DNA of 64,000 nucleotides from an uncultured Porphyromonadaceae bacterium (GCA_947174995.1 CAMWLC010000004.1:6428-70427), one strand, 5' to 3'. Counted from the first letter of the stretch, positions 1 through 64,000 are shown. The notes: generated by a model from the sequence alone, not told the origin. A program made the numbers and translations.

Positions 1-198
1 CCCCACGAGGCCGCCGCCGAGAGACTCTCGGGATGGCATGATTCGTGGATGATATTCGCTGCTTACGCGTTGGTAGTGGCCGTGCTTTTCGTGATAATCT
101 TCCGCGATTCCTCCGGCCATGCCAAAGTGACTGAAAAGGAAATCGAGGAGAGTGAGAGCGCCGACCCGGCAGGTTTCATCATCGAAGAAGAGAAATGA
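1..198 (+). CDS. 3' end of a membrane-protein gene entering from upstream (partial, product unassigned)
   Basis: Frame 1 is open from the window edge to TGA at 196-198. The translation ...SWMIFAAYALVVAVLFVIIFRD... is one hydrophobic helix followed by an acidic tail. The stop overlaps the rsmE ATG (ATGA). Confidence 0.4.
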   Translation, partial: PHEAAAERLSGWHDSWMIFAAYALVVAVLFVIIFRDSSGHAKVTEKEIEESESADPAGFIIEEEK

Positions 199-920
199 TA
201 CAGTTTTATGCACCTGAAATAGAGAGCACCGGATTCCTCCCTGAGGCGGAATCCGGTCACTGTGTGCGGGTGCTCCGGATGAAGGAGGGGGACACGCTTT
301 ATGTCACGGACGGGCGCGGCAGCCGGTTTGGATGTCGCATAGTGGAGGCGCATCCACGCCATGTGGGAGTGGAGATTGTCTCAACTGAGAAGATCGAACC
401 GGTGATCGGCGTGTCGATAGTGCTGGCGGTAGCCCCCTCCAAGAACATGGACCGCATGGAGTGGCTCGTGGAGAAGGCCGTTGAAATCGGCGTGACGCGC
501 ATCGTGATGCTCAGATGCGCTCGTAGCGAGAGGAAAGTGGTGAAACCCGAGAGGCTGATGCGTATCGCCGTCTCGGCCATGAACCAGAGCCTGAAGGGAT
601 GTATCCCCGAAGTCACGGAGATGACGGACTTTCAGGACTTCATCTCCTCCTTGCCCGCGGGGCAGGCCTTCATGGGCTACTGCGCACCGGATGTGGAACG
701 CCGCGAGTTTGTGGCGGAATGTAAGCCCGACACTGACACAACCATTCTCATCGGACCCGAGGGAGACTTCACCGAGGCTGAGGTGGCGCGGGCCATGGAT
801 GCCGGGGTGACACCCGTGACATTCGGCAATGCCCGTCTGCGCACCGAGACAGCCGCGCTTTTCGGCGTGCAGGGGGTGCATATCATAAACCAATTGGCTT
901 GCTCGGGAAAACTTAAATAA
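195..920 (+). CDS. rsmE: 16S rRNA (uracil1498-N3)-methyltransferase RsmE
   Basis: 241-aa ORF. The N-terminal PUA-like region (GHCVRVLRMKEGD..YVTDGRG) and the C-terminal SPOUT motifs (LAVAPSKNMDRMEWLVEKAVEIGV, GPEGDFTEAEV) are typical of RsmE. Confidence 0.85.
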   Translation: MIQFYAPEIESTGFLPEAESGHCVRVLRMKEGDTLYVTDGRGSRFGCRIVEAHPRHVGVEIVSTEKIEPVIGVSIVLAVAPSKNMDRMEWLVEKAVEIGVTRIVMLRCARSERKVVKPERLMRIAVSAMNQSLKGCIPEVTEMTDFQDFISSLPAGQAFMGYCAPDVERREFVAECKPDTDTTILIGPEGDFTEAEVARAMDAGVTPVTFGNARLRTETAALFGVQGVHIINQLACSGKLK

Positions 921-1002
921 AGCGTACGATCTGAAAATGCTATTGCGTATCAAGATTCAATCTCAAAGAGCATTAAAGATCAAGATTCAATCAGAAGGAT
1001 AA

Positions 1003-1869
1003 ATGAAATTCAACGATTCGGATATAACCGGTTATCTTCAGCCCGCGGGGGGAGAGAACTTCTTTCTGCTTGCGGGGCCGTGTGTCATAGAGGGTGAAGC
1101 GATGGCCCTTGACATCGCGGAACAGATGGTGCGCCTCACAGAGAGGCTGCACATCCCGTATGTATTCAAGGGGAGCTACCGAAAGGCCAACCGCTCGCGT
1201 CTGGATTCCTTCACGGGTATCGGCGACGAGAAGGCACTCAAGATATTGCGCAAGGTGCGCGAGACCTTCGGTATCCCGGTGGTCACAGACATCCATGAGA
1301 CGCACGAGGCCAGCATGGCCGCCGAGTATGTGGATATACTCCAGATACCCGCTTTCCTGTGTCGCCAGACGGAATTGCTCGTTGCCGCCGCCCGCACCGG
1401 ACGCATGGTGAACATCAAGAAAGGACAGTTTCTCTCGGGCGAGGCCATGGGCAACGCCGTGGAAAAAGTGCGTGCGACGGGCAATATGCAGGTGGCAGTC
1501 ACGGAAAGAGGCACCACTTTCGGCTATACGGACCTCGTGGTGGACATGCGCTCCATACCGGCCATGAAAAAGGCGTGCGGATGTCCGGTCATCATGGATG
1601 TCACTCATTCGCTCCAGCAGCCCAATCAGTCGAGCGGAGTCACCGGCGGAGTGCCGGAAATGGCCTTCACTGTCGCCAACTGCGCGATAGCCGCCGGGGC
1701 GGACGGCCTCTTCATGGAGACCCATCGCAATCCGCGTGAGGCGAAAAGCGACGGGGCCAACATGGTGGCTCTCGCGGGCATGGAGTCACTCCTTGAGGAC
1801 CTGTGTCTGCTGCGCAAGGCTGTCATTGCGCAGAAACACGCGACGCACCGCGCGGAGTGCTGTCAGTGA
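1003..1869 (+). CDS. kdsA: 3-deoxy-8-phosphooctulonate (KDO-8-P) synthase
   Basis: 288-aa ORF with LLAGPCVIE, FKGSYRKANRSR, QIPAFLCRQTELL and KKGQF motifs characteristic of KdsA. Confidence 0.9.
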   Translation: MKFNDSDITGYLQPAGGENFFLLAGPCVIEGEAMALDIAEQMVRLTERLHIPYVFKGSYRKANRSRLDSFTGIGDEKALKILRKVRETFGIPVVTDIHETHEASMAAEYVDILQIPAFLCRQTELLVAAARTGRMVNIKKGQFLSGEAMGNAVEKVRATGNMQVAVTERGTTFGYTDLVVDMRSIPAMKKACGCPVIMDVTHSLQQPNQSSGVTGGVPEMAFTVANCAIAAGADGLFMETHRNPREAKSDGANMVALAGMESLLEDLCLLRKAVIAQKHATHRAECCQ

Positions 1870-2434
1870 CGAGCACCGGTTTGCGGTAGAAAGCGCTGAA
1901 GAGCCGGGCCATCTGTTGCCGTCCCTCCTTGCGGGCGTTGGCTATCACGCCGTCTTTGTACAACCGTTCCAGCGAACGCGCGTGCAGGCGGCGTTTCACT
2001 GTATTGTCTTCCGCGTTGGTCAGTGTGCCGCTGCGGAACATGGATAGGCTTTTGGTGTCGATAACTTCGTAGGCATCGTCATCCGTGGCCTCATACAGTT
2101 CGACAATCTCGGGAGGGAGACAGAACCTCACGGTGTCGCCCGAGGAGTCCACGTGCAGTTTTTCGAGATCAAAGGAAACTGACCCGCGCTGCTTCTGCAC
2201 AGCCATGATGACCTTGCCGTTGATGGTGTCGAGCACGGGGAGTTCGCTATAAATATCCACGGTGCAGAGGCGTGCCATGGTCTTGACGTCCTTGACGACT
2301 GCCGGACGCACGGTAGTCACGGGCGGTTTGCGGAACTCCTTGGAAAGATAGCGGTACCCCGCCGTGACAGCCACCCCCAATATCAGGAGCAGGAAGGCGT
2401 ATAGTATTATTTTGCCTATGATATATTTCTTCAT
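1823..2434 (-). CDS. DUF4230-like membrane-anchored protein
   Basis: 203-aa ORF with an N-terminal TM helix (IILYAFLLLILGVAV). Its overall pattern resembles the paralogue immediately downstream. The family name is from memory. The 3' end overlaps kdsA convergently by 47 nt. Confidence 0.5.
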   Translation of the reverse strand: MKKYIIGKIILYAFLLLILGVAVTAGYRYLSKEFRKPPVTTVRPAVVKDVKTMARLCTVDIYSELPVLDTINGKVIMAVQKQRGSVSFDLEKLHVDSSGDTVRFCLPPEIVELYEATDDDAYEVIDTKSLSMFRSGTLTNAEDNTVKRRLHARSLERLYKDGVIANARKEGRQQMARLFSAFYRKPVLVTDSTPRGASRVSAQ

Positions 2435-2474
2435 ATCGGATTGACTTTATAGTGATTCGCGGGGAGCCGCTCGT

Positions 2475-3074
2475 TTATTTGAAATTGATGGTCGCTTCGT
2501 AGCCGTTTGATTCAAAGAAACTCCTGAAATAATCCCTTGCCTTGTTCTGTGCGCGCTCGGTGATAATCTTTTTGAAGGAATCGTTTCGGGCGAGTTCCTT
2601 CTTGAAATCCTTGTTGGCCGCCTCCTTTGCCTTTGCTCGCTCGGCCGAACCGAACCGTGAGCGGAGCAACCCGATGTTGGTGTATTCCTCGCGCAGGGTC
2701 ATGTCGCGTCCCGAGAGATCCACTTCCACGGGCGGCAGGGTGACAGTGACGGTGTGCGCATCGTCGTCAAAGATTAGGTCATCGGGTGAAAAGCGTGACA
2801 TATCTACTGAAGCGCGAAGATATGTATCGTAGGAATATACCCCGATTCGCTTGCCCCAGAGCTTCGAGTCATCAGTCACGGCGGTCTTTGTCACGGACAT
2901 GGAGGCAAAGACCATGCGGTCGGTGCGTGTAAGCTCGCGGTAAAGGTCGGAATGAAATGCTTTCATATCCGGTGTGGCGTCATCCTTCGAGCCGGAAGTG
3001 TCGGAACATGAGGCGCCTCCGAAGGCCAGCATAAGGAACGTCAGTATATTCAGCAGGGAAACACTTTGCTTCAT
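2475..3074 (-). CDS. DUF4230-like lipoprotein
   Basis: The start is taken at MKQSVSLLNILTFLMLAFGGASC (lipobox), not at the upstream Met of the 207-aa track ORF. It is paralogous in layout to 1823-2434. Confidence 0.5.
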   Translation of the reverse strand: MKQSVSLLNILTFLMLAFGGASCSDTSGSKDDATPDMKAFHSDLYRELTRTDRMVFASMSVTKTAVTDDSKLWGKRIGVYSYDTYLRASVDMSRFSPDDLIFDDDAHTVTVTLPPVEVDLSGRDMTLREEYTNIGLLRSRFGSAERAKAKEAANKDFKKELARNDSFKKIITERAQNKARDYFRSFFESNGYEATINFK

Positions 3075-3108
3075 AGAATTGTGGTATTGAAGGTACACTC
3101 TCTGAAAG

Positions 3109-3303
3109 TAAGTAAGTATTCAAATTTAAACGATATAATCAAAAGTAAGTGCTCACTTGATCTTTTATACAATCTGCGGCTTCTTTTTTGCCGCTTTCAG
3201 CTTGTCGCTCAGTCGCATAGCTCGCTATGCTCCCTCTCTCCGCACAGAAATCGTCTAAAAAACAAGCTCGCATATTGTATAAATTAAATTTGAACACTTA
3301 CTT
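3109..3303. mobile_element. TIR element, copy A (195 bp, inverted relative to copies B and C)
   Basis: Starts TAAGTAAGTATTCAAATTTAAA and ends TTAAATTTGAACACTTACTTA. It is nearly identical to the reverse complement of 33570-33766, while the flanking DNA is unrelated. Confidence 0.85.
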
Positions 3304-3462
3304 ATGGAATTAGATTTGTATACTCCCTTAGACAGTGAATTGGGACGTGAGTTTAGGTGATAAATCTCAAGAAATGTTAACGGAGTGGGGAATATATACG
3401 GGAAATCGAGGAAAATTTTAAAAAAACAGCTTGAAAAATTTGGATGTGATGAAAATAATGCT

Positions 3463-3470
3463 TAACTTTG
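3463..3470 (+). promoter_or_regulatory. Bacteroidetes-type -7 box (TAACTTTG) upstream of tRNA-Cys
   Basis: Matches TAnnTTTG, 40 nt upstream of the tRNA 5' end. Confidence 0.4.
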
Positions 3471-3509
3471 CACTCGCAAACGGGGGATAACCCGGGAGCA
3501 AGAAAATTT

Positions 3510-3580
3510 GGTTCCATGTCCGAGTGGTTAGGTACCGGTCTGCAAAACCGTTTACACCAGTTCGAGTCTGGTTGGAACCT
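3510..3580 (+). tRNA. tRNA-Cys (anticodon GCA)
   Basis: Folded by hand. It has a 7-bp acceptor stem (GGTTCCA/TGGAACC), a perfect 5-bp T stem (ACCAG/CTGGT) with a TTCGAGT loop, and the anticodon loop CTGCAAA. The discriminator is U, the CysRS identity element. The D stem is irregular and the top anticodon-stem pair is mismatched. Confidence 0.8.
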
Positions 3581-3587
3581 CTTGAGC

Positions 3588-3616
3588 AGGATTGCCCGTC
3601 GGGCAATCCTTTTTTG
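3588..3616 (+). terminator. Rho-independent terminator after tRNA-Cys
   Basis: AGGATTGCCC-GTC-GGGCAATCCT followed by TTTTTT. Confidence 0.8.
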
Positions 3617-3679
3617 TATCTGTACGGACTTGACTTGCCAAGTCCGCCATCCCGTTTTGTCTCTGTCACCTCATGGACT

Positions 3680-4717
3680 TCACCGATATCGGGCGTAAAT
3701 GTCCGCTCCTTTCTGTTTGGCTATCCTGATGTGTTCGGGATTGTGTGGGTCAACACCATATTTCGACAACGGGGGCACCACCACCGGGGTGCCGGGGCGT
3801 ATGCGATCGGGATGTCCGAGAATAGCGGAGTTCTCTTCATATATATAGGGCCAGAGATTGAAGTTGCCGTAATGATCTTTGGCCATGGTGGTGAGATAGC
3901 GGGTGCGGGTGATGGTGTCTATCACCGCTTCAGTAGCTGCGGAGGCCATATCTCCCGAGGAATCAGACGGGCGCGTCGGAACGGCCTCTTCGGAAATACC
4001 GGGTTCCTGGTTGGATATGGTATCGGCACCGTCGCTTGCGGGCCATTGCTCTGCAATTACCGTATCGGATAAACCGTCCGCGGAGAAATCGGGAATCAAC
4101 CGGTCGCGGTATATGTACAGCATCGCCCCCCCGGCTATTATAGCCGCTGTCACGAAACCGGCAGCGAATCCAAGGCCAAACCTCCATCTTCTGCGTGAAC
4201 CGTGATGGTGACGGGAGCGATGATGATGAGTTGTCTCCGGTTCTTCATGAACAGTTTCTTCCTGCAGTGGTTCTTCATGAACAGTTTCTTCCTGCAGTGG
4301 TTCTTCCTGCACTGTTTCTTCGGGAGCGATATTTTCATTCTCCGTTTCGACCGGTTCCGGTGAGGGTGACTCCTGGAGTCGGTCATCAGGGAGGTCGGAG
4401 GGTATCTCAACCGTATCAAAGGCACCGAACGGAGCGTTGACGGCCCGGGAGAGATCCCTGGACGGTGTGAACGAAACCTTGTAGTGGCCGGCTATCTCGA
4501 TATTCTCGCCGGAGGTGACATCCACACTGCGACGCGGCTGTACGGGGATGGTGCGGAAAGATCCGAGACCCTTTATCCTCACTGTTTCCGAGACTTCGAG
4601 CGCAGCGGATGCCTCCTGACATAATTCCCTCACGAAATCCTCGCATACCTTTTTGCTCAGGCCGGTCTGCTTGCTCATCAAGGAGGATATGCCGGGAAGT
4701 GTTAGCTTGTTGTTCAT
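3680..4717 (-). CDS. HU-like N-terminal domain / acidic repeat / TM / LysM-like C-terminal protein
   Basis: 345 aa. The N-terminus (VRIKGLGSFRT..., HYKVSFTPS) resembles an HU/IHF fold. It is followed by EEPLQEETVH repeats, His/Arg-rich and TM segments, and a C-terminus (HYGNFNLWPYIYEEN...IRPGTPVVVP) that is LysM-like. Confidence 0.55.
   Translation of the reverse strand: MNNKLTLPGISSLMSKQTGLSKKVCEDFVRELCQEASAALEVSETVRIKGLGSFRTIPVQPRRSVDVTSGENIEIAGHYKVSFTPSRDLSRAVNAPFGAFDTVEIPSDLPDDRLQESPSPEPVETENENIAPEETVQEEPLQEETVHEEPLQEETVHEEPETTHHHRSRHHHGSRRRWRFGLGFAAGFVTAAIIAGGAMLYIYRDRLIPDFSADGLSDTVIAEQWPASDGADTISNQEPGISEEAVPTRPSDSSGDMASAATEAVIDTITRTRYLTTMAKDHYGNFNLWPYIYEENSAILGHPDRIRPGTPVVVPPLSKYGVDPHNPEHIRIAKQKGADIYARYR
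4241..4310. repeat. 30-bp in-frame tandem repeat (about 2.3 units) inside the HU-like/LysM gene
   Basis: TTCTTCATGAACAGTTTCTTCCTGCAGTGG occurs at 4241-4270 and 4271-4300, followed by a partial third unit. Confidence 0.9.
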
Positions 4718-5061
4718 CAGTCGTTAGGTTCAGCTTGGTTGTCGTCGGAGGTGTCGGAAATGTCGGGATTTGCATTCATCGGGGAGATGTCCCGGATCCT
4801 GCGCTTCAGTGTGGCGGAGGGCCGGAACGCCACGGCCACGCGCGGCGGCACAAGGAGCCGGCGTCCGGTGGAGGGCTGCACCGACACTCGCTCGGCCCTG
4901 AACCGGGGCTCGAAAGAGCCGAATCCGGGTAAGGATACTGTGTCACCCTCCGACACCGTGTTTCGGATGATGCTGACGAAAGATTCCGCCAGGCTTTCAG
5001 CCTCTCCGGAGGTGATGCCAAGCGTGGATATTATTTTATCGGTGAGTGACTTGTGCTCCAT
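4717..5061 (-). CDS. HU family DNA-binding protein
   Basis: The start is taken at MEHKSLTDKII. The motifs LPGFGSFEPR and RVAVAFRPS are typical of HU. The stop shares 1 nt with the start of the downstream gene (TGATG). Confidence 0.7.
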   Translation of the reverse strand: MEHKSLTDKIISTLGITSGEAESLAESFVSIIRNTVSEGDTVSLPGFGSFEPRFRAERVSVQPSTGRRLLVPPRVAVAFRPSATLKRRIRDISPMNANPDISDTSDDNQAEPND

Positions 5062-5209
5062 AAGGTAAGATATGCGACTTTCAGGATGGAAAATCACTTA
5101 CAAAATTAAGTAAATTATCCCGGAATCAAAAATATTTCTTAACTTTGACACATAGTTCGTTTAATTTTTGAGAATTACTTATACTCTGTAAATTTTGAGA
5201 ACTTCGTAT

Positions 5210-6130
5210 ATGGCGATGAAGAGAACCGGTTTGCGTGCTGTCCTTTCGGCAGTATTGTTGATGATAGGTGTGCTTGCTTTGCAAGCCCAGTTATTATATA
5301 AGGTGAAAGGTCGCGGACTGCGTGACGCCTCATATATCTTCGGCACACATCATTTGGCCCCGTTGAGCATGGTTGACAGCGTGGGTGGCGCCCGCGAGGC
5401 CTTCGATGCATCCGAAGTAGTGGTGGGGGAGATAGACATGACAGTCAGTCCCCTGGCGACGGCGGCCGCCATGCAGCCCTATATGAAAGCACCTGCCGAC
5501 AGCACTCTCTCCGCTGTGCTCCCTGCTGAGGTATATGCCGATGCCGCACGAAAGTTCATCGGACTGACGGGATTGCCGTTGGAGTCGTTTGAGGAAATGA
5601 AGCCGATGGTCGCCGTAACGGTGCTGTCTGTCCTGACGGCCGCGAAGCTTATGGATAACCACAATCCTGCGGAGCAGCTCGACAGCTATTTTCAGACCCG
5701 GGGTATGGCCGACGGCAAATCCGTACGCGCACTTGAGACCGCCGCCGAACAAGCGGAGCTGCTCTATGACACACGCAGCATCCGGGCGCAGGCCGACATC
5801 CTGCTGGAGACTCTCGCCGATCCGGACGCACTCGCCGAGACAGCCCGCAAACTTAACGAGGCATACATGACACGCGACCTGGAGACCATTTATCTTATCG
5901 GTGTGGCCGAGGAGAGCGATCCGCAATTCATGGAACAGTTGCTGACACGTCGCAACAGGGCCTGGGTAGGCAAACTCGTCGAAATGATGGAAGCCTTCCC
6001 CTGCTTCATCGCGGTGGGCGCCCTTCACTTGCCCGGGGAGGAGGGCTTGCTAAATCTCTTGAAACAGGAGGGTTATGAAATAATCCCCTTGGATTTGCGG
6101 GATGGCTCGACACGGACTGCGGGAAGATAA
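5210..6130 (+). CDS. TraB/GumN family protein (secreted)
   Basis: A signal peptide is followed by LLYKVKGRGLRDASYIFGTHHL and a C-terminal FIAVGALHLPGEEGLL, both typical of the TraB/GumN family. The first ATG is at 5210; the track ORF starts at a TTG. Confidence 0.65.
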   Translation: MAMKRTGLRAVLSAVLLMIGVLALQAQLLYKVKGRGLRDASYIFGTHHLAPLSMVDSVGGAREAFDASEVVVGEIDMTVSPLATAAAMQPYMKAPADSTLSAVLPAEVYADAARKFIGLTGLPLESFEEMKPMVAVTVLSVLTAAKLMDNHNPAEQLDSYFQTRGMADGKSVRALETAAEQAELLYDTRSIRAQADILLETLADPDALAETARKLNEAYMTRDLETIYLIGVAEESDPQFMEQLLTRRNRAWVGKLVEMMEAFPCFIAVGALHLPGEEGLLNLLKQEGYEIIPLDLRDGSTRTAGR

Positions 6131-6259
6131 GAACTACTTAAATCGAATATTTTTTTGATGTTTTTTGCATATTAGGGAAAATATCGTTAACTTTGCCGCG
6201 TAAGTCCCCCGGGCATCGACCCAATAGCGACACAATCTAACTCTAACATAAATTTTATC

Positions 6260-7639
6260 ATGGAAATCCCCTTTGCAGAAGCGTGGAAGATCAAAATGAT
6301 CGAACCCATCCACAAAAGCACCCGCGAGCAGCGTGAGAAATGGCTTAAGGAAGCCCACTACAACGTATTCCAGCTCAAGTCAGACCATGTGTATATCGAC
6401 TGTCTGACCGACTCCGGCACAGGAGCCATGAGCGATCGCCAGTGGGCAGCCATGATGACCGGCGACGAGAGCTACGCCGGAGCCCGCTCCTTCTTCGAGC
6501 TCAAGGACACCATCAACCGCATCACAGGATTCGACTATGTGATTCCCACCCACCAGGGACGTGCTGCCGAGAACGTGCTCTTCTCCCATCTCGTACACGA
6601 GGGTGACATTGTGCCGGGCAATTCCCACTTCGACACCACCAAGGGCCACATCGAGTTCCGCAAGGCATTCGCAGTGGACTGCACCGTAGACGAGGCCAAG
6701 AACACCCAGCTCGAGGTGCCCTTCAAAGGCAACGTCGACCTCAAGAAACTCGAGGCCGTGCTTGAGAAGGACCACGAGAGGGTGCCCTTCATCATCGTCA
6801 CCATCACCAACAACACCGCCGGCGGACAGCCCGTGTCCATGGAGAATCTCCGCGGTGTACGCCGTCTGGCCGACAAATATGGCAAGCGCGTGGTGTTTGA
6901 CTCCGCCCGTTTCGCCGAGAACGCATATTTCATCAAGACCCGCGAGCCCGAGTTCAAGGACGCCACCATCAAGGAGATCTGCCGCGAGATGTTCTCATAC
7001 GCCGACGCCATGACCATGTCTTCCAAGAAGGATGGTCTTGTCAACATGGGCGGCTTCATCGCAACCCGCTGGGAAGACATCTACGAGGGTGCCAAGAAGT
7101 TTGTGATTCCCTTCGAGGGCTATCTCACATACGGCGGCATGAACGGCCGCGACATGGCCGCACTCGCAGTAGGTCTCGACGAGAACACCGAGTTCGACAT
7201 GCTGGAGACCCGCATCAAGCAGGTGGAGTATCTTGCATCCAAACTTGATGAATACGGCATACCCTATCAGCGTCCCGTAGGCGGTCACGCCATCTTCGTA
7301 GACGCCGACCGCGTCCTGGACCAGGTGCCCAAGGAGGAGTTCCCCGCCCAGACTCTGACCATCGAGCTCTACAAGGAGGCAGGTGTGCGCGGTTGTGAGA
7401 TCGGCTATATCCTCGCCGACCGTGATCCGGTGACCCGCGAGAACCGTTTCGGAGGTCTCGATCTGCTCCGTCTCTGCATCTGCCGCCGCACGTACACCAA
7501 CAACCACATGGATGTCATCGCGGCAGCTCTCAAGAACGTGTATGACCGTCGCCACGAGATCAAGCACGGCGTACGCATCACTTGGGAGACCGAGCTCATG
7601 CGCCACTTCACCGTCCAGCTCGAGCCCATCACCGACTGA
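6260..7639 (+). CDS. tnaA: Tryptophanase (beta-eliminating lyase family)
   Basis: 459 aa with AEAWKIKMIEPI, DCLTDSGTGAMS, IPTHQGRAAE and MSSKKDGLVNMGG (the PLP-lysine region). A tyrosine phenol-lyase cannot be excluded by eye. Confidence 0.8.
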   Translation: MEIPFAEAWKIKMIEPIHKSTREQREKWLKEAHYNVFQLKSDHVYIDCLTDSGTGAMSDRQWAAMMTGDESYAGARSFFELKDTINRITGFDYVIPTHQGRAAENVLFSHLVHEGDIVPGNSHFDTTKGHIEFRKAFAVDCTVDEAKNTQLEVPFKGNVDLKKLEAVLEKDHERVPFIIVTITNNTAGGQPVSMENLRGVRRLADKYGKRVVFDSARFAENAYFIKTREPEFKDATIKEICREMFSYADAMTMSSKKDGLVNMGGFIATRWEDIYEGAKKFVIPFEGYLTYGGMNGRDMAALAVGLDENTEFDMLETRIKQVEYLASKLDEYGIPYQRPVGGHAIFVDADRVLDQVPKEEFPAQTLTIELYKEAGVRGCEIGYILADRDPVTRENRFGGLDLLRLCICRRTYTNNHMDVIAAALKNVYDRRHEIKHGVRITWETELMRHFTVQLEPITD

Positions 7640-7665
7640 TCACAGACCCAAACCATAGAAAAAGA

Positions 7666-7704
7666 AAAATCCGGCCCGTCCAAGCGGGCCGGATTTTCTT
7701 TTTT
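7666..7704 (+). terminator. Rho-independent terminator after tnaA
   Basis: AAAATCCGGCCCG-TCCAAG-CGGGCCGGATTTT followed by a T-rich run. Confidence 0.85.
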
Positions 7705-7826
7705 AAATTTTCTTAGCTAATTTGGTGAAATATAAAAAAATATATATCTTTGCTGCGAAATGCTGCTCACGCCTTATTTCATAACGAGATTTATTTTCTA
7801 ATTCTAACCACAAACATTTGATTCTT

Positions 7827-10800
7827 ATGCCAAGATTCTACGCATTGTTGCTGACTCTGCTGATTTGCATATTCGGCGGATCCGAAGCATTGGCTTGGAA
7901 TGCCACTTACTATGCCAAGGCGGTGGCCAAGCCCTCAGACACCGGAGGAGGCAAGGTGTATGCCTCCGCCACGGCCGATGCTCCGGCCGATGACGCATAC
8001 GTTGACACCGAGTCCGTAGCGGAAAACAACGAGAAGAAAAACGGCAACAGCGGCAGTGCCCCTGCCACGGCCAACGTCACTTTCTATCTCTACGCGCAGC
8101 CCGACGAGGGCCAGATGCTCCATCACTGGGAGGATGAGACGGGAAAGAACGTGGGGTCAAACAATCCCCAGTCCGTCACAATCGCTGCCGCCAACGGCAA
8201 CGAGACCGATCCCACCACGATGGTTTATACCGCCTTCTTCAAGGAGGCTTCGGCTCTGCTCCTCTCCACGGATCAGCCCGAACTGGGCACCGTGGGCATA
8301 AGCAAGCTGGAGAACGGCCTGGGAGACACTGTCACCCTCACTGCAACGATAAAGTCGCAGTGTTCTTATCAGACTCCCAATCTGATGACCAAATTCGCCG
8401 GATGGTTTGACCAGGACGGCAACTGCCTCTCTACGGAAAAGAAATTTACCCTCACCATCACCGAAAAGATGAAAGTGAAGGGAGTGTTCGAGGTGCCCAA
8501 GCTCGAGGACGGCGGATATTACCGCATATTGAGCTTCACCGGACGTCCGATGACCGTAAACGGTAATTATTCATGGAACTTCACCAACGGCACCTCTCTC
8601 GACGGTATGCTGACATGGACCACTCCCCGGGGGTACGATTACAGCTATGCCCACAATGTACCCCTCTGGAGCTGTCTTGACGAGTATGAGGTGGAGACGA
8701 TGCCCTCGACCATCATCCGACTTACCGGAGAAGTGGATGGCGGCTCCATGACAAACGCCGTGGCACACTGCCAGGGCACGGACACCAAGACAATGACTGG
8801 CAAGGTGTTCACGATAGCTCCTCATCCGGCCTCACCTTCATATCTGCACATCACCAACGGAAACCTGGCGCTGAAGTACAAGCCGGGCACGAGCAAGGAT
8901 GTGGAGTTCCAGGGAAAGACCGTCTCCGCCCTCCAGGGTCTTGTGGAGGTCGGCAATTCCTCGGCTACCTCTCCCGGTCATGCCTACGAGATAATGGCCA
9001 TCCAGCCCCTGACGGAGGAGAATGTGGACGACTATTGGTTTGGCGTCCACCCCTCGGAGGAGACACTGTATGACGGCGGCTACTGGGCTTCGATGTACAC
9101 CTCGTTCCCGTACCGCTGCCATGAGCCGGATGGTGTGGAGGCCTATTACATCAAGTCGTGCAAGGCTACCGACGGCGTGAACTACGCCCATCTGACGAAA
9201 ATCGAGGATGGCATCGTGCCGGAATACTCCGCCGTGCTCCTGAAATGCAAGGGGCATGAGTCTTCGAAGCAGAACCGCCTTATACCCCTGAATGTGCCCG
9301 ACGGCACATATCCCGCGCTTGAGGGAAATATGCTTGTGGGAGAGTTCCAGCTCAGAAACGACAAGACCAAGCCGACATACGCCACGTTTGACTCCTCTAA
9401 GATGAGGGTGCTCAATGTGGACGAGGCCGGGAACGTGGGTTTCTACAATATAGCCGAAGGCACACAGCTCTCCGGCAACATGGCCTATCTCGACCTCTCC
9501 CTTATCCCCGCCGCGCAGCGCAATATGCCAATCCGCATTTCCGCATTGGCCGCCGATGAAAGCGCCGCAGCCAACGCCGCAGCCAACGCCGCAGGCTCCG
9601 AACCCTCGATCAAGGGTTATTTCCGCATACAGAACGTGGCGGAGACCGATGGCGACGCCGGATACATCAACGTCACGGGTCCCTTCACGGCACGCCCCGT
9701 GCTCGACCACGCGCAGGCCACCTCGGCGCCCGGCACGGTGATGTATGTAGAAGCCTATCCCGCTACCATCAATGGCAAGGCCTGCCACAAGATAATGCAC
9801 TTGCGCAGCCAGGGCATAGATCTCTTCGGCGAACCGGTGGATGATTTCATGACCCGCTTCGAGGATATCTTCACCAATACCACCGGAAACTCCAGTCTCC
9901 CCGAGGAACTGATGTGGTCGATGGTGCGCCATGGATTCACTGACGGTTACACCTCCGTGGCCCGTGTGGCCCTTGAGGGTATGTTCGTGATGGTCGCTTC
10001 AAGACTCGCCGACGAGATGGATGAAGTGACCTCCGAGGAAATGGAGGATTTCGCAAAGCGCTTCGCTACCGAAGTGGCCGACAAGATCAACCTCAACTTC
10101 TATCTCGAGCCTGCATCGGACGGATCTTTCCATATATTCTACGATATGCCCACGATGGACATAGTGAGCGAATGGTATCTCAAGGATGAGAATAAGACGC
10201 TTCTCGAATATGGCATGGAGGGTCTGCGCCGCTATTTCGCCGGCAAGACTGACATTGGATCCACGGGCGAGACGTTCACATCTTCGGAAGTGGCCGAGAT
10301 GAAAGGTTGGGGTTATGACATCACGGCTTACTATCCCGCCAATGCCGAGGGAGAGGTGGAATCGAGCTACGAGGCCATCTTCGCCGATCCGACACTTCTC
10401 TTCAACTGGCTTAAGCTCAGCATAATCAAATTTACCGACCCGGAGCGCTGCCCGGATATCGAAATCAAGGGTATGTCCCTGCGCAGCATGGCACAGGCCC
10501 TCAACAGCCATCAACTGACCTCCATGATGATAGGTTATCTTCCCGATATACAGCCCGGAGGAAGATATTACATCACCAACGGAAAGGGAAGCAATACCGC
10601 CGGCCTGCTCGATTTCTCCAATCAGGAGCATCTCGACGGTATGGACGGTTATGGCAAATGGCTCTTCAAGCCCGTCACGGCTGAGGATGACGCATACTTC
10701 TGCGTGCAGGGTGTGGGAGAGCAGGATGAGCTTCACTACGCCGCCGTATATCTTGACTTCCCGGTAGTCGCTGCCGATGCCTCCGCCACGAAGCTGTATA

Positions 10801-11486
10801 CTCTTTCGGAATCCCCGCTGACAGTAACGGTCAACGGTGTTGACATCGAATATTATGACCTCGTGGAGTTCGCGGAGGGAGAGGCTGTGGCCGCGCAGAC
10901 ACCGATGATCGTGGAGATGACCACGGCCGTCGCCTCCGCCCACCGTCTCGTGCCCGATTGCGAACTGGTATGGAACCCCGGTGCGACAGCTCCCGAGGAG
11001 CCGGAGGATCCGGAAGACCCGACGACAAATGAAGTGAAGATACCCGTGAGCAACACCGAAGTGGCCGGACCGCAGCGCATACGCCGCCGGGCCGCGGGTG
11101 AGACAACGGATTTCACCGGTGTGCTTCTTGACACACCCATCTCGCCCGAGGGATTCGCATTGCGCTGGAACAAGGAATACAGCCCGATGAAGAATCCCGT
11201 GCATGTGCTCCGCACCAACGCTCTGGCCGGTACGCAGTCAGGCATCTGGTTTGAGAAGAAGACCTCCGGCACGCTCCCGGCCAATACCGCCGTGCTGATG
11301 CAGCCCACCTCCGCCATCAATGCCTTCAAGGTGGGAGAGCCTGTGCCTGACAATGAGACACTCGTCATCGGCACCGAGTCAGAGAACACCGAGGATGTGA
11401 TCTATGATCTCCGCGGCATGAGGGTGTCTAATCCGGTCAGCGGATGTATCTACATCGTCAACGGGAAGAAAGTGCTTGTAAAGTAA
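7827..11486 (+). CDS. Large secreted protein of unknown function with a T9SS C-terminal sorting domain
   Basis: The first ATG gives the signal peptide MPRFYALLLTLLICIFGGSEALA. The last ~30 aa (DVIYDLRGMRVSNPVSGCIYIVNGKKVLVK) match the T9SS CTD pattern. No catalytic motif was recognised. Confidence 0.6.
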   Translation: MPRFYALLLTLLICIFGGSEALAWNATYYAKAVAKPSDTGGGKVYASATADAPADDAYVDTESVAENNEKKNGNSGSAPATANVTFYLYAQPDEGQMLHHWEDETGKNVGSNNPQSVTIAAANGNETDPTTMVYTAFFKEASALLLSTDQPELGTVGISKLENGLGDTVTLTATIKSQCSYQTPNLMTKFAGWFDQDGNCLSTEKKFTLTITEKMKVKGVFEVPKLEDGGYYRILSFTGRPMTVNGNYSWNFTNGTSLDGMLTWTTPRGYDYSYAHNVPLWSCLDEYEVETMPSTIIRLTGEVDGGSMTNAVAHCQGTDTKTMTGKVFTIAPHPASPSYLHITNGNLALKYKPGTSKDVEFQGKTVSALQGLVEVGNSSATSPGHAYEIMAIQPLTEENVDDYWFGVHPSEETLYDGGYWASMYTSFPYRCHEPDGVEAYYIKSCKATDGVNYAHLTKIEDGIVPEYSAVLLKCKGHESSKQNRLIPLNVPDGTYPALEGNMLVGEFQLRNDKTKPTYATFDSSKMRVLNVDEAGNVGFYNIAEGTQLSGNMAYLDLSLIPAAQRNMPIRISALAADESAAANAAANAAGSEPSIKGYFRIQNVAETDGDAGYINVTGPFTARPVLDHAQATSAPGTVMYVEAYPATINGKACHKIMHLRSQGIDLFGEPVDDFMTRFEDIFTNTTGNSSLPEELMWSMVRHGFTDGYTSVARVALEGMFVMVASRLADEMDEVTSEEMEDFAKRFATEVADKINLNFYLEPASDGSFHIFYDMPTMDIVSEWYLKDENKTLLEYGMEGLRRYFAGKTDIGSTGETFTSSEVAEMKGWGYDITAYYPANAEGEVESSYEAIFADPTLLFNWLKLSIIKFTDPERCPDIEIKGMSLRSMAQALNSHQLTSMMIGYLPDIQPGGRYYITNGKGSNTAGLLDFSNQEHLDGMDGYGKWLFKPVTAEDDAYFCVQGVGEQDELHYAAVYLDFPVVAADASATKLYTLSESPLTVTVNGVDIEYYDLVEFAEGEAVAAQTPMIVEMTTAVASAHRLVPDCELVWNPGATAPEEPEDPEDPTTNEVKIPVSNTEVAGPQRIRRRAAGETTDFTGVLLDTPISPEGFALRWNKEYSPMKNPVHVLRTNALAGTQSGIWFEKKTSGTLPANTAVLMQPTSAINAFKVGEPVPDNETLVIGTESENTEDVIYDLRGMRVSNPVSGCIYIVNGKKVLVK

Positions 11487-11507
11487 CCTGAATTAATTCT
11501 ATATGAC

Positions 11508-11543
11508 GAGGGGCAGTCCGTGTGGAAAACGGGACTGCCCCTC
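11508..11543 (+). terminator. Hairpin after the large T9SS cargo gene
   Basis: GAGGGGCAGTCC-12 nt-GGACTGCCCCTC forms a 12-bp stem with no clear T tract. Confidence 0.45.
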
Positions 11544-11571
11544 ATCATGAAATGGTTTGCATATACTTTAT

Positions 11572-12744
11572 ATGAAACAATATCTTGCAATTCTTGCTTT
11601 GATGGTTGCCGGTGTAATTCGGCTGTGTGCGGAAACCGCCCTCTCCGATCCGAGGCTGCGCGATGACTTCGTGACGGCCTCTCTGCTAATGGTGACTCCC
11701 GGCGAGAGGGTGTATCAGGCTTTCGGACATGCCGCCATACGTATGGAGTGCCCATCCGAAGGTCTGGACTATGTGTTCACGTTTGAGTCGGGCGTCGGCC
11801 CGAATCTCCCGGCGGAATTTGCCCGTGGAATGGATGCCCGCTTCATTGCAGTGGAGACACCGGAGTTTATTGACGGCTTCAGAAAGGAGGGAAGAGGTAT
11901 TTATTCATACAGGCTCAATCTCTCTCCGGTGCAGAAGCAGGAGCTCTGGAGAGTGCTTGACGAACGGCTTCAGTCGGAGATGCTCGATATTGACATCAGA
12001 CGCACCAACTGTCTGAGCTCTCTTTTCGCGGCAGTGCAGGAGGCTGCGGAGGAGGAGGCCGTGGATGTGAGAGGGTCGGAAATAGCCGGGATGAGCAACG
12101 GGGAATATTTCGAGGTGCTTACGGGGGAGAATTATCCGTGGGCCGAACTTCTGTTCAAGTCCTTGTACGGGGCTCAGAGCGATGAATGTGATGAGGTGCT
12201 GGTGAGGACCTCTCCGGTGTCGTTCATGCGTGAGCATGACAGATTCAGGATCGGTGACCGCAGGCTCACTGAAGATTCCACTGTGCTCTTGAAGGAGAGA
12301 AAAACCGGCAGCGCCGGAGCCGTCACACCCGTGGCGGTGTGCATCGTGCTCGCGGCGCTGCTTATGTTGTCGGCTATTCTGAGAGTATCCGGGCGATGGC
12401 GTACCCTCAGGATTGCAATGGAAACGGTGGCTTTGACGATTATCGCGGCCGCCGGGTGTCTGGAAATGTTCTTGACCCTCTTTCCCTGGCGCATAGGTTC
12501 TGCATGGAGCTGGTCATACTTGGTGTGCAATCCTGTAGCTCCGGCTCTGCTTCTGCTGTTCAGACACAGACGGAAGGCTTACATGGGCACACTTCTCGCA
12601 TGGGGCTCGCTCTGTATGATTTATGCACTTTTCGGGAGGATGATTACCTCGGAAGCTACGGATGCCGTACGTATCCTCGCGCTCGCAATCGGTATATGGG
12701 GCCTCGCGTCAGCTCTTGTTGCCCGAAGGAGAAGGAGCTGCTGA
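11572..12744 (+). CDS. DUF4105-like (Lnb N-terminal domain) membrane protein
   Basis: The start is taken at MKQYLAILALMV. The motif LMVTPGERVYQAFGHAAIRM resembles DUF4105. The C-terminal third contains several TM helices. Confidence 0.45.
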   Translation: MKQYLAILALMVAGVIRLCAETALSDPRLRDDFVTASLLMVTPGERVYQAFGHAAIRMECPSEGLDYVFTFESGVGPNLPAEFARGMDARFIAVETPEFIDGFRKEGRGIYSYRLNLSPVQKQELWRVLDERLQSEMLDIDIRRTNCLSSLFAAVQEAAEEEAVDVRGSEIAGMSNGEYFEVLTGENYPWAELLFKSLYGAQSDECDEVLVRTSPVSFMREHDRFRIGDRRLTEDSTVLLKERKTGSAGAVTPVAVCIVLAALLMLSAILRVSGRWRTLRIAMETVALTIIAAAGCLEMFLTLFPWRIGSAWSWSYLVCNPVAPALLLLFRHRRKAYMGTLLAWGSLCMIYALFGRMITSEATDAVRILALAIGIWGLASALVARRRRSC

Positions 12745-14280
12745 TTTGCCGGAGAAGGGATCGTCAGGTGACGGAGCCTTGAAACCGTTGGCCTTGGCAT
12801 TGGCCGCCGAACCGGGATCCGAGGGGTCGGACGACTGATTGTTGAAGAAGGGATAGGGGAGACCGAAGGCCGTTGCCGGGTTGTCACTTCGGCACATATA
12901 TCCCTCAAGAATGGTGTCGCGTCCCGTGTTGGACTCGAATACATAGAGGTTGAAGCGGTAAAGCATCACGGCTATGTGCTCGAATATGGCGGCCTGTATG
13001 GCCTCGTAGGGGAACCATGATGATGTGTTGGTGAACGCATACACCTGGAGGGGGATACCCTGCGCGGTCTGCGGGAGAGTGGTTATGAAGTTGTCGCTGT
13101 CATGGGCTATATGCTGACTGGCGTTGAGATACAGCTGGAGATATGCGCGGAAGACTCCGAGGTTGGATTCGATAGAACCGTTGACCAAGCCTGCCGGATT
13201 GTTGACATCCTCCGTCTGTCCGGCATCACGCTGCTGGATTTTCTTTTCGATCCATTCCTTCAGCAGGGGTAGCTTGGCATATTCGGCCAGCATCTCGTCG
13301 GTGGTGGGAACGACGCTGTCCGAATCGATGAGATAGCTGCGCTGTATGCGGCGTGTCATCGACTGCTGCATGGTGCGGTAGTTGGTGAATGACCCGCTGA
13401 CGAGAGTGTAAGGGGGAACCATGGTTGTGGTCTTGTCCCAGTTCTGGATCTTAACTGCCGTGAGGCTGACCTCGGTGACGGTGCCGTTGGCATCCGTGCC
13501 GGCCACCTTGATCCAGTCTCCGACATGGAGGGAATCGTTTTCGGCGAGCTGCACTCCGGCCACGACCCCGAGTATGCTGTCCTTGAAGACAAGCATCAGC
13601 ACTGCAGCGAAAGCACCGAGGCCTGCAAGCAGCGAGCCGGGAGATTTGTTGACGAGCACCGCCACGGTGATTATGATGGCTATGATCCAGAGAACGCCCT
13701 GGATTAGCTGCACGAGACCTTTGAGGGGGAGATGACGCTTGTTGCGGCGCTCATCCACCTGACGCCATATCACCGACAGCAGCACGGACAAAGCGCGGGT
13801 GACCACGAAAACGAGATATATCACCGTGATGCGCGTGAACCATGTGGCGATGGATGCATGGTTGTTGAGAGTGAACTGAATGAAAATCAGAAACACGATG
13901 GGGGGTACGATGCGGCAGGTGCGCGAGAAGAACTTTGCATCTGTCAGATACTGGAAAAATTGGGTCTTCCAATGGCGCTTCCATACGCGTACAATAAGGA
14001 GTATGATCCACTGGGCCACGGTGCCGATGCCCCAGGCGATGGCGAACACCGCGATGGCGTATGTCCACAAGAAGAGAGTTTCATCTCCCCCCATACCGAT
14101 AAGGTTGAGCAGCCACTCAACGATTTTCATCACCCAGCGGGCGAGGAAATATGTGTTTTCTTCGGTACGTGTTCCGAACATTGCCGAAGGGAGGGCCTTT
14201 GCAGCATCCTCGGCGATATGAGCGCCGGTCTGTACCGCAGGAGCCGAAAGCAAAGAGAGAAGGATGGAATTCAAAGTCAT
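12709..14280 (-). CDS. Mechanosensitive ion channel (MscS family) protein
   Basis: 523 aa with multiple TM helices followed by LHVGDWIKV..GTVTEVSLTAVKIQNWDKTTTMVPPY, the MscS beta-domain signature. Confidence 0.8.
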   Translation of the reverse strand: MTLNSILLSLLSAPAVQTGAHIAEDAAKALPSAMFGTRTEENTYFLARWVMKIVEWLLNLIGMGGDETLFLWTYAIAVFAIAWGIGTVAQWIILLIVRVWKRHWKTQFFQYLTDAKFFSRTCRIVPPIVFLIFIQFTLNNHASIATWFTRITVIYLVFVVTRALSVLLSVIWRQVDERRNKRHLPLKGLVQLIQGVLWIIAIIITVAVLVNKSPGSLLAGLGAFAAVLMLVFKDSILGVVAGVQLAENDSLHVGDWIKVAGTDANGTVTEVSLTAVKIQNWDKTTTMVPPYTLVSGSFTNYRTMQQSMTRRIQRSYLIDSDSVVPTTDEMLAEYAKLPLLKEWIEKKIQQRDAGQTEDVNNPAGLVNGSIESNLGVFRAYLQLYLNASQHIAHDSDNFITTLPQTAQGIPLQVYAFTNTSSWFPYEAIQAAIFEHIAVMLYRFNLYVFESNTGRDTILEGYMCRSDNPATAFGLPYPFFNNQSSDPSDPGSAANAKANGFKAPSPDDPFSGKSAAPSPSGNKS

Positions 14281-14719
14281 ATATGGCGTAATTTTAAGTT
14301 TTCAGGGGGAATCTGTGATATTATGTTAAAATTTGTGGAGAAATATCTCACAATGTATAGACAATGAATACCGTTATAAAGTTCGATAGTGATAATAATT
14401 GCCGGGAAAGAGGGAAGAGCAGGTGTGCAAGTGGCTGAGGAGGACACGGTTAAAATAACGTTAACATCCTTTAACACTTAGTGGAGCCGATAAATTGCAC
14501 ACACTTCGGAAGCGTGTGCAGGGGAATAAAAAATATTTCAAAAAAGTTACAAAGCGCAAATTATTGATAATCATGGTGTTATCAATAAGATTCGCTTGAT
14601 ATGAATGAATTTGAGAAAATTTAACGTGCTGATTATTTGGATATAGTCAAGAAAAGATATACCTTTGAGCAGTCAAAAAGAGCATAATATTAAAAAATCT
14701 TAAGAAGAGATATATAGTC

Positions 14720-15187
14720 ATGGAGCAGACACTTGTCATCCTTAAGCCATCGGCAGTGGAGCGTTGCCTTATCGGCGAAATCATCACCCGTATCCAGAAT
14801 CGCGGACTCATCATCACCGGTATGAAGATGATGCAGCTTGACGAGGCAATACTGCGCGAGCATTACGCACATCTGGTTGACAAGCCCTTCTTCCCCTCAA
14901 TCGTGAAGTCGATGACGGCATCTCCGGTGATCGTGATGGTGCTCAAGGGAGTGGAAGTCGTGGAGGTGTTCCGCGCCATGACGGGAGTGACCAACGGTCG
15001 CAAGGCGGCTCCCGGCACTCTGCGCGGCGACTTCTGCATGAGCGGTCAGGCCAACATCGTGCATGCTTCCGACTCGGTGGAGAACGCCCTCATAGAGATA
15101 GCGCGCTTCTTCAAGCCCGAAGAGGTGTTTGACTATACTCCTGCCAACATCGATTTCCTCTACGGAGATGACGAGCAGAAGCAGTAA
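14720..15187 (+). CDS. ndk: Nucleoside-diphosphate kinase
   Basis: 155 aa with the TLVILKPSAV, FFPSIV, GTLRGDF and NIVHASDS motifs. Confidence 0.9.
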   Translation: MEQTLVILKPSAVERCLIGEIITRIQNRGLIITGMKMMQLDEAILREHYAHLVDKPFFPSIVKSMTASPVIVMVLKGVEVVEVFRAMTGVTNGRKAAPGTLRGDFCMSGQANIVHASDSVENALIEIARFFKPEEVFDYTPANIDFLYGDDEQKQ

Positions 15188-15233
15188 TGATTCAACCGAA
15201 AGAGAGTAATACTGAAAGACTCGAAAACAAGAG

Positions 15234-16181
15234 ATGGAAATACTTAATAAAATCATCATAGCCGGGGGCATAGCACTCCTCACAATGGGAGCGGGCGTTG
15301 CAGACGCACAGACGGTATCCTCCCGTAAGTCACACAGCGCCGTTCACAAGGAGCTTCTCGCGAAGCAGAACTCCGGCAAGGAGCAGATCCGCCTCATCGA
15401 GAACAATACGTTCATCGATCTGATCGAGGATCTTGAGCCCGAGCTTGACATCTACACCGAGGGCTGGAACTCCAAGCGCGTCAATCCCTTCAGCGAGGCT
15501 GATGTCCCCGCAAGCGCGGTGATTGATGTGACGGGCTACCACATGCCCCATCCCGCATGCCGCGTGACTTCCAATTACGGCTATCGCGCCAAATTCGGAC
15601 GTATGCACAAGGGCGTTGACCTCGGCATCAAGAGCAACGACACCATTTACGCCGCTTTCGACGGAAAGGTGCGTCTGACGGCTTACGAGGCGAAGGGATA
15701 TGGCAACTACGTCATCATGCGCCATCCCAACGGTCTTGAGACCGTCTACGGCCACCTCAACAAGGCTCTCGTGAAGCCCGACCAGGTGGTGCGTGCCGGC
15801 CAGCCTATCGGTCTGGGTGGCTCCACCGGGCGAAGCACAGGGCCTCATCTCCATTTCGAGACCCGCTTCATGGGATATGCCATCAATCCGGCTGCCATCT
15901 TCGATTTCGCCAACAAGACCACTCACACCGATACCTACACCTTCTCCAAAAAGACTTACCAGCAGCCGCGCAATTATGCTCCGTCGCGTCAGCCCTCCAA
16001 GTCTGAAGGTGGCAACACATATCGTGCGGGAGCCGATGTCGACACCTACACCGTCAAGAAGGGTGACACGCTCTCATCGATAGCCAAGGCTTACGGTCTC
16101 TCGGCCACCACGCTCCGCAAACTCAACAATCTCGGTTCCTCATCCACAATCCGCGTAGGACAGGAACTTAAGCTGAAATAA
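15234..16181 (+). CDS. M23 family metallopeptidase with C-terminal LysM domain
   Basis: HKGVDLG, GYGNYVIMRHPNGLETVYGHL and GSTGRSTGPHLHFE are M23 motifs. YTVKKGDTLSSIAKAYGL...IRVGQELKL is LysM. Confidence 0.85.
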   Translation: MEILNKIIIAGGIALLTMGAGVADAQTVSSRKSHSAVHKELLAKQNSGKEQIRLIENNTFIDLIEDLEPELDIYTEGWNSKRVNPFSEADVPASAVIDVTGYHMPHPACRVTSNYGYRAKFGRMHKGVDLGIKSNDTIYAAFDGKVRLTAYEAKGYGNYVIMRHPNGLETVYGHLNKALVKPDQVVRAGQPIGLGGSTGRSTGPHLHFETRFMGYAINPAAIFDFANKTTHTDTYTFSKKTYQQPRNYAPSRQPSKSEGGNTYRAGADVDTYTVKKGDTLSSIAKAYGLSATTLRKLNNLGSSSTIRVGQELKLK

Positions 16182-16200
16182 AATTTGTACCAGCCAAATA

Positions 16201-16245
16201 AAAATCGCGGGCGTTACGAAATAGTCGTAACGCCCGCGATTTTTA
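16201..16245. terminator. Bidirectional terminator between convergent genes
   Basis: AAAATCGCGGGCGTTACG-loop-CGTAACGCCCGCGATTTT, with A and T runs on either side. Confidence 0.85.
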
Positions 16246-16257
16246 TTTGCCTGCGTC

Positions 16258-19239
16258 TTATTTCTTGAGAACAGATGCGCCACGCAGGATGTAAACGCCT
16301 TTCGGTAGAGCAAGGAACTGCTCGCGGGTGGCCTGAGAAAGAACTCTAACTCCGGTTAGTGTATAGACATCCGTTTCCGTCCATTCTGCGTTGACTCCTT
16401 CAATCCCGGACGCGTCGGCGGAGGAGAAATGCACTGTGCCGGAATATCCATTCAACGCCGGAAGAAGCGCCATACCTATGAAATCGGATTCACCCTTGTC
16501 GCCGTTCTCAATCTCCCATGAGAAATGCCCTACCGTACCCTCGGGAGTGCCGAGATTGACTGCCAGTCTCGAATCAGCCCCTATATAATAAGGAGAGTAG
16601 GGACGATTTGTGAGGGGATCGAGAATAAGGCCGCTCACGGTGCAGTCGGCATCTGCTGTGATGGTCCAGTTGGATATGATAAACTCGCCCCAGGAGGGTT
16701 CGGCGGCGTAGAGGTTGGCCGAGGTATCCGCAGGGGAGAGGATGATTCCCTCGGGACGACCCTCATCAAAAGCCTCCTGCCAGAGCACGGGTACCTCGGT
16801 GGCGTTCACGTCGACACGCTCAAGTGCGGAGGCACTGAAGAATGTGCCGGGAGCGACAGCGGTGATGCCCGGGGGGAGCGTGACATGGGTCAGAGCATCG
16901 GCAAAAGTGAAGGCATCGGCGCGCACTTCGACGATTCTGTATCCATCGATGGATTCGGGGATATATACTTTCCCGGCGTATTCACCCTCGGCAGATGAAA
17001 TTACGGCGGCGGTCTTGTCAGCCTCCGAAATCACCTTATATGTTATGCCATCGGTCGTGCGGGACGCTCCTGTCACAATCAGCGGATGCGCCAGACCTGC
17101 GGGGGCTCCGTCGATGTCTATGGCCCAATAGTATGTGCCGGCCACCAGAGAAAGTTCAGGCGTCTGCATCTGAAGGTTGGTGACCTGCTCGGGCTGGAAC
17201 ACTATCTCCTGGGACGTGAGCGTACGGATGGTGTTGAAGTCTTTATCAAGGAGCTTCAGTGTAAGTGGCTTGGCAAGTGTCTGTGCGGAGCTGTTTTCCA
17301 CGATTATGGAGAGACGCACAGCCTCGTCGGTGGCCGTGATGAAGTTCGGGGAAATTTCTGAAACTTTAAGCCGGATGTCGGAAGAGGGGAGGGCGATGTT
17401 GGCATCGACAACTTCGAGTGCGAGTTCGGGACCGATGGGACTCTCGTCGATGTCGAAATACATATCGTAGGTGCCCGGCGCGAGAATTTCATCGGAAGTG
17501 AACTCCACTATCGTGGAACTCTTTCCGGGAAGCATCACGCGGCTCTGAAGACTGGCGATGTCGCCGAAGGGATTCTGTGAATCGGACAGCGTCATGTATA
17601 GGTTGGCGTTGAAATCGCCGTCATTCACATTGCTGACCACCACACTGATAGCTTTTGCCGTGTTGCCGTAGAGTTCGGAAGTCACCGACGGGAGTCCGAC
17701 GATGAGGCGGGGAGCGAGTGACTCGTCGGTGCCGTCGTTGGAATACGAGTAATCCGACCCCTTGACTTCAAGCGTGACATACTGCTGCACACCCGAGGGC
17801 ACCTGCACATCGTCCCAGTCGCCGTATTGGTTGCGGAATGCGGGATATACGCGGTATTTGCCGGAGGAGAGTCCGGAAGGTGTGGCCGTGATTTCCTTGA
17901 TGCCATACATGGGCTTGAGTGTCGAAGCCGCCGCCATGGGGAAATACTTGACCTCTTCCGGGTTGTCCCATGACACTACCTTGATGCCGAATGTGGCCGA
18001 GAGCTGGCGCATGAGGGGGTTGTAGATCATGAAGTAGCCACGGGGGTCATCCTCTATGACATACCGGCCGTTGCGGTAACAGAAACTGCCCGTGGAGAGG
18101 GCGGCGGTCTGATACTGAGTCTCGCCGTCGTTCTTGATGACGTTGGTGAGGATCATCTGGTTGCTGTTGTATCCTCCGGCGTATGAGCCGGTGCCACCTG
18201 TCAGGGGATTCAGCGCGGAGAGGAGGAAATATCCGTCCTGGTAGCCGCCCCAGCCCCAGTTGAAGTGGAAATATCCGTTGGCCAGATAGCCATCACACAC
18301 GAAAGCGTGTCCACCGCGGGTAGAGGAGCCGCAGTAGTACACCGGACGATTGGCAGCAAGCTCGGCGTATACCATATCGTCCCAGTCGCGCTGTCGGTGA
18401 TAGTCACGCCACTGGAGGCGTACCTTCCGGGAATAATCGAAATATTCAGTCAGGGCAATGGGGACATTCTCGGAGTATGCACCGGACTCGTAGGCGGAAT
18501 ACATCATCGAGACGCCCGCGCCACACTGACGCATAAGCTGGGCAACAGCGGCGGCCTGCACGGGAGTGTATGAGCCGGAGTAGTCGTCGATCATATTCTC
18601 CCAGTCGAGGGTAGTGCCGGAGAAGACATAGCCGTTGGCGGAGCCTTGCGGGTTGAGGGGCCACTCATAGTGGTGCATGACCTGGGCGAGGGCCGTGGCC
18701 ACGCATCCCGTCACCGAATTGCGGCCTACGGTGTAGTCGACCGGGCAGTCATTGTTATAGGGAGCACCCTGGTCCCATTGCGTCGATATGATCTGCGCGA
18801 TTGGCTCGCGGTCCTGTGTCATGGCCCTTGACACGTGGCACCCTAACTGAGGGTCAGCATCGAGAAACGCAGAGATCTGTGCCTCGTACTCACCTAACCA
18901 CCACTTCACGTTGACCGGAATATTTTCGGGGTCAAACGAGCCGTTGTCGGAGAAACCAAGCACACCGGGAAGCCTGTCGTCGGCGCTGACGATGGCGAAT
19001 CCCTGACCGTCGGGATTGTTGAAGACATAGAAACAGGTCGCGCCGGTGGGGGCAGACGCGCTGTATACCAGCTCGAGCTCGCCGGATTCGGCGGCGGGAG
19101 CGCGGTGCAGCCGCGCACTGTTCATGCGGCGGAAATCCTGCAATTCCTTGCGAGCGGCGTCGGGAGACACCGGAGCAGCCAAGGCTGACACCGCCGTGAA
19201 TCCGGCCATAAGCAGGGATAATGTAAATTTGATTTTCAT
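16258..19239 (-). CDS. C10 family cysteine peptidase (streptopain-like) with Spi-type prodomain and T9SS CTD
   Basis: The start is taken at the internal MKIKFTLSLLMAGFTAVSALA signal peptide. The prodomain block is FYVFNNPDGQGFAIVSADDRLPGVLGFS. The catalytic Cys block is GCVATALAQVMHHYEWP and the His block is GGHAFVCDGY. The CTD is DVYTLTGVRVL...GVYILRGASVLKK. Confidence 0.8.
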   Translation of the reverse strand: MKIKFTLSLLMAGFTAVSALAAPVSPDAARKELQDFRRMNSARLHRAPAAESGELELVYSASAPTGATCFYVFNNPDGQGFAIVSADDRLPGVLGFSDNGSFDPENIPVNVKWWLGEYEAQISAFLDADPQLGCHVSRAMTQDREPIAQIISTQWDQGAPYNNDCPVDYTVGRNSVTGCVATALAQVMHHYEWPLNPQGSANGYVFSGTTLDWENMIDDYSGSYTPVQAAAVAQLMRQCGAGVSMMYSAYESGAYSENVPIALTEYFDYSRKVRLQWRDYHRQRDWDDMVYAELAANRPVYYCGSSTRGGHAFVCDGYLANGYFHFNWGWGGYQDGYFLLSALNPLTGGTGSYAGGYNSNQMILTNVIKNDGETQYQTAALSTGSFCYRNGRYVIEDDPRGYFMIYNPLMRQLSATFGIKVVSWDNPEEVKYFPMAAASTLKPMYGIKEITATPSGLSSGKYRVYPAFRNQYGDWDDVQVPSGVQQYVTLEVKGSDYSYSNDGTDESLAPRLIVGLPSVTSELYGNTAKAISVVVSNVNDGDFNANLYMTLSDSQNPFGDIASLQSRVMLPGKSSTIVEFTSDEILAPGTYDMYFDIDESPIGPELALEVVDANIALPSSDIRLKVSEISPNFITATDEAVRLSIIVENSSAQTLAKPLTLKLLDKDFNTIRTLTSQEIVFQPEQVTNLQMQTPELSLVAGTYYWAIDIDGAPAGLAHPLIVTGASRTTDGITYKVISEADKTAAVISSAEGEYAGKVYIPESIDGYRIVEVRADAFTFADALTHVTLPPGITAVAPGTFFSASALERVDVNATEVPVLWQEAFDEGRPEGIILSPADTSANLYAAEPSWGEFIISNWTITADADCTVSGLILDPLTNRPYSPYYIGADSRLAVNLGTPEGTVGHFSWEIENGDKGESDFIGMALLPALNGYSGTVHFSSADASGIEGVNAEWTETDVYTLTGVRVLSQATREQFLALPKGVYILRGASVLKK

Positions 19240-19410
19240 GATTATGTCGGGTTGAACAAATGATATGTCTAAGAATGACAAAATTAATGAAAAATTGTTG
19301 GTTTCAGCAATGCAATAGGAATAAAATAGCCGGATTACCCCAAAATATCCCCGTGTGAGGATGATTTTTTTGGTTGGATGGGGGATTATGAGTAATTTTA
19401 CAATCCTATT

Positions 19411-20607
19411 ATGACACGTCAAACCATGGAGAGACATCCGGAATCCCTGTGTACGGGGATTTTCAACGACAGCTTTCCTCCGATCATGGATGGAGTGACG
19501 CTTACCGTTGACAACTATGCGCGAGGACTTCTGCGCATGGGTCTGAATCCGTGTGTCGTCACTCCATGGAATCCATGCCGCGTGGAGGTGCCGTATCAAG
19601 TGGTGAAATATTTCTCCCTTCCCATTCATAACCGCCATCCATACCGGTACGGCTACCCGAAACTGGATCCCTTCATCTGGCGTCGTCTGCGCCGGATGCC
19701 TTTCAGCATAGTTCATGCGCATTCCCCCTTTTCTGCCGGGAGACTGGGCGTGTATGTGAAGAAAAAGCAGGGTGTGCCCCTGATCGGAACGTTTCATTCG
19801 AAATACCGAGACGACCTTCGCCATTCTTTCACGGGGCCGATGTCCTGGATGGTGGATGTCATCATGAAGCGAATACTGGACTTCTTCAATGCCTGCGATG
19901 AGGTGTGGATACCGCAGGCCAAGGTGGCAGACACGGTGAGGGAATATGGATTTAAGGGGGAACTGACGGTCGTGGACAACGGAAATGACTACGCCGGCAT
20001 GGGCGATGCGGAGCTTGAACTCTATCGCCATGAGAGCCGCATGAAGCTCGGCATGACGAGCGGGGGGATGAATCTTCTTTTCGTGGGTCAGCACATATTC
20101 GAGAAGGGGACGGATGTCATAATCCGGAGCCTCGGACTGCTTCGTGACCGCACTGACCTGCGCATGGACTTCATAGGCACCGGATATGCTGCTGAAGAAC
20201 TCAAGCATCTCTCGCAGCGGGAGGGTGTGGCCGACAGGGTCCTTTTCCACGGAGTGATTCATGACCGCGAGACACTTCGCCGGCATTATGCGGCGGCAGA
20301 CCTTTTCCTCTTCCCCTCGATGTATGACAATGCCCCTATCGTGGTGCGCGAAGCCGCCGCCATGGGAACGCCGTCGGTGCTTCCTTTCGGGTGTACCGCC
20401 TCGGAAGTGATAGAGGACGGAGTCAACGGATTCCTGACGCAGAGGAGTCCCGAAGCATACGCCCGCATCATTTCACGGCTCTCCTCCGACCCTCGGGCCG
20501 TGAGGGTGGCGGCTGCCGGAGCCAGAACATCCCTGGCCCGGAGCTGGGATGACGTGGTGGAGGAGGTGGCAGACAGATACCAACATCTCATCAGACGCAA
20601 TGGGTGA
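19411..20607 (+). CDS. Glycosyltransferase family 4 (GT-B, GT1-type C-terminal domain)
   Basis: 398 aa with the N-terminal DGVTLTVDNYARGL and the C-terminal FLFPSMYDNAPIVVREAAAMGTPSV...EVIEDGVNGFL, an EX7E-like region. Confidence 0.75.
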   Translation: MTRQTMERHPESLCTGIFNDSFPPIMDGVTLTVDNYARGLLRMGLNPCVVTPWNPCRVEVPYQVVKYFSLPIHNRHPYRYGYPKLDPFIWRRLRRMPFSIVHAHSPFSAGRLGVYVKKKQGVPLIGTFHSKYRDDLRHSFTGPMSWMVDVIMKRILDFFNACDEVWIPQAKVADTVREYGFKGELTVVDNGNDYAGMGDAELELYRHESRMKLGMTSGGMNLLFVGQHIFEKGTDVIIRSLGLLRDRTDLRMDFIGTGYAAEELKHLSQREGVADRVLFHGVIHDRETLRRHYAAADLFLFPSMYDNAPIVVREAAAMGTPSVLPFGCTASEVIEDGVNGFLTQRSPEAYARIISRLSSDPRAVRVAAAGARTSLARSWDDVVEEVADRYQHLIRRNG

Positions 20608-21655
20608 CAACGGAGCAAATAAATTCAGCGCCTGGAAAGTGGTGCTCCCCATATTGATAGGGGTCACGGTGGTCGTGCTGATGTTCGTGCACGATGCCCG
20701 CAAGGAGAATCTCGAGGCCGTGTGGCACTCCCTTCACTGGGATTTCCGCACACTTCTCTGCATTGCCCTGGGTTTTGTCTTCATGTTCGGCAGGGATTTC
20801 GGCTTGAGCTGGCGATTCCGGGCGTTGACCGACAGACAGCTGCGCTGGAGCCAGGTCTTCAAGGTGGATTTCCTCTGCGAGTTCACATCCTGCGTCACGC
20901 CCTCCGCAGTGGGGGGAAGCTCGCTCGGAATGGTGTTTCTCAACAGCCAGGGAATAGAGTTCGGGCGCGCCACCACCCTGATGATGACCACGCTTTTCCT
21001 TGACGAACTTTTCTTCGTAGTGTTCTGTCCCCTGGTGTGTCTCGTCACTCCCGGACACTCGCTGTTCAGTTCGGGCGAAGCCATGTTCTCCCACGGACTG
21101 GAGCTCACTTTCTGGCTCGTATATTCCGGAATAGCGGCATGGACCGCCATACTTTTCGTCGGCATAATCCTTTATCCATCGTGGGTGAGGGGAGTACTCA
21201 GGAAGGCGACCTCGTGGAAACTCTTCCGCCGCTGGCATTCCCAGGCCTCGGCATTGGGCGACAATATGGTGGCCACCTCCAAAGAATTGCGCACTAAGCC
21301 GTTTGGCTTTTGGCTGGAGGTGTTTGGCGGCACCGCCTTGTCGTGGACATCGCGCTATCTTGTGGTCAATGCATTGTTTTTGGGATTCGTCCCCTCGGCA
21401 GACGCTGACCAGTGGCTGATATTCGCCCGGGAATTCGTGATGTGGGTGGTGCTGATGGTGAGTCCCACCCCTGGTGGGGCCGGACTCAGCGAATGGCTGT
21501 TTTCATCATATTACGGCGATCTTGTCACCTCTGCCGGACTGGCCCTGATCCTGGCCGTGTTCTGGCGTATCATATCATATTACGTGTATCTGGGCATCGG
21601 GGCCGTGCTGATGCCCTCGTGGATTAAACAGACTTACCGACGATTAAAAAAATGA
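20600..21655 (+). CDS. Flippase-like (lysylphosphatidylglycerol synthase TM-region / UPF0104) membrane protein
   Basis: The start is taken at MGDNGANKF and overlaps the GT4 stop by 8 nt. The protein is polytopic and its N-terminus resembles the UPF0104 family. The GT4 pairing is typical. Confidence 0.6.
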   Translation: MGDNGANKFSAWKVVLPILIGVTVVVLMFVHDARKENLEAVWHSLHWDFRTLLCIALGFVFMFGRDFGLSWRFRALTDRQLRWSQVFKVDFLCEFTSCVTPSAVGGSSLGMVFLNSQGIEFGRATTLMMTTLFLDELFFVVFCPLVCLVTPGHSLFSSGEAMFSHGLELTFWLVYSGIAAWTAILFVGIILYPSWVRGVLRKATSWKLFRRWHSQASALGDNMVATSKELRTKPFGFWLEVFGGTALSWTSRYLVVNALFLGFVPSADADQWLIFAREFVMWVVLMVSPTPGGAGLSEWLFSSYYGDLVTSAGLALILAVFWRIISYYVYLGIGAVLMPSWIKQTYRRLKK

Positions 21656-22404
21656 AGAAAGACGTTCTGGTGATTATTCCGGCGCGATATGCGTCAAGCC
21701 GGTTTCCCGGCAAGCCACTGGCCCGCATCGGGGGCGTGGAGATGATAGTGAGGGTGTGCCGACGCGTCAGCGAAGGGGGCTGGCCCCTGATCGTAGCTAC
21801 TGACGACACACGTATAGCTGACTGCGTGGAGAGGGCCGGATTCCGCGCTATAATGACCGATGCCGCGCATCCCAACGGTACACACCGTGTGGAGGAGGCG
21901 TTGCGTCTCTCGGGACTGACTCCGGAGATCGTAATCAACGTGCAGGGCGACGAGCCCTTCATCGCCACTGAGCAGCTCTATGCCCTTGCCGGATGCTTTG
22001 ACAATCCCGGAGTGGATATAGCCACCCTCGTCAGGAAATTTCCGGCTGACGCACCCTATTCACGGCTGGAGGATCCGGGACTGGTGAAAGTGGTGACAGC
22101 AGAAGATGGACGCGCACTCTATTTCTCGCGCAGTGTCATACCCTATCTCCGGGGTGTGGAGCGCGAGGAATGGCCGTCGAGAGGGGAATACCTCACTCAT
22201 GTGGGAGTGTATGCCTACCGGCGCGAGGTGCTGGGGCTTCTGGTCACGATGCCGCAGGGGCGTCTGGAGAAAGCAGAATCCCTCGAACAGCTCTGCTGGC
22301 TAGAAGGGGGCCTCACCATCGCCACGGCCCTCACGGATGCTCCCACCATAGGCATTGATACACCGGAGGACCTCGCCGAGGCGGAAAAGTGGCTCGCAAA
22401 ATAA
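21652..22404 (+). CDS. kdsB: 3-deoxy-manno-octulosonate cytidylyltransferase
   Basis: 250 aa with IIPARYASSRFPGKPL, NVQGDEPF and a LEQLR-like LEQLCWLE motif. Confidence 0.9.
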   Translation: MKKDVLVIIPARYASSRFPGKPLARIGGVEMIVRVCRRVSEGGWPLIVATDDTRIADCVERAGFRAIMTDAAHPNGTHRVEEALRLSGLTPEIVINVQGDEPFIATEQLYALAGCFDNPGVDIATLVRKFPADAPYSRLEDPGLVKVVTAEDGRALYFSRSVIPYLRGVEREEWPSRGEYLTHVGVYAYRREVLGLLVTMPQGRLEKAESLEQLCWLEGGLTIATALTDAPTIGIDTPEDLAEAEKWLAK

Positions 22405-22602
22405 ATTTTTGTGTGGCTAAGGTCTAAAATATTGCCGCGTCATATTGCGTATATGGCGAAAAATCACTAATTTTGCAGTCTTGAAGAGCACCCGATGCGA
22501 TATGCGGGCGCCAGCGGTCTCCCAAGCCGCCAACGAGATTGAAATTTGGGAAAAACAGGAATTGCAAATATAATCCATCAAGGTAAAAAAGAATAACACG
22601 CA

Positions 22603-24258
22603 ATGAAAAAAAGTCCGCTCCAGAGAATCAGATCCGAGTATCAGCCCAAGCTCCCCAAGGCGCTTCAGGGCCCGGTGAAACTGAAAGTAGGCGACCCAAC
22701 CCAGTCAGTGGCCGACCAGGAAGAAATCAAGTCTCTTTTCCCCAATACCTACGGTATGCCCGTAGTGGAGTTTGAGCGCGACGAAGCCCCCGAGCGCGTA
22801 GAGGAACCCTTCAACGTCGGCATCATCCTCTCCGGAGGCCAGGCGCCCGGTGGACACAATGTGGTAAGCGGCATTTTCGACGGTATCAAGAGCCTCAACA
22901 AGGAGAGCCGTCTCTATGGCTTCCTCATGGGTCCCGCAGGATTCATCAACCATCAGTATATGGAGCTCACCGCCGGCTACATCAAGGAATACCGCAACAC
23001 CGGCGGATTTGACATCATCGGTTCGGGACGCACGAAACTCGAACACCCCGATCAGTTTGATGCCGGTCTCAAGGTGCTTGAAGAGCTTGACATCAAGGCC
23101 CTCGTGATCATCGGCGGCGATGACTCCAACACCAACGCGGCCGTACTCGCCGAATATTACAAGAACAAGGGAGTGGACGTGAAGGTCATCGGTGTGCCCA
23201 AGACCATTGACGGCGACCTGAAGAACAAGTGGATCGAAACCTCCTTCGGATTCGACACCGCCTGCAAGGTTTACAGCGAGGTCATCGGCAACATCCAGCG
23301 AGACTGCAACTCCGCCAAGAAATATTACCACTTCATCAAGCTCATGGGTCGCTCCGCTTCCCATATCGCCTTGGAGTGCGCCCTCCAGACCCAGCCCAAC
23401 TACTGCATCATCTCCGAGGAGGTGCAGGCAAAGCGCATGACGCTCGACAACATCGTCAATGCCCTCTGCTACATGATTACGGAGCGTGCCAAGAACGGCT
23501 GGAACTTCGGTACTGTCCTCGTTCCCGAGGGTCTTATCGAGTTCATTCCCTCGATGAAGGCTCTTATCCAGGAACTCAACGACGTGCTTGTCGACAAAGC
23601 CGGGGATCTTGAGGGAAAGGAAGAGCTGGACAAGCTCGAGGCAATCCACAGCTTCCTCACCCCCACCAACGCCGCTCTCTTCAAATCCCTTCCCAAGGAC
23701 ATCGCGCTCCAGCTTTGTCTTGACCGCGACAGCCACGGCAACGTGCAGGTGTCGCTCATCGAGACCGAGAGCCTCATCTCCCGCATGGTGGGCGAGCGTC
23801 TCGAGCAGTTGGCACTCGAGGGTGAGTATGTGGGCAAGTTCGCCACTCAGCATCACTTCTTCGGCTATGAAGGCCGCTGCGCAGATCCGACCAACTTCGA
23901 CGCCGACTACTGCTACGCTCTGGGCTACAACGCCGCCATGCTGATCAACTCCGGCCTCACCGGCTACATGAGCAGCGTGCGCAATCTGACGGCACCCTCC
24001 GAGGAGTGGATCGCCGGCGGCATACCCATCACGATGATGATGAACATGGAGCGCCGCAACGGAAAGATGAAGCCCGTGATCCAGAAGGCTTTGGTCAACC
24101 TGAACGGCCGTCCCTATCTGAAGTTCGCCTCCATGCGTGACACCCTCATGCTGAACACCCTCTATCAGTATCCCGGCCCGATCCAGTATTTCGGCCCCTC
24201 CGAGATCTGCGACCGTCCCTCGATGACCCTCCTCCTGGAGCACGACAAGGAAATCTGA
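22603..24258 (+). CDS. pfp: Diphosphate--fructose-6-phosphate 1-phosphotransferase (PPi-PFK)
   Basis: 551 aa with GIILSGGQAPGGHNV, IGGDDSNTNA, PKTIDGDL and MGRSASH motifs, and a length typical of long PPi-dependent PFKs. Confidence 0.85.
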   Translation: MKKSPLQRIRSEYQPKLPKALQGPVKLKVGDPTQSVADQEEIKSLFPNTYGMPVVEFERDEAPERVEEPFNVGIILSGGQAPGGHNVVSGIFDGIKSLNKESRLYGFLMGPAGFINHQYMELTAGYIKEYRNTGGFDIIGSGRTKLEHPDQFDAGLKVLEELDIKALVIIGGDDSNTNAAVLAEYYKNKGVDVKVIGVPKTIDGDLKNKWIETSFGFDTACKVYSEVIGNIQRDCNSAKKYYHFIKLMGRSASHIALECALQTQPNYCIISEEVQAKRMTLDNIVNALCYMITERAKNGWNFGTVLVPEGLIEFIPSMKALIQELNDVLVDKAGDLEGKEELDKLEAIHSFLTPTNAALFKSLPKDIALQLCLDRDSHGNVQVSLIETESLISRMVGERLEQLALEGEYVGKFATQHHFFGYEGRCADPTNFDADYCYALGYNAAMLINSGLTGYMSSVRNLTAPSEEWIAGGIPITMMMNMERRNGKMKPVIQKALVNLNGRPYLKFASMRDTLMLNTLYQYPGPIQYFGPSEICDRPSMTLLLEHDKEI

Positions 24259-24280
24259 CTATAAAACTCCACGATACTCA

Positions 24281-24318
24281 AAACCGTCACATTCGCCTAA
24301 ACGCGAATGTGACGGTTT
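24281..24318 (+). terminator. Hairpin terminator after pfp
   Basis: AAACCGTCACATTCGC-CTAAAC-GCGAATGTGACGGTTT forms a 16-bp stem followed by CCTTT. Confidence 0.75.
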
Positions 24319-24323
24319 CCTTT

Positions 24324-24631
24324 AGTAGAGGAGACTTCCAGCCTCCTCAAATCAGCAGCGAAATTTAGAAAGGAGGGTGGAAGCCTCCTCTACTTTATGT
24401 TGCGAAATTGTTAAACTTTGGGGGTTGGTTCAACCGATTTTGTGGGAGGTACGTTACACTGATACAAAAGCAAGAAATCGTTTCATGATGTTAGGTTAGT
24501 TAGTTAGAAAAGTATTATGGAAAACACTGACAGAGGGCCCGCTGCGAAGCGGGCCCTTTGCCGTCACAGTAGAGGAGGCTTCCAGCCTCCTTGCATCCGG
24601 CAGTGCAAGTAGAGGAGGCTTCCAGCCTCCT
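24324..24631. repeat. Cluster of four copies of the 24-nt hairpin motif AGTAGAGGAGGCTTCCAGCCTCCT
   Basis: Copies lie at 24324-24347 (one substitution), 24371-24394 (inverted, one substitution), 24568-24591 and 24608-24631 (identical direct copies). Each contains an AGGAGGC/GCCTCCT stem. Confidence 0.85.
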
Positions 24632-24632
24632 T

Positions 24633-24830
24633 ATAAGTAGTTCTCAAAAATTAATGAATACATAAAACTTAGATGTTTTTGAGGCGATTCGGGTGCGGAA
24701 TGAGGGAGAATACGTATGTATTCGACTGAATGACAAATCCGAAGCGGCCAAAAACAGCAAGTTTTATGATTCAAGATTTTTCTTGAAATACTTTGAAATA
24801 TATGTCGTTTAATTTTTGAGAACTACTTAT
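24633..24830. mobile_element. TIR element, diverged copy D (198 bp)
   Basis: ATAAGTAGTTCTCAAAAATTAA ... TTAATTTTTGAGAACTACTTAT is a perfect 22-bp inverted repeat. The interior aligns with copies A-C, and substitutions in the stems are paired (see findings). Confidence 0.8.
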
Positions 24831-24873
24831 TCATTTTTTGGATGAAACAGCGTGGATTTGCCAAAAAAATTCG

Positions 24874-24881
24874 TAATTTTG
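24874..24881 (+). promoter_or_regulatory. -7 box (TAATTTTG) upstream of the WG-repeat/caspase gene
   Basis: Matches TAnnTTTG, 78 nt upstream of the ATG at 24959. Confidence 0.4.
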
Positions 24882-24958
24882 CAGATTAAAACATATATGA
24901 CGTTATCGCAGGGAAGAGTTTTCATGTCCCGGAGCGATATTTACATGGACCTGCATCT

Positions 24959-27520
24959 ATGAACAAAAAGACATACACCACTTTACTTTTGCTCGCCGCT
25001 CTGGCCGGACAGGCCGGCGCGCAGAAAATCACGCTGAATAACCAGAGCCGATGGGGCTTCGAGAGCGAACACGCCGGATGGATTGAAATCCAGGAGCGCA
25101 TAAGCGACGGAGGACAATTCTCCGAGGGACTCGCATCCGTTAAGAAGGGTAAGAAATGGGGATTTATCAATCTTCTTGCACAGATGGAGATACCGCCTCA
25201 GTTTGATGAGGTGAAGGAGTTTCACAATGGTTTCGCTGCAGTGAGAATAGGGAAGATGTGGGGCATAATCGGCAATGACGGCCGCGAGGTCATTCCTGCC
25301 GAGTATGACTACACAGATGGCTTCCGTGACGGCCTTGCGCTCGTGAAGAAAAACGGCAAATACGGATACATAAATGCCGACAACGACCTGGTTATCGGTT
25401 TCAACTTCCCGATGGCCACTTCCTTCAACTACGGCCTTGCGGCCGTGAAAGAGGAAGATAGCGGGAAGTTCGGATATATCGACAAGAACGGCAACTTCAA
25501 GATTCCGTGCAATTACGACGATGCCAAGGCCTTTGAAGATGGCATAGCACAGGTGAAGGCGGGTGGACGCAAGTTTTATATCGACACCAACGGCGCATAT
25601 TATGGCAAGCGCGACGAGGCGTTGCTCGCCGCGTCGCAGATTCAGCGTCGACAGAGCGCCCAGGTGGTGTCGAACGCTGCCTCGGGTATAGTGGGGGATA
25701 TGCCTGCATGGGCCAACGGGGGTGTCGCCACTCAGCTGACAATTTCCCCCAACGTGGCCACCGAAACCCTTAGGGACTTCCTTCTCCGCTGCGGAGTGGA
25801 CAGTTCGGAAATTGGGGCAGTGGTGTCAAAGAAACTCAAGGAATGGCAGAAAAAGGGTGCATACGAAACGGCGGCCAACTATGCCACTCGTGTCACGCCC
25901 GAGACCATCGAAGAGAAGCGCAAGAATCTTTACGCGGAATATACCGAGAAATTCAACGGTTACTGCCGTCCCTACATACAGGCCTTCAAGGATGCCAAGC
26001 GCCAGGAGTTTCTTTCTCCGGACCACATATTTACGCTTAACGAATATGATGCCGCTACGCAGCGTTACCGTATAACGAGCAACCGTATCGGTGACATTTA
26101 TGTGAGTGTCCCGGCCAACCGTGCCAAGCTTTTCCAAGACAGATGGGACAAGATTCTGAGAGGCCTCAACTGCATCTTCGTACCCAATGGTGATGACCTC
26201 CGTCTGGCCGAACTTGACTTTGCCGGCTACCGTTACGAATTCGAACTTCCGAAGGAGGATCTCGCCTCAACCTTGATGGCTGACAACGCCGCCCCCGAAG
26301 AGGAGGAAGCCCCGGTGGCCCAAGAAGTTGCGCCCGCCCCGGAGGTAGTGAAATTTGTAAGCGATGTGGATCGCATCATCCCGGAAGGTATCAATCCGGA
26401 TGCCTCACGCACATTCGCCATCATCATAGGAAACGAGCATTACAGCGAGTCAGACTGTGCAGATGTGCCCTACGCCATTAACGACGCCACATCCTTCAAG
26501 GAATACTGCGTGCGTGCCCTCGGACTTCCGGAGAAGAACATTTACTTCCGCACCGATGCCACGCTCAACAATATGCGCCGCGCCATACGCTTCATACGCG
26601 ACCGCGCCAATGTGCTGGACGGCGACTTGAAAGTGCTGGTGTATTATGCCGGTCATGGCATCCCCAACGAGAATGGCACAGACTCCTATCTGCTTCCTGC
26701 CGACGGCATACCGGGAGACTACGAATCGGCCTACCAGCTCAGTAAATTCTATGAGGACCTGGGCGAGATACCATCGAAAAACACTACCGTCTTCCTGGAC
26801 GCATGTTTCAGCGGAGCCAAGCGTAGCGGCGGCATGCTGATGTCGGCGCGTGCCGTGGCCGTGGATGTTCCCGAAGTGGAGCCGATTGGAAATATGGTGG
26901 TGTTCTCCGCAGCTACAGGAGAAGAGACAGCAATGCCTTATAATGACCAGGAGCACGGACTCTTCACTTACTTCCTGCTTAAAAAGCTTCAGGAGACAGG
27001 TGGCAATACCACATACAGGGATCTTTACAATTACATAAGCGACAATGTGCGCTATCACTCGGTGGTCGATAACAATAAAGCGCAGACGCCCACCGTGGAG
27101 CCCTCCTTTGAAATGGAACAGGTGTGGGGTACGCTCGTGCTCAATAGTGAGGGTGTCGGCTTGTCGCGGGCTGAGCTTAGCAAAGCCTCAGCTCCCGTGG
27201 TGCCGGAACCGGAACCGATTGAGCAGACTCCGGTGTCAGTGTCAGCAGCCGCAATCTCCGCCGCTACTGAGGGCGCGAAGCCTCAGACGGCAACTTCCGA
27301 TGAAAATGTGGAATCACCTGTCGAAACACCTGTCGTTGAGACAGTGGAAGAGCTTGTCGAAGAACTCCCGAAGGAAGTGACCGTGGAACCGGTTGTCTCT
27401 CCCTCGGTGAGCGCAGTTTCGGCTGCAGCCGCCGCTGCCGCCACGGAGTCGGCGCCCGCGACCCCTCCGGCAGAAGAGAATAATGAACCCGAGATCTCCC
27501 TCCCCATCACCCCGATGTGA
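24959..27520 (+). CDS. Secreted WG-repeat protein with caspase-like (C14) domain and low-complexity tail
   Basis: Starts with a signal peptide. WG/KWG-type repeats follow (KKWGFIN, KMWGIIGNDG, GKYGYINADN, GKFGYIDKNG). The caspase His block is VYYAGHG and the Cys block is FLDACFSGA. The C-terminus is rich in P, E, V and A. Confidence 0.7.
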   Translation: MNKKTYTTLLLLAALAGQAGAQKITLNNQSRWGFESEHAGWIEIQERISDGGQFSEGLASVKKGKKWGFINLLAQMEIPPQFDEVKEFHNGFAAVRIGKMWGIIGNDGREVIPAEYDYTDGFRDGLALVKKNGKYGYINADNDLVIGFNFPMATSFNYGLAAVKEEDSGKFGYIDKNGNFKIPCNYDDAKAFEDGIAQVKAGGRKFYIDTNGAYYGKRDEALLAASQIQRRQSAQVVSNAASGIVGDMPAWANGGVATQLTISPNVATETLRDFLLRCGVDSSEIGAVVSKKLKEWQKKGAYETAANYATRVTPETIEEKRKNLYAEYTEKFNGYCRPYIQAFKDAKRQEFLSPDHIFTLNEYDAATQRYRITSNRIGDIYVSVPANRAKLFQDRWDKILRGLNCIFVPNGDDLRLAELDFAGYRYEFELPKEDLASTLMADNAAPEEEEAPVAQEVAPAPEVVKFVSDVDRIIPEGINPDASRTFAIIIGNEHYSESDCADVPYAINDATSFKEYCVRALGLPEKNIYFRTDATLNNMRRAIRFIRDRANVLDGDLKVLVYYAGHGIPNENGTDSYLLPADGIPGDYESAYQLSKFYEDLGEIPSKNTTVFLDACFSGAKRSGGMLMSARAVAVDVPEVEPIGNMVVFSAATGEETAMPYNDQEHGLFTYFLLKKLQETGGNTTYRDLYNYISDNVRYHSVVDNNKAQTPTVEPSFEMEQVWGTLVLNSEGVGLSRAELSKASAPVVPEPEPIEQTPVSVSAAAISAATEGAKPQTATSDENVESPVETPVVETVEELVEELPKEVTVEPVVSPSVSAVSAAAAAAATESAPATPPAEENNEPEISLPITPM

Positions 27521-27576
27521 AATTCATAATTTTCCTTTGAATTTGAACACTTACTAAATATTCAATACCGAACCAC

Positions 27577-29295
27577 ATGGCAAACACTACTGCTGCGGTC
27601 ACGCCTAAGAGCGTACCGTTGAACGACAAGGCCTGGGCACGCTGGACAGCCCTGCTTCTGCTGGCTTTGGCGATGTTCTGTTCCTACATCTTCATGGATG
27701 TGCTCTCGCCCATCAAGAATCTCCTTCAGGACACGCGCGGATGGGACAACACCGCCTTCGGCACCATGCAGAGCGCCGAGACGTTTCTCAACGTATTCAT
27801 TTTCTTCCTGATTTTCGCGGGCATTATCCTTGACAAACTGGGTGTCCGTTTCACGGCCCTCCTTTCCGGAGCCGTGATGCTTGTCGGCGCTGTCATCAAC
27901 TGGTACGCCCTCACCCCTGAGTTTGAGGGTACCGCGCTGCAGCAGTGGTTTACCGACAATCTCAACTATATTCCCATTTTCGAGCAGTTGGGTGTATCAC
28001 CCTTCTATGAAGGAATGCCTGCCTCGGCCAAACTTTCCGCCATCGGCTTCATGATATTCGGATGCGGAACGGAGATGGCCGGTATAACAGTGAGCCGGGG
28101 TATCGTAAAATGGTTCCAGGGACGCGAAATGGCCCTTGCTATGGGTTCCGAAATGGCCCTCGCACGTCTCGGGGTCGCCACCTGCATGATATTCTCGCCT
28201 GTATTCGCCAACCTCGGCGGCCATGTTGAGGTGAGCCGTTCCGTGGCCTTCGGCGTCGTGATGCTGATGATCGCCATGATTATGTTCATCGTCTATTTCT
28301 TCATGGACCGCAAACTTGATGAGCAGACCAATATCGAGGAAGAAAAGGATGACCCCTTCAGAATTTCCGACATCGGCAAGATTCTGCGCTCAAGCGGATT
28401 CTGGCTTGTGGCAATGCTCTGCGTGCTCTATTACTCCGCTATCTTCCCCTTCCAGAAGTATGCCGTCAATATGCTTCAGTGCAATCTCACCTTCACCGAT
28501 GTCGATCCCGACTCCTTCTGGGCCTCGGATGCCGTGTCGGTGGTGCAATATGTTGTGATGCTCGCTGCAGCCGCCACAGCCTTCGCAAGCAACTTCATGA
28601 GCAACAAGGGAATGAAATATGGTCTGCTCGGAGCCGGTATCTGCGCTCTTGTGGCCTACTGCTACATGGGCTATATGAGGCAGAGCGCGGCAGCAATCTT
28701 TGCCGTGTTCCCCCTCCTCGCAGTTGGCATCACTCCCATACTCGGCAAATACGTGGATTACAAAGGCAAAGCGGCCTCCATGCTCGTGATAGGTTCCTTG
28801 CTACTGATAGCATGTCATCTTACTTTCGCCTTCATCCTGCCCGAGTTCAAGAACAGCCCGGTGGGAGGCGTCATCGTGGCTTATCTTACGATTCTCGTGC
28901 TCGGTGCCTCCTTCTCGCTGGTGCCCGCCTCGTTGTGGCCGAGTGTGCCGAAGCTCGTAGACTCCAAGATCATCGGATCGGCTTACGCCCTCATTTTCTG
29001 GATTCAGAACATAGGATTGTGGCTTTTCCCGCTTTTGATCGGAAAGGTGCTTGACGCCACAAACACAGATGTTGTGGCCCAGGTAGCTGCCGGAACGATG
29101 ACTGAGGATCAGGCAGCCGTCAGCTACAACTACACCTACGCCCTTCTCATGCTCGCGGGGCTTGGTGTGGCCGCGTTGCTGATCGGGCTTTGGCTTAAGG
29201 TGATCGACCGCAAGCATCACTATGGTCTTGAGGAGCCCAACGTCAAACCGACGGCAGCCTCTGAAGAGGCTGAGGTCGTCGCTGCCGAAGAGTAA
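27577..29295 (+). CDS. MFS transporter
   Basis: 572 aa with about 12 or more hydrophobic helices and an MFS-like N-terminal half. The substrate is unknown. Confidence 0.65.
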   Translation: MANTTAAVTPKSVPLNDKAWARWTALLLLALAMFCSYIFMDVLSPIKNLLQDTRGWDNTAFGTMQSAETFLNVFIFFLIFAGIILDKLGVRFTALLSGAVMLVGAVINWYALTPEFEGTALQQWFTDNLNYIPIFEQLGVSPFYEGMPASAKLSAIGFMIFGCGTEMAGITVSRGIVKWFQGREMALAMGSEMALARLGVATCMIFSPVFANLGGHVEVSRSVAFGVVMLMIAMIMFIVYFFMDRKLDEQTNIEEEKDDPFRISDIGKILRSSGFWLVAMLCVLYYSAIFPFQKYAVNMLQCNLTFTDVDPDSFWASDAVSVVQYVVMLAAAATAFASNFMSNKGMKYGLLGAGICALVAYCYMGYMRQSAAAIFAVFPLLAVGITPILGKYVDYKGKAASMLVIGSLLLIACHLTFAFILPEFKNSPVGGVIVAYLTILVLGASFSLVPASLWPSVPKLVDSKIIGSAYALIFWIQNIGLWLFPLLIGKVLDATNTDVVAQVAAGTMTEDQAAVSYNYTYALLMLAGLGVAALLIGLWLKVIDRKHHYGLEEPNVKPTAASEEAEVVAAEE

Positions 29296-29349
29296 CCGCA
29301 CGCGATGTCCCTACGACATCAAATTAACGCTGACTATATTTAAAATAGC

Positions 29350-29379
29350 AAAAGCCCCGCATATAATGCGGGGCTTTTG
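29350..29379 (+). terminator. Rho-independent terminator after the MFS gene
   Basis: AAAAGCCCCGC-ATATAAT-GCGGGGCTTTTG. Confidence 0.85.
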
Positions 29380-29391
29380 CGTTATATTGAT

Positions 29392-30525
29392 ATGAAGCAG
29401 TCTATTCACCTAATGCTCGCTGTGGCGGCAGCCATGTTCACGGCGCCTCAAGCAGGGGCCGAGATAGTCACCCACGCCCAGGCCATGCGCCTTGCCCAGC
29501 AGTTTTTCAACGAGGCTGCAGGGGAGGTCACGTCCCCGGTGGTGATGGTTTACAAGGGAAAGAATCTGACTACCAACAAGCTCTTTACCCCTTTCTATAC
29601 CTTCAACAGTCCGCGCGGAGGGTTTGTGATCATATCTGCCGAAAACAAGACATTCCCGATTCTTGCATACAGCCTGACGGATGTCTTTGATGAGAATAAG
29701 CTCGCTCCCGGAGAGCGGCAGCTGCTGCGTGCATACGCCCGTGATGTGGAACTTATTCGCTATGACTCGCGTGTACCGCAGGAGGCTATTGCCGCATGGA
29801 GCAATTACCCTCAATATGTCCACGGGCTGCTTCACTCTCCCGGCGAAATCTATTCTTCCGCGCCCGGTGCTCCCGATGATGGCGAGGCACAGGATATAAT
29901 AGGCCGTATCCTGGCGTCTGATGATTCAGATGATTTGTACAGCTCACTTTATTCTCCCGACCAGTGGGAGGGGATGTCCGATGACCAGCTTGGCAGGGAC
30001 AGATATGTATTGATGGGAGTGGTGGAATCGGAAGACACCGCGTGGCCCATGACCGTAAGCGGAAAGCGAGACGGGATGTATCGAGTGTCGTTCGGTAATG
30101 GAAAAAGCCCGTGGATGGCGCGTCTGAACGCCACTGAATATCTGAGCGGCGGACTGCTTGCAGATTTCCGGTATGTGCCTGCAAGTGAAGAATCGGTCAT
30201 TGAGGAGCATCCGTTTGAGTTATATGAATCGACAGTCGCGGAGTTTTCCGCTGCGAGAGAGGCTGCTCAGCGGGCAGTGGAGGAATCCCTGAGGCCGACA
30301 GAGCCGATGCTGAAGGCGCTCGGAGGAGGTCGTTTCAGCATAGATATGCCCGGTGAAGTCAGTCTTGTGAGGATATACAATGTAGGAGGCGCGATGATAG
30401 GACAGAATACCTACAAGGGCACCCATACGGCCTGGATAGACCTGGGACACGAGCCAGGAGGATTCTATCTCGCACAGATATTCAGCGAAGGTTCGGATCC
30501 CGTCACGATGAAACTATACAGATAA
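29392..30525 (+). CDS. C10-prodomain-like (Spi inhibitor-type) protein with T9SS CTD and no protease domain
   Basis: Starts at MKQSIHLMLAVAAAMFTAPQAGA. The block FYTFNSPRGGFVIISAENKTFPILAYS is paralogous to the C10 prodomain block at 16258-19239. No Cys or His catalytic blocks are present. The CTD is VRIYNVGGAMIG...GFYLAQIFSEGSDPVTMKLYR. Confidence 0.6.
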   Translation: MKQSIHLMLAVAAAMFTAPQAGAEIVTHAQAMRLAQQFFNEAAGEVTSPVVMVYKGKNLTTNKLFTPFYTFNSPRGGFVIISAENKTFPILAYSLTDVFDENKLAPGERQLLRAYARDVELIRYDSRVPQEAIAAWSNYPQYVHGLLHSPGEIYSSAPGAPDDGEAQDIIGRILASDDSDDLYSSLYSPDQWEGMSDDQLGRDRYVLMGVVESEDTAWPMTVSGKRDGMYRVSFGNGKSPWMARLNATEYLSGGLLADFRYVPASEESVIEEHPFELYESTVAEFSAAREAAQRAVEESLRPTEPMLKALGGGRFSIDMPGEVSLVRIYNVGGAMIGQNTYKGTHTAWIDLGHEPGGFYLAQIFSEGSDPVTMKLYR

Positions 30526-30530
30526 AAAAT

Positions 30531-30842
30531 ATGGCAGACAACACTTCCGGAAAAGGGAATATTGGAACTTCCGGCCCAAAGAATCTAAGGCGCAGCAAGA
30601 TCACCTCATGGCTTGCGCTTGTGATAGCAGTGGTGATAATCATTATGACTTTCTCTATGCGTGCGGTATGGTGGCAGTTTATTGACGTATTTTTCCTGTT
30701 CATGTGTGCCTTCACGCGGCTTCTGAGCGTCTATTTCGGGGGAATCAGCCCGGCGGCTGCCCGCAAGCTCAACAGCATCAGTCTTGTCTGCTGCATCGGC
30801 TTTGTCATTGCTTTCGTGGTGGAGTTTTTCCTCATGCAATGA
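30531..30842 (+). CDS. Small membrane protein (three predicted TM helices), function unknown
   Basis: 103-aa ORF starting 6 nt after the preceding gene, with hydrophobic segments. No family was recognised. Confidence 0.45.
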   Translation: MADNTSGKGNIGTSGPKNLRRSKITSWLALVIAVVIIIMTFSMRAVWWQFIDVFFLFMCAFTRLLSVYFGGISPAAARKLNSISLVCCIGFVIAFVVEFFLMQ

Positions 30843-30850
30843 TGCAATAG

Positions 30851-31018
30851 CACCCGGAGACAGACTGCTTCACCCGGAGACGGACTGTTCCACCCGAAGA
30901 CGGACAGCACCACCATGATACAGACAAGGCCGGCCCGGTAAATGGGTCGGCCTTGTTTCTTTCCAGGTGCTATTGTTTGTCTCCGGGTGCTTCCCGGGTG
31001 GTTGTTTGTCTCCGGGTG
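30851..31018. repeat. CACCCGGAGACA motif array (3 direct 20-mers, 2 inverted copies) around a terminator hairpin
   Basis: 20-bp units start at 30851, 30871 and 30891. The inverse TGTCTCCGGGTG lies at 30978-30989 and 31007-31018. The central hairpin CAAGGCCGGCCC/GGGTCGGCCTTG (30925-30955) is followed by a T-rich run. Confidence 0.8.
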
Positions 31019-31040
31019 CTCGGGTACTTCCCGGGGAGGA

Positions 31041-31970
31041 TTAGCAGGGGAGAGCCTCGTTGGTCTTGCGGACGGCAGCGGCGCTCTTTGCGAAGAGCTC
31101 CTTCTCCTCGGCGTTCATATTGATGTTGACGATCTCTTTGATGCCGCCCTTGCCAAGCTTGCAGAGCACGCCGATGCAGAGGTCGCTCTCGCCGTATTCG
31201 CCCTCTACGAGTGCGGAGCAGGGGATGATGGCATCCTGGTCGTGGATTACGGCCTCAACCACTTCGGCTGCCGCTGCGCCGGGAGCGTACCATGCAGAAG
31301 TGCCGAGGAGCTTGGTGAGGGTTGCGCCGCCTACCATGGTGTCGGCAACCACCTTGTCGAGAGTCTCCTTGTCGAGGAGGGTCTCCACGGGTATGCCGCG
31401 CAGGGTTGCGAAGCGCTTCATGGGAATCATGGTGGTGTCGCCGTGACCGCCGATCACGAAGCCCTCTACCTCATTGGGATTGGCGTTGAGAGCCTTGGAG
31501 AGGTAGTATTTGAAACGGCTGCTGTCAAGCGCGCCACCCATGCCGATGATGCGGTTCTTGGGGAGACCGGAGATCTTGTGGATGAGGTAGGTCATGGTGT
31601 CCATGGGGTTGGAAACGCACACGATCACTGCATCGGGGCTGTATTTGAGCACGCTCTCGGTCACCTGCTTCACGATGCCGGCGTTCACGCCGATGAGCTC
31701 CTCGCGGGTCATGCCGGGCTTGCGGGGGATACCGGAAGTGATGACCACTACGTCGGAACCGGCGGTAGCCTCGTAGTCGTTGGTGACACCCTTGATGCGG
31801 GTGTTCATGTCAAGAAGGTTGGCGGTCTGCATCATGTCCATGGCCTTGCCTTCGGACACACCCTCCTTGATATCGATCATTACCACTTCGTCGGCCACCT
31901 CGCGGATAGCCATCACGTTAGCTGCGGTAGCGCCTACGTTGCCGGCGCCTACGACTGTTACTTTAGACAT
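31041..31970 (-). CDS. mdh: Malate dehydrogenase (LDH-like MDH)
   Basis: 309 aa with VVGAGNVGAT, ITSGIPRKPGMTREEL and the GGHGDT motif. Confidence 0.9.
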   Translation of the reverse strand: MSKVTVVGAGNVGATAANVMAIREVADEVVMIDIKEGVSEGKAMDMMQTANLLDMNTRIKGVTNDYEATAGSDVVVITSGIPRKPGMTREELIGVNAGIVKQVTESVLKYSPDAVIVCVSNPMDTMTYLIHKISGLPKNRIIGMGGALDSSRFKYYLSKALNANPNEVEGFVIGGHGDTTMIPMKRFATLRGIPVETLLDKETLDKVVADTMVGGATLTKLLGTSAWYAPGAAAAEVVEAVIHDQDAIIPCSALVEGEYGESDLCIGVLCKLGKGGIKEIVNINMNAEEKELFAKSAAAVRKTNEALPC

Positions 31971-32075
31971 TGTTTATATGTGCTTTTTAGAGTTATCCGC
32001 TTTCCTCCGGTCTCCCGGCGGAACATCGGAATGGTATATGAATTTGGTCTGTGCAAAATTAGCAAAAAAAATCGG

Positions 32076-32684
32076 TCATTGCAACTCTCCGCGCCCCTGA
32101 CGGCGGATTTCGCAGTCATTACCTATGCAATACACTACGGTCGAGGCTTCCGTCATGCCCTCTTCCCCCTCTACGAGGAGATCTACATTGTCGGCATAGG
32201 CTTCGGCAATCAGTCCGGGTTCACGCGCATGGTCCTCATCCTCATACTCTATGGAGGTGGTCATGACGGGATTGCCAAGGCGTTCGGCGATAAGCCGTGA
32301 CGTGGCGCAGTCGGGAATACGGATACCGACCTCCTTGCGGTTCTTGAAGGCTTTAGGGAGTCCGGAGAGGGCACGGAAGATGAATGTGAAAGGCCCGGGA
32401 GTATTGGCACGGAGCAGATGGTAAGAGGCATCATCGATTTTTGCGTATTCCGCGGCCATCGAGATGTCGGAGCATATCACCGACAGGGGAGCCTTCTCCG
32501 GATTGAGTCCCTTGAGGTGGCATATTTTCTCTATGGCCTTGGGATTCAGGGCATCGCAGGCCACGCCGTAGAGTGTGTCAGTGGGGATAATCACCACATC
32601 GCCGTCTCGCAGGGAGTCTGCTATCTCATCGAGCTGACGCTCCGAGGGTGAGTCGTTCCATATCTTGATGGTCTTCATGGTCAC
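32076..32684 (-). CDS. tsaC: L-threonylcarbamoyladenylate synthase (TsaC/YrdC family)
   Basis: 202 aa with IIPTDTLYGVACDA, KGLNPEKAPLSVI and PGPFTFIF motifs. Confidence 0.8.
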   Translation of the reverse strand: MTMKTIKIWNDSPSERQLDEIADSLRDGDVVIIPTDTLYGVACDALNPKAIEKICHLKGLNPEKAPLSVICSDISMAAEYAKIDDASYHLLRANTPGPFTFIFRALSGLPKAFKNRKEVGIRIPDCATSRLIAERLGNPVMTTSIEYEDEDHAREPGLIAEAYADNVDLLVEGEEGMTEASTVVYCIGNDCEIRRQGRGELQ

Positions 32685-32817
32685 ACGTGGGGTTTACACG
32701 TGCAAAGTTACGGCGGATTGCGGAGAAAAACAAATTGAAAGTAAATTATTTTCCTTTTGCGGCGTTATTAGAGTGTGATTAAATTCAAAGACACTCTTAG
32801 ACAAATTTATTTGTATA

Positions 32818-33519
32818 GTGATGAAAATAGGAATACTCGCGGCCATGCAGAAGGAGCTGGCTCTTCTTCTGCCGCTGCTTGAAGGGAGGAAAGAGGAGAG
32901 TGTGGACGGACTTGCGCTCCACACCGGACGCATCGGAGGTCATGAAGTGGCCATGATGCAGTGTGGCATCGGCAAAGTCAACTCCGCGCTCAACACATAC
33001 AGGCTGATCCATGCCTTCTCACCCGAGCTGATCATAAATTCCGGAGTAGCGGGAGGGGCGGACAAATCCATGAAAATAGGTACGGTGCTCGTGGCCGAAT
33101 ATGCCGCTTATCACGACGTGTGGTGCGGCCCGGGCACTGAGACGGGTGCCGCAGACGGTATGTCGGTATTTCTCCCCGCTGCCGAAGATGTCGTGGCTAC
33201 CGCGCGCAGAGTTCTGCCGGAGGATGGTGTTAGATATGGTCTGATTTGCAGCGGAGACCGTTTTATCTCCACGGCCGCCGAAGTGCGTGCCATAAAGAAG
33301 AGTTTTCCCTCGGCGTTGGCCTGCGACATGGAATCGGCTTCGATAGCCCAGGTGTCGCTGGGTTGCGGAGTGCCGTTCAGTATAGTCAGAGTTGTGAGCG
33401 ACACTCCCGGAGAGGGAGAGAATATCGAGCAGTACAAGGACTTCTGGACCGAGGCTCCGCGCAAGACCTTCGAGGTGGTCAAGAGAATAATTGACGCACT
33501 TCCGGTGGAGCCGAAATAA
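32818..33519 (+). CDS. mtnN: 5'-methylthioadenosine/S-adenosylhomocysteine nucleosidase
   Basis: 233 aa with KIGILAAMQKEL, QCGIGKVNSA, INSGVAGG and DMESASIAQV motifs. Confidence 0.85.
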   Translation: MMKIGILAAMQKELALLLPLLEGRKEESVDGLALHTGRIGGHEVAMMQCGIGKVNSALNTYRLIHAFSPELIINSGVAGGADKSMKIGTVLVAEYAAYHDVWCGPGTETGAADGMSVFLPAAEDVVATARRVLPEDGVRYGLICSGDRFISTAAEVRAIKKSFPSALACDMESASIAQVSLGCGVPFSIVRVVSDTPGEGENIEQYKDFWTEAPRKTFEVVKRIIDALPVEPK

Positions 33520-33569
33520 CCGGGCCCCGCGCTGTCCTTTCCTATTTGATGGAGTTTAAGTCCTTTTCT

Positions 33570-33766
33570 TAAGTAAGTGTTCAAATTTAATTTATACAAT
33601 AGGCGAGCCTGTTTTTTTAGACGATTTCTGTGCGGAGAGAGGGAGCATAGCGAGCTATGCGACTGAGCGACAAGCTGAAAGCGGCAAAAAAGAAGCCGCA
33701 GATTGTATAAAAGATCAAGTGAGCACTTACTTTTGATTATATCGTTTAAATTTGAACACTTACTTA
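33570..33766. mobile_element. TIR element, copy B (197 bp)
   Basis: TAAGTAAGTGTTCAAATTTAA ... TTTAAATTTGAACACTTACTTA. The last A of the element is the A of the ATG of the following small ORF. Confidence 0.85.
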
Positions 33767-33927
33767 TGGATACCAATCTTATTTTACAATATTCCGCCGT
33801 GGGAGGCTCATTTCTTCTCGCCGGTGTCCTTATGGTAATGAGGAGATGCCGCCGGCCCCGCAAAAGGGGCGGAGGCTGCTGCGGGTGCGCTCTGAAGGAA
33901 TCCTGCGCTTCGCGTAAGAGGGAGTGA
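33766..33927 (+). CDS. FeoB-associated Cys-rich membrane protein-like small protein (53 aa)
   Basis: MDTNLILQYSAVGGSFLLAGVLMVMRRCRRPRKRGGGCCGCALKESC is one TM helix followed by a basic stretch and a GCCGC cluster, as in the FeoB-associated Cys-rich family. No feoB gene is present in the window. Confidence 0.55.
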   Translation: MDTNLILQYSAVGGSFLLAGVLMVMRRCRRPRKRGGGCCGCALKESCASRKRE

Positions 33928-33952
33928 GGGGGAGGAGTAAGTGTTGAGGGTT

Positions 33953-33998
33953 AAGTGATATGGGTTAGAGGTTTGTAAACCTCTAACCCATATCACTT
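33953..33998 (+). terminator. Long perfect hairpin after the small Cys-rich ORF
   Basis: AAGTGATATGGGTTAGAGGTTT-GT-AAACCTCTAACCCATATCACTT. The 3' arm abuts or overlaps the start of element copy C. Confidence 0.6.
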
Positions 33999-34193
33999 AT
34001 GTAAGTGTTCAAATTTAATTTATACAATATGCGAGTTTATTTTTTAGCTGATTTCAGTGCGGAGGAAAGGAGCATAGCGAGCTATGCGACTGAGCGACAA
34101 GCTGAAAGCGGCAAAAAAGAAGCCGCAGATTGTATAAAAGATCAAGTGAGCATTTACTTTTGATTATATCGTTTAAATTTGAACACTTACTTA
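33998..34193. mobile_element. TIR element, copy C (196 bp, same orientation as B)
   Basis: TATGTAAGTGTTCAAATTTAA ... TTTAAATTTGAACACTTACTTA. Relative to B, the interior carries several substitutions and a 1-nt indel. Confidence 0.85.
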
Positions 34194-34214
34194 ATATTGC
34201 TTTTGGAAGTTGAA

Positions 34215-35291
34215 TTATCGGATGACTACCTTGGTGGCTTTACAGTCGGCGACACGGATGAAGATACCGGCGGAGGGGTTGTTGACTTTCACACCCTGGA
34301 GGGAGTAGTAAGCCACGGGAGTCTCGGCGGCACCTACTGACGAGATGCCGGTGGAGTTGCTCTGCGCGAGATATGTGAGGATGTTTCCGGTGAGCTTCTC
34401 GAGATTGGAGTGGAAAGCATTGTTCTCTGTCCGGGGAGCCCATTCGCAGGCGGCGAGACCGTTGGCCACTATTCTGCCTTTGATCTCGGTGGTAGGGTTG
34501 AAGTCTACCAGACCGGCCACACAGTAGTCCTGCACGTGGCCCCAGGTGCCGATGACGGTGCAGTCAAACTGGCTCTCGAACTTCTCGAGGGTGTTCTTTC
34601 CCTCGGTGGTGTAGGAGTATGCGTTGAGGTCCCACATGCAGTTGTGGTCTTCACGATGGATGGCGGTGCCATCGGCAGTGCCCTCCATGGGGAAGCTCTC
34701 GTGGGGGTATCCCGTCTTTTCAGGAGCGATAGTCTCCAGACCTGCGTATGCGGGATGGTTGCGGCGGTCATATACCTGCGTCAGGTCGGGTTCGGCGGCA
34801 TTGAACTGCATGGAGCCGAAAAGTGCGTTGACTGTCCAGATGTCAGTGCCCCGGCCTCCGTCGCCGTCACCGAAAATGCCGGGAGCATAGTTCTCGGGAA
34901 GGCGGCCGAGAGCCGATACGAGCTGGGTGGCGTGTTTGGAGAGATAGAGGGAGCCGCCATCCTTGATATAGTTGGTGAGGGCCTCCTTTACGGCCGCGCC
35001 GGCCATTTCCTCGGGAAGACGGTCGGCTCCGTGACCGATGCCGATACGGTCGATATGGATCCAGAGCGCGTCCAGATCGGCGGCATTGATTTTCTCAATG
35101 GAGGAAAGGGTGATGAGCGCGCCCTCGGGAAACGCGCTTGTGAACCATGCTGCCGCGGCGGCCTCCTGCGCGTTGGCGGCGGACATATCGTCATGGCCTA
35201 CGAGCATACCCACCTTTTCGGCGGAAGCGTTCATCGGGAGAGAAGCCATCATAGCGGTGGCGGCAAGTGTGAGGGAAGTAAAGATTTTCAT
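34215..35291 (-). CDS. DUF4960-like secreted protein with T9SS CTD
   Basis: 358 aa with a signal peptide. The blocks DALWIHIDRIG, GGSLYLSKHATQ, REDHNCMW, TWGH and ANGLAA are shared with two modules of the GH32-like protein. The CTD is YYSLQGVKVNNPSAGIFIRVADCKATKVVIR. Confidence 0.6.
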   Translation of the reverse strand: MKIFTSLTLAATAMMASLPMNASAEKVGMLVGHDDMSAANAQEAAAAAWFTSAFPEGALITLSSIEKINAADLDALWIHIDRIGIGHGADRLPEEMAGAAVKEALTNYIKDGGSLYLSKHATQLVSALGRLPENYAPGIFGDGDGGRGTDIWTVNALFGSMQFNAAEPDLTQVYDRRNHPAYAGLETIAPEKTGYPHESFPMEGTADGTAIHREDHNCMWDLNAYSYTTEGKNTLEKFESQFDCTVIGTWGHVQDYCVAGLVDFNPTTEIKGRIVANGLAACEWAPRTENNAFHSNLEKLTGNILTYLAQSNSTGISSVGAAETPVAYYSLQGVKVNNPSAGIFIRVADCKATKVVIR

Positions 35292-35476
35292 GTCAGTGAA
35301 GTTAAAAAATTTGAAAAGTGTTGCGGAAAAGATTCCGGCGGCAAAATTAGAGTCGGATTATCGCAACGCCTTTCATTTCACTGACATATACTTGACAAAT
35401 CATTATTTTGAAAGGAAATGTCAGAATATAGCAAATACATGCCCCCAACTCATGAAATTTCAGAGCCTCCGGGGCC

Positions 35477-38254
35477 TCAGTCTTTCCGGATTGAATTGCG
35501 CAGTTCCGAGGGTGAGGTGCCATAGCAGTCGCGGAAGCACTTGGAGAGATATGCCGGGGAGGAGAAGCCCGATTCGTAGGCGATTTCGCTGATGCTGCGG
35601 TCAGTGGTGAGGAGCAGTTCGCGGGCCATCTTGAGCCGGAGATTGCGGAGTATCTCCGAAGCCGTGAGTCCCGTGAGGGCCTTCAGTTTCCTTGACATCT
35701 GCGCCGGACCGAGACCGAGGCGCGAGGCGATCTCCTCCAGGCTCGCGGATGAATCCGATATCCTTGCCTTTGCCTCCTTGAGAAAAGCTCTGTAAAACTC
35801 GCTCTCCAGGCTTCCGGCATCGTTGATGTCTATATCCTTTCCGGCGATGCGGTCACCGGAGGGTTGTCTCACCGACTCTTCGTCATATAACTCCCGGATA
35901 CGACGCCTGTTTTCGAGCAGATTCCGACATCGTGCCGTGAGCAGCTCGTGGCTGAAGGGCTTGGTGATATATCCGTCGGCACCGGAATCGTAACTCTCCA
36001 CGCGTTGTTCCTCAAGCTGGCAGGCTGTCAGCATAAGCACGGGAATGTGGGAGGTGGAGACCTCCTTTTTCAGGGCCGCGCAACACTCCAGACCATCCAT
36101 GCGGGGCATCATCAGGTCGCATATTATAAGGTCGGGCACATATCTTGTGGCCAACCCGAGAGCTTTGCGTCCATCAGAGGCCTTTATCACATTATATTCA
36201 TTGCCGAGAATATTGCCCACAAGACTGAGAATGTCGGGATTATCGTCAATTGCGAGCACAATGGGCTTGTCGGCGTCGAAAGTGGCGCCACCGCTTTCGG
36301 GGGGTGTAAAAATCACATCCACATCATCATTGTCCGGTTTCACCTCCGGAGTCTGTTCCTCATCCGAAACATGAATCACGGGGATCGTGACCGTAAACCG
36401 CGAGCCCTTGCCGGGAGTACTTTCCACGGAAATTCCGCCGCCGTGCATCTCTGCGAAGGCCCGCGCGAGGGCGAGTCCGATGCCCGAACCCTTGGGATTC
36501 ACGCGGTCCACCTGATAGAACCGCTCGAAAATCTTCTCCAGTTCGCCGGCCGCTATGCCGCTGCCGGTATCCTCTATGGAGAAAATGAAATTTTCCGGAG
36601 TCTGCCTGCACTCCAGCGTGATACATCCATGGCTCGGAGTGAACTTGAAGGCATTTGACATCAGATTGAAGAATATTCTTTCGATTTTCTCCACATCTAC
36701 AGCCATCCTGAAGTCCGAGGGTGTGCCGAAATCAGCTGAAAAACCTATATCACGTTTTCCCGCAACATTCAGGAATGAATCGGCCCACTCGCGGAAGAGA
36801 GACTGCATGTTTACCTCGGTGAGATGTAACTCGGATCTGCCGTTCTCATATTTCCTGAAATCCAGAATCTGGTCTATCATACGGCGCAGGATTCTGACAT
36901 TCCTGACGGCTATCTTCATCAGCCCGCGGTCGGTCTGGCTCAGGTTGCGGCTTTCGGCCAGACGCTCCACAGGTTCCGCAATCAGCGTGAGAGGAGTGCG
37001 CAGGTCGTGTGACACGTTGGTGAAAAACACGAGCTTCGACTTCGTGGCCTCGTCAAGAGCCTTGTAGAGGGCATCCTGCTTGTCGCGTTCCTCCGAGAGT
37101 TGCGCGTTTTTGGCGGTCAGAATGTTCTGATACTTGGTGCGTTGGCGAATGACTCTGACAGCCATGAAAATCGCTGCTCCGAGGAGCAGGGCTATTGCCA
37201 CGATGGAGTAGAGGAAGTAAGACTGTGCCCTGTGGCGCGACCAGATGTCGTCATACTTGGACTGGAGCAGGCGTATCTTGTTGGTCTCATCGTCAAGCAG
37301 ACGGTATTGCCTCAGCATTATATCGGCATTGTTGGAATCCACCGGGGGGAGGGCAGGACTGATCTGCACCTTGTCAAACGGACGATTCTGAAGGATGTCA
37401 AGGGCCGTTTTCACGAGACGATGGCCGTCTGTAGGATATATGAATGTTGCGTCTATAACGGAATCTGCCACTGCCTTGATGCCCAGGGCCGGAGCGGCAT
37501 CCGTGCCGAGCACCATCACATCCTCGCGTCCTGCTTTTTTCAGAGCCTTGGCCGCCCCGATGGCCATTAGGTCGTTATGAGCATATATGAGGCGGATATC
37601 CGGGTGTTTGCGTATAAGCGAATCGGCCACTCTCCCGGCGGGCACTTCCTTCCATCGTGCCGACACGGATGCCACATTGTGAAGTGCGGGAAAATCGGCA
37701 AGACGCGACACGAAGCCCTTGTGACGCAGAGCGGCCGGCGTAGAGCCCTCAAGACCTGTGATTTCAGCTATTGTCCCTCCTCCGTGAAGATGAGAGGCTG
37801 CATACTCGGCAGCCGTGCGTCCGATACCCTCGTTGTCAAACTCTATGAAAGCCGTGAAATCATCTCCCGTCACTCCTCTGTCGAATACGATCACCGGGAT
37901 ACCCTTGCGGTAGGCCTTGCTGAGCACCGGAGTCAGGGCCTCGGCCTGGTTTGGCGCGGCTATTATGACGTCCACGCCCTCTTCTATGAAATGTTCGATG
38001 TCGGCTATCTGACGGGCGTTGTCGTCATCGGCTGTGCGTATCTCCACATCAACCTCTGGATGAAACAGCACCTCGCGGTAGATCTCATCGTTCATCTTGG
38101 TGCGCCAGATGTCGTCGCTGCACTGCGACACCCCGATGCGCCAGGTGGCCTCTTTCTTTTCGCTGCATCCCCCGGATAATATAATGACCGACATCAGGAG
38201 CAAACCGGAAAAGAGATATGTGAGAGTCCCGAAGCCGAATGATTGCCGTTGCAT
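35477..38254 (-). CDS. Hybrid two-component system sensor/regulator (periplasmic sugar-binding domain, HisKA/HATPase, receiver, AraC HTH)
   Basis: 925 aa. The N-terminal type-I periplasmic-binding fold (WRIGVSQCSDDIWR..., IPVIVFDRG) is followed by a TM segment. Next come the H-box (FFTNVSHDLRTPLT), the G-boxes and the receiver (ILAIDDNPD...DLMMPRMDG). The C-terminus is an AraC HTH. The architecture matches the B. thetaiotaomicron fructose sensor BT1754. Confidence 0.8.
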   Translation of the reverse strand: MQRQSFGFGTLTYLFSGLLLMSVIILSGGCSEKKEATWRIGVSQCSDDIWRTKMNDEIYREVLFHPEVDVEIRTADDDNARQIADIEHFIEEGVDVIIAAPNQAEALTPVLSKAYRKGIPVIVFDRGVTGDDFTAFIEFDNEGIGRTAAEYAASHLHGGGTIAEITGLEGSTPAALRHKGFVSRLADFPALHNVASVSARWKEVPAGRVADSLIRKHPDIRLIYAHNDLMAIGAAKALKKAGREDVMVLGTDAAPALGIKAVADSVIDATFIYPTDGHRLVKTALDILQNRPFDKVQISPALPPVDSNNADIMLRQYRLLDDETNKIRLLQSKYDDIWSRHRAQSYFLYSIVAIALLLGAAIFMAVRVIRQRTKYQNILTAKNAQLSEERDKQDALYKALDEATKSKLVFFTNVSHDLRTPLTLIAEPVERLAESRNLSQTDRGLMKIAVRNVRILRRMIDQILDFRKYENGRSELHLTEVNMQSLFREWADSFLNVAGKRDIGFSADFGTPSDFRMAVDVEKIERIFFNLMSNAFKFTPSHGCITLECRQTPENFIFSIEDTGSGIAAGELEKIFERFYQVDRVNPKGSGIGLALARAFAEMHGGGISVESTPGKGSRFTVTIPVIHVSDEEQTPEVKPDNDDVDVIFTPPESGGATFDADKPIVLAIDDNPDILSLVGNILGNEYNVIKASDGRKALGLATRYVPDLIICDLMMPRMDGLECCAALKKEVSTSHIPVLMLTACQLEEQRVESYDSGADGYITKPFSHELLTARCRNLLENRRRIRELYDEESVRQPSGDRIAGKDIDINDAGSLESEFYRAFLKEAKARISDSSASLEEIASRLGLGPAQMSRKLKALTGLTASEILRNLRLKMARELLLTTDRSISEIAYESGFSSPAYLSKCFRDCYGTSPSELRNSIRKD

Positions 38255-38434
38255 TGGTGTAATTATTATGTGGTCATTAATTTTTCAGAGCTACTTAAGA
38301 ACTACTTATTCATTTCGGTGCAAAAATAAACCATACTCTTTTGAAATACAAATAATTGCTTTCAATATGCCGACAACTCCACAAATGTGATACAAAATGC
38401 ACGATTTTTGATACTCCCCTCCAGGCCGCCTCTC

Positions 38435-38442
38435 TACTTTTG
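38435..38442 (+). promoter_or_regulatory. -7 box (TACTTTTG) upstream of the GH32-like gene
   Basis: Matches TAnnTTTG, 92 nt upstream of the ATG at 38534. Its position argues against the 38387 start of the track ORF. Confidence 0.4.
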
Positions 38443-38533
38443 CATCGCCGTCCTCCCCGGCATAGTCATTCAACGGGCTTTCCCTCCGGAATGGAGACGA
38501 CGGACAGAAACGAAAACCAACAACCAAAAAATA

Positions 38534-41500
38534 ATGCTTTTTTCTATGACCGACAACATGACAAAACTCTGTATGGCCGCCCTGCTTACGGCAGCCGGAC
38601 ATACGGCGGCGGTCCATGCGGATCGTGTGGCATGGTTTCCCATGGATGTGCAGTCAGGGCTTAACGAGAGAGTCTCGGGAGGCCACTGGGACATCCAGGG
38701 CAACTTCGCGCCTATGCAGATTTCGCTTGACGCATCCCGTCCGGCCTGGCGCACGGACGGATATACATCGAAAGCCGTGGCTCATCTGGGCAATCTGGTG
38801 GATGGCTCCGAGATGAGCGCCACCGTCTGGGTGGCTCCCGACACATATCCCATCATCGTGCATGAGCATCCTACGGAGGAGAAGAGCGAAATTGTCAGCT
38901 GCCTGACCGACAACTCCGGATTCGGATTCTTCCTCGGACGCACCGGACATTATTCCTTCGTGACATACGTCGGAGGCGTGCGTGTGGAGGTGGAGTCAGA
39001 CCGGCTGCTTCCCCTTTGGGAGTGGACCTGCCTCTCCGGCGTGGTGTCAGACGGCAAGGTGCGCCTCTATGCAGGAAAGACCCTCGTCGGCGAGGCCGAC
39101 GCTCCCGGCAATGTGCGGGTAGCCGACAGCGAACTCTTCATCGCACGCCGCAATGACGGCGGCGACTGGCCCGGCGTGAATGTGCGTACATTCAACGGCG
39201 GCATCGGCGAAATCGCAGTTTACAGCAATGCTATCGGCGTCGACGAGATGGAGGACACCATGCCCGCGCTCCTCAATCTTCCCGCCGACCATTATAAAGG
39301 CAACCGCATGCGTGCCGGTTTTCACGGTCAGCCCGAGATGAACTGGACCAACGAGACCCACGGACTCATATACAGCGGTGGGCTCTATCACCTCTTCTTC
39401 CAGAAGACCGGCTCAGCGCCCGTGATGACACATCAACACTGGGGCCACATCGTGTCGGAAGACCTCATGCACTGGCGCGACACCCGACCCGCTCTCGCTC
39501 CCGGAGAGAGCTATGACATCAAGGGATGCTGGAGCGGCTGCGTGGCCATCGATCGGGCCCTCAACGGAGGCGCTCCCACCATTTTCTACACCGGTGTGGA
39601 CTACGCGCAGCCCTATCTCGCCATGGCCACCGCCACGGACGCTACACTCGCCAATTGGGAGAAATCGGCATCCAATCCCATCGTCACTCTCAAAGATGGT
39701 GCCGAGTCTCACTTCCGCGACTGCTTCTATTTCAAGGGAGACGACGGATGCTGCTATATGATCACCGGCACTTCCAAAGATGGACGCGCCGCCACTATGC
39801 TCCACCGTCTCGATGGCGACTCATGGACCGACCTCGGTTACAGCTGGGTATCGGAGGACGCAGGTGTAGATGGGAACTTTGCGGAAATGCCCAACCTCGT
39901 CAAACTCGGCGACAAGTGGATGATGACCACCACAGCACTCGGTTCCGATCAGGGTGTCGTATGCCGCTATCGCCTGGGTTCGCTTGACGGCGGACGTTTC
40001 GTGCCGGACGAAGCATACCGTCTGCCCCGCAAGGTGGACATCCTCGCGGAGCGCGGATTCGGACTCATGTCTCCCTCTCCCTCTGTGGATGCTTCGGGCA
40101 ATGTGATCGCCATGGGTATTGTGGCCGACAAGCTCCCCACCCATTATAACCTTTCCAACGGATTCGCGCATCTTTACAGCCTCCCGCGCGTGTGGACGCT
40201 CAGCGACGGCGAACTCGCCCAGGCTCCGCATCCCATGACGGAGACTCTGCGTGCCGAAGATGCCTTCGGCCAGTATCATGCAGCCGACGTAGCTCTCAAC
40301 GGCACTCTCAGCCTGGAGAACGTGCGTGGACGCGCCGCCGAAATCGACGCCCGCTTCACGGTAGGCACTTCCACCTTCGGCATCAACTTCTTCAAGAACG
40401 CCAAGGGTCGCCAGGCCACGCTTTCCTATAATCCCGCCACCCATGAACTCGCCGTTGACTTCGGCGGCATCAAGCGCTGGGGCCAGGATGAGGGAAATCC
40501 CAACCGTTTCTCCGCCATCATTCCCGCTGACCGCGCGCCGCGCGAGGGTGAGGAATTCCGCCTCCATCTTTTCCTTGACCGCTCCATCCTCGACATCTTT
40601 GCCGGAGACCGCTATGCAGCTTCCGTGAGAGTGTTCTGCGAGGATGATGAAGCCGACAACATCGAGCTTTTCGCCGACGGCCTCACCACTGTGGCGAGTG
40701 TTGATGCATATCTCATGGATGGTGGTGACCACACCGCAGAGCCTGTCGCTCCCAAGGAGTTCCAACTCCCGGCCAACAACGGCAAGGTGGCCTTCCTCAA
40801 GAGCAGCCTCGGCGTGAGTCAGCAGGAACAGGCCGCGCTTGATTTCTTCCGGCGCACCAATCCCAAAGGCACGGTTTTTGAAACTTCCGACCTCTCCGGC
40901 CTGAACACCAAGAAGATCGACTGCCTCTGGATCCACATCGACCGCATGGGTCTTGAACATGGTTGGGAGCATCTCCCTGCGGAGTTCGTGGCTCCCGAGG
41001 TTGTGGAGGCCGTGCAGAACTATCTCGAAGCCGGAGGCAACATCTACCTCACCTCACACGCCACGCAGTATGCCGTGGCAATCGGCCGACTCAACTCCCA
41101 CTACGCACCCAATGAGATAGCCACCGGCGAAGGTGGCCACGGCACCGACTCCTGGACCGTCAACCCCCGCATCATGCAGAGGTATGACCACTCCTCCCAC
41201 GCTATCTACAATGACCTGGAAGAGTGTGACATCTTTGAATGGAACGAAGGCACCTTCGGCCTTCTCTACGGCGGCGGCGCCAACATACATCGCGAAGACC
41301 ACAACTGCATGTGGCGTCTACGAGACTTCCACTTCAGCTCCGAGGGAGACAACCGCATAGAGCAGTTCGAGAACGCTACCCACTCCCGGGTGATCGGTAC
41401 ATGGGGCCAGGACAACTCCGACGAATTTGCCGGCATCATCGAGTTCTATCCCATGCAGAACGCCGACCATGAATACGGAGGCACCATTATAGCCAACGGT

Positions 41501-42664
41501 CTCGCCGCCTGCCAGTGGTATGTGGAGGGTGAGAACGCCTACGAGCAGAACCTCCAGCTCCTCACCGCCAACACATTCACATATCTCGCCAATCCCAACA
41601 AGGAGGAGCAGCCCGAAAATCCCGGCGGCGGTGAATACGTTGAGCCGGAAACCCCGGAAATCCCCGAATCCACAGGCAATGTGGCAATGTACATCGGTGC
41701 ATCCATGGCCGAGGTGATGAACAACGAGCAGGAATGGGGCGCTGTACAGCTCTTCCAGTCCCTCTATCCCGGAGCCACTGTCATCTATGGTCTCCCCGAG
41801 CTCATCAATGAATCGGAAACTCCCTACGATTGCCTCTGGGTACACGCTGAGCGCGACCACATCGGAGCCGGTTGGCAGAACGTGACCGGACTCAATGACG
41901 AGGCCACAATCAAAGCCCTGAGCGAGTATCTGAGCAACGGCGGAAACCTTTACCTCTCCAAGCATGCAGCCCAGCTCGTTGTGGCCCTCGGCCGCACGGA
42001 TGCAGCTCCGACCGAGTTCGGCAACACCGATCCGAACATCATCCTGGAGCGTCCCGACCATGATGAGTGGCAGGCCAACATCTACGCCAACGGCGAGGAC
42101 TGGTCAGAACACACCATCTTCTATCAGATTCCCTACATAGATGTGGAGCACGGCAAGGTGATCGACCTTCTCGGCAAGGGTGCAAGACACTATGACCGCA
42201 ACTGCATGTGGAAGCTCAACGACTTCGGCGGTCATGACGAGTTCTGTCGCAACCACAACGCCCGCGTGCTCGCCACATGGGGCCACAACGGCGGCCAGGC
42301 TTGGGGGGGCATCATAGAGTTCATGCCCCGCACAGGCACCATGAACCGCGCCATATCCCAGGATCGTGTTGAGGCTCGCAAGGGCACGGTAGTGGCCAAC
42401 GGCCTCGCAGCTTACCAAATAGCTCCTCTCCAGGGGTCCGTGAATCCCTATCAGGACAATATCAACAAGCTCACCTCCAATATCCTCGCCTATCTCTCGC
42501 CCGTGGCTGAGGAGGATCTGTCAACCGGTGTCGCCGGTGTTTCGACAGCCGAGGCTCCCGTGCGCTGGTTCACTCTCCAGGGAGTCGAGGTGGTTCGCCC
42601 GAGCGCAGCCGGCATCTACATCCGCGTCTGCGGCAAGGAGAGCCACAAGGTAATAGTGAAGTAA
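38534..42664 (+). CDS. Multidomain secreted GH32-like fructanase: LamG-like domain + GH32-like catalytic domain + 2 x DUF4960-like modules + T9SS CTD
   Basis: The start is taken at the first Met before the signal peptide (MTKLCMAALLTAAGHTAAVHA); 38546 or 38558 are also possible. GH32 blocks are LYHLFFQ, HWGHIVSEDLMHWRD, GCWSGCVAI, FRDC and AEMPNL. Two DUF4960-like modules lie at about 40785-41590 and 41680-42510. The CTD is RWFTLQGVEVVRPSAAGIYIRVCGKESHKVIVK. Confidence 0.75.
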   Translation: MLFSMTDNMTKLCMAALLTAAGHTAAVHADRVAWFPMDVQSGLNERVSGGHWDIQGNFAPMQISLDASRPAWRTDGYTSKAVAHLGNLVDGSEMSATVWVAPDTYPIIVHEHPTEEKSEIVSCLTDNSGFGFFLGRTGHYSFVTYVGGVRVEVESDRLLPLWEWTCLSGVVSDGKVRLYAGKTLVGEADAPGNVRVADSELFIARRNDGGDWPGVNVRTFNGGIGEIAVYSNAIGVDEMEDTMPALLNLPADHYKGNRMRAGFHGQPEMNWTNETHGLIYSGGLYHLFFQKTGSAPVMTHQHWGHIVSEDLMHWRDTRPALAPGESYDIKGCWSGCVAIDRALNGGAPTIFYTGVDYAQPYLAMATATDATLANWEKSASNPIVTLKDGAESHFRDCFYFKGDDGCCYMITGTSKDGRAATMLHRLDGDSWTDLGYSWVSEDAGVDGNFAEMPNLVKLGDKWMMTTTALGSDQGVVCRYRLGSLDGGRFVPDEAYRLPRKVDILAERGFGLMSPSPSVDASGNVIAMGIVADKLPTHYNLSNGFAHLYSLPRVWTLSDGELAQAPHPMTETLRAEDAFGQYHAADVALNGTLSLENVRGRAAEIDARFTVGTSTFGINFFKNAKGRQATLSYNPATHELAVDFGGIKRWGQDEGNPNRFSAIIPADRAPREGEEFRLHLFLDRSILDIFAGDRYAASVRVFCEDDEADNIELFADGLTTVASVDAYLMDGGDHTAEPVAPKEFQLPANNGKVAFLKSSLGVSQQEQAALDFFRRTNPKGTVFETSDLSGLNTKKIDCLWIHIDRMGLEHGWEHLPAEFVAPEVVEAVQNYLEAGGNIYLTSHATQYAVAIGRLNSHYAPNEIATGEGGHGTDSWTVNPRIMQRYDHSSHAIYNDLEECDIFEWNEGTFGLLYGGGANIHREDHNCMWRLRDFHFSSEGDNRIEQFENATHSRVIGTWGQDNSDEFAGIIEFYPMQNADHEYGGTIIANGLAACQWYVEGENAYEQNLQLLTANTFTYLANPNKEEQPENPGGGEYVEPETPEIPESTGNVAMYIGASMAEVMNNEQEWGAVQLFQSLYPGATVIYGLPELINESETPYDCLWVHAERDHIGAGWQNVTGLNDEATIKALSEYLSNGGNLYLSKHAAQLVVALGRTDAAPTEFGNTDPNIILERPDHDEWQANIYANGEDWSEHTIFYQIPYIDVEHGKVIDLLGKGARHYDRNCMWKLNDFGGHDEFCRNHNARVLATWGHNGGQAWGGIIEFMPRTGTMNRAISQDRVEARKGTVVANGLAAYQIAPLQGSVNPYQDNINKLTSNILAYLSPVAEEDLSTGVAGVSTAEAPVRWFTLQGVEVVRPSAAGIYIRVCGKESHKVIVK

Positions 42665-42717
42665 CGTCTGAAGTAGAGGAGGCATCCCTGCCTCCTTACT
42701 ACAATCTGTCGTACAGT

Positions 42718-42748
42718 TGAGGAGGCATCTTTGCCTCCTCACTTTTTT
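42718..42748 (+). terminator. Rho-independent terminator after the GH32-like gene
   Basis: TGAGGAGGC-ATCTTT-GCCTCCTCA followed by CTTTTTT. It is preceded by a second hairpin of the same family at 42677-42696. Confidence 0.8.
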
Positions 42749-42823
42749 ATAGACTGCACGCGATGTTTCCGTATTTGATTCTTATAACATCACCATGATA
42801 TTGCATTTCTCCGAACAAATAGT

Positions 42824-42831
42824 TAATTTTG
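42824..42831 (+). promoter_or_regulatory. -7 box (TAATTTTG) upstream of the AAA-ATPase/PD-(D/E)XK gene
   Basis: Matches TAnnTTTG, 21 nt upstream of the ATG at 42852. Confidence 0.4.
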
Positions 42832-42851
42832 TGGATTGACAACGACAGATT

Positions 42852-44432
42852 ATGAAGCAAGCTGAAGAAAAGGAGATAAAATATCCGGTCGGAATACAGA
42901 ACTTCTCGAAACTCCGTGAGGGAGGATATATGTATGTGGACAAGACCCGGATCATCTATGAACTGATCCGTAACTCAGGATATTATTTCCTGTCTCGCCC
43001 GCGACGCTTCGGAAAAAGCCTCATGCTTTCGACCCTGGAGGCCTACTATCAGGGAAGACGGGACCTCTTCAAGGGTCTGGCGCTTGAATCACTCGCGGAG
43101 AATTGGGAGCCGTGTCCCGTTCTACATCTCGACCTCAATAACGGAAATTACCGGGATGTCGAGGATCTCGAGAATGTCCTTGACTATCATTTGCGTGGGT
43201 GGGAAAAGGAATACGACATTCCGGCATCGGATGCGGAGCAGTGGTCGCTACCCCTTAGGTTCGCCACGGTAATACGCCGGGCATTCGAGATGTCGGGCAG
43301 CCGGGTGGCCATCCTCGTGGACGAGTATGACAAACCCATGCTTAACGCTGTGGGCGACGAGACCTTGGCCGAGAACTTCCGGTCGATACTCAAGGCTTTC
43401 TATTCCAACCTCAAGACGATGGACCGCTATATCCGGATCGGAGTCATGACCGGAGTGGCGAGATTCAGCAAGATATCCATCTTCTCGGATCTCAATAACC
43501 TGCGTGACATCTCATTCGAGGATGTTTTCTCCTCCATTTGCGGAATAACCTCGGATGAACTCACCTCATATTTTGCCGACGGTATTCAAGCATTGGCCAT
43601 GAAATACGGGAAATCCGCTGAAGAGATTCACAAGGATCTGGCTGTCAATTACGACGGATACCATTTCTCCATCAACAGCCCCGGCATATACAATCCCTTC
43701 AGCCTTATGAATGTTTTCGCATCTTCGGAAATAAGGAGTTATTGGTTTGAGTCGGGCACTCCGAGTTTCCTATTGAAACTCGTAGGACGGTCCGGGCGCA
43801 AGTTGGAAGACATATCCAATGTCGAGATAGGGGAGTCTACGCTCGTCTCTGCCGGTATCACGACCACAGATCCCATACCGGCCCTGTACCAATCAGGCTA
43901 TCTTACGATCAAAGGGTATGATCCCGAATTCAAGATTATCACTCTCGGCTATCCTAATCGGGAAGTGAAAGAGGGTTTTCTTAAATTCCTGTTGCCCCAT
44001 TACGTCAACATGGAAGATTCAGACAACGCGATGTATATACACAGGTTCGTTATGGATGTCAGAAACGGGGATCCGCGGGCTTTCATGCACAGACTTGCCG
44101 GACTGGTCGCGTGTGTGCCATATTCTGAAAAAGGTTCTGCGGAAGCACATTTTCAAAACGTATGCTATCTCATATTTACCCTTATGGGATATTTCACGAG
44201 AATGGAGCAACGTACCTCCGATGGTAGGATCGATTTGACGGTAGAAACAGACAAGTATGTCTATATCTTCGAGTTCAAGACGAATTCCACTGCAAGTGCA
44301 GCCATTGATCAAATATTTCGGAGGCAGTACTGGCTACCGTATGTTCATTCCGGGAAGAAGATCTTCCTCATCGGAGCCAATTTCAATACTAAGACACGCA
44401 GGATCTCCGAGTATGAAATCAAGACTCCGTAA
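42852..44432 (+). CDS. AAA-ATPase-like N-terminal domain + PD-(D/E)XK nuclease-like C-terminal domain protein (the multi-copy Bacteroidales 'ATP-binding protein' family)
   Basis: 526 aa. The N-terminus YPVGIQNFSKLREGGYMYVDKT...YYFLSRPRRFGKSL (Walker A-like) and ILVDEYD are typical of the AAA-ATPase_like family. The C-terminus (GRIDLTVETDKYVYIFEFK) is typical of the PDDEXK_9-type domain. Family names are from memory. Confidence 0.7.
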   Translation: MKQAEEKEIKYPVGIQNFSKLREGGYMYVDKTRIIYELIRNSGYYFLSRPRRFGKSLMLSTLEAYYQGRRDLFKGLALESLAENWEPCPVLHLDLNNGNYRDVEDLENVLDYHLRGWEKEYDIPASDAEQWSLPLRFATVIRRAFEMSGSRVAILVDEYDKPMLNAVGDETLAENFRSILKAFYSNLKTMDRYIRIGVMTGVARFSKISIFSDLNNLRDISFEDVFSSICGITSDELTSYFADGIQALAMKYGKSAEEIHKDLAVNYDGYHFSINSPGIYNPFSLMNVFASSEIRSYWFESGTPSFLLKLVGRSGRKLEDISNVEIGESTLVSAGITTTDPIPALYQSGYLTIKGYDPEFKIITLGYPNREVKEGFLKFLLPHYVNMEDSDNAMYIHRFVMDVRNGDPRAFMHRLAGLVACVPYSEKGSAEAHFQNVCYLIFTLMGYFTRMEQRTSDGRIDLTVETDKYVYIFEFKTNSTASAAIDQIFRRQYWLPYVHSGKKIFLIGANFNTKTRRISEYEIKTP

Positions 44433-44461
44433 CCCCGGGAGCGCACAGAGTCTCGTTATTG

Positions 44462-44564
44462 GCGCGGAGTTCACTCTCCAGGGTGTCGAGGTAGCTCGTC
44501 CGGGCGCACCGGCATCTACATACGCGTCTGCGGCAAGGAGAGTCACAAGGTAATAGTGAAGTAA
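44462..44564 (+). pseudogene. Remnant of a T9SS C-terminal domain coding end (duplicate of 42562-42664, frameshifted)
   Basis: About 90% identical by eye to the last ~100 nt of the GH32-like gene, including the TAA stop and the following GTCTGAAGT(A/T)GAGGAGG. A 1-nt deletion (CGCAGCCGGC versus CGCACCGGC) breaks the frame, and there is no upstream ORF. Confidence 0.7.
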
Positions 44565-44824
44565 CGTCTGAAGTTGAGGAGGTATCTCGAATTTTTTTGG
44601 TCAAAATAGGATATTATTGGAATAAATGGGGGTAATTGGAACTCTTGTTTACTCGGAATTGATTTCATAATTTTGATGTGGAAATGATAACACCATTATC
44701 AAATGCGAATCACATCTTAAATTATATCAATATGAAACATTTCTGCTTCTGTGCCTAATATGCTGATTATGGATATGCCACCATTTCCGGCAGCGGCAGG
44801 AACTTCAGTCTTTTAATTTCTCCG

Positions 44825-45436
44825 ATGGTCTACGCTGGAGGAAATTACGAGATTTACATTCCCGAGGCTACCTTCCGTAATGCTGCCGAAGAGGCCGATG
44901 CAACGAATTTCAGCAGCGAACTCTATTATCACTATCATAAGAGGCAGCCCAAGGTGATAACCGTGACCGAAAAGATTCCGGCACAAAACGCAGAATTGTA
45001 CGGCTTCGACACCGGAGAGGGTATTACTATCGTGACTGATCCGAGAGGTATGGCAGCCAGGATGGAACTTGAATTAACCTCGTATCCTGTGGAAGACTAT
45101 CAATATGAAGGTGGAATTATACTACTCCGTACCGAAACAACCACCAGGAATGAAGAGGGCGACATCTGCTGGATAAATGATGGTCCCGAAATCGAATTCT
45201 CCAAGGACAGACGATACGAGGTGCGTTTTATTCTCTTTGATGCTGAAGGCACTGCTCTCCGCCAGGGTGCCATTGAATATAATTATCCCGCTGATTCCGT
45301 TGGTATAGATACAATAACCGGATCGGAAAGCGAGAGAAAGGTGTACAATATTCAAGGTATGCGTCTTGGTAACGATATCGATGCTCTTCCCGCAGGACTC
45401 TACATCATTGACGGCAAGAAAGTGGTGAAGAAGTAA
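44825..45436 (+). CDS. T9SS CTD-containing protein, probably a 5'-truncated or decayed gene
   Basis: 203-aa ORF ending in the CTD KVYNIQGMRLGNDIDALPAGLYIIDGKKVVKK, but with no signal peptide. Short broken ORFs (MKHFCFCA*, MLIMDMPPFPAAAGTSVF*) lie just upstream. Confidence 0.45.
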   Translation: MVYAGGNYEIYIPEATFRNAAEEADATNFSSELYYHYHKRQPKVITVTEKIPAQNAELYGFDTGEGITIVTDPRGMAARMELELTSYPVEDYQYEGGIILLRTETTTRNEEGDICWINDGPEIEFSKDRRYEVRFILFDAEGTALRQGAIEYNYPADSVGIDTITGSESERKVYNIQGMRLGNDIDALPAGLYIIDGKKVVKK

Positions 45437-45496
45437 TGTATAGTTGACAGTGTTGAGTGTCCGGTTGACAATGGACGCGATAACACGATAGATGAC

Positions 45497-45528
45497 AAAG
45501 TGAGGAGGCAGGGATGCCTCCTCACTTT
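45497..45528. terminator. Bidirectional hairpin between convergent genes
   Basis: AAAGTGAGGAGGCA-GGGA-TGCCTCCTCACTTT, the same GAGGAGGC/GCCTCCTC stem family as at 42718-42748. Confidence 0.75.
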
Positions 45529-45622
45529 GTTAACGGATATCCCACGCGACATTCATGTTTTTTTTCTGTAAATCAATAATAGAGGCATAACCCGAATATA
45601 CAGTGCATGTGAGGGATTGGGG

Positions 45623-47443
45623 TCAGGAGATCTTTTTGCCGGAGTTGTCCGCGAAGACGGAGAGTGTGATCTGCGAGATCATCTCCTTGAGGCGGGCGAT
45701 GAACTCATCGGCGCTGTATTCCCCGCGCTCTATGGCACGGAGGCGCCCCTCCCAGATGCCGGTGAGCTTGGCGCTCTTGAGCAGTTCCTCGTTGATTATG
45801 CCGATGAGGTCAATGCCGGCTTTGGTAGCGCGGAGCGTCTTTCCCTGACGACCGCATTTTTCGATATATCCCCGCTTGTAAAGCACCTCGATGATGGCGG
45901 AACGTGTGGAGGGGCGCCCCAGGCCGTTGGCCTTCAGGGCCTCGCGCAGATCCTCGTCCTCAACCGTTGAGCCTGCTGTCTCCATCGCCTTGAGCAGAGA
46001 GCCCTCGTCAAAATATTTCGGAGGCTTGGAGGTCTTCTTCACCAGATGCGGTTCGTGAGGGCCTGTTTCTCCGCGTTTGAAAGGGGGGAGTTCAGTCTGT
46101 TCGGACTCCGATTCCTTTTTGTTTTCACGCTCGGGATCTTTGTCGCGGGCATATACGGCTTTCCATCCCTGCGCCATAATCACGCGCCCCGAGGCCTTGA
46201 ACTCCACATCAGCAGGCGTATCTTTGACCGTTCCCTTCACAATGGTCTGGTCATACTCCATATCGGGATAGAACACCGATATGAAACGCCGTGCTATCAG
46301 GTCGAACACCTCGTATTCCGCCCGGCTCAATCCCTGCGGCAGAGGTATACCCGTGGGTATGATGGCATGATGATCGGTGACTTTGGAATTGTCAAACACC
46401 TTTTTCGACTTCCTGAGCTTGCTGCCGCGAAGAGGCTGGAGCAACTCGGAATATTGCGTCAGGGAGTTGAGGATGGGGCCGCACTTGGGGTATATGTCGT
46501 CCGTGAGGTAAGTGGTGTCCACACGCGGGTATGTGGCGAGCTTTTTCTCATACAGGCTCTGGATGGTGCGCAGTGTCTCCTCGGCCCCCATGTTGAGCCG
46601 CTTGTTCGCCTCCACCTGGAGAGCCGTCAGGTCGAAGAGGCGGGGTGGAAACTCGCGCCCTTTCTTGCGGCTCACCTCGGTGACGGTAAACGGCGAGGCC
46701 TTGAGGCGCTCCGGCACGGCTGCTCCCGCCTCCTGAGTCTCGAAAGGATCAAGCTGTGTGGAGAAGGTGACACCTCTATATATGGTGCGCAGCTCGAAAG
46801 TGTCCTTCGGCACGAAATTCTCTATTTCATGCTGACGGTTGACCACCATGGCGAGGGTAGGGGTTTGCACGCGCCCGATGGAGAGGAGATTGCGATCCGT
46901 GCCATATTTGAGGGAGTAGAGACGCGTTGCGTTGATGCCCAATATCCAGTCGCCTATCGCGCGGCAGAGTCCGGCGGTGTAGAGCGACTCAAGTTCCTTG
47001 TGTGGGCGCAGATGCTTGAATCCCTCGCGGATAGCCTCGTCGGTGAGGGAGCTTATCCAGAGGCGTTCCACCGGTTTGTCGCATCCCGCCTTCTGCATCA
47101 CCCAACGCTGGATTACCTCACCCTCCTGTCCGGCATCACCGCAGTTGATGATGCGTTCACACTGCCGTATCAGCCCCTCTATGGTCTCGAACTGCCGCTT
47201 TATACTCGCCTGGGGGATCACCTTGATTCCGAACCGGGGGGGAATCATAGGGAGCGACGAGAGTGACCACCGCTGCCAGGCGGGGGTATAGTCTGCCGGT
47301 TCCTTGAGGGTGCAGAGATGTCCGAAGGTCCATGTCACGCAGTATTCGGGACCCTCGAAATAGCCGTCGCGGCGAATGGTCGCGCCGAGCACGTCGGCGA
47401 TGGTCTTGCCGACGCTCGGCTTCTCGGTGATGCAGAGTATCAA
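45623..47443 (-). CDS. topB: DNA topoisomerase III (type IA, short form)
   Basis: 606 aa with a Toprim N-terminus (ILCITEKPSVGKTIA, GHLCTL, NCGDAGQEGE). The active-site region is RVQTPTLAMV, followed by ...TYLTDD... Confidence 0.8.
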   Translation of the reverse strand: MILCITEKPSVGKTIADVLGATIRRDGYFEGPEYCVTWTFGHLCTLKEPADYTPAWQRWSLSSLPMIPPRFGIKVIPQASIKRQFETIEGLIRQCERIINCGDAGQEGEVIQRWVMQKAGCDKPVERLWISSLTDEAIREGFKHLRPHKELESLYTAGLCRAIGDWILGINATRLYSLKYGTDRNLLSIGRVQTPTLAMVVNRQHEIENFVPKDTFELRTIYRGVTFSTQLDPFETQEAGAAVPERLKASPFTVTEVSRKKGREFPPRLFDLTALQVEANKRLNMGAEETLRTIQSLYEKKLATYPRVDTTYLTDDIYPKCGPILNSLTQYSELLQPLRGSKLRKSKKVFDNSKVTDHHAIIPTGIPLPQGLSRAEYEVFDLIARRFISVFYPDMEYDQTIVKGTVKDTPADVEFKASGRVIMAQGWKAVYARDKDPERENKKESESEQTELPPFKRGETGPHEPHLVKKTSKPPKYFDEGSLLKAMETAGSTVEDEDLREALKANGLGRPSTRSAIIEVLYKRGYIEKCGRQGKTLRATKAGIDLIGIINEELLKSAKLTGIWEGRLRAIERGEYSADEFIARLKEMISQITLSVFADNSGKKIS

Positions 47444-48252
47444 TTCTTATCTATGGTCTTTGTCTGATCTATGGTCTTCGCCTCCTCCCAGATGGCGTCC
47501 ATCTCGGCCAGGGACATATCCTTCAAGGAGCGTCCCATCTCCTTGGCGCGGGCTTCGAGGTGATTGAAACGTCGGATGAACTTGCGGTTGGTGCGCTCAA
47601 GGGCATTTTCGGGATTCACGCCGTAGAGGCGGGCAGCATTGATGACGGAGAATAGCAGGTCTCCGAACTCGCCCTCCAGGGCCTCGGCATCGCCCGACTT
47701 CATTTCGCGTTCCACCTCGGCCGTCTCCTCCCTCACCTTGTCCCAGACCTGATCGGGGGTTTCCCAGTCGAATCCCACATTCCGGGCCTTTTCCTGGATA
47801 CGGTTGGCCTTGATGAGTGCGGGCAGGGCGGAGGGCACGCCGCCGAGGACGGTCTTGTTGCCCCCTTTTTCCTTGAGCTTGATCTGTTCCCAGTTTTGCG
47901 TCACTTTTTCCGCCGTGTCCGCCTGCACGTCGCCGAAGACGTGAGGATGACGGAAAATCAGTTTGTCGGTAAGCGCGTCGCATACGTCGGCGATGTCGAA
48001 ATCTCCTGACTCGGATGCGATCTTGGAATAGAAAGCCACGTGCAGCAGCACATCTCCCAGCTCCTTGCGGATATTGGCGGAATCACCCGTCAGCAGAGCG
48101 TCGGCGAGTTCGTAGACTTCCTCCACTGTGTTGGGGCGCAGGGAGTCATAGGTCTGCTTCGCATCCCAGGGGCACTTCACCCTCAGAATGTCGAGCACAT
48201 CGAGCATGCGGCCGAAAGCGGCCATCTTTTCCTCTTTAGTATGCATAGTCAT
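47440..48252 (-). CDS. mazG: Nucleoside triphosphate pyrophosphohydrolase MazG
   Basis: The start is taken at MTMHTKEEK. It has KCPWDAKQT, the tandem EExxE-type motifs (VEEVYELADA, EETAEVERE) and RHPHVF. The stop overlaps the topB start by 4 nt. Confidence 0.8.
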   Translation of the reverse strand: MTMHTKEEKMAAFGRMLDVLDILRVKCPWDAKQTYDSLRPNTVEEVYELADALLTGDSANIRKELGDVLLHVAFYSKIASESGDFDIADVCDALTDKLIFRHPHVFGDVQADTAEKVTQNWEQIKLKEKGGNKTVLGGVPSALPALIKANRIQEKARNVGFDWETPDQVWDKVREETAEVEREMKSGDAEALEGEFGDLLFSVINAARLYGVNPENALERTNRKFIRRFNHLEARAKEMGRSLKDMSLAEMDAIWEEAKTIDQTKTIDKN

Positions 48253-48371
48253 CGGCGGGGCCGCAAGGGCCCTTGGAAAATGAAAATTACGGTTTTTGAT
48301 TCTTTTGACTGCAAAGTTAGTCAGAAATTCGGAGATAATTAGTATCTTTGCCATTTGAAAAGCTAAACAGG

Positions 48372-49421
48372 ATGAAAAAGTTTCTTTCAACGGCTGATGT
48401 GGCGCGGTTTGAGGAGTTGCTTGCTAATTCGGAGAAAATCGTGCTGACCTGCCATGTGCGTCCCGATGGGGATGCCATGGGGAGCACATTGGGATGGTAT
48501 CATCTTCTGAAGGGGTTGGGCAAGAAACCGATGGTGGTGACGCCCGACCAGCCGCCGCGCACCCTCTCGTTCATGCCCGGATTCAGGGAGGTGGCTGTCT
48601 ACACGCGCCATGATCCCTATTGCCAGAGCCTGATGGAGGAGGCTGACCTCATCATCTGCTGCGACTTCAACAAGCCTTCGCGGCAGGATCAACTCGGGCC
48701 TCTGACAAGAGACGCCAAGTGCCGCAAGGTGCTGATAGACCATCATCAAGATCCCGACCACTTCTGCGACGTCACATTCTCATATCCCGACATGTCGAGC
48801 ACGTGCGAGATGACGTTTCGCATCATGGCCGCCATGGGGCTGTATGAAGACATGGGGCGCGATTGTGCCGAGTGTCTTGTGACGGGTATGGTGACCGATA
48901 CGCGCAATTTCTCCGTCAACATCAAGAGTCCCGACATATACGAAGTGCTCGAGCGGCTTCTTGAGAAGGGGGTGGACAAGACGCGCATCGTGAAGGAGGC
49001 TCTGATGACGCGCACCTACGGCAGCGTCAGGCTCCACGCCTACGCCTTGAGCGAGAAGATGGAGATACTTCCGCGTCAGCACGCATCCATCATCACCCTC
49101 AGCCTCGAGGAGCTAAAGCAGTTTCATTACGAGCGCGGCGACTCGGAGGGATTGGTCAATACTCCTTTGGAAATCAGGGGTGTCGTCAGCTCTTTCTTCC
49201 TGCGCGAAGACGAGGATTGCATCAAGGTCTCGGCCCGTAGTATCAACGACTTCCCGGTGTCGCTCGTGTGTGGCGACCTCTTCGGAGGAGGAGGCCACAT
49301 AATGGCAGCCGGAGCCGAGTTTCACGGCACCCTGGAGGAGGCCCGGCGTATGCTCGTGGAGGCTCTCCCGGCCTACGATAAATACATCAAGGGGCATCCC
49401 GACAGGATAGACCTCTGGTGA
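48372..49421 (+). CDS. nrnA: DHH/DHHA1 family phosphoesterase (NrnA-like oligoribonuclease/pAp phosphatase)
   Basis: The start is taken at MKKFLSTADV. Motifs are HVRPDGDAMGS, DHHQD and GGGHIMAAGA. Confidence 0.75.
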   Translation: MKKFLSTADVARFEELLANSEKIVLTCHVRPDGDAMGSTLGWYHLLKGLGKKPMVVTPDQPPRTLSFMPGFREVAVYTRHDPYCQSLMEEADLIICCDFNKPSRQDQLGPLTRDAKCRKVLIDHHQDPDHFCDVTFSYPDMSSTCEMTFRIMAAMGLYEDMGRDCAECLVTGMVTDTRNFSVNIKSPDIYEVLERLLEKGVDKTRIVKEALMTRTYGSVRLHAYALSEKMEILPRQHASIITLSLEELKQFHYERGDSEGLVNTPLEIRGVVSSFFLREDEDCIKVSARSINDFPVSLVCGDLFGGGGHIMAAGAEFHGTLEEARRMLVEALPAYDKYIKGHPDRIDLW

Positions 49422-49434
49422 ACAGCATCATCTC

Positions 49435-50040
49435 ATGACTGACAAAATCATAATGAAGACCACTATACACAATATTCTTCTTCCCGCTTTCGCCGGTGTG
49501 CTGGCGGCCGGCATGACGGCCTGCAGCGACTCCGAGAGCTATTCCGACCTTCTGCGCGACGAGACCAGGGCCGTCAACTGGTATCTGGCGCGTCAGCACG
49601 TGGAGACGGAGATTCCGGCTGACAGCGTGTTTCAGACAGGTCCCGACGCCCCGTTCTACAAAATGGACGAGGAGGGGCATCTCTATATGCAGGTGATCAA
49701 CCCCGGTTCGGCAGTCAAGCCCAAGAAGGGGGATATGGTCTATTTCCTGTATTCGGCGCAGAACATCCTTCAGATGGAGCAGACGGGCAATATGGATGTG
49801 CCCGCCGTAGGCAACGCCATAAATATGCCCTCCGTAGGGCCCACTTCATTTGAATACGGCAACAACTACCTCACCTCCACGCTCAAATACGGCACCGGTA
49901 TCCAGGTGCCTCTCGGCTATCTCGGCTACGACAGCGAGGTGAATCTCGTCATGAAGTCATACGTAGGCTTCACCGAGGCCAATCAGGGCACGTGCATACC
50001 TTACCTGATGAACGTGCGCTATTTCAAGGCACAGTACTAA
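49435..50040 (+). CDS. Lipoprotein of unknown function (DUF4827-like)
   Basis: 201 aa with the lipobox LAAGMTAC. It sits immediately upstream of glmM, as in other Bacteroidales. The family name is from memory. Confidence 0.45.
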   Translation: MTDKIIMKTTIHNILLPAFAGVLAAGMTACSDSESYSDLLRDETRAVNWYLARQHVETEIPADSVFQTGPDAPFYKMDEEGHLYMQVINPGSAVKPKKGDMVYFLYSAQNILQMEQTGNMDVPAVGNAINMPSVGPTSFEYGNNYLTSTLKYGTGIQVPLGYLGYDSEVNLVMKSYVGFTEANQGTCIPYLMNVRYFKAQY

Positions 50041-50067
50041 TCGATAAAGCAAGAAATTACTCAAGAT

Positions 50068-51450
50068 ATGTCACTCATAAAATCAATCTCTGGAATAAGA
50101 GGCACCATCGGAGGCCGCTCGGGCGAGGGTCTCGGCGGTGTGGACATCGTGAAATTCGCAGCTGCTTACGCTGAATATATGCGCCGCGAGAACGGCGGCG
50201 CCTCAGGGCGAATAGTAGTGGGCCGTGACGCCCGTATCTCCGGAAAGATGGTAGACCATCTCGTGACCGGTGCCCTCATGGCAATGGGTATGGATGTCAT
50301 CAACATAGGACTCGCCACTACCCCGACCACCGAACTGGCCGTGACCGGGGAGAAGGCTCTCGGTGGCATCATCATCACCGCAAGCCACAACCCCGTGCAA
50401 TGGAATGCCCTGAAGCTCCTCGACTCCAAAGGAGAGTTCCTGACTGATGAGGCAGGACGCAAGGTGATTGAAATAGCCGAGAAGGAGGATTTTACTTTTG
50501 CTGAAGTGTTTGATCTCGGCGGCGAATATCACAACGACACCTGGGGCGAGCGTCACATCGACATGGTGGCCGCCCTTCCTCTCGTAGATACGGAAGCCAT
50601 ACGCAAAGCCGGCTTCACAGTGGCCCTGGACGCAGTCAACTCCGTCGGCGGCGTGGTGATACCCCGTCTGCTCCGCCGCCTTGGTGTGAAGGAAGTGATC
50701 GAACTCAACTGCGAGCCCACGGGTCATTTCTCCCACACTCCCGAGCCTATACCCGAAAACCTCACACAGATCGCCGACCTCATGAAGGAGGGAAGGGCCG
50801 ATGTGGGCTTTGTGGTGGATCCGGACGTCGACCGCCTTGCCATCGTGATGGAGAACGGCGAGATGTTCGTGGAGGAATACACGCTTGTGGCTGTGGCTGA
50901 CTATGTGCTCGGCCATACACCCGGCTCAACGGTGTCCAACCTCTCCAGCTCCCGCGCCCTGCGCGACGTGACCCGCGCCCACGGATGTGACTACTCGGCA
51001 GCAGCTGTCGGTGAAGTGAACGTCGTGGCAAAGATGAAGGAGACCGGAGCCATCATAGGGGGCGAAGGAAACGGCGGAGTCATTTATCCCGAGCTCCATT
51101 ACGGACGTGACGCCCTGGTGGGTGTGGCCCTCTTCCTGACCCTTATGGCCAAGAGCGGAAAGAAGGTGACGGAACTGAAGGCCGGCTATCCCAAGTATGC
51201 CATTGCCAAGAACAAGATCCAGCTCACTCCCGACATCGACGTGGACGCGATCCTCGAAGCCGTGAAGCGGAAATTCGCAAATGAGGAAATCAACGACATC
51301 GATGGCGTGAAGATAGACTTCAAGGACTGCTGGGTACACCTTCGCAAGTCCAACACGGAGCCCATCATCCGCATCTACAGCGAGGCTGAAACGATGGACA
51401 AGGCCGAGAAACTCGCGGAGGAAATCAAAACCGTCATAGCCTCATGCTGA
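50068..51450 (+). CDS. glmM: Phosphoglucosamine mutase
   Basis: 460 aa with SGIRGTIGG, ITASHNP and DPDVDRL motifs. Confidence 0.85.
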   Translation: MSLIKSISGIRGTIGGRSGEGLGGVDIVKFAAAYAEYMRRENGGASGRIVVGRDARISGKMVDHLVTGALMAMGMDVINIGLATTPTTELAVTGEKALGGIIITASHNPVQWNALKLLDSKGEFLTDEAGRKVIEIAEKEDFTFAEVFDLGGEYHNDTWGERHIDMVAALPLVDTEAIRKAGFTVALDAVNSVGGVVIPRLLRRLGVKEVIELNCEPTGHFSHTPEPIPENLTQIADLMKEGRADVGFVVDPDVDRLAIVMENGEMFVEEYTLVAVADYVLGHTPGSTVSNLSSSRALRDVTRAHGCDYSAAAVGEVNVVAKMKETGAIIGGEGNGGVIYPELHYGRDALVGVALFLTLMAKSGKKVTELKAGYPKYAIAKNKIQLTPDIDVDAILEAVKRKFANEEINDIDGVKIDFKDCWVHLRKSNTEPIIRIYSEAETMDKAEKLAEEIKTVIASC

Positions 51451-53234
51451 AGAAATTTTTCATGAACCTGCTCTCCTCCTTCGTGGGAGCATGGATTGCG
51501 CTGGTGCTCTTCGGAGTGGTGGCGGTGATAGTGTGCGTGGGCGTGGCCGCCCGTATGGGCGACAGCTCCGAGACTCCGTCGGTCAAGAAGCACAGCGTGA
51601 TGGTGCTTGACCTGAAGGGAGTGATAGAGGAGGCGGAGGCCGGATCCGATATGGATTTCAGCGACATCGTGATGAGCGGGGGCAAAATCGACCGTCCCCT
51701 GGTGCTCTCCGAACTCGTGAGCGGTATCCGTGAGGGCAAGAATGACAAGTCTGTCGAAGCCCTTTACATCAAATGCGAGGGTGTACGTGCCGGAGTTAGC
51801 ACTCTGCGCTCGCTGCGCGAGGAGATAGAAAGCTTCCGAAAGAGCGGAAAGAGGGTATATGCCTATTCCGACTCCTATTCCCAGGCCGACTATTATGTCG
51901 CTACGGCCGCAGACAGCATTTTCCTGAACGCCGCCGGAGCAGTGGACATCCGCGGCATAGGGGGCACTGTGGAATACCTGAAGGGGCTTTTTGATAAGAT
52001 CGGCGTCACTTTCCAGGTATTCAAGGTCGGCACTTTCAAGTCAGCCGTGGAGCCATACATAATGACTCAAATGAGTGAACCGGCCCGTATGCAGCTTGAC
52101 ACCCTCTACGGCAATATATGGAAAGAAATCCGCACCGCCATGGCTCAGTCGCGCAAGATGAAGGAGGGGGAAATCAACCGCATGGCCTCCGAAGAGTTCA
52201 CTGTGATGCGTGATGCCTCCTGGGCTTTGGGCCACAAGCTCGTGGACCGCGTGGTGTATCAGCGCCAGATGGATGACATCATCGGAAAAATCGTCGATAA
52301 GGAAGGGAAGGACGTCAACTTCGTGGATGTCGCCACTATGGCCGCGCGTGCCTCCTGGGGACGTGACTACACCTCCAAGAAGCAGATAGCCGTGCTTTAT
52401 GCCTCCGGCGAGATAGCCGAGAGCGAAAGAGCCGGGATATATTGCGAGAAACTGGTGCCCGAGATTGTAAAACTCGCCGACGACGACAATATCAAGGGGC
52501 TGGTGATGCGTGTCAACTCCCCCGGCGGTTCTGTCTTCGGCAGCGAACAGATAGCCGAGGCTCTGGCCTATTTCAAGAGCAAGAAGAAGCCTTTCGCCGT
52601 TTCCATGGGAGACTATGCGGCCTCCGGCGGATACTGGATTTCAGCCGACGCCGACCGTATCTTCGCCTCTCCGCTGACCATCACGGGTTCGATTGGCATA
52701 TTCGGCCTCGTCCCGAACGTGGGGAATCTTCTCGGAAAGATTGGCGTGAGTCCCCAGGGTGTCTACACCAATCCCGAGGCTGACTTCCCGAATCCCTATC
52801 ATGACATGACCCCCGCCCAGAGCGAGGCCATGCAGCGCGGCATCGAAGAGGGGTATGACAAGTTCATAGCCCGCGTGGCCAAGGGGCGCAAGATGAAGGA
52901 GGCCCGTGTGCGTCAGATAGCCGAAGGACGTGTGTGGGACGGCAGCACGGCACTGCGTCTCGGACTCGTCGATCAGCTCGGTTCCCTTCAGGACGCCATA
53001 GACTGGGTGGCCGGAAAATGCGACATGAAAGGCAATCACGGCGTGGCCTGCTATCCGCAGTATGAACCCGGATTCTGGGATCTCCTCTCGGGCAGCCTCA
53101 ACACCGAACTGGGTGAGGTCATGGCGCAGTATGGCGTTGACCGTCCCGAAGCGGTGCTTATCCGCTACGCCCTGGACATCGTGGGGCGCGAACCGGTGCA
53201 GGCCAGGATGATTCCCGTCAGAGTGAGGCTTTAA
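51444..53234 (+). CDS. sppA: Signal peptide peptidase SppA (67K type)
   Basis: 596 aa with an N-terminal TM helix, two S49 repeats and the SGGYWIS serine motif. It overlaps glmM by 7 nt. Confidence 0.8.
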   Translation: MLKKFFMNLLSSFVGAWIALVLFGVVAVIVCVGVAARMGDSSETPSVKKHSVMVLDLKGVIEEAEAGSDMDFSDIVMSGGKIDRPLVLSELVSGIREGKNDKSVEALYIKCEGVRAGVSTLRSLREEIESFRKSGKRVYAYSDSYSQADYYVATAADSIFLNAAGAVDIRGIGGTVEYLKGLFDKIGVTFQVFKVGTFKSAVEPYIMTQMSEPARMQLDTLYGNIWKEIRTAMAQSRKMKEGEINRMASEEFTVMRDASWALGHKLVDRVVYQRQMDDIIGKIVDKEGKDVNFVDVATMAARASWGRDYTSKKQIAVLYASGEIAESERAGIYCEKLVPEIVKLADDDNIKGLVMRVNSPGGSVFGSEQIAEALAYFKSKKKPFAVSMGDYAASGGYWISADADRIFASPLTITGSIGIFGLVPNVGNLLGKIGVSPQGVYTNPEADFPNPYHDMTPAQSEAMQRGIEEGYDKFIARVAKGRKMKEARVRQIAEGRVWDGSTALRLGLVDQLGSLQDAIDWVAGKCDMKGNHGVACYPQYEPGFWDLLSGSLNTELGEVMAQYGVDRPEAVLIRYALDIVGREPVQARMIPVRVRL

Positions 53235-53249
53235 TGATCAGTAAAGGCG

Positions 53250-54455
53250 ATGGATTCCACGTGGAATAAAGTTATAAAGTGCGTGCTTACGCCACTGTCC
53301 TGGATTTACGGGTCGGTGGTGTGGACACGCAACAAGATGTTTGACTGGGGCATCCTGCCTCAGGAGACATTCCCGGTTCCGGTGGTGTGCGTAGGCAATA
53401 TCACCGTCGGAGGCACCGGCAAGACCCCACATACGGAATACATCGTTTCGCGTCTAGGCAGACGCATGAAAGTGGCCGTGCTCAGCAGGGGCTACAAGCG
53501 CAAGACAAAGGGATTCATATTGGCTAATTCCCACTCCACACCGGAGATGATAGGAGATGAGCCGATGCAGATATTCCATAAGTTCGGACGCGCGGTGAAG
53601 GTGGCCGTATGCGAGAACCGCCGCACCGGCATCCGTGAGCTGCTGCGTCTCTTCCCTGACCTGGAGCTGATAGTGCTCGACGACGCATTCCAGCACCGCT
53701 ATGTCAAGCCCACTGTCGCAGTGCTGCTCACCGAGTACAACCGTCCGGTCCACAACGACCATCTTCTCCCCCTGGGGCGTCTGCGCGAGAGCGTCATGGC
53801 TGTCAACCGTGCCGACATCGTGGTGGTGACGAAATGTCCCGAAAACATGTCAGCCCTTGACAAGAGCCTGAAAAAGAAGGATCTTGACCTGATGTCGTTC
53901 CAGCAGCCCTTCTTCTCGCGCTATGAATACGAAGGCCTGTCGCCGGTGTTTCCCGAGGAATGTCCGTATCATGTCAGGCTGGGCGCCCTCACCTCCAAAG
54001 ATGGAGTGCTGCTCGTCACCGGCATAGCCCATCCGCGATATTTCGTCAGACACTTCTCCCACTTCCCCTTCAAGGTGAAGGTGCTTCATTTTCCCGACCA
54101 TCACGACTTTACCCGCAAGGACATCGAGGAGATACGCAAGCGTTACGATGCCCTGCCGGGAGAGCATAAGATCATCGTCACCACGGAGAAGGATGCCGTG
54201 CGCTTGGCCTACAACCCATATTTCCCGCAGCGGCTAAAGCCCTTCGTTTTCTATCAACCCATCACGGTCAATATGATCGACGACGGATTTATCCGGGCGA
54301 TACTCCGGGGCATCGGGCGCGCCGACCTGATACCCGGCGGCGATGACGCTCCCACCGTATCGCCTGTCATGAGCGGATACACCCCGGCGCCCTCCGAAAG
54401 CACTGACACCGGAGACGTGCCCGGGCATGAAGAGGATGAAATATCGGAACTATAA
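53250..54455 (+). CDS. lpxK: Tetraacyldisaccharide 4'-kinase
   Basis: P-loop VGNITVGGTGKTP with a typical LpxK layout, plus a ~40-aa acidic C-terminal extension. Confidence 0.85.
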   Translation: MDSTWNKVIKCVLTPLSWIYGSVVWTRNKMFDWGILPQETFPVPVVCVGNITVGGTGKTPHTEYIVSRLGRRMKVAVLSRGYKRKTKGFILANSHSTPEMIGDEPMQIFHKFGRAVKVAVCENRRTGIRELLRLFPDLELIVLDDAFQHRYVKPTVAVLLTEYNRPVHNDHLLPLGRLRESVMAVNRADIVVVTKCPENMSALDKSLKKKDLDLMSFQQPFFSRYEYEGLSPVFPEECPYHVRLGALTSKDGVLLVTGIAHPRYFVRHFSHFPFKVKVLHFPDHHDFTRKDIEEIRKRYDALPGEHKIIVTTEKDAVRLAYNPYFPQRLKPFVFYQPITVNMIDDGFIRAILRGIGRADLIPGGDDAPTVSPVMSGYTPAPSESTDTGDVPGHEEDEISEL

Positions 54456-54499
54456 TCCCCATTAGATTGTTAACCTATCAACCACTTACAAAAACTCAC

Positions 54500-55327
54500 A
54501 TGGAAAAGTCAATGCTTGACATAATCAAGAATACAGCGGAGTTCATCCGCGCGAAAGTAGGGGGTGAGATGCCCCGCACAGGTATAATCCTCGGTACCGG
54601 TCTTGGCGATCTGGTCAACCATATTGAGGTTTCCGCCGAAATCGACTACAAGACCATACCCAATTTCCCCGTCTCCACGGTGGAGGGTCACAGCGGCAAG
54701 CTCATTTTCGGAGTGCTGGGAGGCCGTCCCGTGGTGGCCATGCAGGGCCGTTTCCACTACTACGAAGGGTATGACATGAAGCAGGTCACCTTCCCGGTGC
54801 GCGTCATGAAGGCCCTCGGAGTGGAAACTCTCGTGGTGAGCAACGCCGCAGGAGGCATGAACAAGGAGTTCAAGGTAGGCGACGTGATGATAATCACTGA
54901 CCATATCAACCTTTTCCCGGAGAATCCGCTGCGCGGCAAGAACTACAACGAGCTTGGCGACCGTTTCCCGGCCATGACAGAGGCATACAGCAAGCGTCTC
55001 ATAGCCCTCGCTGACGAGATTGCGGCCGAGAAGGATTTCCGCCTGATGCACGGCGTGTACGTAGGTACTACGGGACCCACTTTCGAGACTCCCGCGGAAT
55101 ACGAATATTTCCGCATCATCGGCGGCGACGCCGTGGGTATGTCCACGGTGCCCGAAGTGATTGTGGCCAACCATAGCGGCATGAAGGTGTTCGGACTTTC
55201 CGTAATCACCGACCTCGGAGGCAAGGACATCACCGAGGTGCCCAGCCACGAGGAGGTGCAGAAAGCAGCACTCACGGCGCAACCCGTCATCACCCTCCTC
55301 ATGAAGGAGATGATGGTCCGTATGTAA
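54500..55327 (+). CDS. Purine nucleoside phosphorylase (PNP/MTAP family, trimeric type)
   Basis: The start is taken at MEKSML. Motifs are ILGTGLG, EGHSGKL, GRFHYYEGY and MSTVPEV. Confidence 0.85.
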   Translation: MEKSMLDIIKNTAEFIRAKVGGEMPRTGIILGTGLGDLVNHIEVSAEIDYKTIPNFPVSTVEGHSGKLIFGVLGGRPVVAMQGRFHYYEGYDMKQVTFPVRVMKALGVETLVVSNAAGGMNKEFKVGDVMIITDHINLFPENPLRGKNYNELGDRFPAMTEAYSKRLIALADEIAAEKDFRLMHGVYVGTTGPTFETPAEYEYFRIIGGDAVGMSTVPEVIVANHSGMKVFGLSVITDLGGKDITEVPSHEEVQKAALTAQPVITLLMKEMMVRM

Positions 55328-55391
55328 TTGATCCTGTAAGAATAATCGCGGCTCCGGAAATATTCCGGAGCCGTTTAAATTATCAGACTCT

Positions 55392-56471
55392 ATGCAGACA
55401 GAAATATCAAAGCTCGGCGAGTTCGGGCTTATTGACCACCTGACGCGTGACTTCCCTCTCCGAAATCCCGAGAGCCGGCTCGGTGTGGGCGACGATGCCG
55501 CCATCCTCGACATGGGAGACAACGACACCCTTGTCACTACTGACCTTCTCCTGGAAGGGATACATTTCGATCTCAGATATGTGCCCCTCAAACATCTCGG
55601 CTATAAGTCCGCTATCGTAAACTTCAGCGACATTTACGCCATGGGGGGTGATCCGAAGCAGATCACCGTGAGCCTCGGGGTTTCAAGCCGGTTTACAGTG
55701 GAGCATATCGAAGCCCTCTATTCCGGTATACGCCTCGCCTGCGAAATCTACGGCGTGGACCTCGTGGGTGGAGACACCAGCGCGAGTGTCACGGGACTCG
55801 TCATCAGCATCACCTGCCTGGGCACGGCGCCCAAGGGGGAGGAGATACGCCGCAGCGGAGCCAAACCCACCGACCTGATATGCGTCAGCGGAGACCTGGG
55901 GGCGGCCTTTATGGGTTTACAGCTTCTGGAACGGGAGAACCGTGTGGGAGCCGAATCCGGCGACCCCGGTTTTCAGCCGGACTTCGCCGGAAAGGAGTAT
56001 ATACTGGAGCGCCAGCTCAAGCCCGAGGCGCGCCGCGACGTTATCCGCATGTTGCGCGAACACGGACTGAAACCCACCTCCATGATGGATGTCAGCGATG
56101 GCCTTTCATCGGAGCTTCTGCATATATGCAAGGCCTCGGGAGTGGGATGCAGGGTGTATGAGGATCGCATCCCCATCGACTACCAAACGGCCCTGATGGC
56201 GGAAGAACTCAACATGAATCTCGTCACGGCAGCTATGAATGGTGGCGAGGACTACGAGCTGCTCTTCACCCTCCCCCTGACCGACAACGAGAAAATCAAG
56301 GACCTTCCCGGTGTCAAGATGATAGGCTACATCACTGAGCCGCAGTTGGGGGCGGCCATGGTGACGCGCGATGGCGGCGAGATACCTATACGCGCCCAGG
56401 GATGGAACGCCTTCACGCAAGAGTCTCCGCAGACGGAAGACACCTCAGAGTCAACTCCGGAGAAAGAATGA
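55392..56471 (+). CDS. thiL: Thiamine-monophosphate kinase
   Basis: 359 aa with GEFGLIDHL, GVGDDAAIL, GGDTS and DVSDGL motifs. Confidence 0.8.
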   Translation: MQTEISKLGEFGLIDHLTRDFPLRNPESRLGVGDDAAILDMGDNDTLVTTDLLLEGIHFDLRYVPLKHLGYKSAIVNFSDIYAMGGDPKQITVSLGVSSRFTVEHIEALYSGIRLACEIYGVDLVGGDTSASVTGLVISITCLGTAPKGEEIRRSGAKPTDLICVSGDLGAAFMGLQLLERENRVGAESGDPGFQPDFAGKEYILERQLKPEARRDVIRMLREHGLKPTSMMDVSDGLSSELLHICKASGVGCRVYEDRIPIDYQTALMAEELNMNLVTAAMNGGEDYELLFTLPLTDNEKIKDLPGVKMIGYITEPQLGAAMVTRDGGEIPIRAQGWNAFTQESPQTEDTSESTPEKE

Positions 56472-56480
56472 CACTGCATT

Positions 56481-56513
56481 AAGCTAAATTAACACAATTA
56501 ATTTAGCTTTTTC
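56481..56513 (+). terminator. Rho-independent terminator after thiL
   Basis: AAGCTAAATTA-loop-TAATTTAGCTT followed by TTT. Confidence 0.7.
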
Positions 56514-56599
56514 GTTATAAATAGGTATTTTTGCGCGTGAATAGGCCCACCGGCCTCAATAGGTGCATAAAATTGAATAAATCAGTACAATTATAGATA

Positions 56600-57595
<996 letters not shown>

Positions 57596-57610
57596 TAAAA
57601 TCCTCAGAAC

Positions 57611-58492
57611 ATGATGGATGCCAACGAACTGCTCAGGAAGGTCCGCAAGATAGAGATCAAGACGCGCGGACTGAGCCAGAATATTTTTGCCGGTGAGTAT
57701 CACACGGCGTTCAAAGGGCGTGGCATGATGTTTTCCGAGGTACGCGAATACCAGCCAGGCGATGATGTGCGCGATATCGACTGGAATGTCACCGCACGCC
57801 ACAACAAGCCATACGTGAAGGTTTACGAGGAGGAGCGCGAACTGACCATGATGCTCCTTGTGGATGTGAGCGGCAGCGGGGAGTTCGGCGCCGTCGGCCC
57901 GCGCAAGCAGGAGGTGATGGCCGAAATCGCAGCCACGCTTGCATTCTCGTCGATTCAGAACAACGACAAGGTGGGAGTGATTCTTTTCAGCGACCGCATA
58001 GAGAAATTCATCCCTCCCAAGAAGGGACGCAAACATATCCTGCTCATCATCCGTGAGATTATCGACTTCAAGCCCGAGAGCAGGGGCACCGACATAGACG
58101 TGGCTCTCAAGTTCATGACCAACGCCATCAAGAAGCGTTGCTCGGCCTTTCTGATAAGCGACTTCATCGACGATCACGACTATTCCGGCTCCATGGCCAT
58201 AGCCAACCGCAAGCACGAACTCGCGGCGGTGCAGGTATATGACCTGCGCGACGGACAGCTCCCCAATGTGGGGCTTATGCGTGTGCGCGACCTTGAGACC
58301 GGGCTCGACCGCTGGGTAGACACCTCTTCGGCGTCAGCCCGCAAGGCTTACGACCGCCTCTGGTATGACCGTCAGCAGAAACTCGCCTCGGTCACTGCCC
58401 GATGTGGCGTGGACCTCGCTTCGGTGCGCACCGATGAAGATTACGTGAAGGCCCTTCTCGCCATGTTCCGCCGTCGTAGCGGAGCACGGTGA
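57611..58492 (+). CDS. DUF58 domain protein (MoxR partner)
   Basis: 293 aa with the REYQPGDDVRDIDW motif typical of DUF58. Confidence 0.85.
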   Translation: MMDANELLRKVRKIEIKTRGLSQNIFAGEYHTAFKGRGMMFSEVREYQPGDDVRDIDWNVTARHNKPYVKVYEEERELTMMLLVDVSGSGEFGAVGPRKQEVMAEIAATLAFSSIQNNDKVGVILFSDRIEKFIPPKKGRKHILLIIREIIDFKPESRGTDIDVALKFMTNAIKKRCSAFLISDFIDDHDYSGSMAIANRKHELAAVQVYDLRDGQLPNVGLMRVRDLETGLDRWVDTSSASARKAYDRLWYDRQQKLASVTARCGVDLASVRTDEDYVKALLAMFRRRSGAR

Positions 58493-58534
58493 GGCAGCGG
58501 CGCAATATGAGGGGTAGGGGAAATTTTTGAATTT

Positions 58535-59542
58535 ATGAGAAAGAAATTTTTCACGAAAGGATACATCGCGCCGCTTGCGGGGCTGCTGATGGCCATGGGA
58601 GGCGTGACAGCCGCTAACGCCGGTCCCGTGACGGTCAAGGCGAGCCTTGACTCCGTGCAGATTCTGATGGGGCGCATGGCCACCATGCGCCTTCAGGTGG
58701 TGCAGGACGAGAATGTGCGCGGCACGTTCCCGCTCCTTCAGCCCAACGAGCGCGGATATGCAGCGGTGTGCGGCGACAGTGTGGAGTTGCGCACATCTAT
58801 AAAGCGCGACACCACTCCCCTTGGCTCCGGGAGGATTCAGGTGGACTGGCAGGTGCCCGTACAGGCCTTCGACTCGGGAGTGTACCGTCTCCCGGAGATG
58901 GTGTATGTGGCCGGGCGTGACAGCGTACGCTCCAACCCCCTCACGTTTAAGGTGACCCCCTTCCCGGGAGTCACGGCCGAGGACAAGATAGCAGACTTCG
59001 CGGGCACGGTTGACCCCGCCGGAAAGTCATTCTGGGATTTTCTGCCCGACTGGCTCGTGGAATGGGGGTGGCTCATCCTCTTCATCATGATGCTGGCTCT
59101 CATAGCCTTCGAGGAGACACTCTCGCGCCGTCCGCGCGGGGGGCTCATCCCGGCTCCGCAGGTGCCTAAGGAGGCTCCTGACGCCGAGGCGCTCCGACGT
59201 CTCGGCGAGCTCAAGGAGCGGAAGCTCTGGGAGCAGGGGCAGGAGAAGGAATATTTCACCATCCTCACGGATATCCTGAGAAACTATCTGGACAGAAGAT
59301 TCGGCATCAACGCCATGGAGATGACCTCCAGGCAGATCATGCAGACTCTCGCCGCGGACTCCACGCTGAAGGAGAAGCGCGGTCTGGTGCGTCAGATTCT
59401 CGACATGGCCGACTTCGTGAAGTTCGCCAAGGTGCGTCCGCTGCCTGACGACAGCGTGGCCGCATGGAACAACGCCGTGGCCTTTGTCAACGAGACCAAG
59501 TCGATATCCGCCACCGCCGAGGAGAAAGGAGGTGAGTCATGA
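58535..59542 (+). CDS. Bat-operon membrane protein (DUF4381-like)
   Basis: 335 aa with a signal peptide and a central TM helix (WGWLILFIMMLALIAF). It lies between DUF58 and batA. The family name is from memory. Confidence 0.5.
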   Translation: MRKKFFTKGYIAPLAGLLMAMGGVTAANAGPVTVKASLDSVQILMGRMATMRLQVVQDENVRGTFPLLQPNERGYAAVCGDSVELRTSIKRDTTPLGSGRIQVDWQVPVQAFDSGVYRLPEMVYVAGRDSVRSNPLTFKVTPFPGVTAEDKIADFAGTVDPAGKSFWDFLPDWLVEWGWLILFIMMLALIAFEETLSRRPRGGLIPAPQVPKEAPDAEALRRLGELKERKLWEQGQEKEYFTILTDILRNYLDRRFGINAMEMTSRQIMQTLAADSTLKEKRGLVRQILDMADFVKFAKVRPLPDDSVAAWNNAVAFVNETKSISATAEEKGGES

Positions 59543-60516
59543 TGCTGCATAATCCCCGTATGCTCTGGCTCCTGCTGGTGCTTGTGCCTCTGACGGCGTG
59601 GTATGTATGGAAGCAGCGCAATTCGCGTCCATGGCTCGGAATCTCTTCGGCCAAGGCCTTCGTGAAGCTCCCCCTTCCCCGGAAGATTTGGGTGATGCAC
59701 TTCTGTTTCCTTCTCCAGCTCTTGGCTGTGGCCGCCCTTATAGTGGCCCTCGCCCGACCTCAAACCACCGACTCGGAGCGCACCTCGCGCATTGTCGGCA
59801 CGGACATAGTGCTTGCCATCGATATCTCGGGCAGCATGAGCGCCACCGACTTCGCCCCCAACCGTTTCGAAGCGGCGAAGCAGACCGCCACACAGTTTGT
59901 CAACAACCGTCCCAACGACAATATGGGCCTCGTGGTCTTCGCCGGGGAGAGCCTCTCCCTCATGCCCCTCACGACTGACCGCGCCGCCCTTGTCAATGCC
60001 GTGCAGGGTATCAGTATGGGCGCTCTCGACGACGGCACGGCCATCGGCGACGGCCTCTCCAGCGCCATTAACCGTATAGCCTCCGGCAAAGCGAAGTCCA
60101 AGAGCATCATCATGCTCACCGACGGCACCAACAATGCCGGAAACGTGCCCCCTCTCACGGCGGCCGCCATCGCCAAGCAAAAGGGTATCAAAGTCTACAC
60201 CATCGGAGTGGGAACCAACGGCACTGTCCAGATCACCGATCCCTACGGATTCTCCTCCACCACGCTCGAAACCAAAATTGACGAGGAATCCCTGAAGTCC
60301 ATAGCGGCCACCACCGGCGGCAAGTATTTCAGGGCGAAGGATGAGAAGATGCTCCGCAAGGTGTTTGACGAGATCGACTCGCTTGAGAAAACCGAGCTCG
60401 ACGTGGACCAGTACACCCAGACCGATGAGAATTACATGCCCTGGGTGTGGATCGCCATGGGAGCCTGGAGCCTTTTCCTGCTGTTACGTTACACATTGTT
60501 GAGGAGAATCCCTTGA
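59539..60516 (+). CDS. batA: VWA domain protein BatA
   Basis: 325 aa with N-terminal TM helices, the MIDAS motif DISGSM and a C-terminal TM helix. It overlaps the previous gene by 4 nt. Confidence 0.8.
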   Translation: MMLHNPRMLWLLLVLVPLTAWYVWKQRNSRPWLGISSAKAFVKLPLPRKIWVMHFCFLLQLLAVAALIVALARPQTTDSERTSRIVGTDIVLAIDISGSMSATDFAPNRFEAAKQTATQFVNNRPNDNMGLVVFAGESLSLMPLTTDRAALVNAVQGISMGALDDGTAIGDGLSSAINRIASGKAKSKSIIMLTDGTNNAGNVPPLTAAAIAKQKGIKVYTIGVGTNGTVQITDPYGFSSTTLETKIDEESLKSIAATTGGKYFRAKDEKMLRKVFDEIDSLEKTELDVDQYTQTDENYMPWVWIAMGAWSLFLLLRYTLLRRIP

Positions 60517-60558
60517 GGAGGTCCCAAGGAGATATTCACTTGATGAAAAGAGATAAGA

Positions 60559-61614
60559 ATGTTTAGTTTCGCATATCCAAAAGTATTGTTGCTGCTCATA
60601 GCCGTGCCGGTGTACTGTCTTCTGTACTTCCTGGCGCGATACAGCCGCAGGCGCAAGCTCAGGAAGTTCGGCAATCCCGAGACTCTCGAAAGACTCATGC
60701 CGGATGCCTCCCCCTACAAGCCCCCCTTCAAACTCGTGCTCGAAATGCTCGCGTTGACGCTCATCATCATCGCGGCCGCGAGGCCGTGGGGTGGCGTCAA
60801 GGACATGAAGACCTCCAAGGAGGGTATTGAGGTGGTGATAGCGGTGGATGCCTCCAACTCCATGCTGGCCTCTTCGACAGCTGATCCGAATGCACCCGAC
60901 CGTATGCGCACGGCCAAGCTAATGCTCGAAAAGCTGATAAACCGTCTCGACAATGACCGCGTCGGACTCATCGTCTACGCCGGAGGGGCTTATACCCTCA
61001 TCCCCGTGACAAGCGACTACGTGTCAGCGAAGATGTTTCTCAATTCCATCGATCCCTCGCAATTCACCAACCAGGGTACGAACATCGCGGCAGCCATCGA
61101 TTTGGCCACCAAGTCATTCAGCCCCGACAAGAATGTAGGAAAGGCCCTCGTGCTGATCACGGATGCCGAGGAACTCGAGGACCGCGACGAGGTGATGCAG
61201 GCGGCCCGCACGGCGGCCAAGAACAAAGTGCAACTCGATGTCATAGGTGTCGGCACCCCGGTGGCCGTGCCTGTCAGCATCAAGGGGCGCCCTCTGATCG
61301 ACCCCGAGACAGGGGATCAGGTCATGACACGCCTGGATGAGAAAATGGCCGAGGACATTGCCCGCGAGGGTGACGGCATATATGTGAACGCCACCGCTCC
61401 CGGTGCTCTCAACGAGCTTGGCAAGCAACTCGACACCCTGAAGAAAACCACCCTCGACTCAAGCCTCTACGCTGTTCACGACGAGCTGTTCCCTATTTTC
61501 GTATGGCTTGCGTTGGGCGTCATAGTGTTCAACGTCTTCATACTCGACCGAAAGATCGGATGGCTTGACAAGATTACCTTCTTCAAGAAGGAATCCGGAA
61601 AACTGAAACTTTAA
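60559..61614 (+). CDS. batB: VWA domain protein BatB
   Basis: 351 aa with TM helices and the MIDAS-like motif DASNSM. Confidence 0.75.
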   Translation: MFSFAYPKVLLLLIAVPVYCLLYFLARYSRRRKLRKFGNPETLERLMPDASPYKPPFKLVLEMLALTLIIIAAARPWGGVKDMKTSKEGIEVVIAVDASNSMLASSTADPNAPDRMRTAKLMLEKLINRLDNDRVGLIVYAGGAYTLIPVTSDYVSAKMFLNSIDPSQFTNQGTNIAAAIDLATKSFSPDKNVGKALVLITDAEELEDRDEVMQAARTAAKNKVQLDVIGVGTPVAVPVSIKGRPLIDPETGDQVMTRLDEKMAEDIAREGDGIYVNATAPGALNELGKQLDTLKKTTLDSSLYAVHDELFPIFVWLALGVIVFNVFILDRKIGWLDKITFFKKESGKLKL

Positions 61615-61619
61615 GAGCG

Positions 61620-62387
61620 ATGAATATCAAGAATATAATGTGGATCGCCGCTATCGGGCTCACAGTGGCTTCCTGCGGGAACTCGACTCCCCCGGAGAGC
61701 ACCCGTGCCGAGCGCAAGCACATACTGGAGGGCAATGACCTATACGGAAAGGGTGACTTCCAGGGAGCCATCGGAAGCTATAACGCGGCCCTTGAGGAGC
61801 GGGAAGGCTCGGTGGAGGCAAGATACAACCTTGGTGTCAGCCAGATTCGCCGCTCGCAGACGCTGGAGACCGATTCCCTGAAGCAGGCATTCATGCAGAC
61901 GGCCCTCGGACACACGCGGGAAGTGACGCGCCACGGTGCCGACAAACCCCTCGTGGCCTCGCGTGCCAACTACAATCTCGGCAATGTCTCGTTTGACGGA
62001 GAGGATTATGCCGCGGCGATAGAGCAATACAAACAGGCCCTGCGCCTCAATCCTTCCGACGAGGCCGCGCGTCGCAATCTTCGCATAGCCCAGCTCAAGA
62101 AGCAGCAGCAGGACGACAAGAACGACGACAACAATCAGAATCAGGACCACCAGAACCAGCAGAATCAGGATCAGCAGGATCAGCAGCAGAACCGGGACCA
62201 ACAGCAGGAGGATCAGCAGGACCGGCAGCAACCACCGCAGCAGGATGAACAGGAGATCAACCCGCAGACTTCCGAGCAGATACTCAAGGCAATGGAAAAC
62301 AAGGAGAATCAGACCCGTGCCCGCGTGATGAGGGGACAGAACGGCCAGGAGGCCGCCGGCTCCGCCCGACACAGAAAGAACTGGTGA
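61620..62387 (+). CDS. batC: TPR protein BatC with Q/D/N-rich tail
   Basis: 255 aa with the lipobox-like LTVASC, TPR repeats, and a QQQDDKNDDNNQNQDHQNQQNQDQQ low-complexity region. Confidence 0.7.
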   Translation: MNIKNIMWIAAIGLTVASCGNSTPPESTRAERKHILEGNDLYGKGDFQGAIGSYNAALEEREGSVEARYNLGVSQIRRSQTLETDSLKQAFMQTALGHTREVTRHGADKPLVASRANYNLGNVSFDGEDYAAAIEQYKQALRLNPSDEAARRNLRIAQLKKQQQDDKNDDNNQNQDHQNQQNQDQQDQQQNRDQQQEDQQDRQQPPQQDEQEINPQTSEQILKAMENKENQTRARVMRGQNGQEAAGSARHRKNW

Positions 62388-62401
62388 TTCCGGAATATCG
62401 A

Positions 62402-64000
62402 ATGACTGAAATGACAAGTACGAAACATAATGTGATGCGCCGCGCCGCGGCTTTGCTGATCCTGCTTCTCGGAGTGGCGGGAATGATGCGCGGCGCCTCG
62501 GTGCAGCTCCGCGTGGAGGGAATGAGAGGAGGCGACATAGAGGTCGGTTCCAAATTCTACATATCCTATATAGTGGCCGATATGACCGACGAGCCAAAAC
62601 CTCCGACATCCGTGCCGGGAGCCACGGTGAATTACTTCACTCTCAGTGGTCACTCATCATCCTTCACCAGCGTCAACGGCCAGACCACCTCGAGCGTCAG
62701 GCTGACCTATACTGCCACGCTCACGGCCACAAAGGAGGGGAGCTATACATTCGGCCCGGTCACGGTGGGCGGCGTGAAGAGCAATGTGGTGAAATACACC
62801 ATCGTGCCCCGAGGACAGGCTGCTTCCCGCCAGCCGGGTAGCACCCCCGCAGTTGCCGGTGCACGTAACTCCGGCGGACAGTCGCAGCAGCCGGACACAC
62901 GACAGGAGGACGACGACACCCCAAAATTCATAGGTAAGGGAAACGACAACATCTTCCTCCGTGCCAGCGTGTCCAAAACCACCGCCTGGGAGCAGGAGGC
63001 GCTTGTCTACACAGTCAAGCTATACACCACATATTCCCCCATCAAGTTTATCGGGGCAACTGACGCTCCGAAATTCGACGGCTTCGTGGTGGAGGAATCC
63101 GACAACGTTTCGCACGAACTCACATTCGAGACCTACAACGGCAAACAGTATTCCACAGCCGTCATAGCCCGCTACATCATCTTCCCCCAGATGGAGGGCA
63201 AGCTGGTCGTAAAGGGCAACACATACACCGTCAGCACGGATGAGAGGGAGTATTATCACGACCCCTTCTTCCAGACCGTGTCCGTGCGCCGCCCGATACA
63301 GCTTAATGTCACGCCTAACGATCTCGTGGTCAACGTCAGGGCTCTCCCCACGCCACAGCCCGCGAATTTCTCGGGCGGAGTGGGTCAGTTCACCATATCC
63401 TCAAGTCTCGCCACAGACCGTCTGCGTGCCAACGAGGCCGCTTCGGTGGTATATACCATCCAAGGCTCGGGCAACATCAAGTATGTCCATCTTCCGGACC
63501 TGAATGCCCTCTATCCCTCGGAGCTTGAGGTGTATTCGCCGAAGACTGATGTCTCGGCCACGGTAGGGGCCTCGAATGTCAGCGGCACGGCACGCTTCGA
63601 TTATTCCTTCATGCCCATGGAGGAGGGTAACTTCAAGATTCCCGCCGTGGAGCTCTGCTATTTCAATCCCTCCACAGGCCGTTACGAGACGACGAGCACG
63701 CGCGGATATGAAGTGCAGGTGAGGAAGGGTGTCGGCGGGGGGGCATCGCAGACACGTGACCGTCTGAAATTCGACTCGGCCCTTATGACGCCTGAGAAGC
63801 TGTCGCGAGACCATACACCGCTTGTGTATGTATGGACTTACTGGTTGTGGTATATCATCCCGTTCATCGTGCTCATGACGGCGGTGGTGGTATACCGCAA
63901 GCGCATCGAGCAGCAAGCCGACCTCGTGGGTCTCCGCAGCCGCAAGGCCGGAAAGGTGGCCGCACGCCGTCTGAAAAAGGCGCGTGCATGCGTAGCCTCA
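62402..64000 (+). CDS. batD: BatD (oxygen-tolerance) protein, 3'-truncated by the window edge
   Basis: This frame is open from the ATG at 62402 to the window end (translated by hand; absent from the track because there is no stop). It has a signal peptide, BatD-like repeats and a late TM helix (YWLWYIIPFIVLMTAVVV). Starts at 62411 or 62432 are also possible. Confidence 0.7.
   Translation, partial: MTEMTSTKHNVMRRAAALLILLLGVAGMMRGASVQLRVEGMRGGDIEVGSKFYISYIVADMTDEPKPPTSVPGATVNYFTLSGHSSSFTSVNGQTTSSVRLTYTATLTATKEGSYTFGPVTVGGVKSNVVKYTIVPRGQAASRQPGSTPAVAGARNSGGQSQQPDTRQEDDDTPKFIGKGNDNIFLRASVSKTTAWEQEALVYTVKLYTTYSPIKFIGATDAPKFDGFVVEESDNVSHELTFETYNGKQYSTAVIARYIIFPQMEGKLVVKGNTYTVSTDEREYYHDPFFQTVSVRRPIQLNVTPNDLVVNVRALPTPQPANFSGGVGQFTISSSLATDRLRANEAASVVYTIQGSGNIKYVHLPDLNALYPSELEVYSPKTDVSATVGASNVSGTARFDYSFMPMEEGNFKIPAVELCYFNPSTGRYETTSTRGYEVQVRKGVGGGASQTRDRLKFDSALMTPEKLSRDHTPLVYVWTYWLWYIIPFIVLMTAVVVYRKRIEQQADLVGLRSRKAGKVAARRLKKARACVAS

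Follow-up and report, generated by a model that had tools for sequence, protein, structure and literature searches.

A close described parallel to the locus reported here is the 'C-terminal displacement' of T6SS effector-immunity and Rhs loci, in which foreign DNA separates an intact gene from a downstream, 5′-truncated copy of its own 3′ end. For T6SS and Rhs loci, one-sided homologous recombination coupled to illegitimate recombination has been proposed as the process that leaves orphaned 3′ regions (PMC5361080), and this combination has been shown experimentally during conjugation (PMC3240628). Long direct repeats of host sequence are also made by IS1634 and IS1549, whose repeats vary from 8 to 514 bp (PMC2266710), and they accompany integrase islands at gene 3′ ends, where the attL/attR repeat covers the end of the gene and the island supplies a replacement gene end, with an intact copy on the gene and an orphan at the far side of the insert. 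Genes of the DUF1703 type (AAA-ATPase_like plus PDDEXK_9), in turn, have undergone a family expansion in Cardinium cCpun (PMC6387759).

The window, a 64,000-nt stretch of DNA from an uncultured Porphyromonadaceae bacterium, contains one such DUF1703-type gene bracketed by two copies, DR1 and DR2, of the 3′ end of the neighbouring GH32 gene (Table 1). DR2 fits the definition of a displaced 3′ end, being a 5′-truncated copy of the end of an intact upstream gene with foreign DNA between, and the locus further resembles the T6SS and Rhs cases in its abrupt junctions, its lack of a recombinase and the additional remnants downstream. In contrast to the strings of alternative toxic tips and immunity genes found there, the window has one 119-nt tail, GH32 is no polymorphic toxin, and the locus is known from one sample's sequence. 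With IS1634 and IS1549 it shares a unit of ~1.8-1.9 kb, a single ORF of ~530 aa, a long direct repeat of host sequence and, among loci of the gene family, brackets of variable length (28-125 bp). Unlike them, it has no DDE transposase, terminal inverted repeats or shared non-coding ends, and brackets occur at only a few percent of family loci. An IS1634-like transposable element with target duplication is not supported, there being no transposase, no inverted repeats and no host continuity after removal of one repeat. Integrase islands share the placement of the intact and orphan copies but differ in that the 1.8-kb insert has no integrase or excisionase, that targets vary by locus, and that DR1 and DR2 are 91% rather than near-100% identical and truncated in the hairpin; a site-specific integrative island likewise lacks support, the single ORF between the repeats having no recombinase domain. 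The Cardinium family is alike in domain architecture, multiplicity, tandem arrays, signs of paralogue recombination and horizontal transfer, with some plasmid-borne members; that work, however, reported no flanking duplications or mobility mechanism. We tentatively read DR2 as the orphaned, 5′-truncated second 3′ end of GH32, possibly left by illegitimate recombination that was neither site-specific nor transposon-driven.

Table 1. Features of the locus, in coordinates of the window
Feature	Position	Strand	Description
Lineage-specific island, ~11.7 kb	33930-45580		boundaries approximate
GH32 / DUF4960 fructan hydrolase gene	38546-42664	+	intact; 3′ end is DR1
DR1	42568-42686	+	last 32 GH32 codons, TAA stop, 11 nt, left arm and loop of hp1
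hp1	42674-42702	+	hairpin without T-run; first of two tandem units, 43-bp period
hp2	42718-42749	+	hairpin followed by T-run; sole terminator-like site found between the repeats
TAATTTTG	42824-42831	+	fits -7 promoter motif TAnnTTTG (putative); 20 nt upstream of ATPase ATG
AAA-ATPase_like + PDDEXK_9 (DUF1703-type) gene	42852-44432	+	intact; GC below that of the neighbouring genes; only ORF between the repeats
Spacer, ATPase stop to DR2	44433-44468	+	36 nt
DR2	44469-44586	+	orphan copy of the GH32 tail; 1-nt deletion gives a frameshift; hairpin cut in loop
Remnant of a ~564-aa secreted-protein gene	44636-45436	+	5′-truncated; family residues ~307-564 (last ~260 codons)
ORF203	44825-45436	+	still-open 3′ part of the remnant
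hp3	45493-45532		perfect 16-18-bp hairpin, lying after the remnant and before the convergent topoisomerase gene
Topoisomerase III gene	45623-47443	-	Pfam Toprim and Topoisom_bac; conserved right-hand island neighbour by synteny

The duplicated gene end and its broken neighbour

A repeat finder returned two adjoining pairs of direct repeats, 42609-42686 / 44509-44586 (78 nt, 95%, spacing 1900) and 42568-42607 / 44469-44508 (40 nt, 88%, spacing 1901), which MAFFT and blastn merge into a single repeat of ~119-126 nt at 90.5% identity (about 91%), the one indel being a 1-nt deletion in DR2 that follows GGGCGCA. The sequence-only reading, which had described a direct repeat of about 90% identity with one such deletion, was borne out. 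By blastn, the 630-nt upstream flank matches the 660-nt downstream flank at E=6e-45; in the control, mismatched flank pairs taken from other loci scored 27 bits at most. The coding part of DR1 specifies the C-terminal end of GH32 (...FTLQGVEVVRPSAAGIYIRVCGKESHKVIVK, then stop). DR1 and DR2 are a true duplication, non-coding bases included, and since 25 such bases lie within the repeat, the two copies share recent common descent.

The end of DR2 reads GAGGAGGTATC; the right arm of the hairpin is absent, as the earlier reading had also noted, and the cut hairpin folds to -4.9 kcal/mol, no better than shuffles. In sequence this end is closer to the left half of hp2 (AGTTGAGGAGGCATCT) than to hp1. 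The complete hairpins have fold energies of -18.3 kcal/mol (hp1, z=-3.5) and -20.3 kcal/mol (hp2), and hp2 is likely the working terminator of GH32. The complete terminator, with right arm and T-run, sits after DR1 and not after DR2. Both edges of DR2 are abrupt junctions to unrelated, non-homologous sequence, the left one 36 nt past the ATPase stop and the right one in the hairpin loop. The repeat finder detected no terminal inverted repeats at 42687 or 44468, and the window's sole tRNA gene lies at 3510. A possible microhomology (GCGC..GG) was noted by eye at the left junction.

The remnant that starts no more than 50 nt past DR2 carries in-frame stops, such as the TAA at 44756, and tblastn with P0362 places residues 307-557 on 44636-45415 in the same frame (E=6e-58). 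Residues 2-201 of ORF203 align, by phmmer, with the C-termini of 550-1160-aa proteins. Since ORF203 is itself a 5′-truncated remnant, DR2 is one of two adjacent broken gene ends, and the abrupt edges of DR2 together with the truncated gene next door make the locus a pile of broken 3′ ends. The duplicated sequence had been taken to encode a T9SS C-terminal domain, a label drawn from resemblance by eye; this was not confirmed, the last 100 aa of GH32 matching no Por_Secre_tail-type profile in Pfam at E<=10 or in NCBIfam at E<=0.01. The tail of ORF203 gave no match to T9SS-type C-terminal profiles at the same thresholds. Its residues ~150-203 do, by phmmer, match numerous unrelated proteins at their extreme C-termini, so that a shared sorting tail is plausible for the remnant.

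Within their coding part, DR1 and DR2 differ by five synonymous and two nonsynonymous substitutions (S=21.3, N=68.7, pN/pS=0.12). The probability that at least 5/7 would be synonymous is 0.010 with both copies drifting, 0.063 with one drifting and 0.77 with both constrained; at n=7 substitutions, the excess is borderline relative to one constrained and one decaying copy (P=0.06), and it is weaker with transition bias. As the differences are mainly synonymous, they suggest that DR2 may once have been part of a working gene copy. The sequence-only reading had itself recognized that an insertion would be contradicted if DR2 proved to be the end of an independently decayed paralogue with upstream remnants; the synonymous divergence comes near to this, but no upstream remnant of such a copy survives.

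The ATPase gene and the fructan island

Between DR1 and DR2 lie the rest of hp1, hp2 and one ORF, in agreement with the earlier observation that only an AAA-ATPase_like/PDDEXK gene is bracketed. Its product matches PF09820 at the N-terminus (E=1e-64, 218.3 bits against a cut-off of 26.1) and PF08011 at the C-terminus (E=7e-20, 71.4 bits against 25.5). Across 17 homologues, the window protein among them, the Walker A (G54-K55-S56) and Walker B (D157-E158) residues do not vary, nor do the nuclease residues D461 and E474-x-K476. The window protein has no match by sequence in the PDB and no significant fold match. Pfam found no transposase, integrase or recombinase in the bracketed segment, only the ATPase and PD-(D/E)XK domains. 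Upstream, a putative promoter was read from the sequence as a match to TAnnTTTG, the Bacteroidetes -7 promoter motif. With this promoter-like motif of its own and its intact catalytic motifs, the gene reads as functional cargo, and there is no sign at the locus that it catalysed the recombination event.

Because its GC and GC3 (0.49 and 0.59) are lower than those of GH32 (0.59 and 0.72), the ATPase gene is supported as a later addition of foreign base composition; on this point, and on the reality of the duplication, the sequence-only reading is supported. The GC3 of the remnant is 0.48, and that of GH32 and topoisomerase III is 0.72-0.73. Since the ATPase gene and the remnant differ in GC3 both from these genes and from each other, the two appear to have been acquired separately.

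The ATPase gene occupies the right edge of the 11.7-kb fructan island, which contains SGBP/DUF4960(-), a hybrid two-component regulator(-), GH32(+), the ATPase gene(+) and gene remnants, and is bordered on one side by a small Cys-rich ORF that lies downstream of PNP_UDP_1 and on the other by topoisomerase III. The GH32 gene has Pfam matches to Glyco_hydro_32N/C, DUF4960 and Laminin_G_3; its nearest homologues are just 45-50% identical, and the homologue at L212 has a homologous tail as well. The whole island, GH32 included, is missing in the closest relatives (topoisomerase identity 82% and 73%), in which PNP_UDP_1 and topoisomerase are convergent neighbours, ~270 bp apart in the closest (L009/L010); in L011-L014, one or two short ORFs intervene. 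The absence of the entire island from the nearest relatives marks this as a variable region. It could be a horizontally acquired fructan island with DR2 at a remodelled junction on its edge, although we offer this with some reserve.

Brackets around other members of the family

Repeats of at least 34 bits flank 7/126 single family loci and 3/297 other genes (Fisher P=0.009). Clear host coding fragments are present in just three of the seven, and the frequency of host brackets is ~3-7/126; in a second sample of 62 single loci, there were none (0/62). Brackets are commoner at family genes than at other genes, yet are no family hallmark. Short repeats in the flanks, with scores of 12 or more, are present at 12/139 loci, compared with 3/417 mismatched flank pairs. 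When the flanks of other family genes were examined, as the sequence-only reading had proposed, comparable host brackets recurred at L090 (54 bp, 98%) and L020 (70 bp, 80%), but they are rare. In L090, a polysaccharide locus contains a DegT aminotransferase gene of which 54 nt from close to the 3′ end recur after the family ATPase gene. The intact gene there ends in VLNIIKS and the orphan in VLKFFKS, each followed by the stop; the two ends are equal in length and similar in residues while diverged in sequence, as would be expected of two alleles.

Promoter-type repeats around the family gene at L049 and L036 may be members of dispersed intergenic repeat families, examples of which occur in L040 and L038. 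No other family locus matches the flanks of the ATPase gene in the window, and neither conserved element ends nor shared non-coding ends were found across family loci. Tandem family arrays are common (L016, L017, L050, L085, L122, L158, L200/L201). L017 contains a near-identical 1612-bp tandem duplication, its copies 99.8% identical; one and the same 29-bp direct repeat precedes, separates and follows them.

Recombination scenarios for the locus

In the account that we tentatively prefer, the resident locus would have had the order GH32, tail, terminator and a gene X, whose 5′ half would have been lost by a deletion ending in the hairpin loop. Related-strain DNA with the order GH32, tail, hp1/hp2 and ATPase gene would have recombined in, with one homologous crossover inside or upstream of GH32 and one illegitimate join between the position 36 nt past the end of the ATPase ORF and the resident tail, at a point 32 codons short of that tail's stop. 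The resident tail would have been displaced downstream as DR2 and later frameshifted, and the repeat would represent two diverged alleles of one gene end, the ATPase gene having made no duplication itself. On this reading DR2 would have been left behind by an illegitimate recombination event, probably homologous on one side, through which the ATPase gene was gained or retained. Such a history takes at least two events, the truncation of gene X and the displacement of the tail. Against it count the excess of brackets at family loci, which leaves room for a role of the ATPase gene itself, the borderline synonymous excess, a left-junction microhomology judged by eye, and the one available sample, which yielded neither a donor nor an alternative allele nor an empty site.

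A local rearrangement without import, which we consider somewhat unlikely, could take either of two forms: a 1.9-kb tandem duplication of GH32 tail, terminator and ATPase gene whose second unit was then largely deleted, or a 119-nt 'filler' copied from the nearby tail in repair of the break or deletion that truncated gene X. The prevalence of tandem family arrays, including the L017 duplication, accords with the former; the end of DR2 in a hairpin loop would be a plausible point of stalling or breakage, and the truncated gene that abuts DR2 indicates that a deletion did happen at the locus. However, nothing of a second ATPase copy, or of the region upstream of one, was found 3′ of DR2, the synonymous-biased divergence is a poor fit (P about 0.06), and the L090 orphan continues into a different but homologous gene end, which plain tandem duplication does not predict.

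That the repeat is an insertion footprint, as the sequence-only reading proposed, strikes us as improbable. An ATPase unit (promoter, ORF and 36 nt) would have inserted by the GH32 terminator and duplicated at least 119 bp of target, through fill-in of a widely staggered break, possibly cut by the gene's PD-(D/E)XK nuclease, or through Campbell-type recombination of a circular copy, with DR2 decaying thereafter. In its favour, a single gene lies precisely between the repeats, host brackets recur at other single family genes (L090 and L020, with promoter-type repeats at L049 and L036), short flank repeats are in excess, the 29-bp repeat of L017 surrounds and separates near-identical copies, and IS1634 and IS1549 make long repeats of variable length. 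Yet the sequence 3′ of DR2 is another broken gene and not the GH32 terminator, so that the host continuity expected across a simple insertion fails. The truncation of ORF203, the mostly synonymous divergence and the rarity of brackets, with none in the second sample, argue further against it, as do the non-homologous junctions on both sides of DR2, the lack of inverted repeats, conserved non-coding ends, transposase or integrase, flanks that match no other family locus, and the possibility that the promoter-type repeats belong to dispersed intergenic families. A target duplication or Campbell footprint of a mobile ATPase unit accordingly lacks support, and the repeat looks like a leftover of sloppy recombination among broken gene ends, not proof of autonomous movement of the ATPase gene.

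A broader proposition, which we regard as highly doubtful, is that AAA-ATPase_like/PDDEXK_9 genes are ORF-only selfish elements whose own ATPase-nuclease would cut widely staggered breaks, in many cases at gene ends or hairpins, with the gene then copied in alongside a host duplication of variable length. Were this true, it would account for the multiplicity of the family in Bacteroidales, for its tandem arrays and for the surplus of direct repeats around its genes, and DR1 and DR2 would be an old, partly eroded example.

The 4,001 nt from 42000 to 46000 agree at 100% with ENA and NCBI contigs, and with Logan unitigs where these cover the region, all apparently from one sample; the species is known from that single sample, and the locus from one sequencing run, as contigs. 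An assembly artefact, in which GH32 joins directly to the sequence downstream of DR2 and a separate, possibly circular 1.9-kb ATPase element exists, both paths being allowed at k=31, is extremely improbable: although the Logan unitigs break exactly at a shared ~30-nt word in the repeat and the ATPase unitig runs from DR1 into DR2, the longest exact match between the repeats is 31 nt, which ordinary reads span, the linear order stands in two contig-level assemblies, unitig depths are similar (29, 36 and 33), and no alternative joint is reported among the unitigs.

Further downstream, hp3 has fold energies of -28.5 and -31.8 kcal/mol. It aligns with hp2 as a direct repeat at 84% identity, whereas its 4-nt loop matches that of hp1 in reverse complement.

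Anatomy of the interval between GH32 and topoisomerase III

The ATPase gene downstream of the GH32 gene is bracketed by two copies of the GH32 3′ end, one in place (DR1) and one past the ATPase gene (DR2), which bears out the direct duplication of ~125 bp proposed in the sequence-only reading. A repeat finder returns two blocks with a one-base offset, 42609-42686/44509-44586 (78 nt, 95%) and 42568-42607/44469-44508 (40 nt, 88%), and these align as one repeat, 119-126 nt long and interrupted by a lone 1-nt deletion in DR2, at ~90.5% identity, close to the ~90% first estimated by eye. The upstream (630 nt) and downstream (660 nt) flanks of the ATPase gene match at E=6e-45; as a control, upstream and downstream flanks drawn from different loci all score at or below 27 bits. 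DR1 comprises the 32 final GH32 codons and the TAA, then 11 nt and part of a hairpin, namely its left arm and loop. As had also been noticed, DR2 terminates inside this hairpin, at GAGGAGGTATC, with the right arm missing. Its folding is lost: the stretch reaches -4.9 kcal/mol, no better than shuffles, compared with -18.3 (hp1) and -20.3 (hp2) kcal/mol for the two intact hairpins that follow DR1. By sequence comparison, the hairpin part of DR2 (AGTTGAGGAGGTATCT) is closer to hp2 than to hp1.

Features between the GH32 and topoisomerase III genes, with base composition of the genes
Feature	Positions	Strand	GC	GC3	Remarks
GH32 gene	38546-42664		0.59	0.72	3′ end is DR1
hp1	42674-42702				hairpin without T-run
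hp2	42718-42749				hairpin with T-run; sole terminator-like site in the stretch
Motif TAATTTTG	42824-42831				putative promoter-like motif of Bacteroides type
ATPase gene	42852-44432		0.49	0.59
Spacer					36 nt, between ATPase gene and DR2
DR2	44469-44586				downstream copy of the repeat
T7 run, then AT-rich sequence					after DR2
ORF203	44825-45436		0.47	0.48	open frame downstream of DR2
hp3	45493-45532				perfect hairpin
Topoisomerase III gene	45623-47443	minus	0.58	0.73	convergent towards the genes on its left

The hairpin GAGGAGGCA-NNNN-TGCCTCCTC occurs in three copies at the locus and nowhere else in the 64 kb, and a dispersed REP-like element was rejected for the window on the grounds that only these three local copies are present. 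Two of them, hp1 and hp2, form a 43-bp tandem; hp2 and hp3 are 84% identical as direct repeats, and hp3 has a longer perfect stem and a 4-nt loop that is the reverse complement of the hp1 loop.

The ATPase protein matches PF09820 and PF08011 far above threshold and reads as the product of a working gene, because it retains the Walker A/B and D-ExK residues, which do not vary among homologues. ORF203 presents a different picture. It has no Pfam or NCBIfam match, and a diverged copy of the GH32 C-terminus was rejected (BLASTP E=0.32), but an exhaustive phmmer search aligns its residues 2-201 to the last 200 residues of proteins 550-1160 aa long, the best being P0362, a 564-aa protein with a signal peptide and CopC/Ig-like modules. 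By tblastn, residues 307-557 of P0362 map to 44636-45415 in the ORF203 frame, across in-frame stops (E=6e-58). The homologous stretch as a whole occupies 44636-45436 and extends upstream through an in-frame TAA at 44756. By these alignments, ORF203 is the still-open 3′ part of a 5′-truncated pseudogene of a ~564-aa secreted protein. This second remnant, which had escaped the earlier reading, starts at most 50 nt after DR2 and alters how the locus is read: the junctions of DR2 are non-homologous on both sides, and DR2 is one of two adjacent orphaned 3′ gene ends.

A lineage-specific island and its right edge

By the names that its homologues carry, the source is an uncultured Muribaculaceae bacterium. 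In the closest relatives found, with topoisomerases 82% and 73% identical to that of the window, the topoisomerase gene is convergent on PNP_UDP_1. The two genes are separated by ~270 bp with a small Cys-rich ORF in the 82% relative (L009/L010) and by one or two further short ORFs in the 73% relatives. In the window they stand 12 kb apart, which makes the genes for SGBP, the hybrid two-component regulator, GH32, the ATPase and ORF203 a lineage-specific fructan island of ~11.7 kb (33930-45580), with the DR1/DR2 repeat at its right edge. Judged by GC and GC3 (see table), both the ATPase gene and ORF203 appear foreign within the island, and they also differ from one another.

No GH32 homologue elsewhere exceeds 50% identity, so no orthologous GH32 junction exists, and a search of genome contigs with GH32 found no empty site. 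The homologue in L212, which has recA after it, carries a homologous C-terminal tail, and that in L213 lies in a canonical fructan locus with a second GH32 gene next; in no relative does an ATPase gene lie downstream of GH32. A search for an empty site through exact topoisomerase, ORF203 and ATPase neighbours returned only the same sample, and Rfam and tRNA scans of the island gave nothing relevant.

Neither a SusC nor a SusD gene lies in the island, in contrast to the homologous locus L213. The window also has three copies, 93-98% identical, of a MITE-like element of ~200 bp with terminal inverted repeats (AAGTAAGTGTTCAAATTTAA ... TTAAATTTGAACACTTACTT), at 3109-3304 (-), 33563-33767 (+) and 33996-34193 (+). 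At the island's left edge, a small Cys-rich ORF (33767-33928) stands between two of these copies, and the third adjoins a tRNA-Cys (3510-3581).

Origin of the duplicated gene end

DR2 is most likely an orphaned gene end that was displaced, part of the debris of recombination on the margin of an acquired island. The steps of its formation are inferred, whereas the analysis shows how the locus is laid out, that its composition is partly foreign, that relatives lack the island, that a second remnant is present and how many substitutions separate the repeats. A related strain would have supplied DNA that was anchored by homology inside or upstream of GH32, and its far end would have joined illegitimately within the resident tail, which would thereby have been displaced downstream to become DR2. 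A deletion with its end point in the hairpin loop, either before this or along with it, may have taken the 5′ half of gene X, the ancestor of the ORF203 remnant. Such one-sided homologous plus illegitimate recombination, whose expected remains the structure matches best, has been demonstrated during conjugation (PMC3240628) and proposed for the orphaned 3′ regions of T6SS and Rhs loci (PMC5361080). It would account for the abrupt junctions, for a possible GCGC..GG microhomology at 44468/44469 (by eye), and for the ~9%, mostly synonymous, divergence between the copies. The footprint type is already known, and the window locus is a fresh instance of it.

The substitution pattern bears on where DR2 has spent its time. 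Over 30 comparable codons, DR1 and DR2 differ by five synonymous and two nonsynonymous substitutions (S=21.3 and N=68.7 sites; pS 0.23, pN 0.029, ratio 0.12), in addition to the frameshift and two differences among 25 non-coding bases. For at least five of seven substitutions to be synonymous, the probability is 0.010 if both copies were drifting, 0.063 with DR1 under constraint and DR2 drifting from the outset, and 0.77 if both were constrained. The seven substitutions, a small sample, lean towards a history in which DR2 belonged to a functional gene copy for most of the divergence time, whether an allele of another strain or a paralogue.

Duplication of the target upon insertion of the ATPase gene, possibly through its encoded nuclease, keeps some weight beside displacement of a resident gene end. 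Long direct repeats of variable length are made by IS1634 and IS1549 (PMC2266710), and flanking repeats are in excess across the family. A simple insertion predicts, however, that host sequence continues past DR2; instead, the remainder of the terminator follows DR1, and DR2 meets a different, truncated gene. Neither inverted repeats nor conserved ends nor a recombinase were found at the ATPase locus. The insertion first suggested for this gene is supported in part, by its foreign composition (GC 0.49, against 0.59 for GH32) and by the recurrence of brackets elsewhere, and weakened by the discontinuity of the host and the lack of element-like features. Tandem duplication of a 1.9-kb unit followed by deletion, or templated filler, is also plausible given the many arrays of family genes, but no ATPase remnant is left and the substitution pattern suits it less. 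An assembly artefact is unlikely, considering that the copies match exactly over at most 31 nt, that unitig depths are similar (29, 36, 33) and that no alternative joint is reported.

The stretch 42000-46000 (4,001 nt) is 100% identical in the ENA and NCBI contigs, and in Logan unitigs over the parts covered; these sequences appear to derive from one sample and so amount effectively to a single observation. The single run containing the locus, available as contigs only, shows no alternative joint that would mark an excision product.

If displacement of a resident gene end is the correct reading, the locus would illustrate in detail one route by which the polysaccharide-utilisation regions of Bacteroidales gain accessory genes with no mobile-element machinery: diverged strains would recombine imprecisely, and the orphaned gene ends left behind would serve as a record of earlier events. 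Such a worked example would be useful rather than surprising.

Flanking repeats and possible mobility across the ATPase family

The DUF1703-type family is multi-copy, recombining and horizontally transferred, with its function unknown (PMC6387759, PMC1913061, PMC3424549); no description of flanking duplications or of a mobility mechanism was found in the literature. It is represented on 51 of 72,556 plasmid records and on a few viral contigs. The ATPase itself has no meaningful PADLOC match as a defence system and no NCBIfam match, and the PDB yields none by sequence or, at E<=0.001, by Foldseek with an AlphaFold model whose pLDDT is only 66.

The survey covered 80 loci of the family taken from species-representative genomes and another 80 taken from metagenomes, with flanks compared for every gene of 200 codons or more. 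Among 126 single family genes, 7 stand between direct repeats of at least 34 bits, versus 3 of 297 other genes (Fisher P=0.009), and two of the latter three adjoin a family gene. The metagenome set (largely human-gut by contig name) yielded no single-gene bracket at all. Clear duplications of host coding sequence number three: the window, L090 and L020. At L090, within a polysaccharide-biosynthesis locus, 54 nt (98%) of the 3′-end region of a DegT/DnrJ/EryC1 aminotransferase gene recur at 2923-2976 and 4628-4681, the second copy 31 nt past the ATPase stop; the intact gene ends ...VLNIIKS* and the orphan ...VLKFFKS*, homologous but diverged ends for which one-sided homologous plus illegitimate recombination would also account. 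At L020, ~70 nt (80% identical) of an amidase fragment are repeated. Weaker brackets consist of promoter-like sequence (L049, L036) or dispersed intergenic repeats (L038, L040, L078), and tblastx detected no decayed brackets beyond those already known.

Short flanking repeats (score at least 12) occur at 12 of 139 family loci versus 4 of 217 other genes and 3 of 417 mismatched flank pairs, an excess to which AT-rich intergenic DNA of the same genome on both flanks may contribute. Tandem arrays of family genes are frequent. At L017 (2927-6179), a 1612-bp family-gene unit is tandemly duplicated, its copies 99.8% identical, and one 29-bp direct repeat (GTGAC.G.A.ATTTGTAAATTTGAAAAAC), overlapping the gene's stop codon, stands before, between and after them. 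In the first 80 loci of the family (L015-L094), none of the six repeat-bearing ones has flanks that match another locus, and a gene-inclusive all-versus-all comparison yields one orthologous pair, L027/L047. In summary, the family is more tied to local duplication than its neighbouring genes, and the long host bracket is occasional and no signature; the association with flanking repeats is weak but real at the family level. Together, the excess of repeat brackets and tandem arrays is a modest unexplained signal; if nuclease activity lies behind it, the family would gain both a function and a mobility mechanism.

Two further neighbourhoods are recorded as separate observations. In L200/L201 (3780-4000), an identical ATPase protein (P0130) and a tandem paralogue lie behind two unrelated upstream contexts, and the 99.9% homology begins exactly at a 23-bp inverted repeat of a ~200-bp MITE-like element, just upstream of the ATG. 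This pair was set aside as evidence of mobility, a real rearrangement and a chimeric metagenome assembly at the repeat both being possible. In L202-L209, a family ATPase (P0197) adjoins a strain-variable block that holds Fic/HTH genes in most samples and, in one (L207), AAA_15/AAA_21 and an MmeI-type restriction-modification gene instead, a neighbourhood that resembles a defence island.
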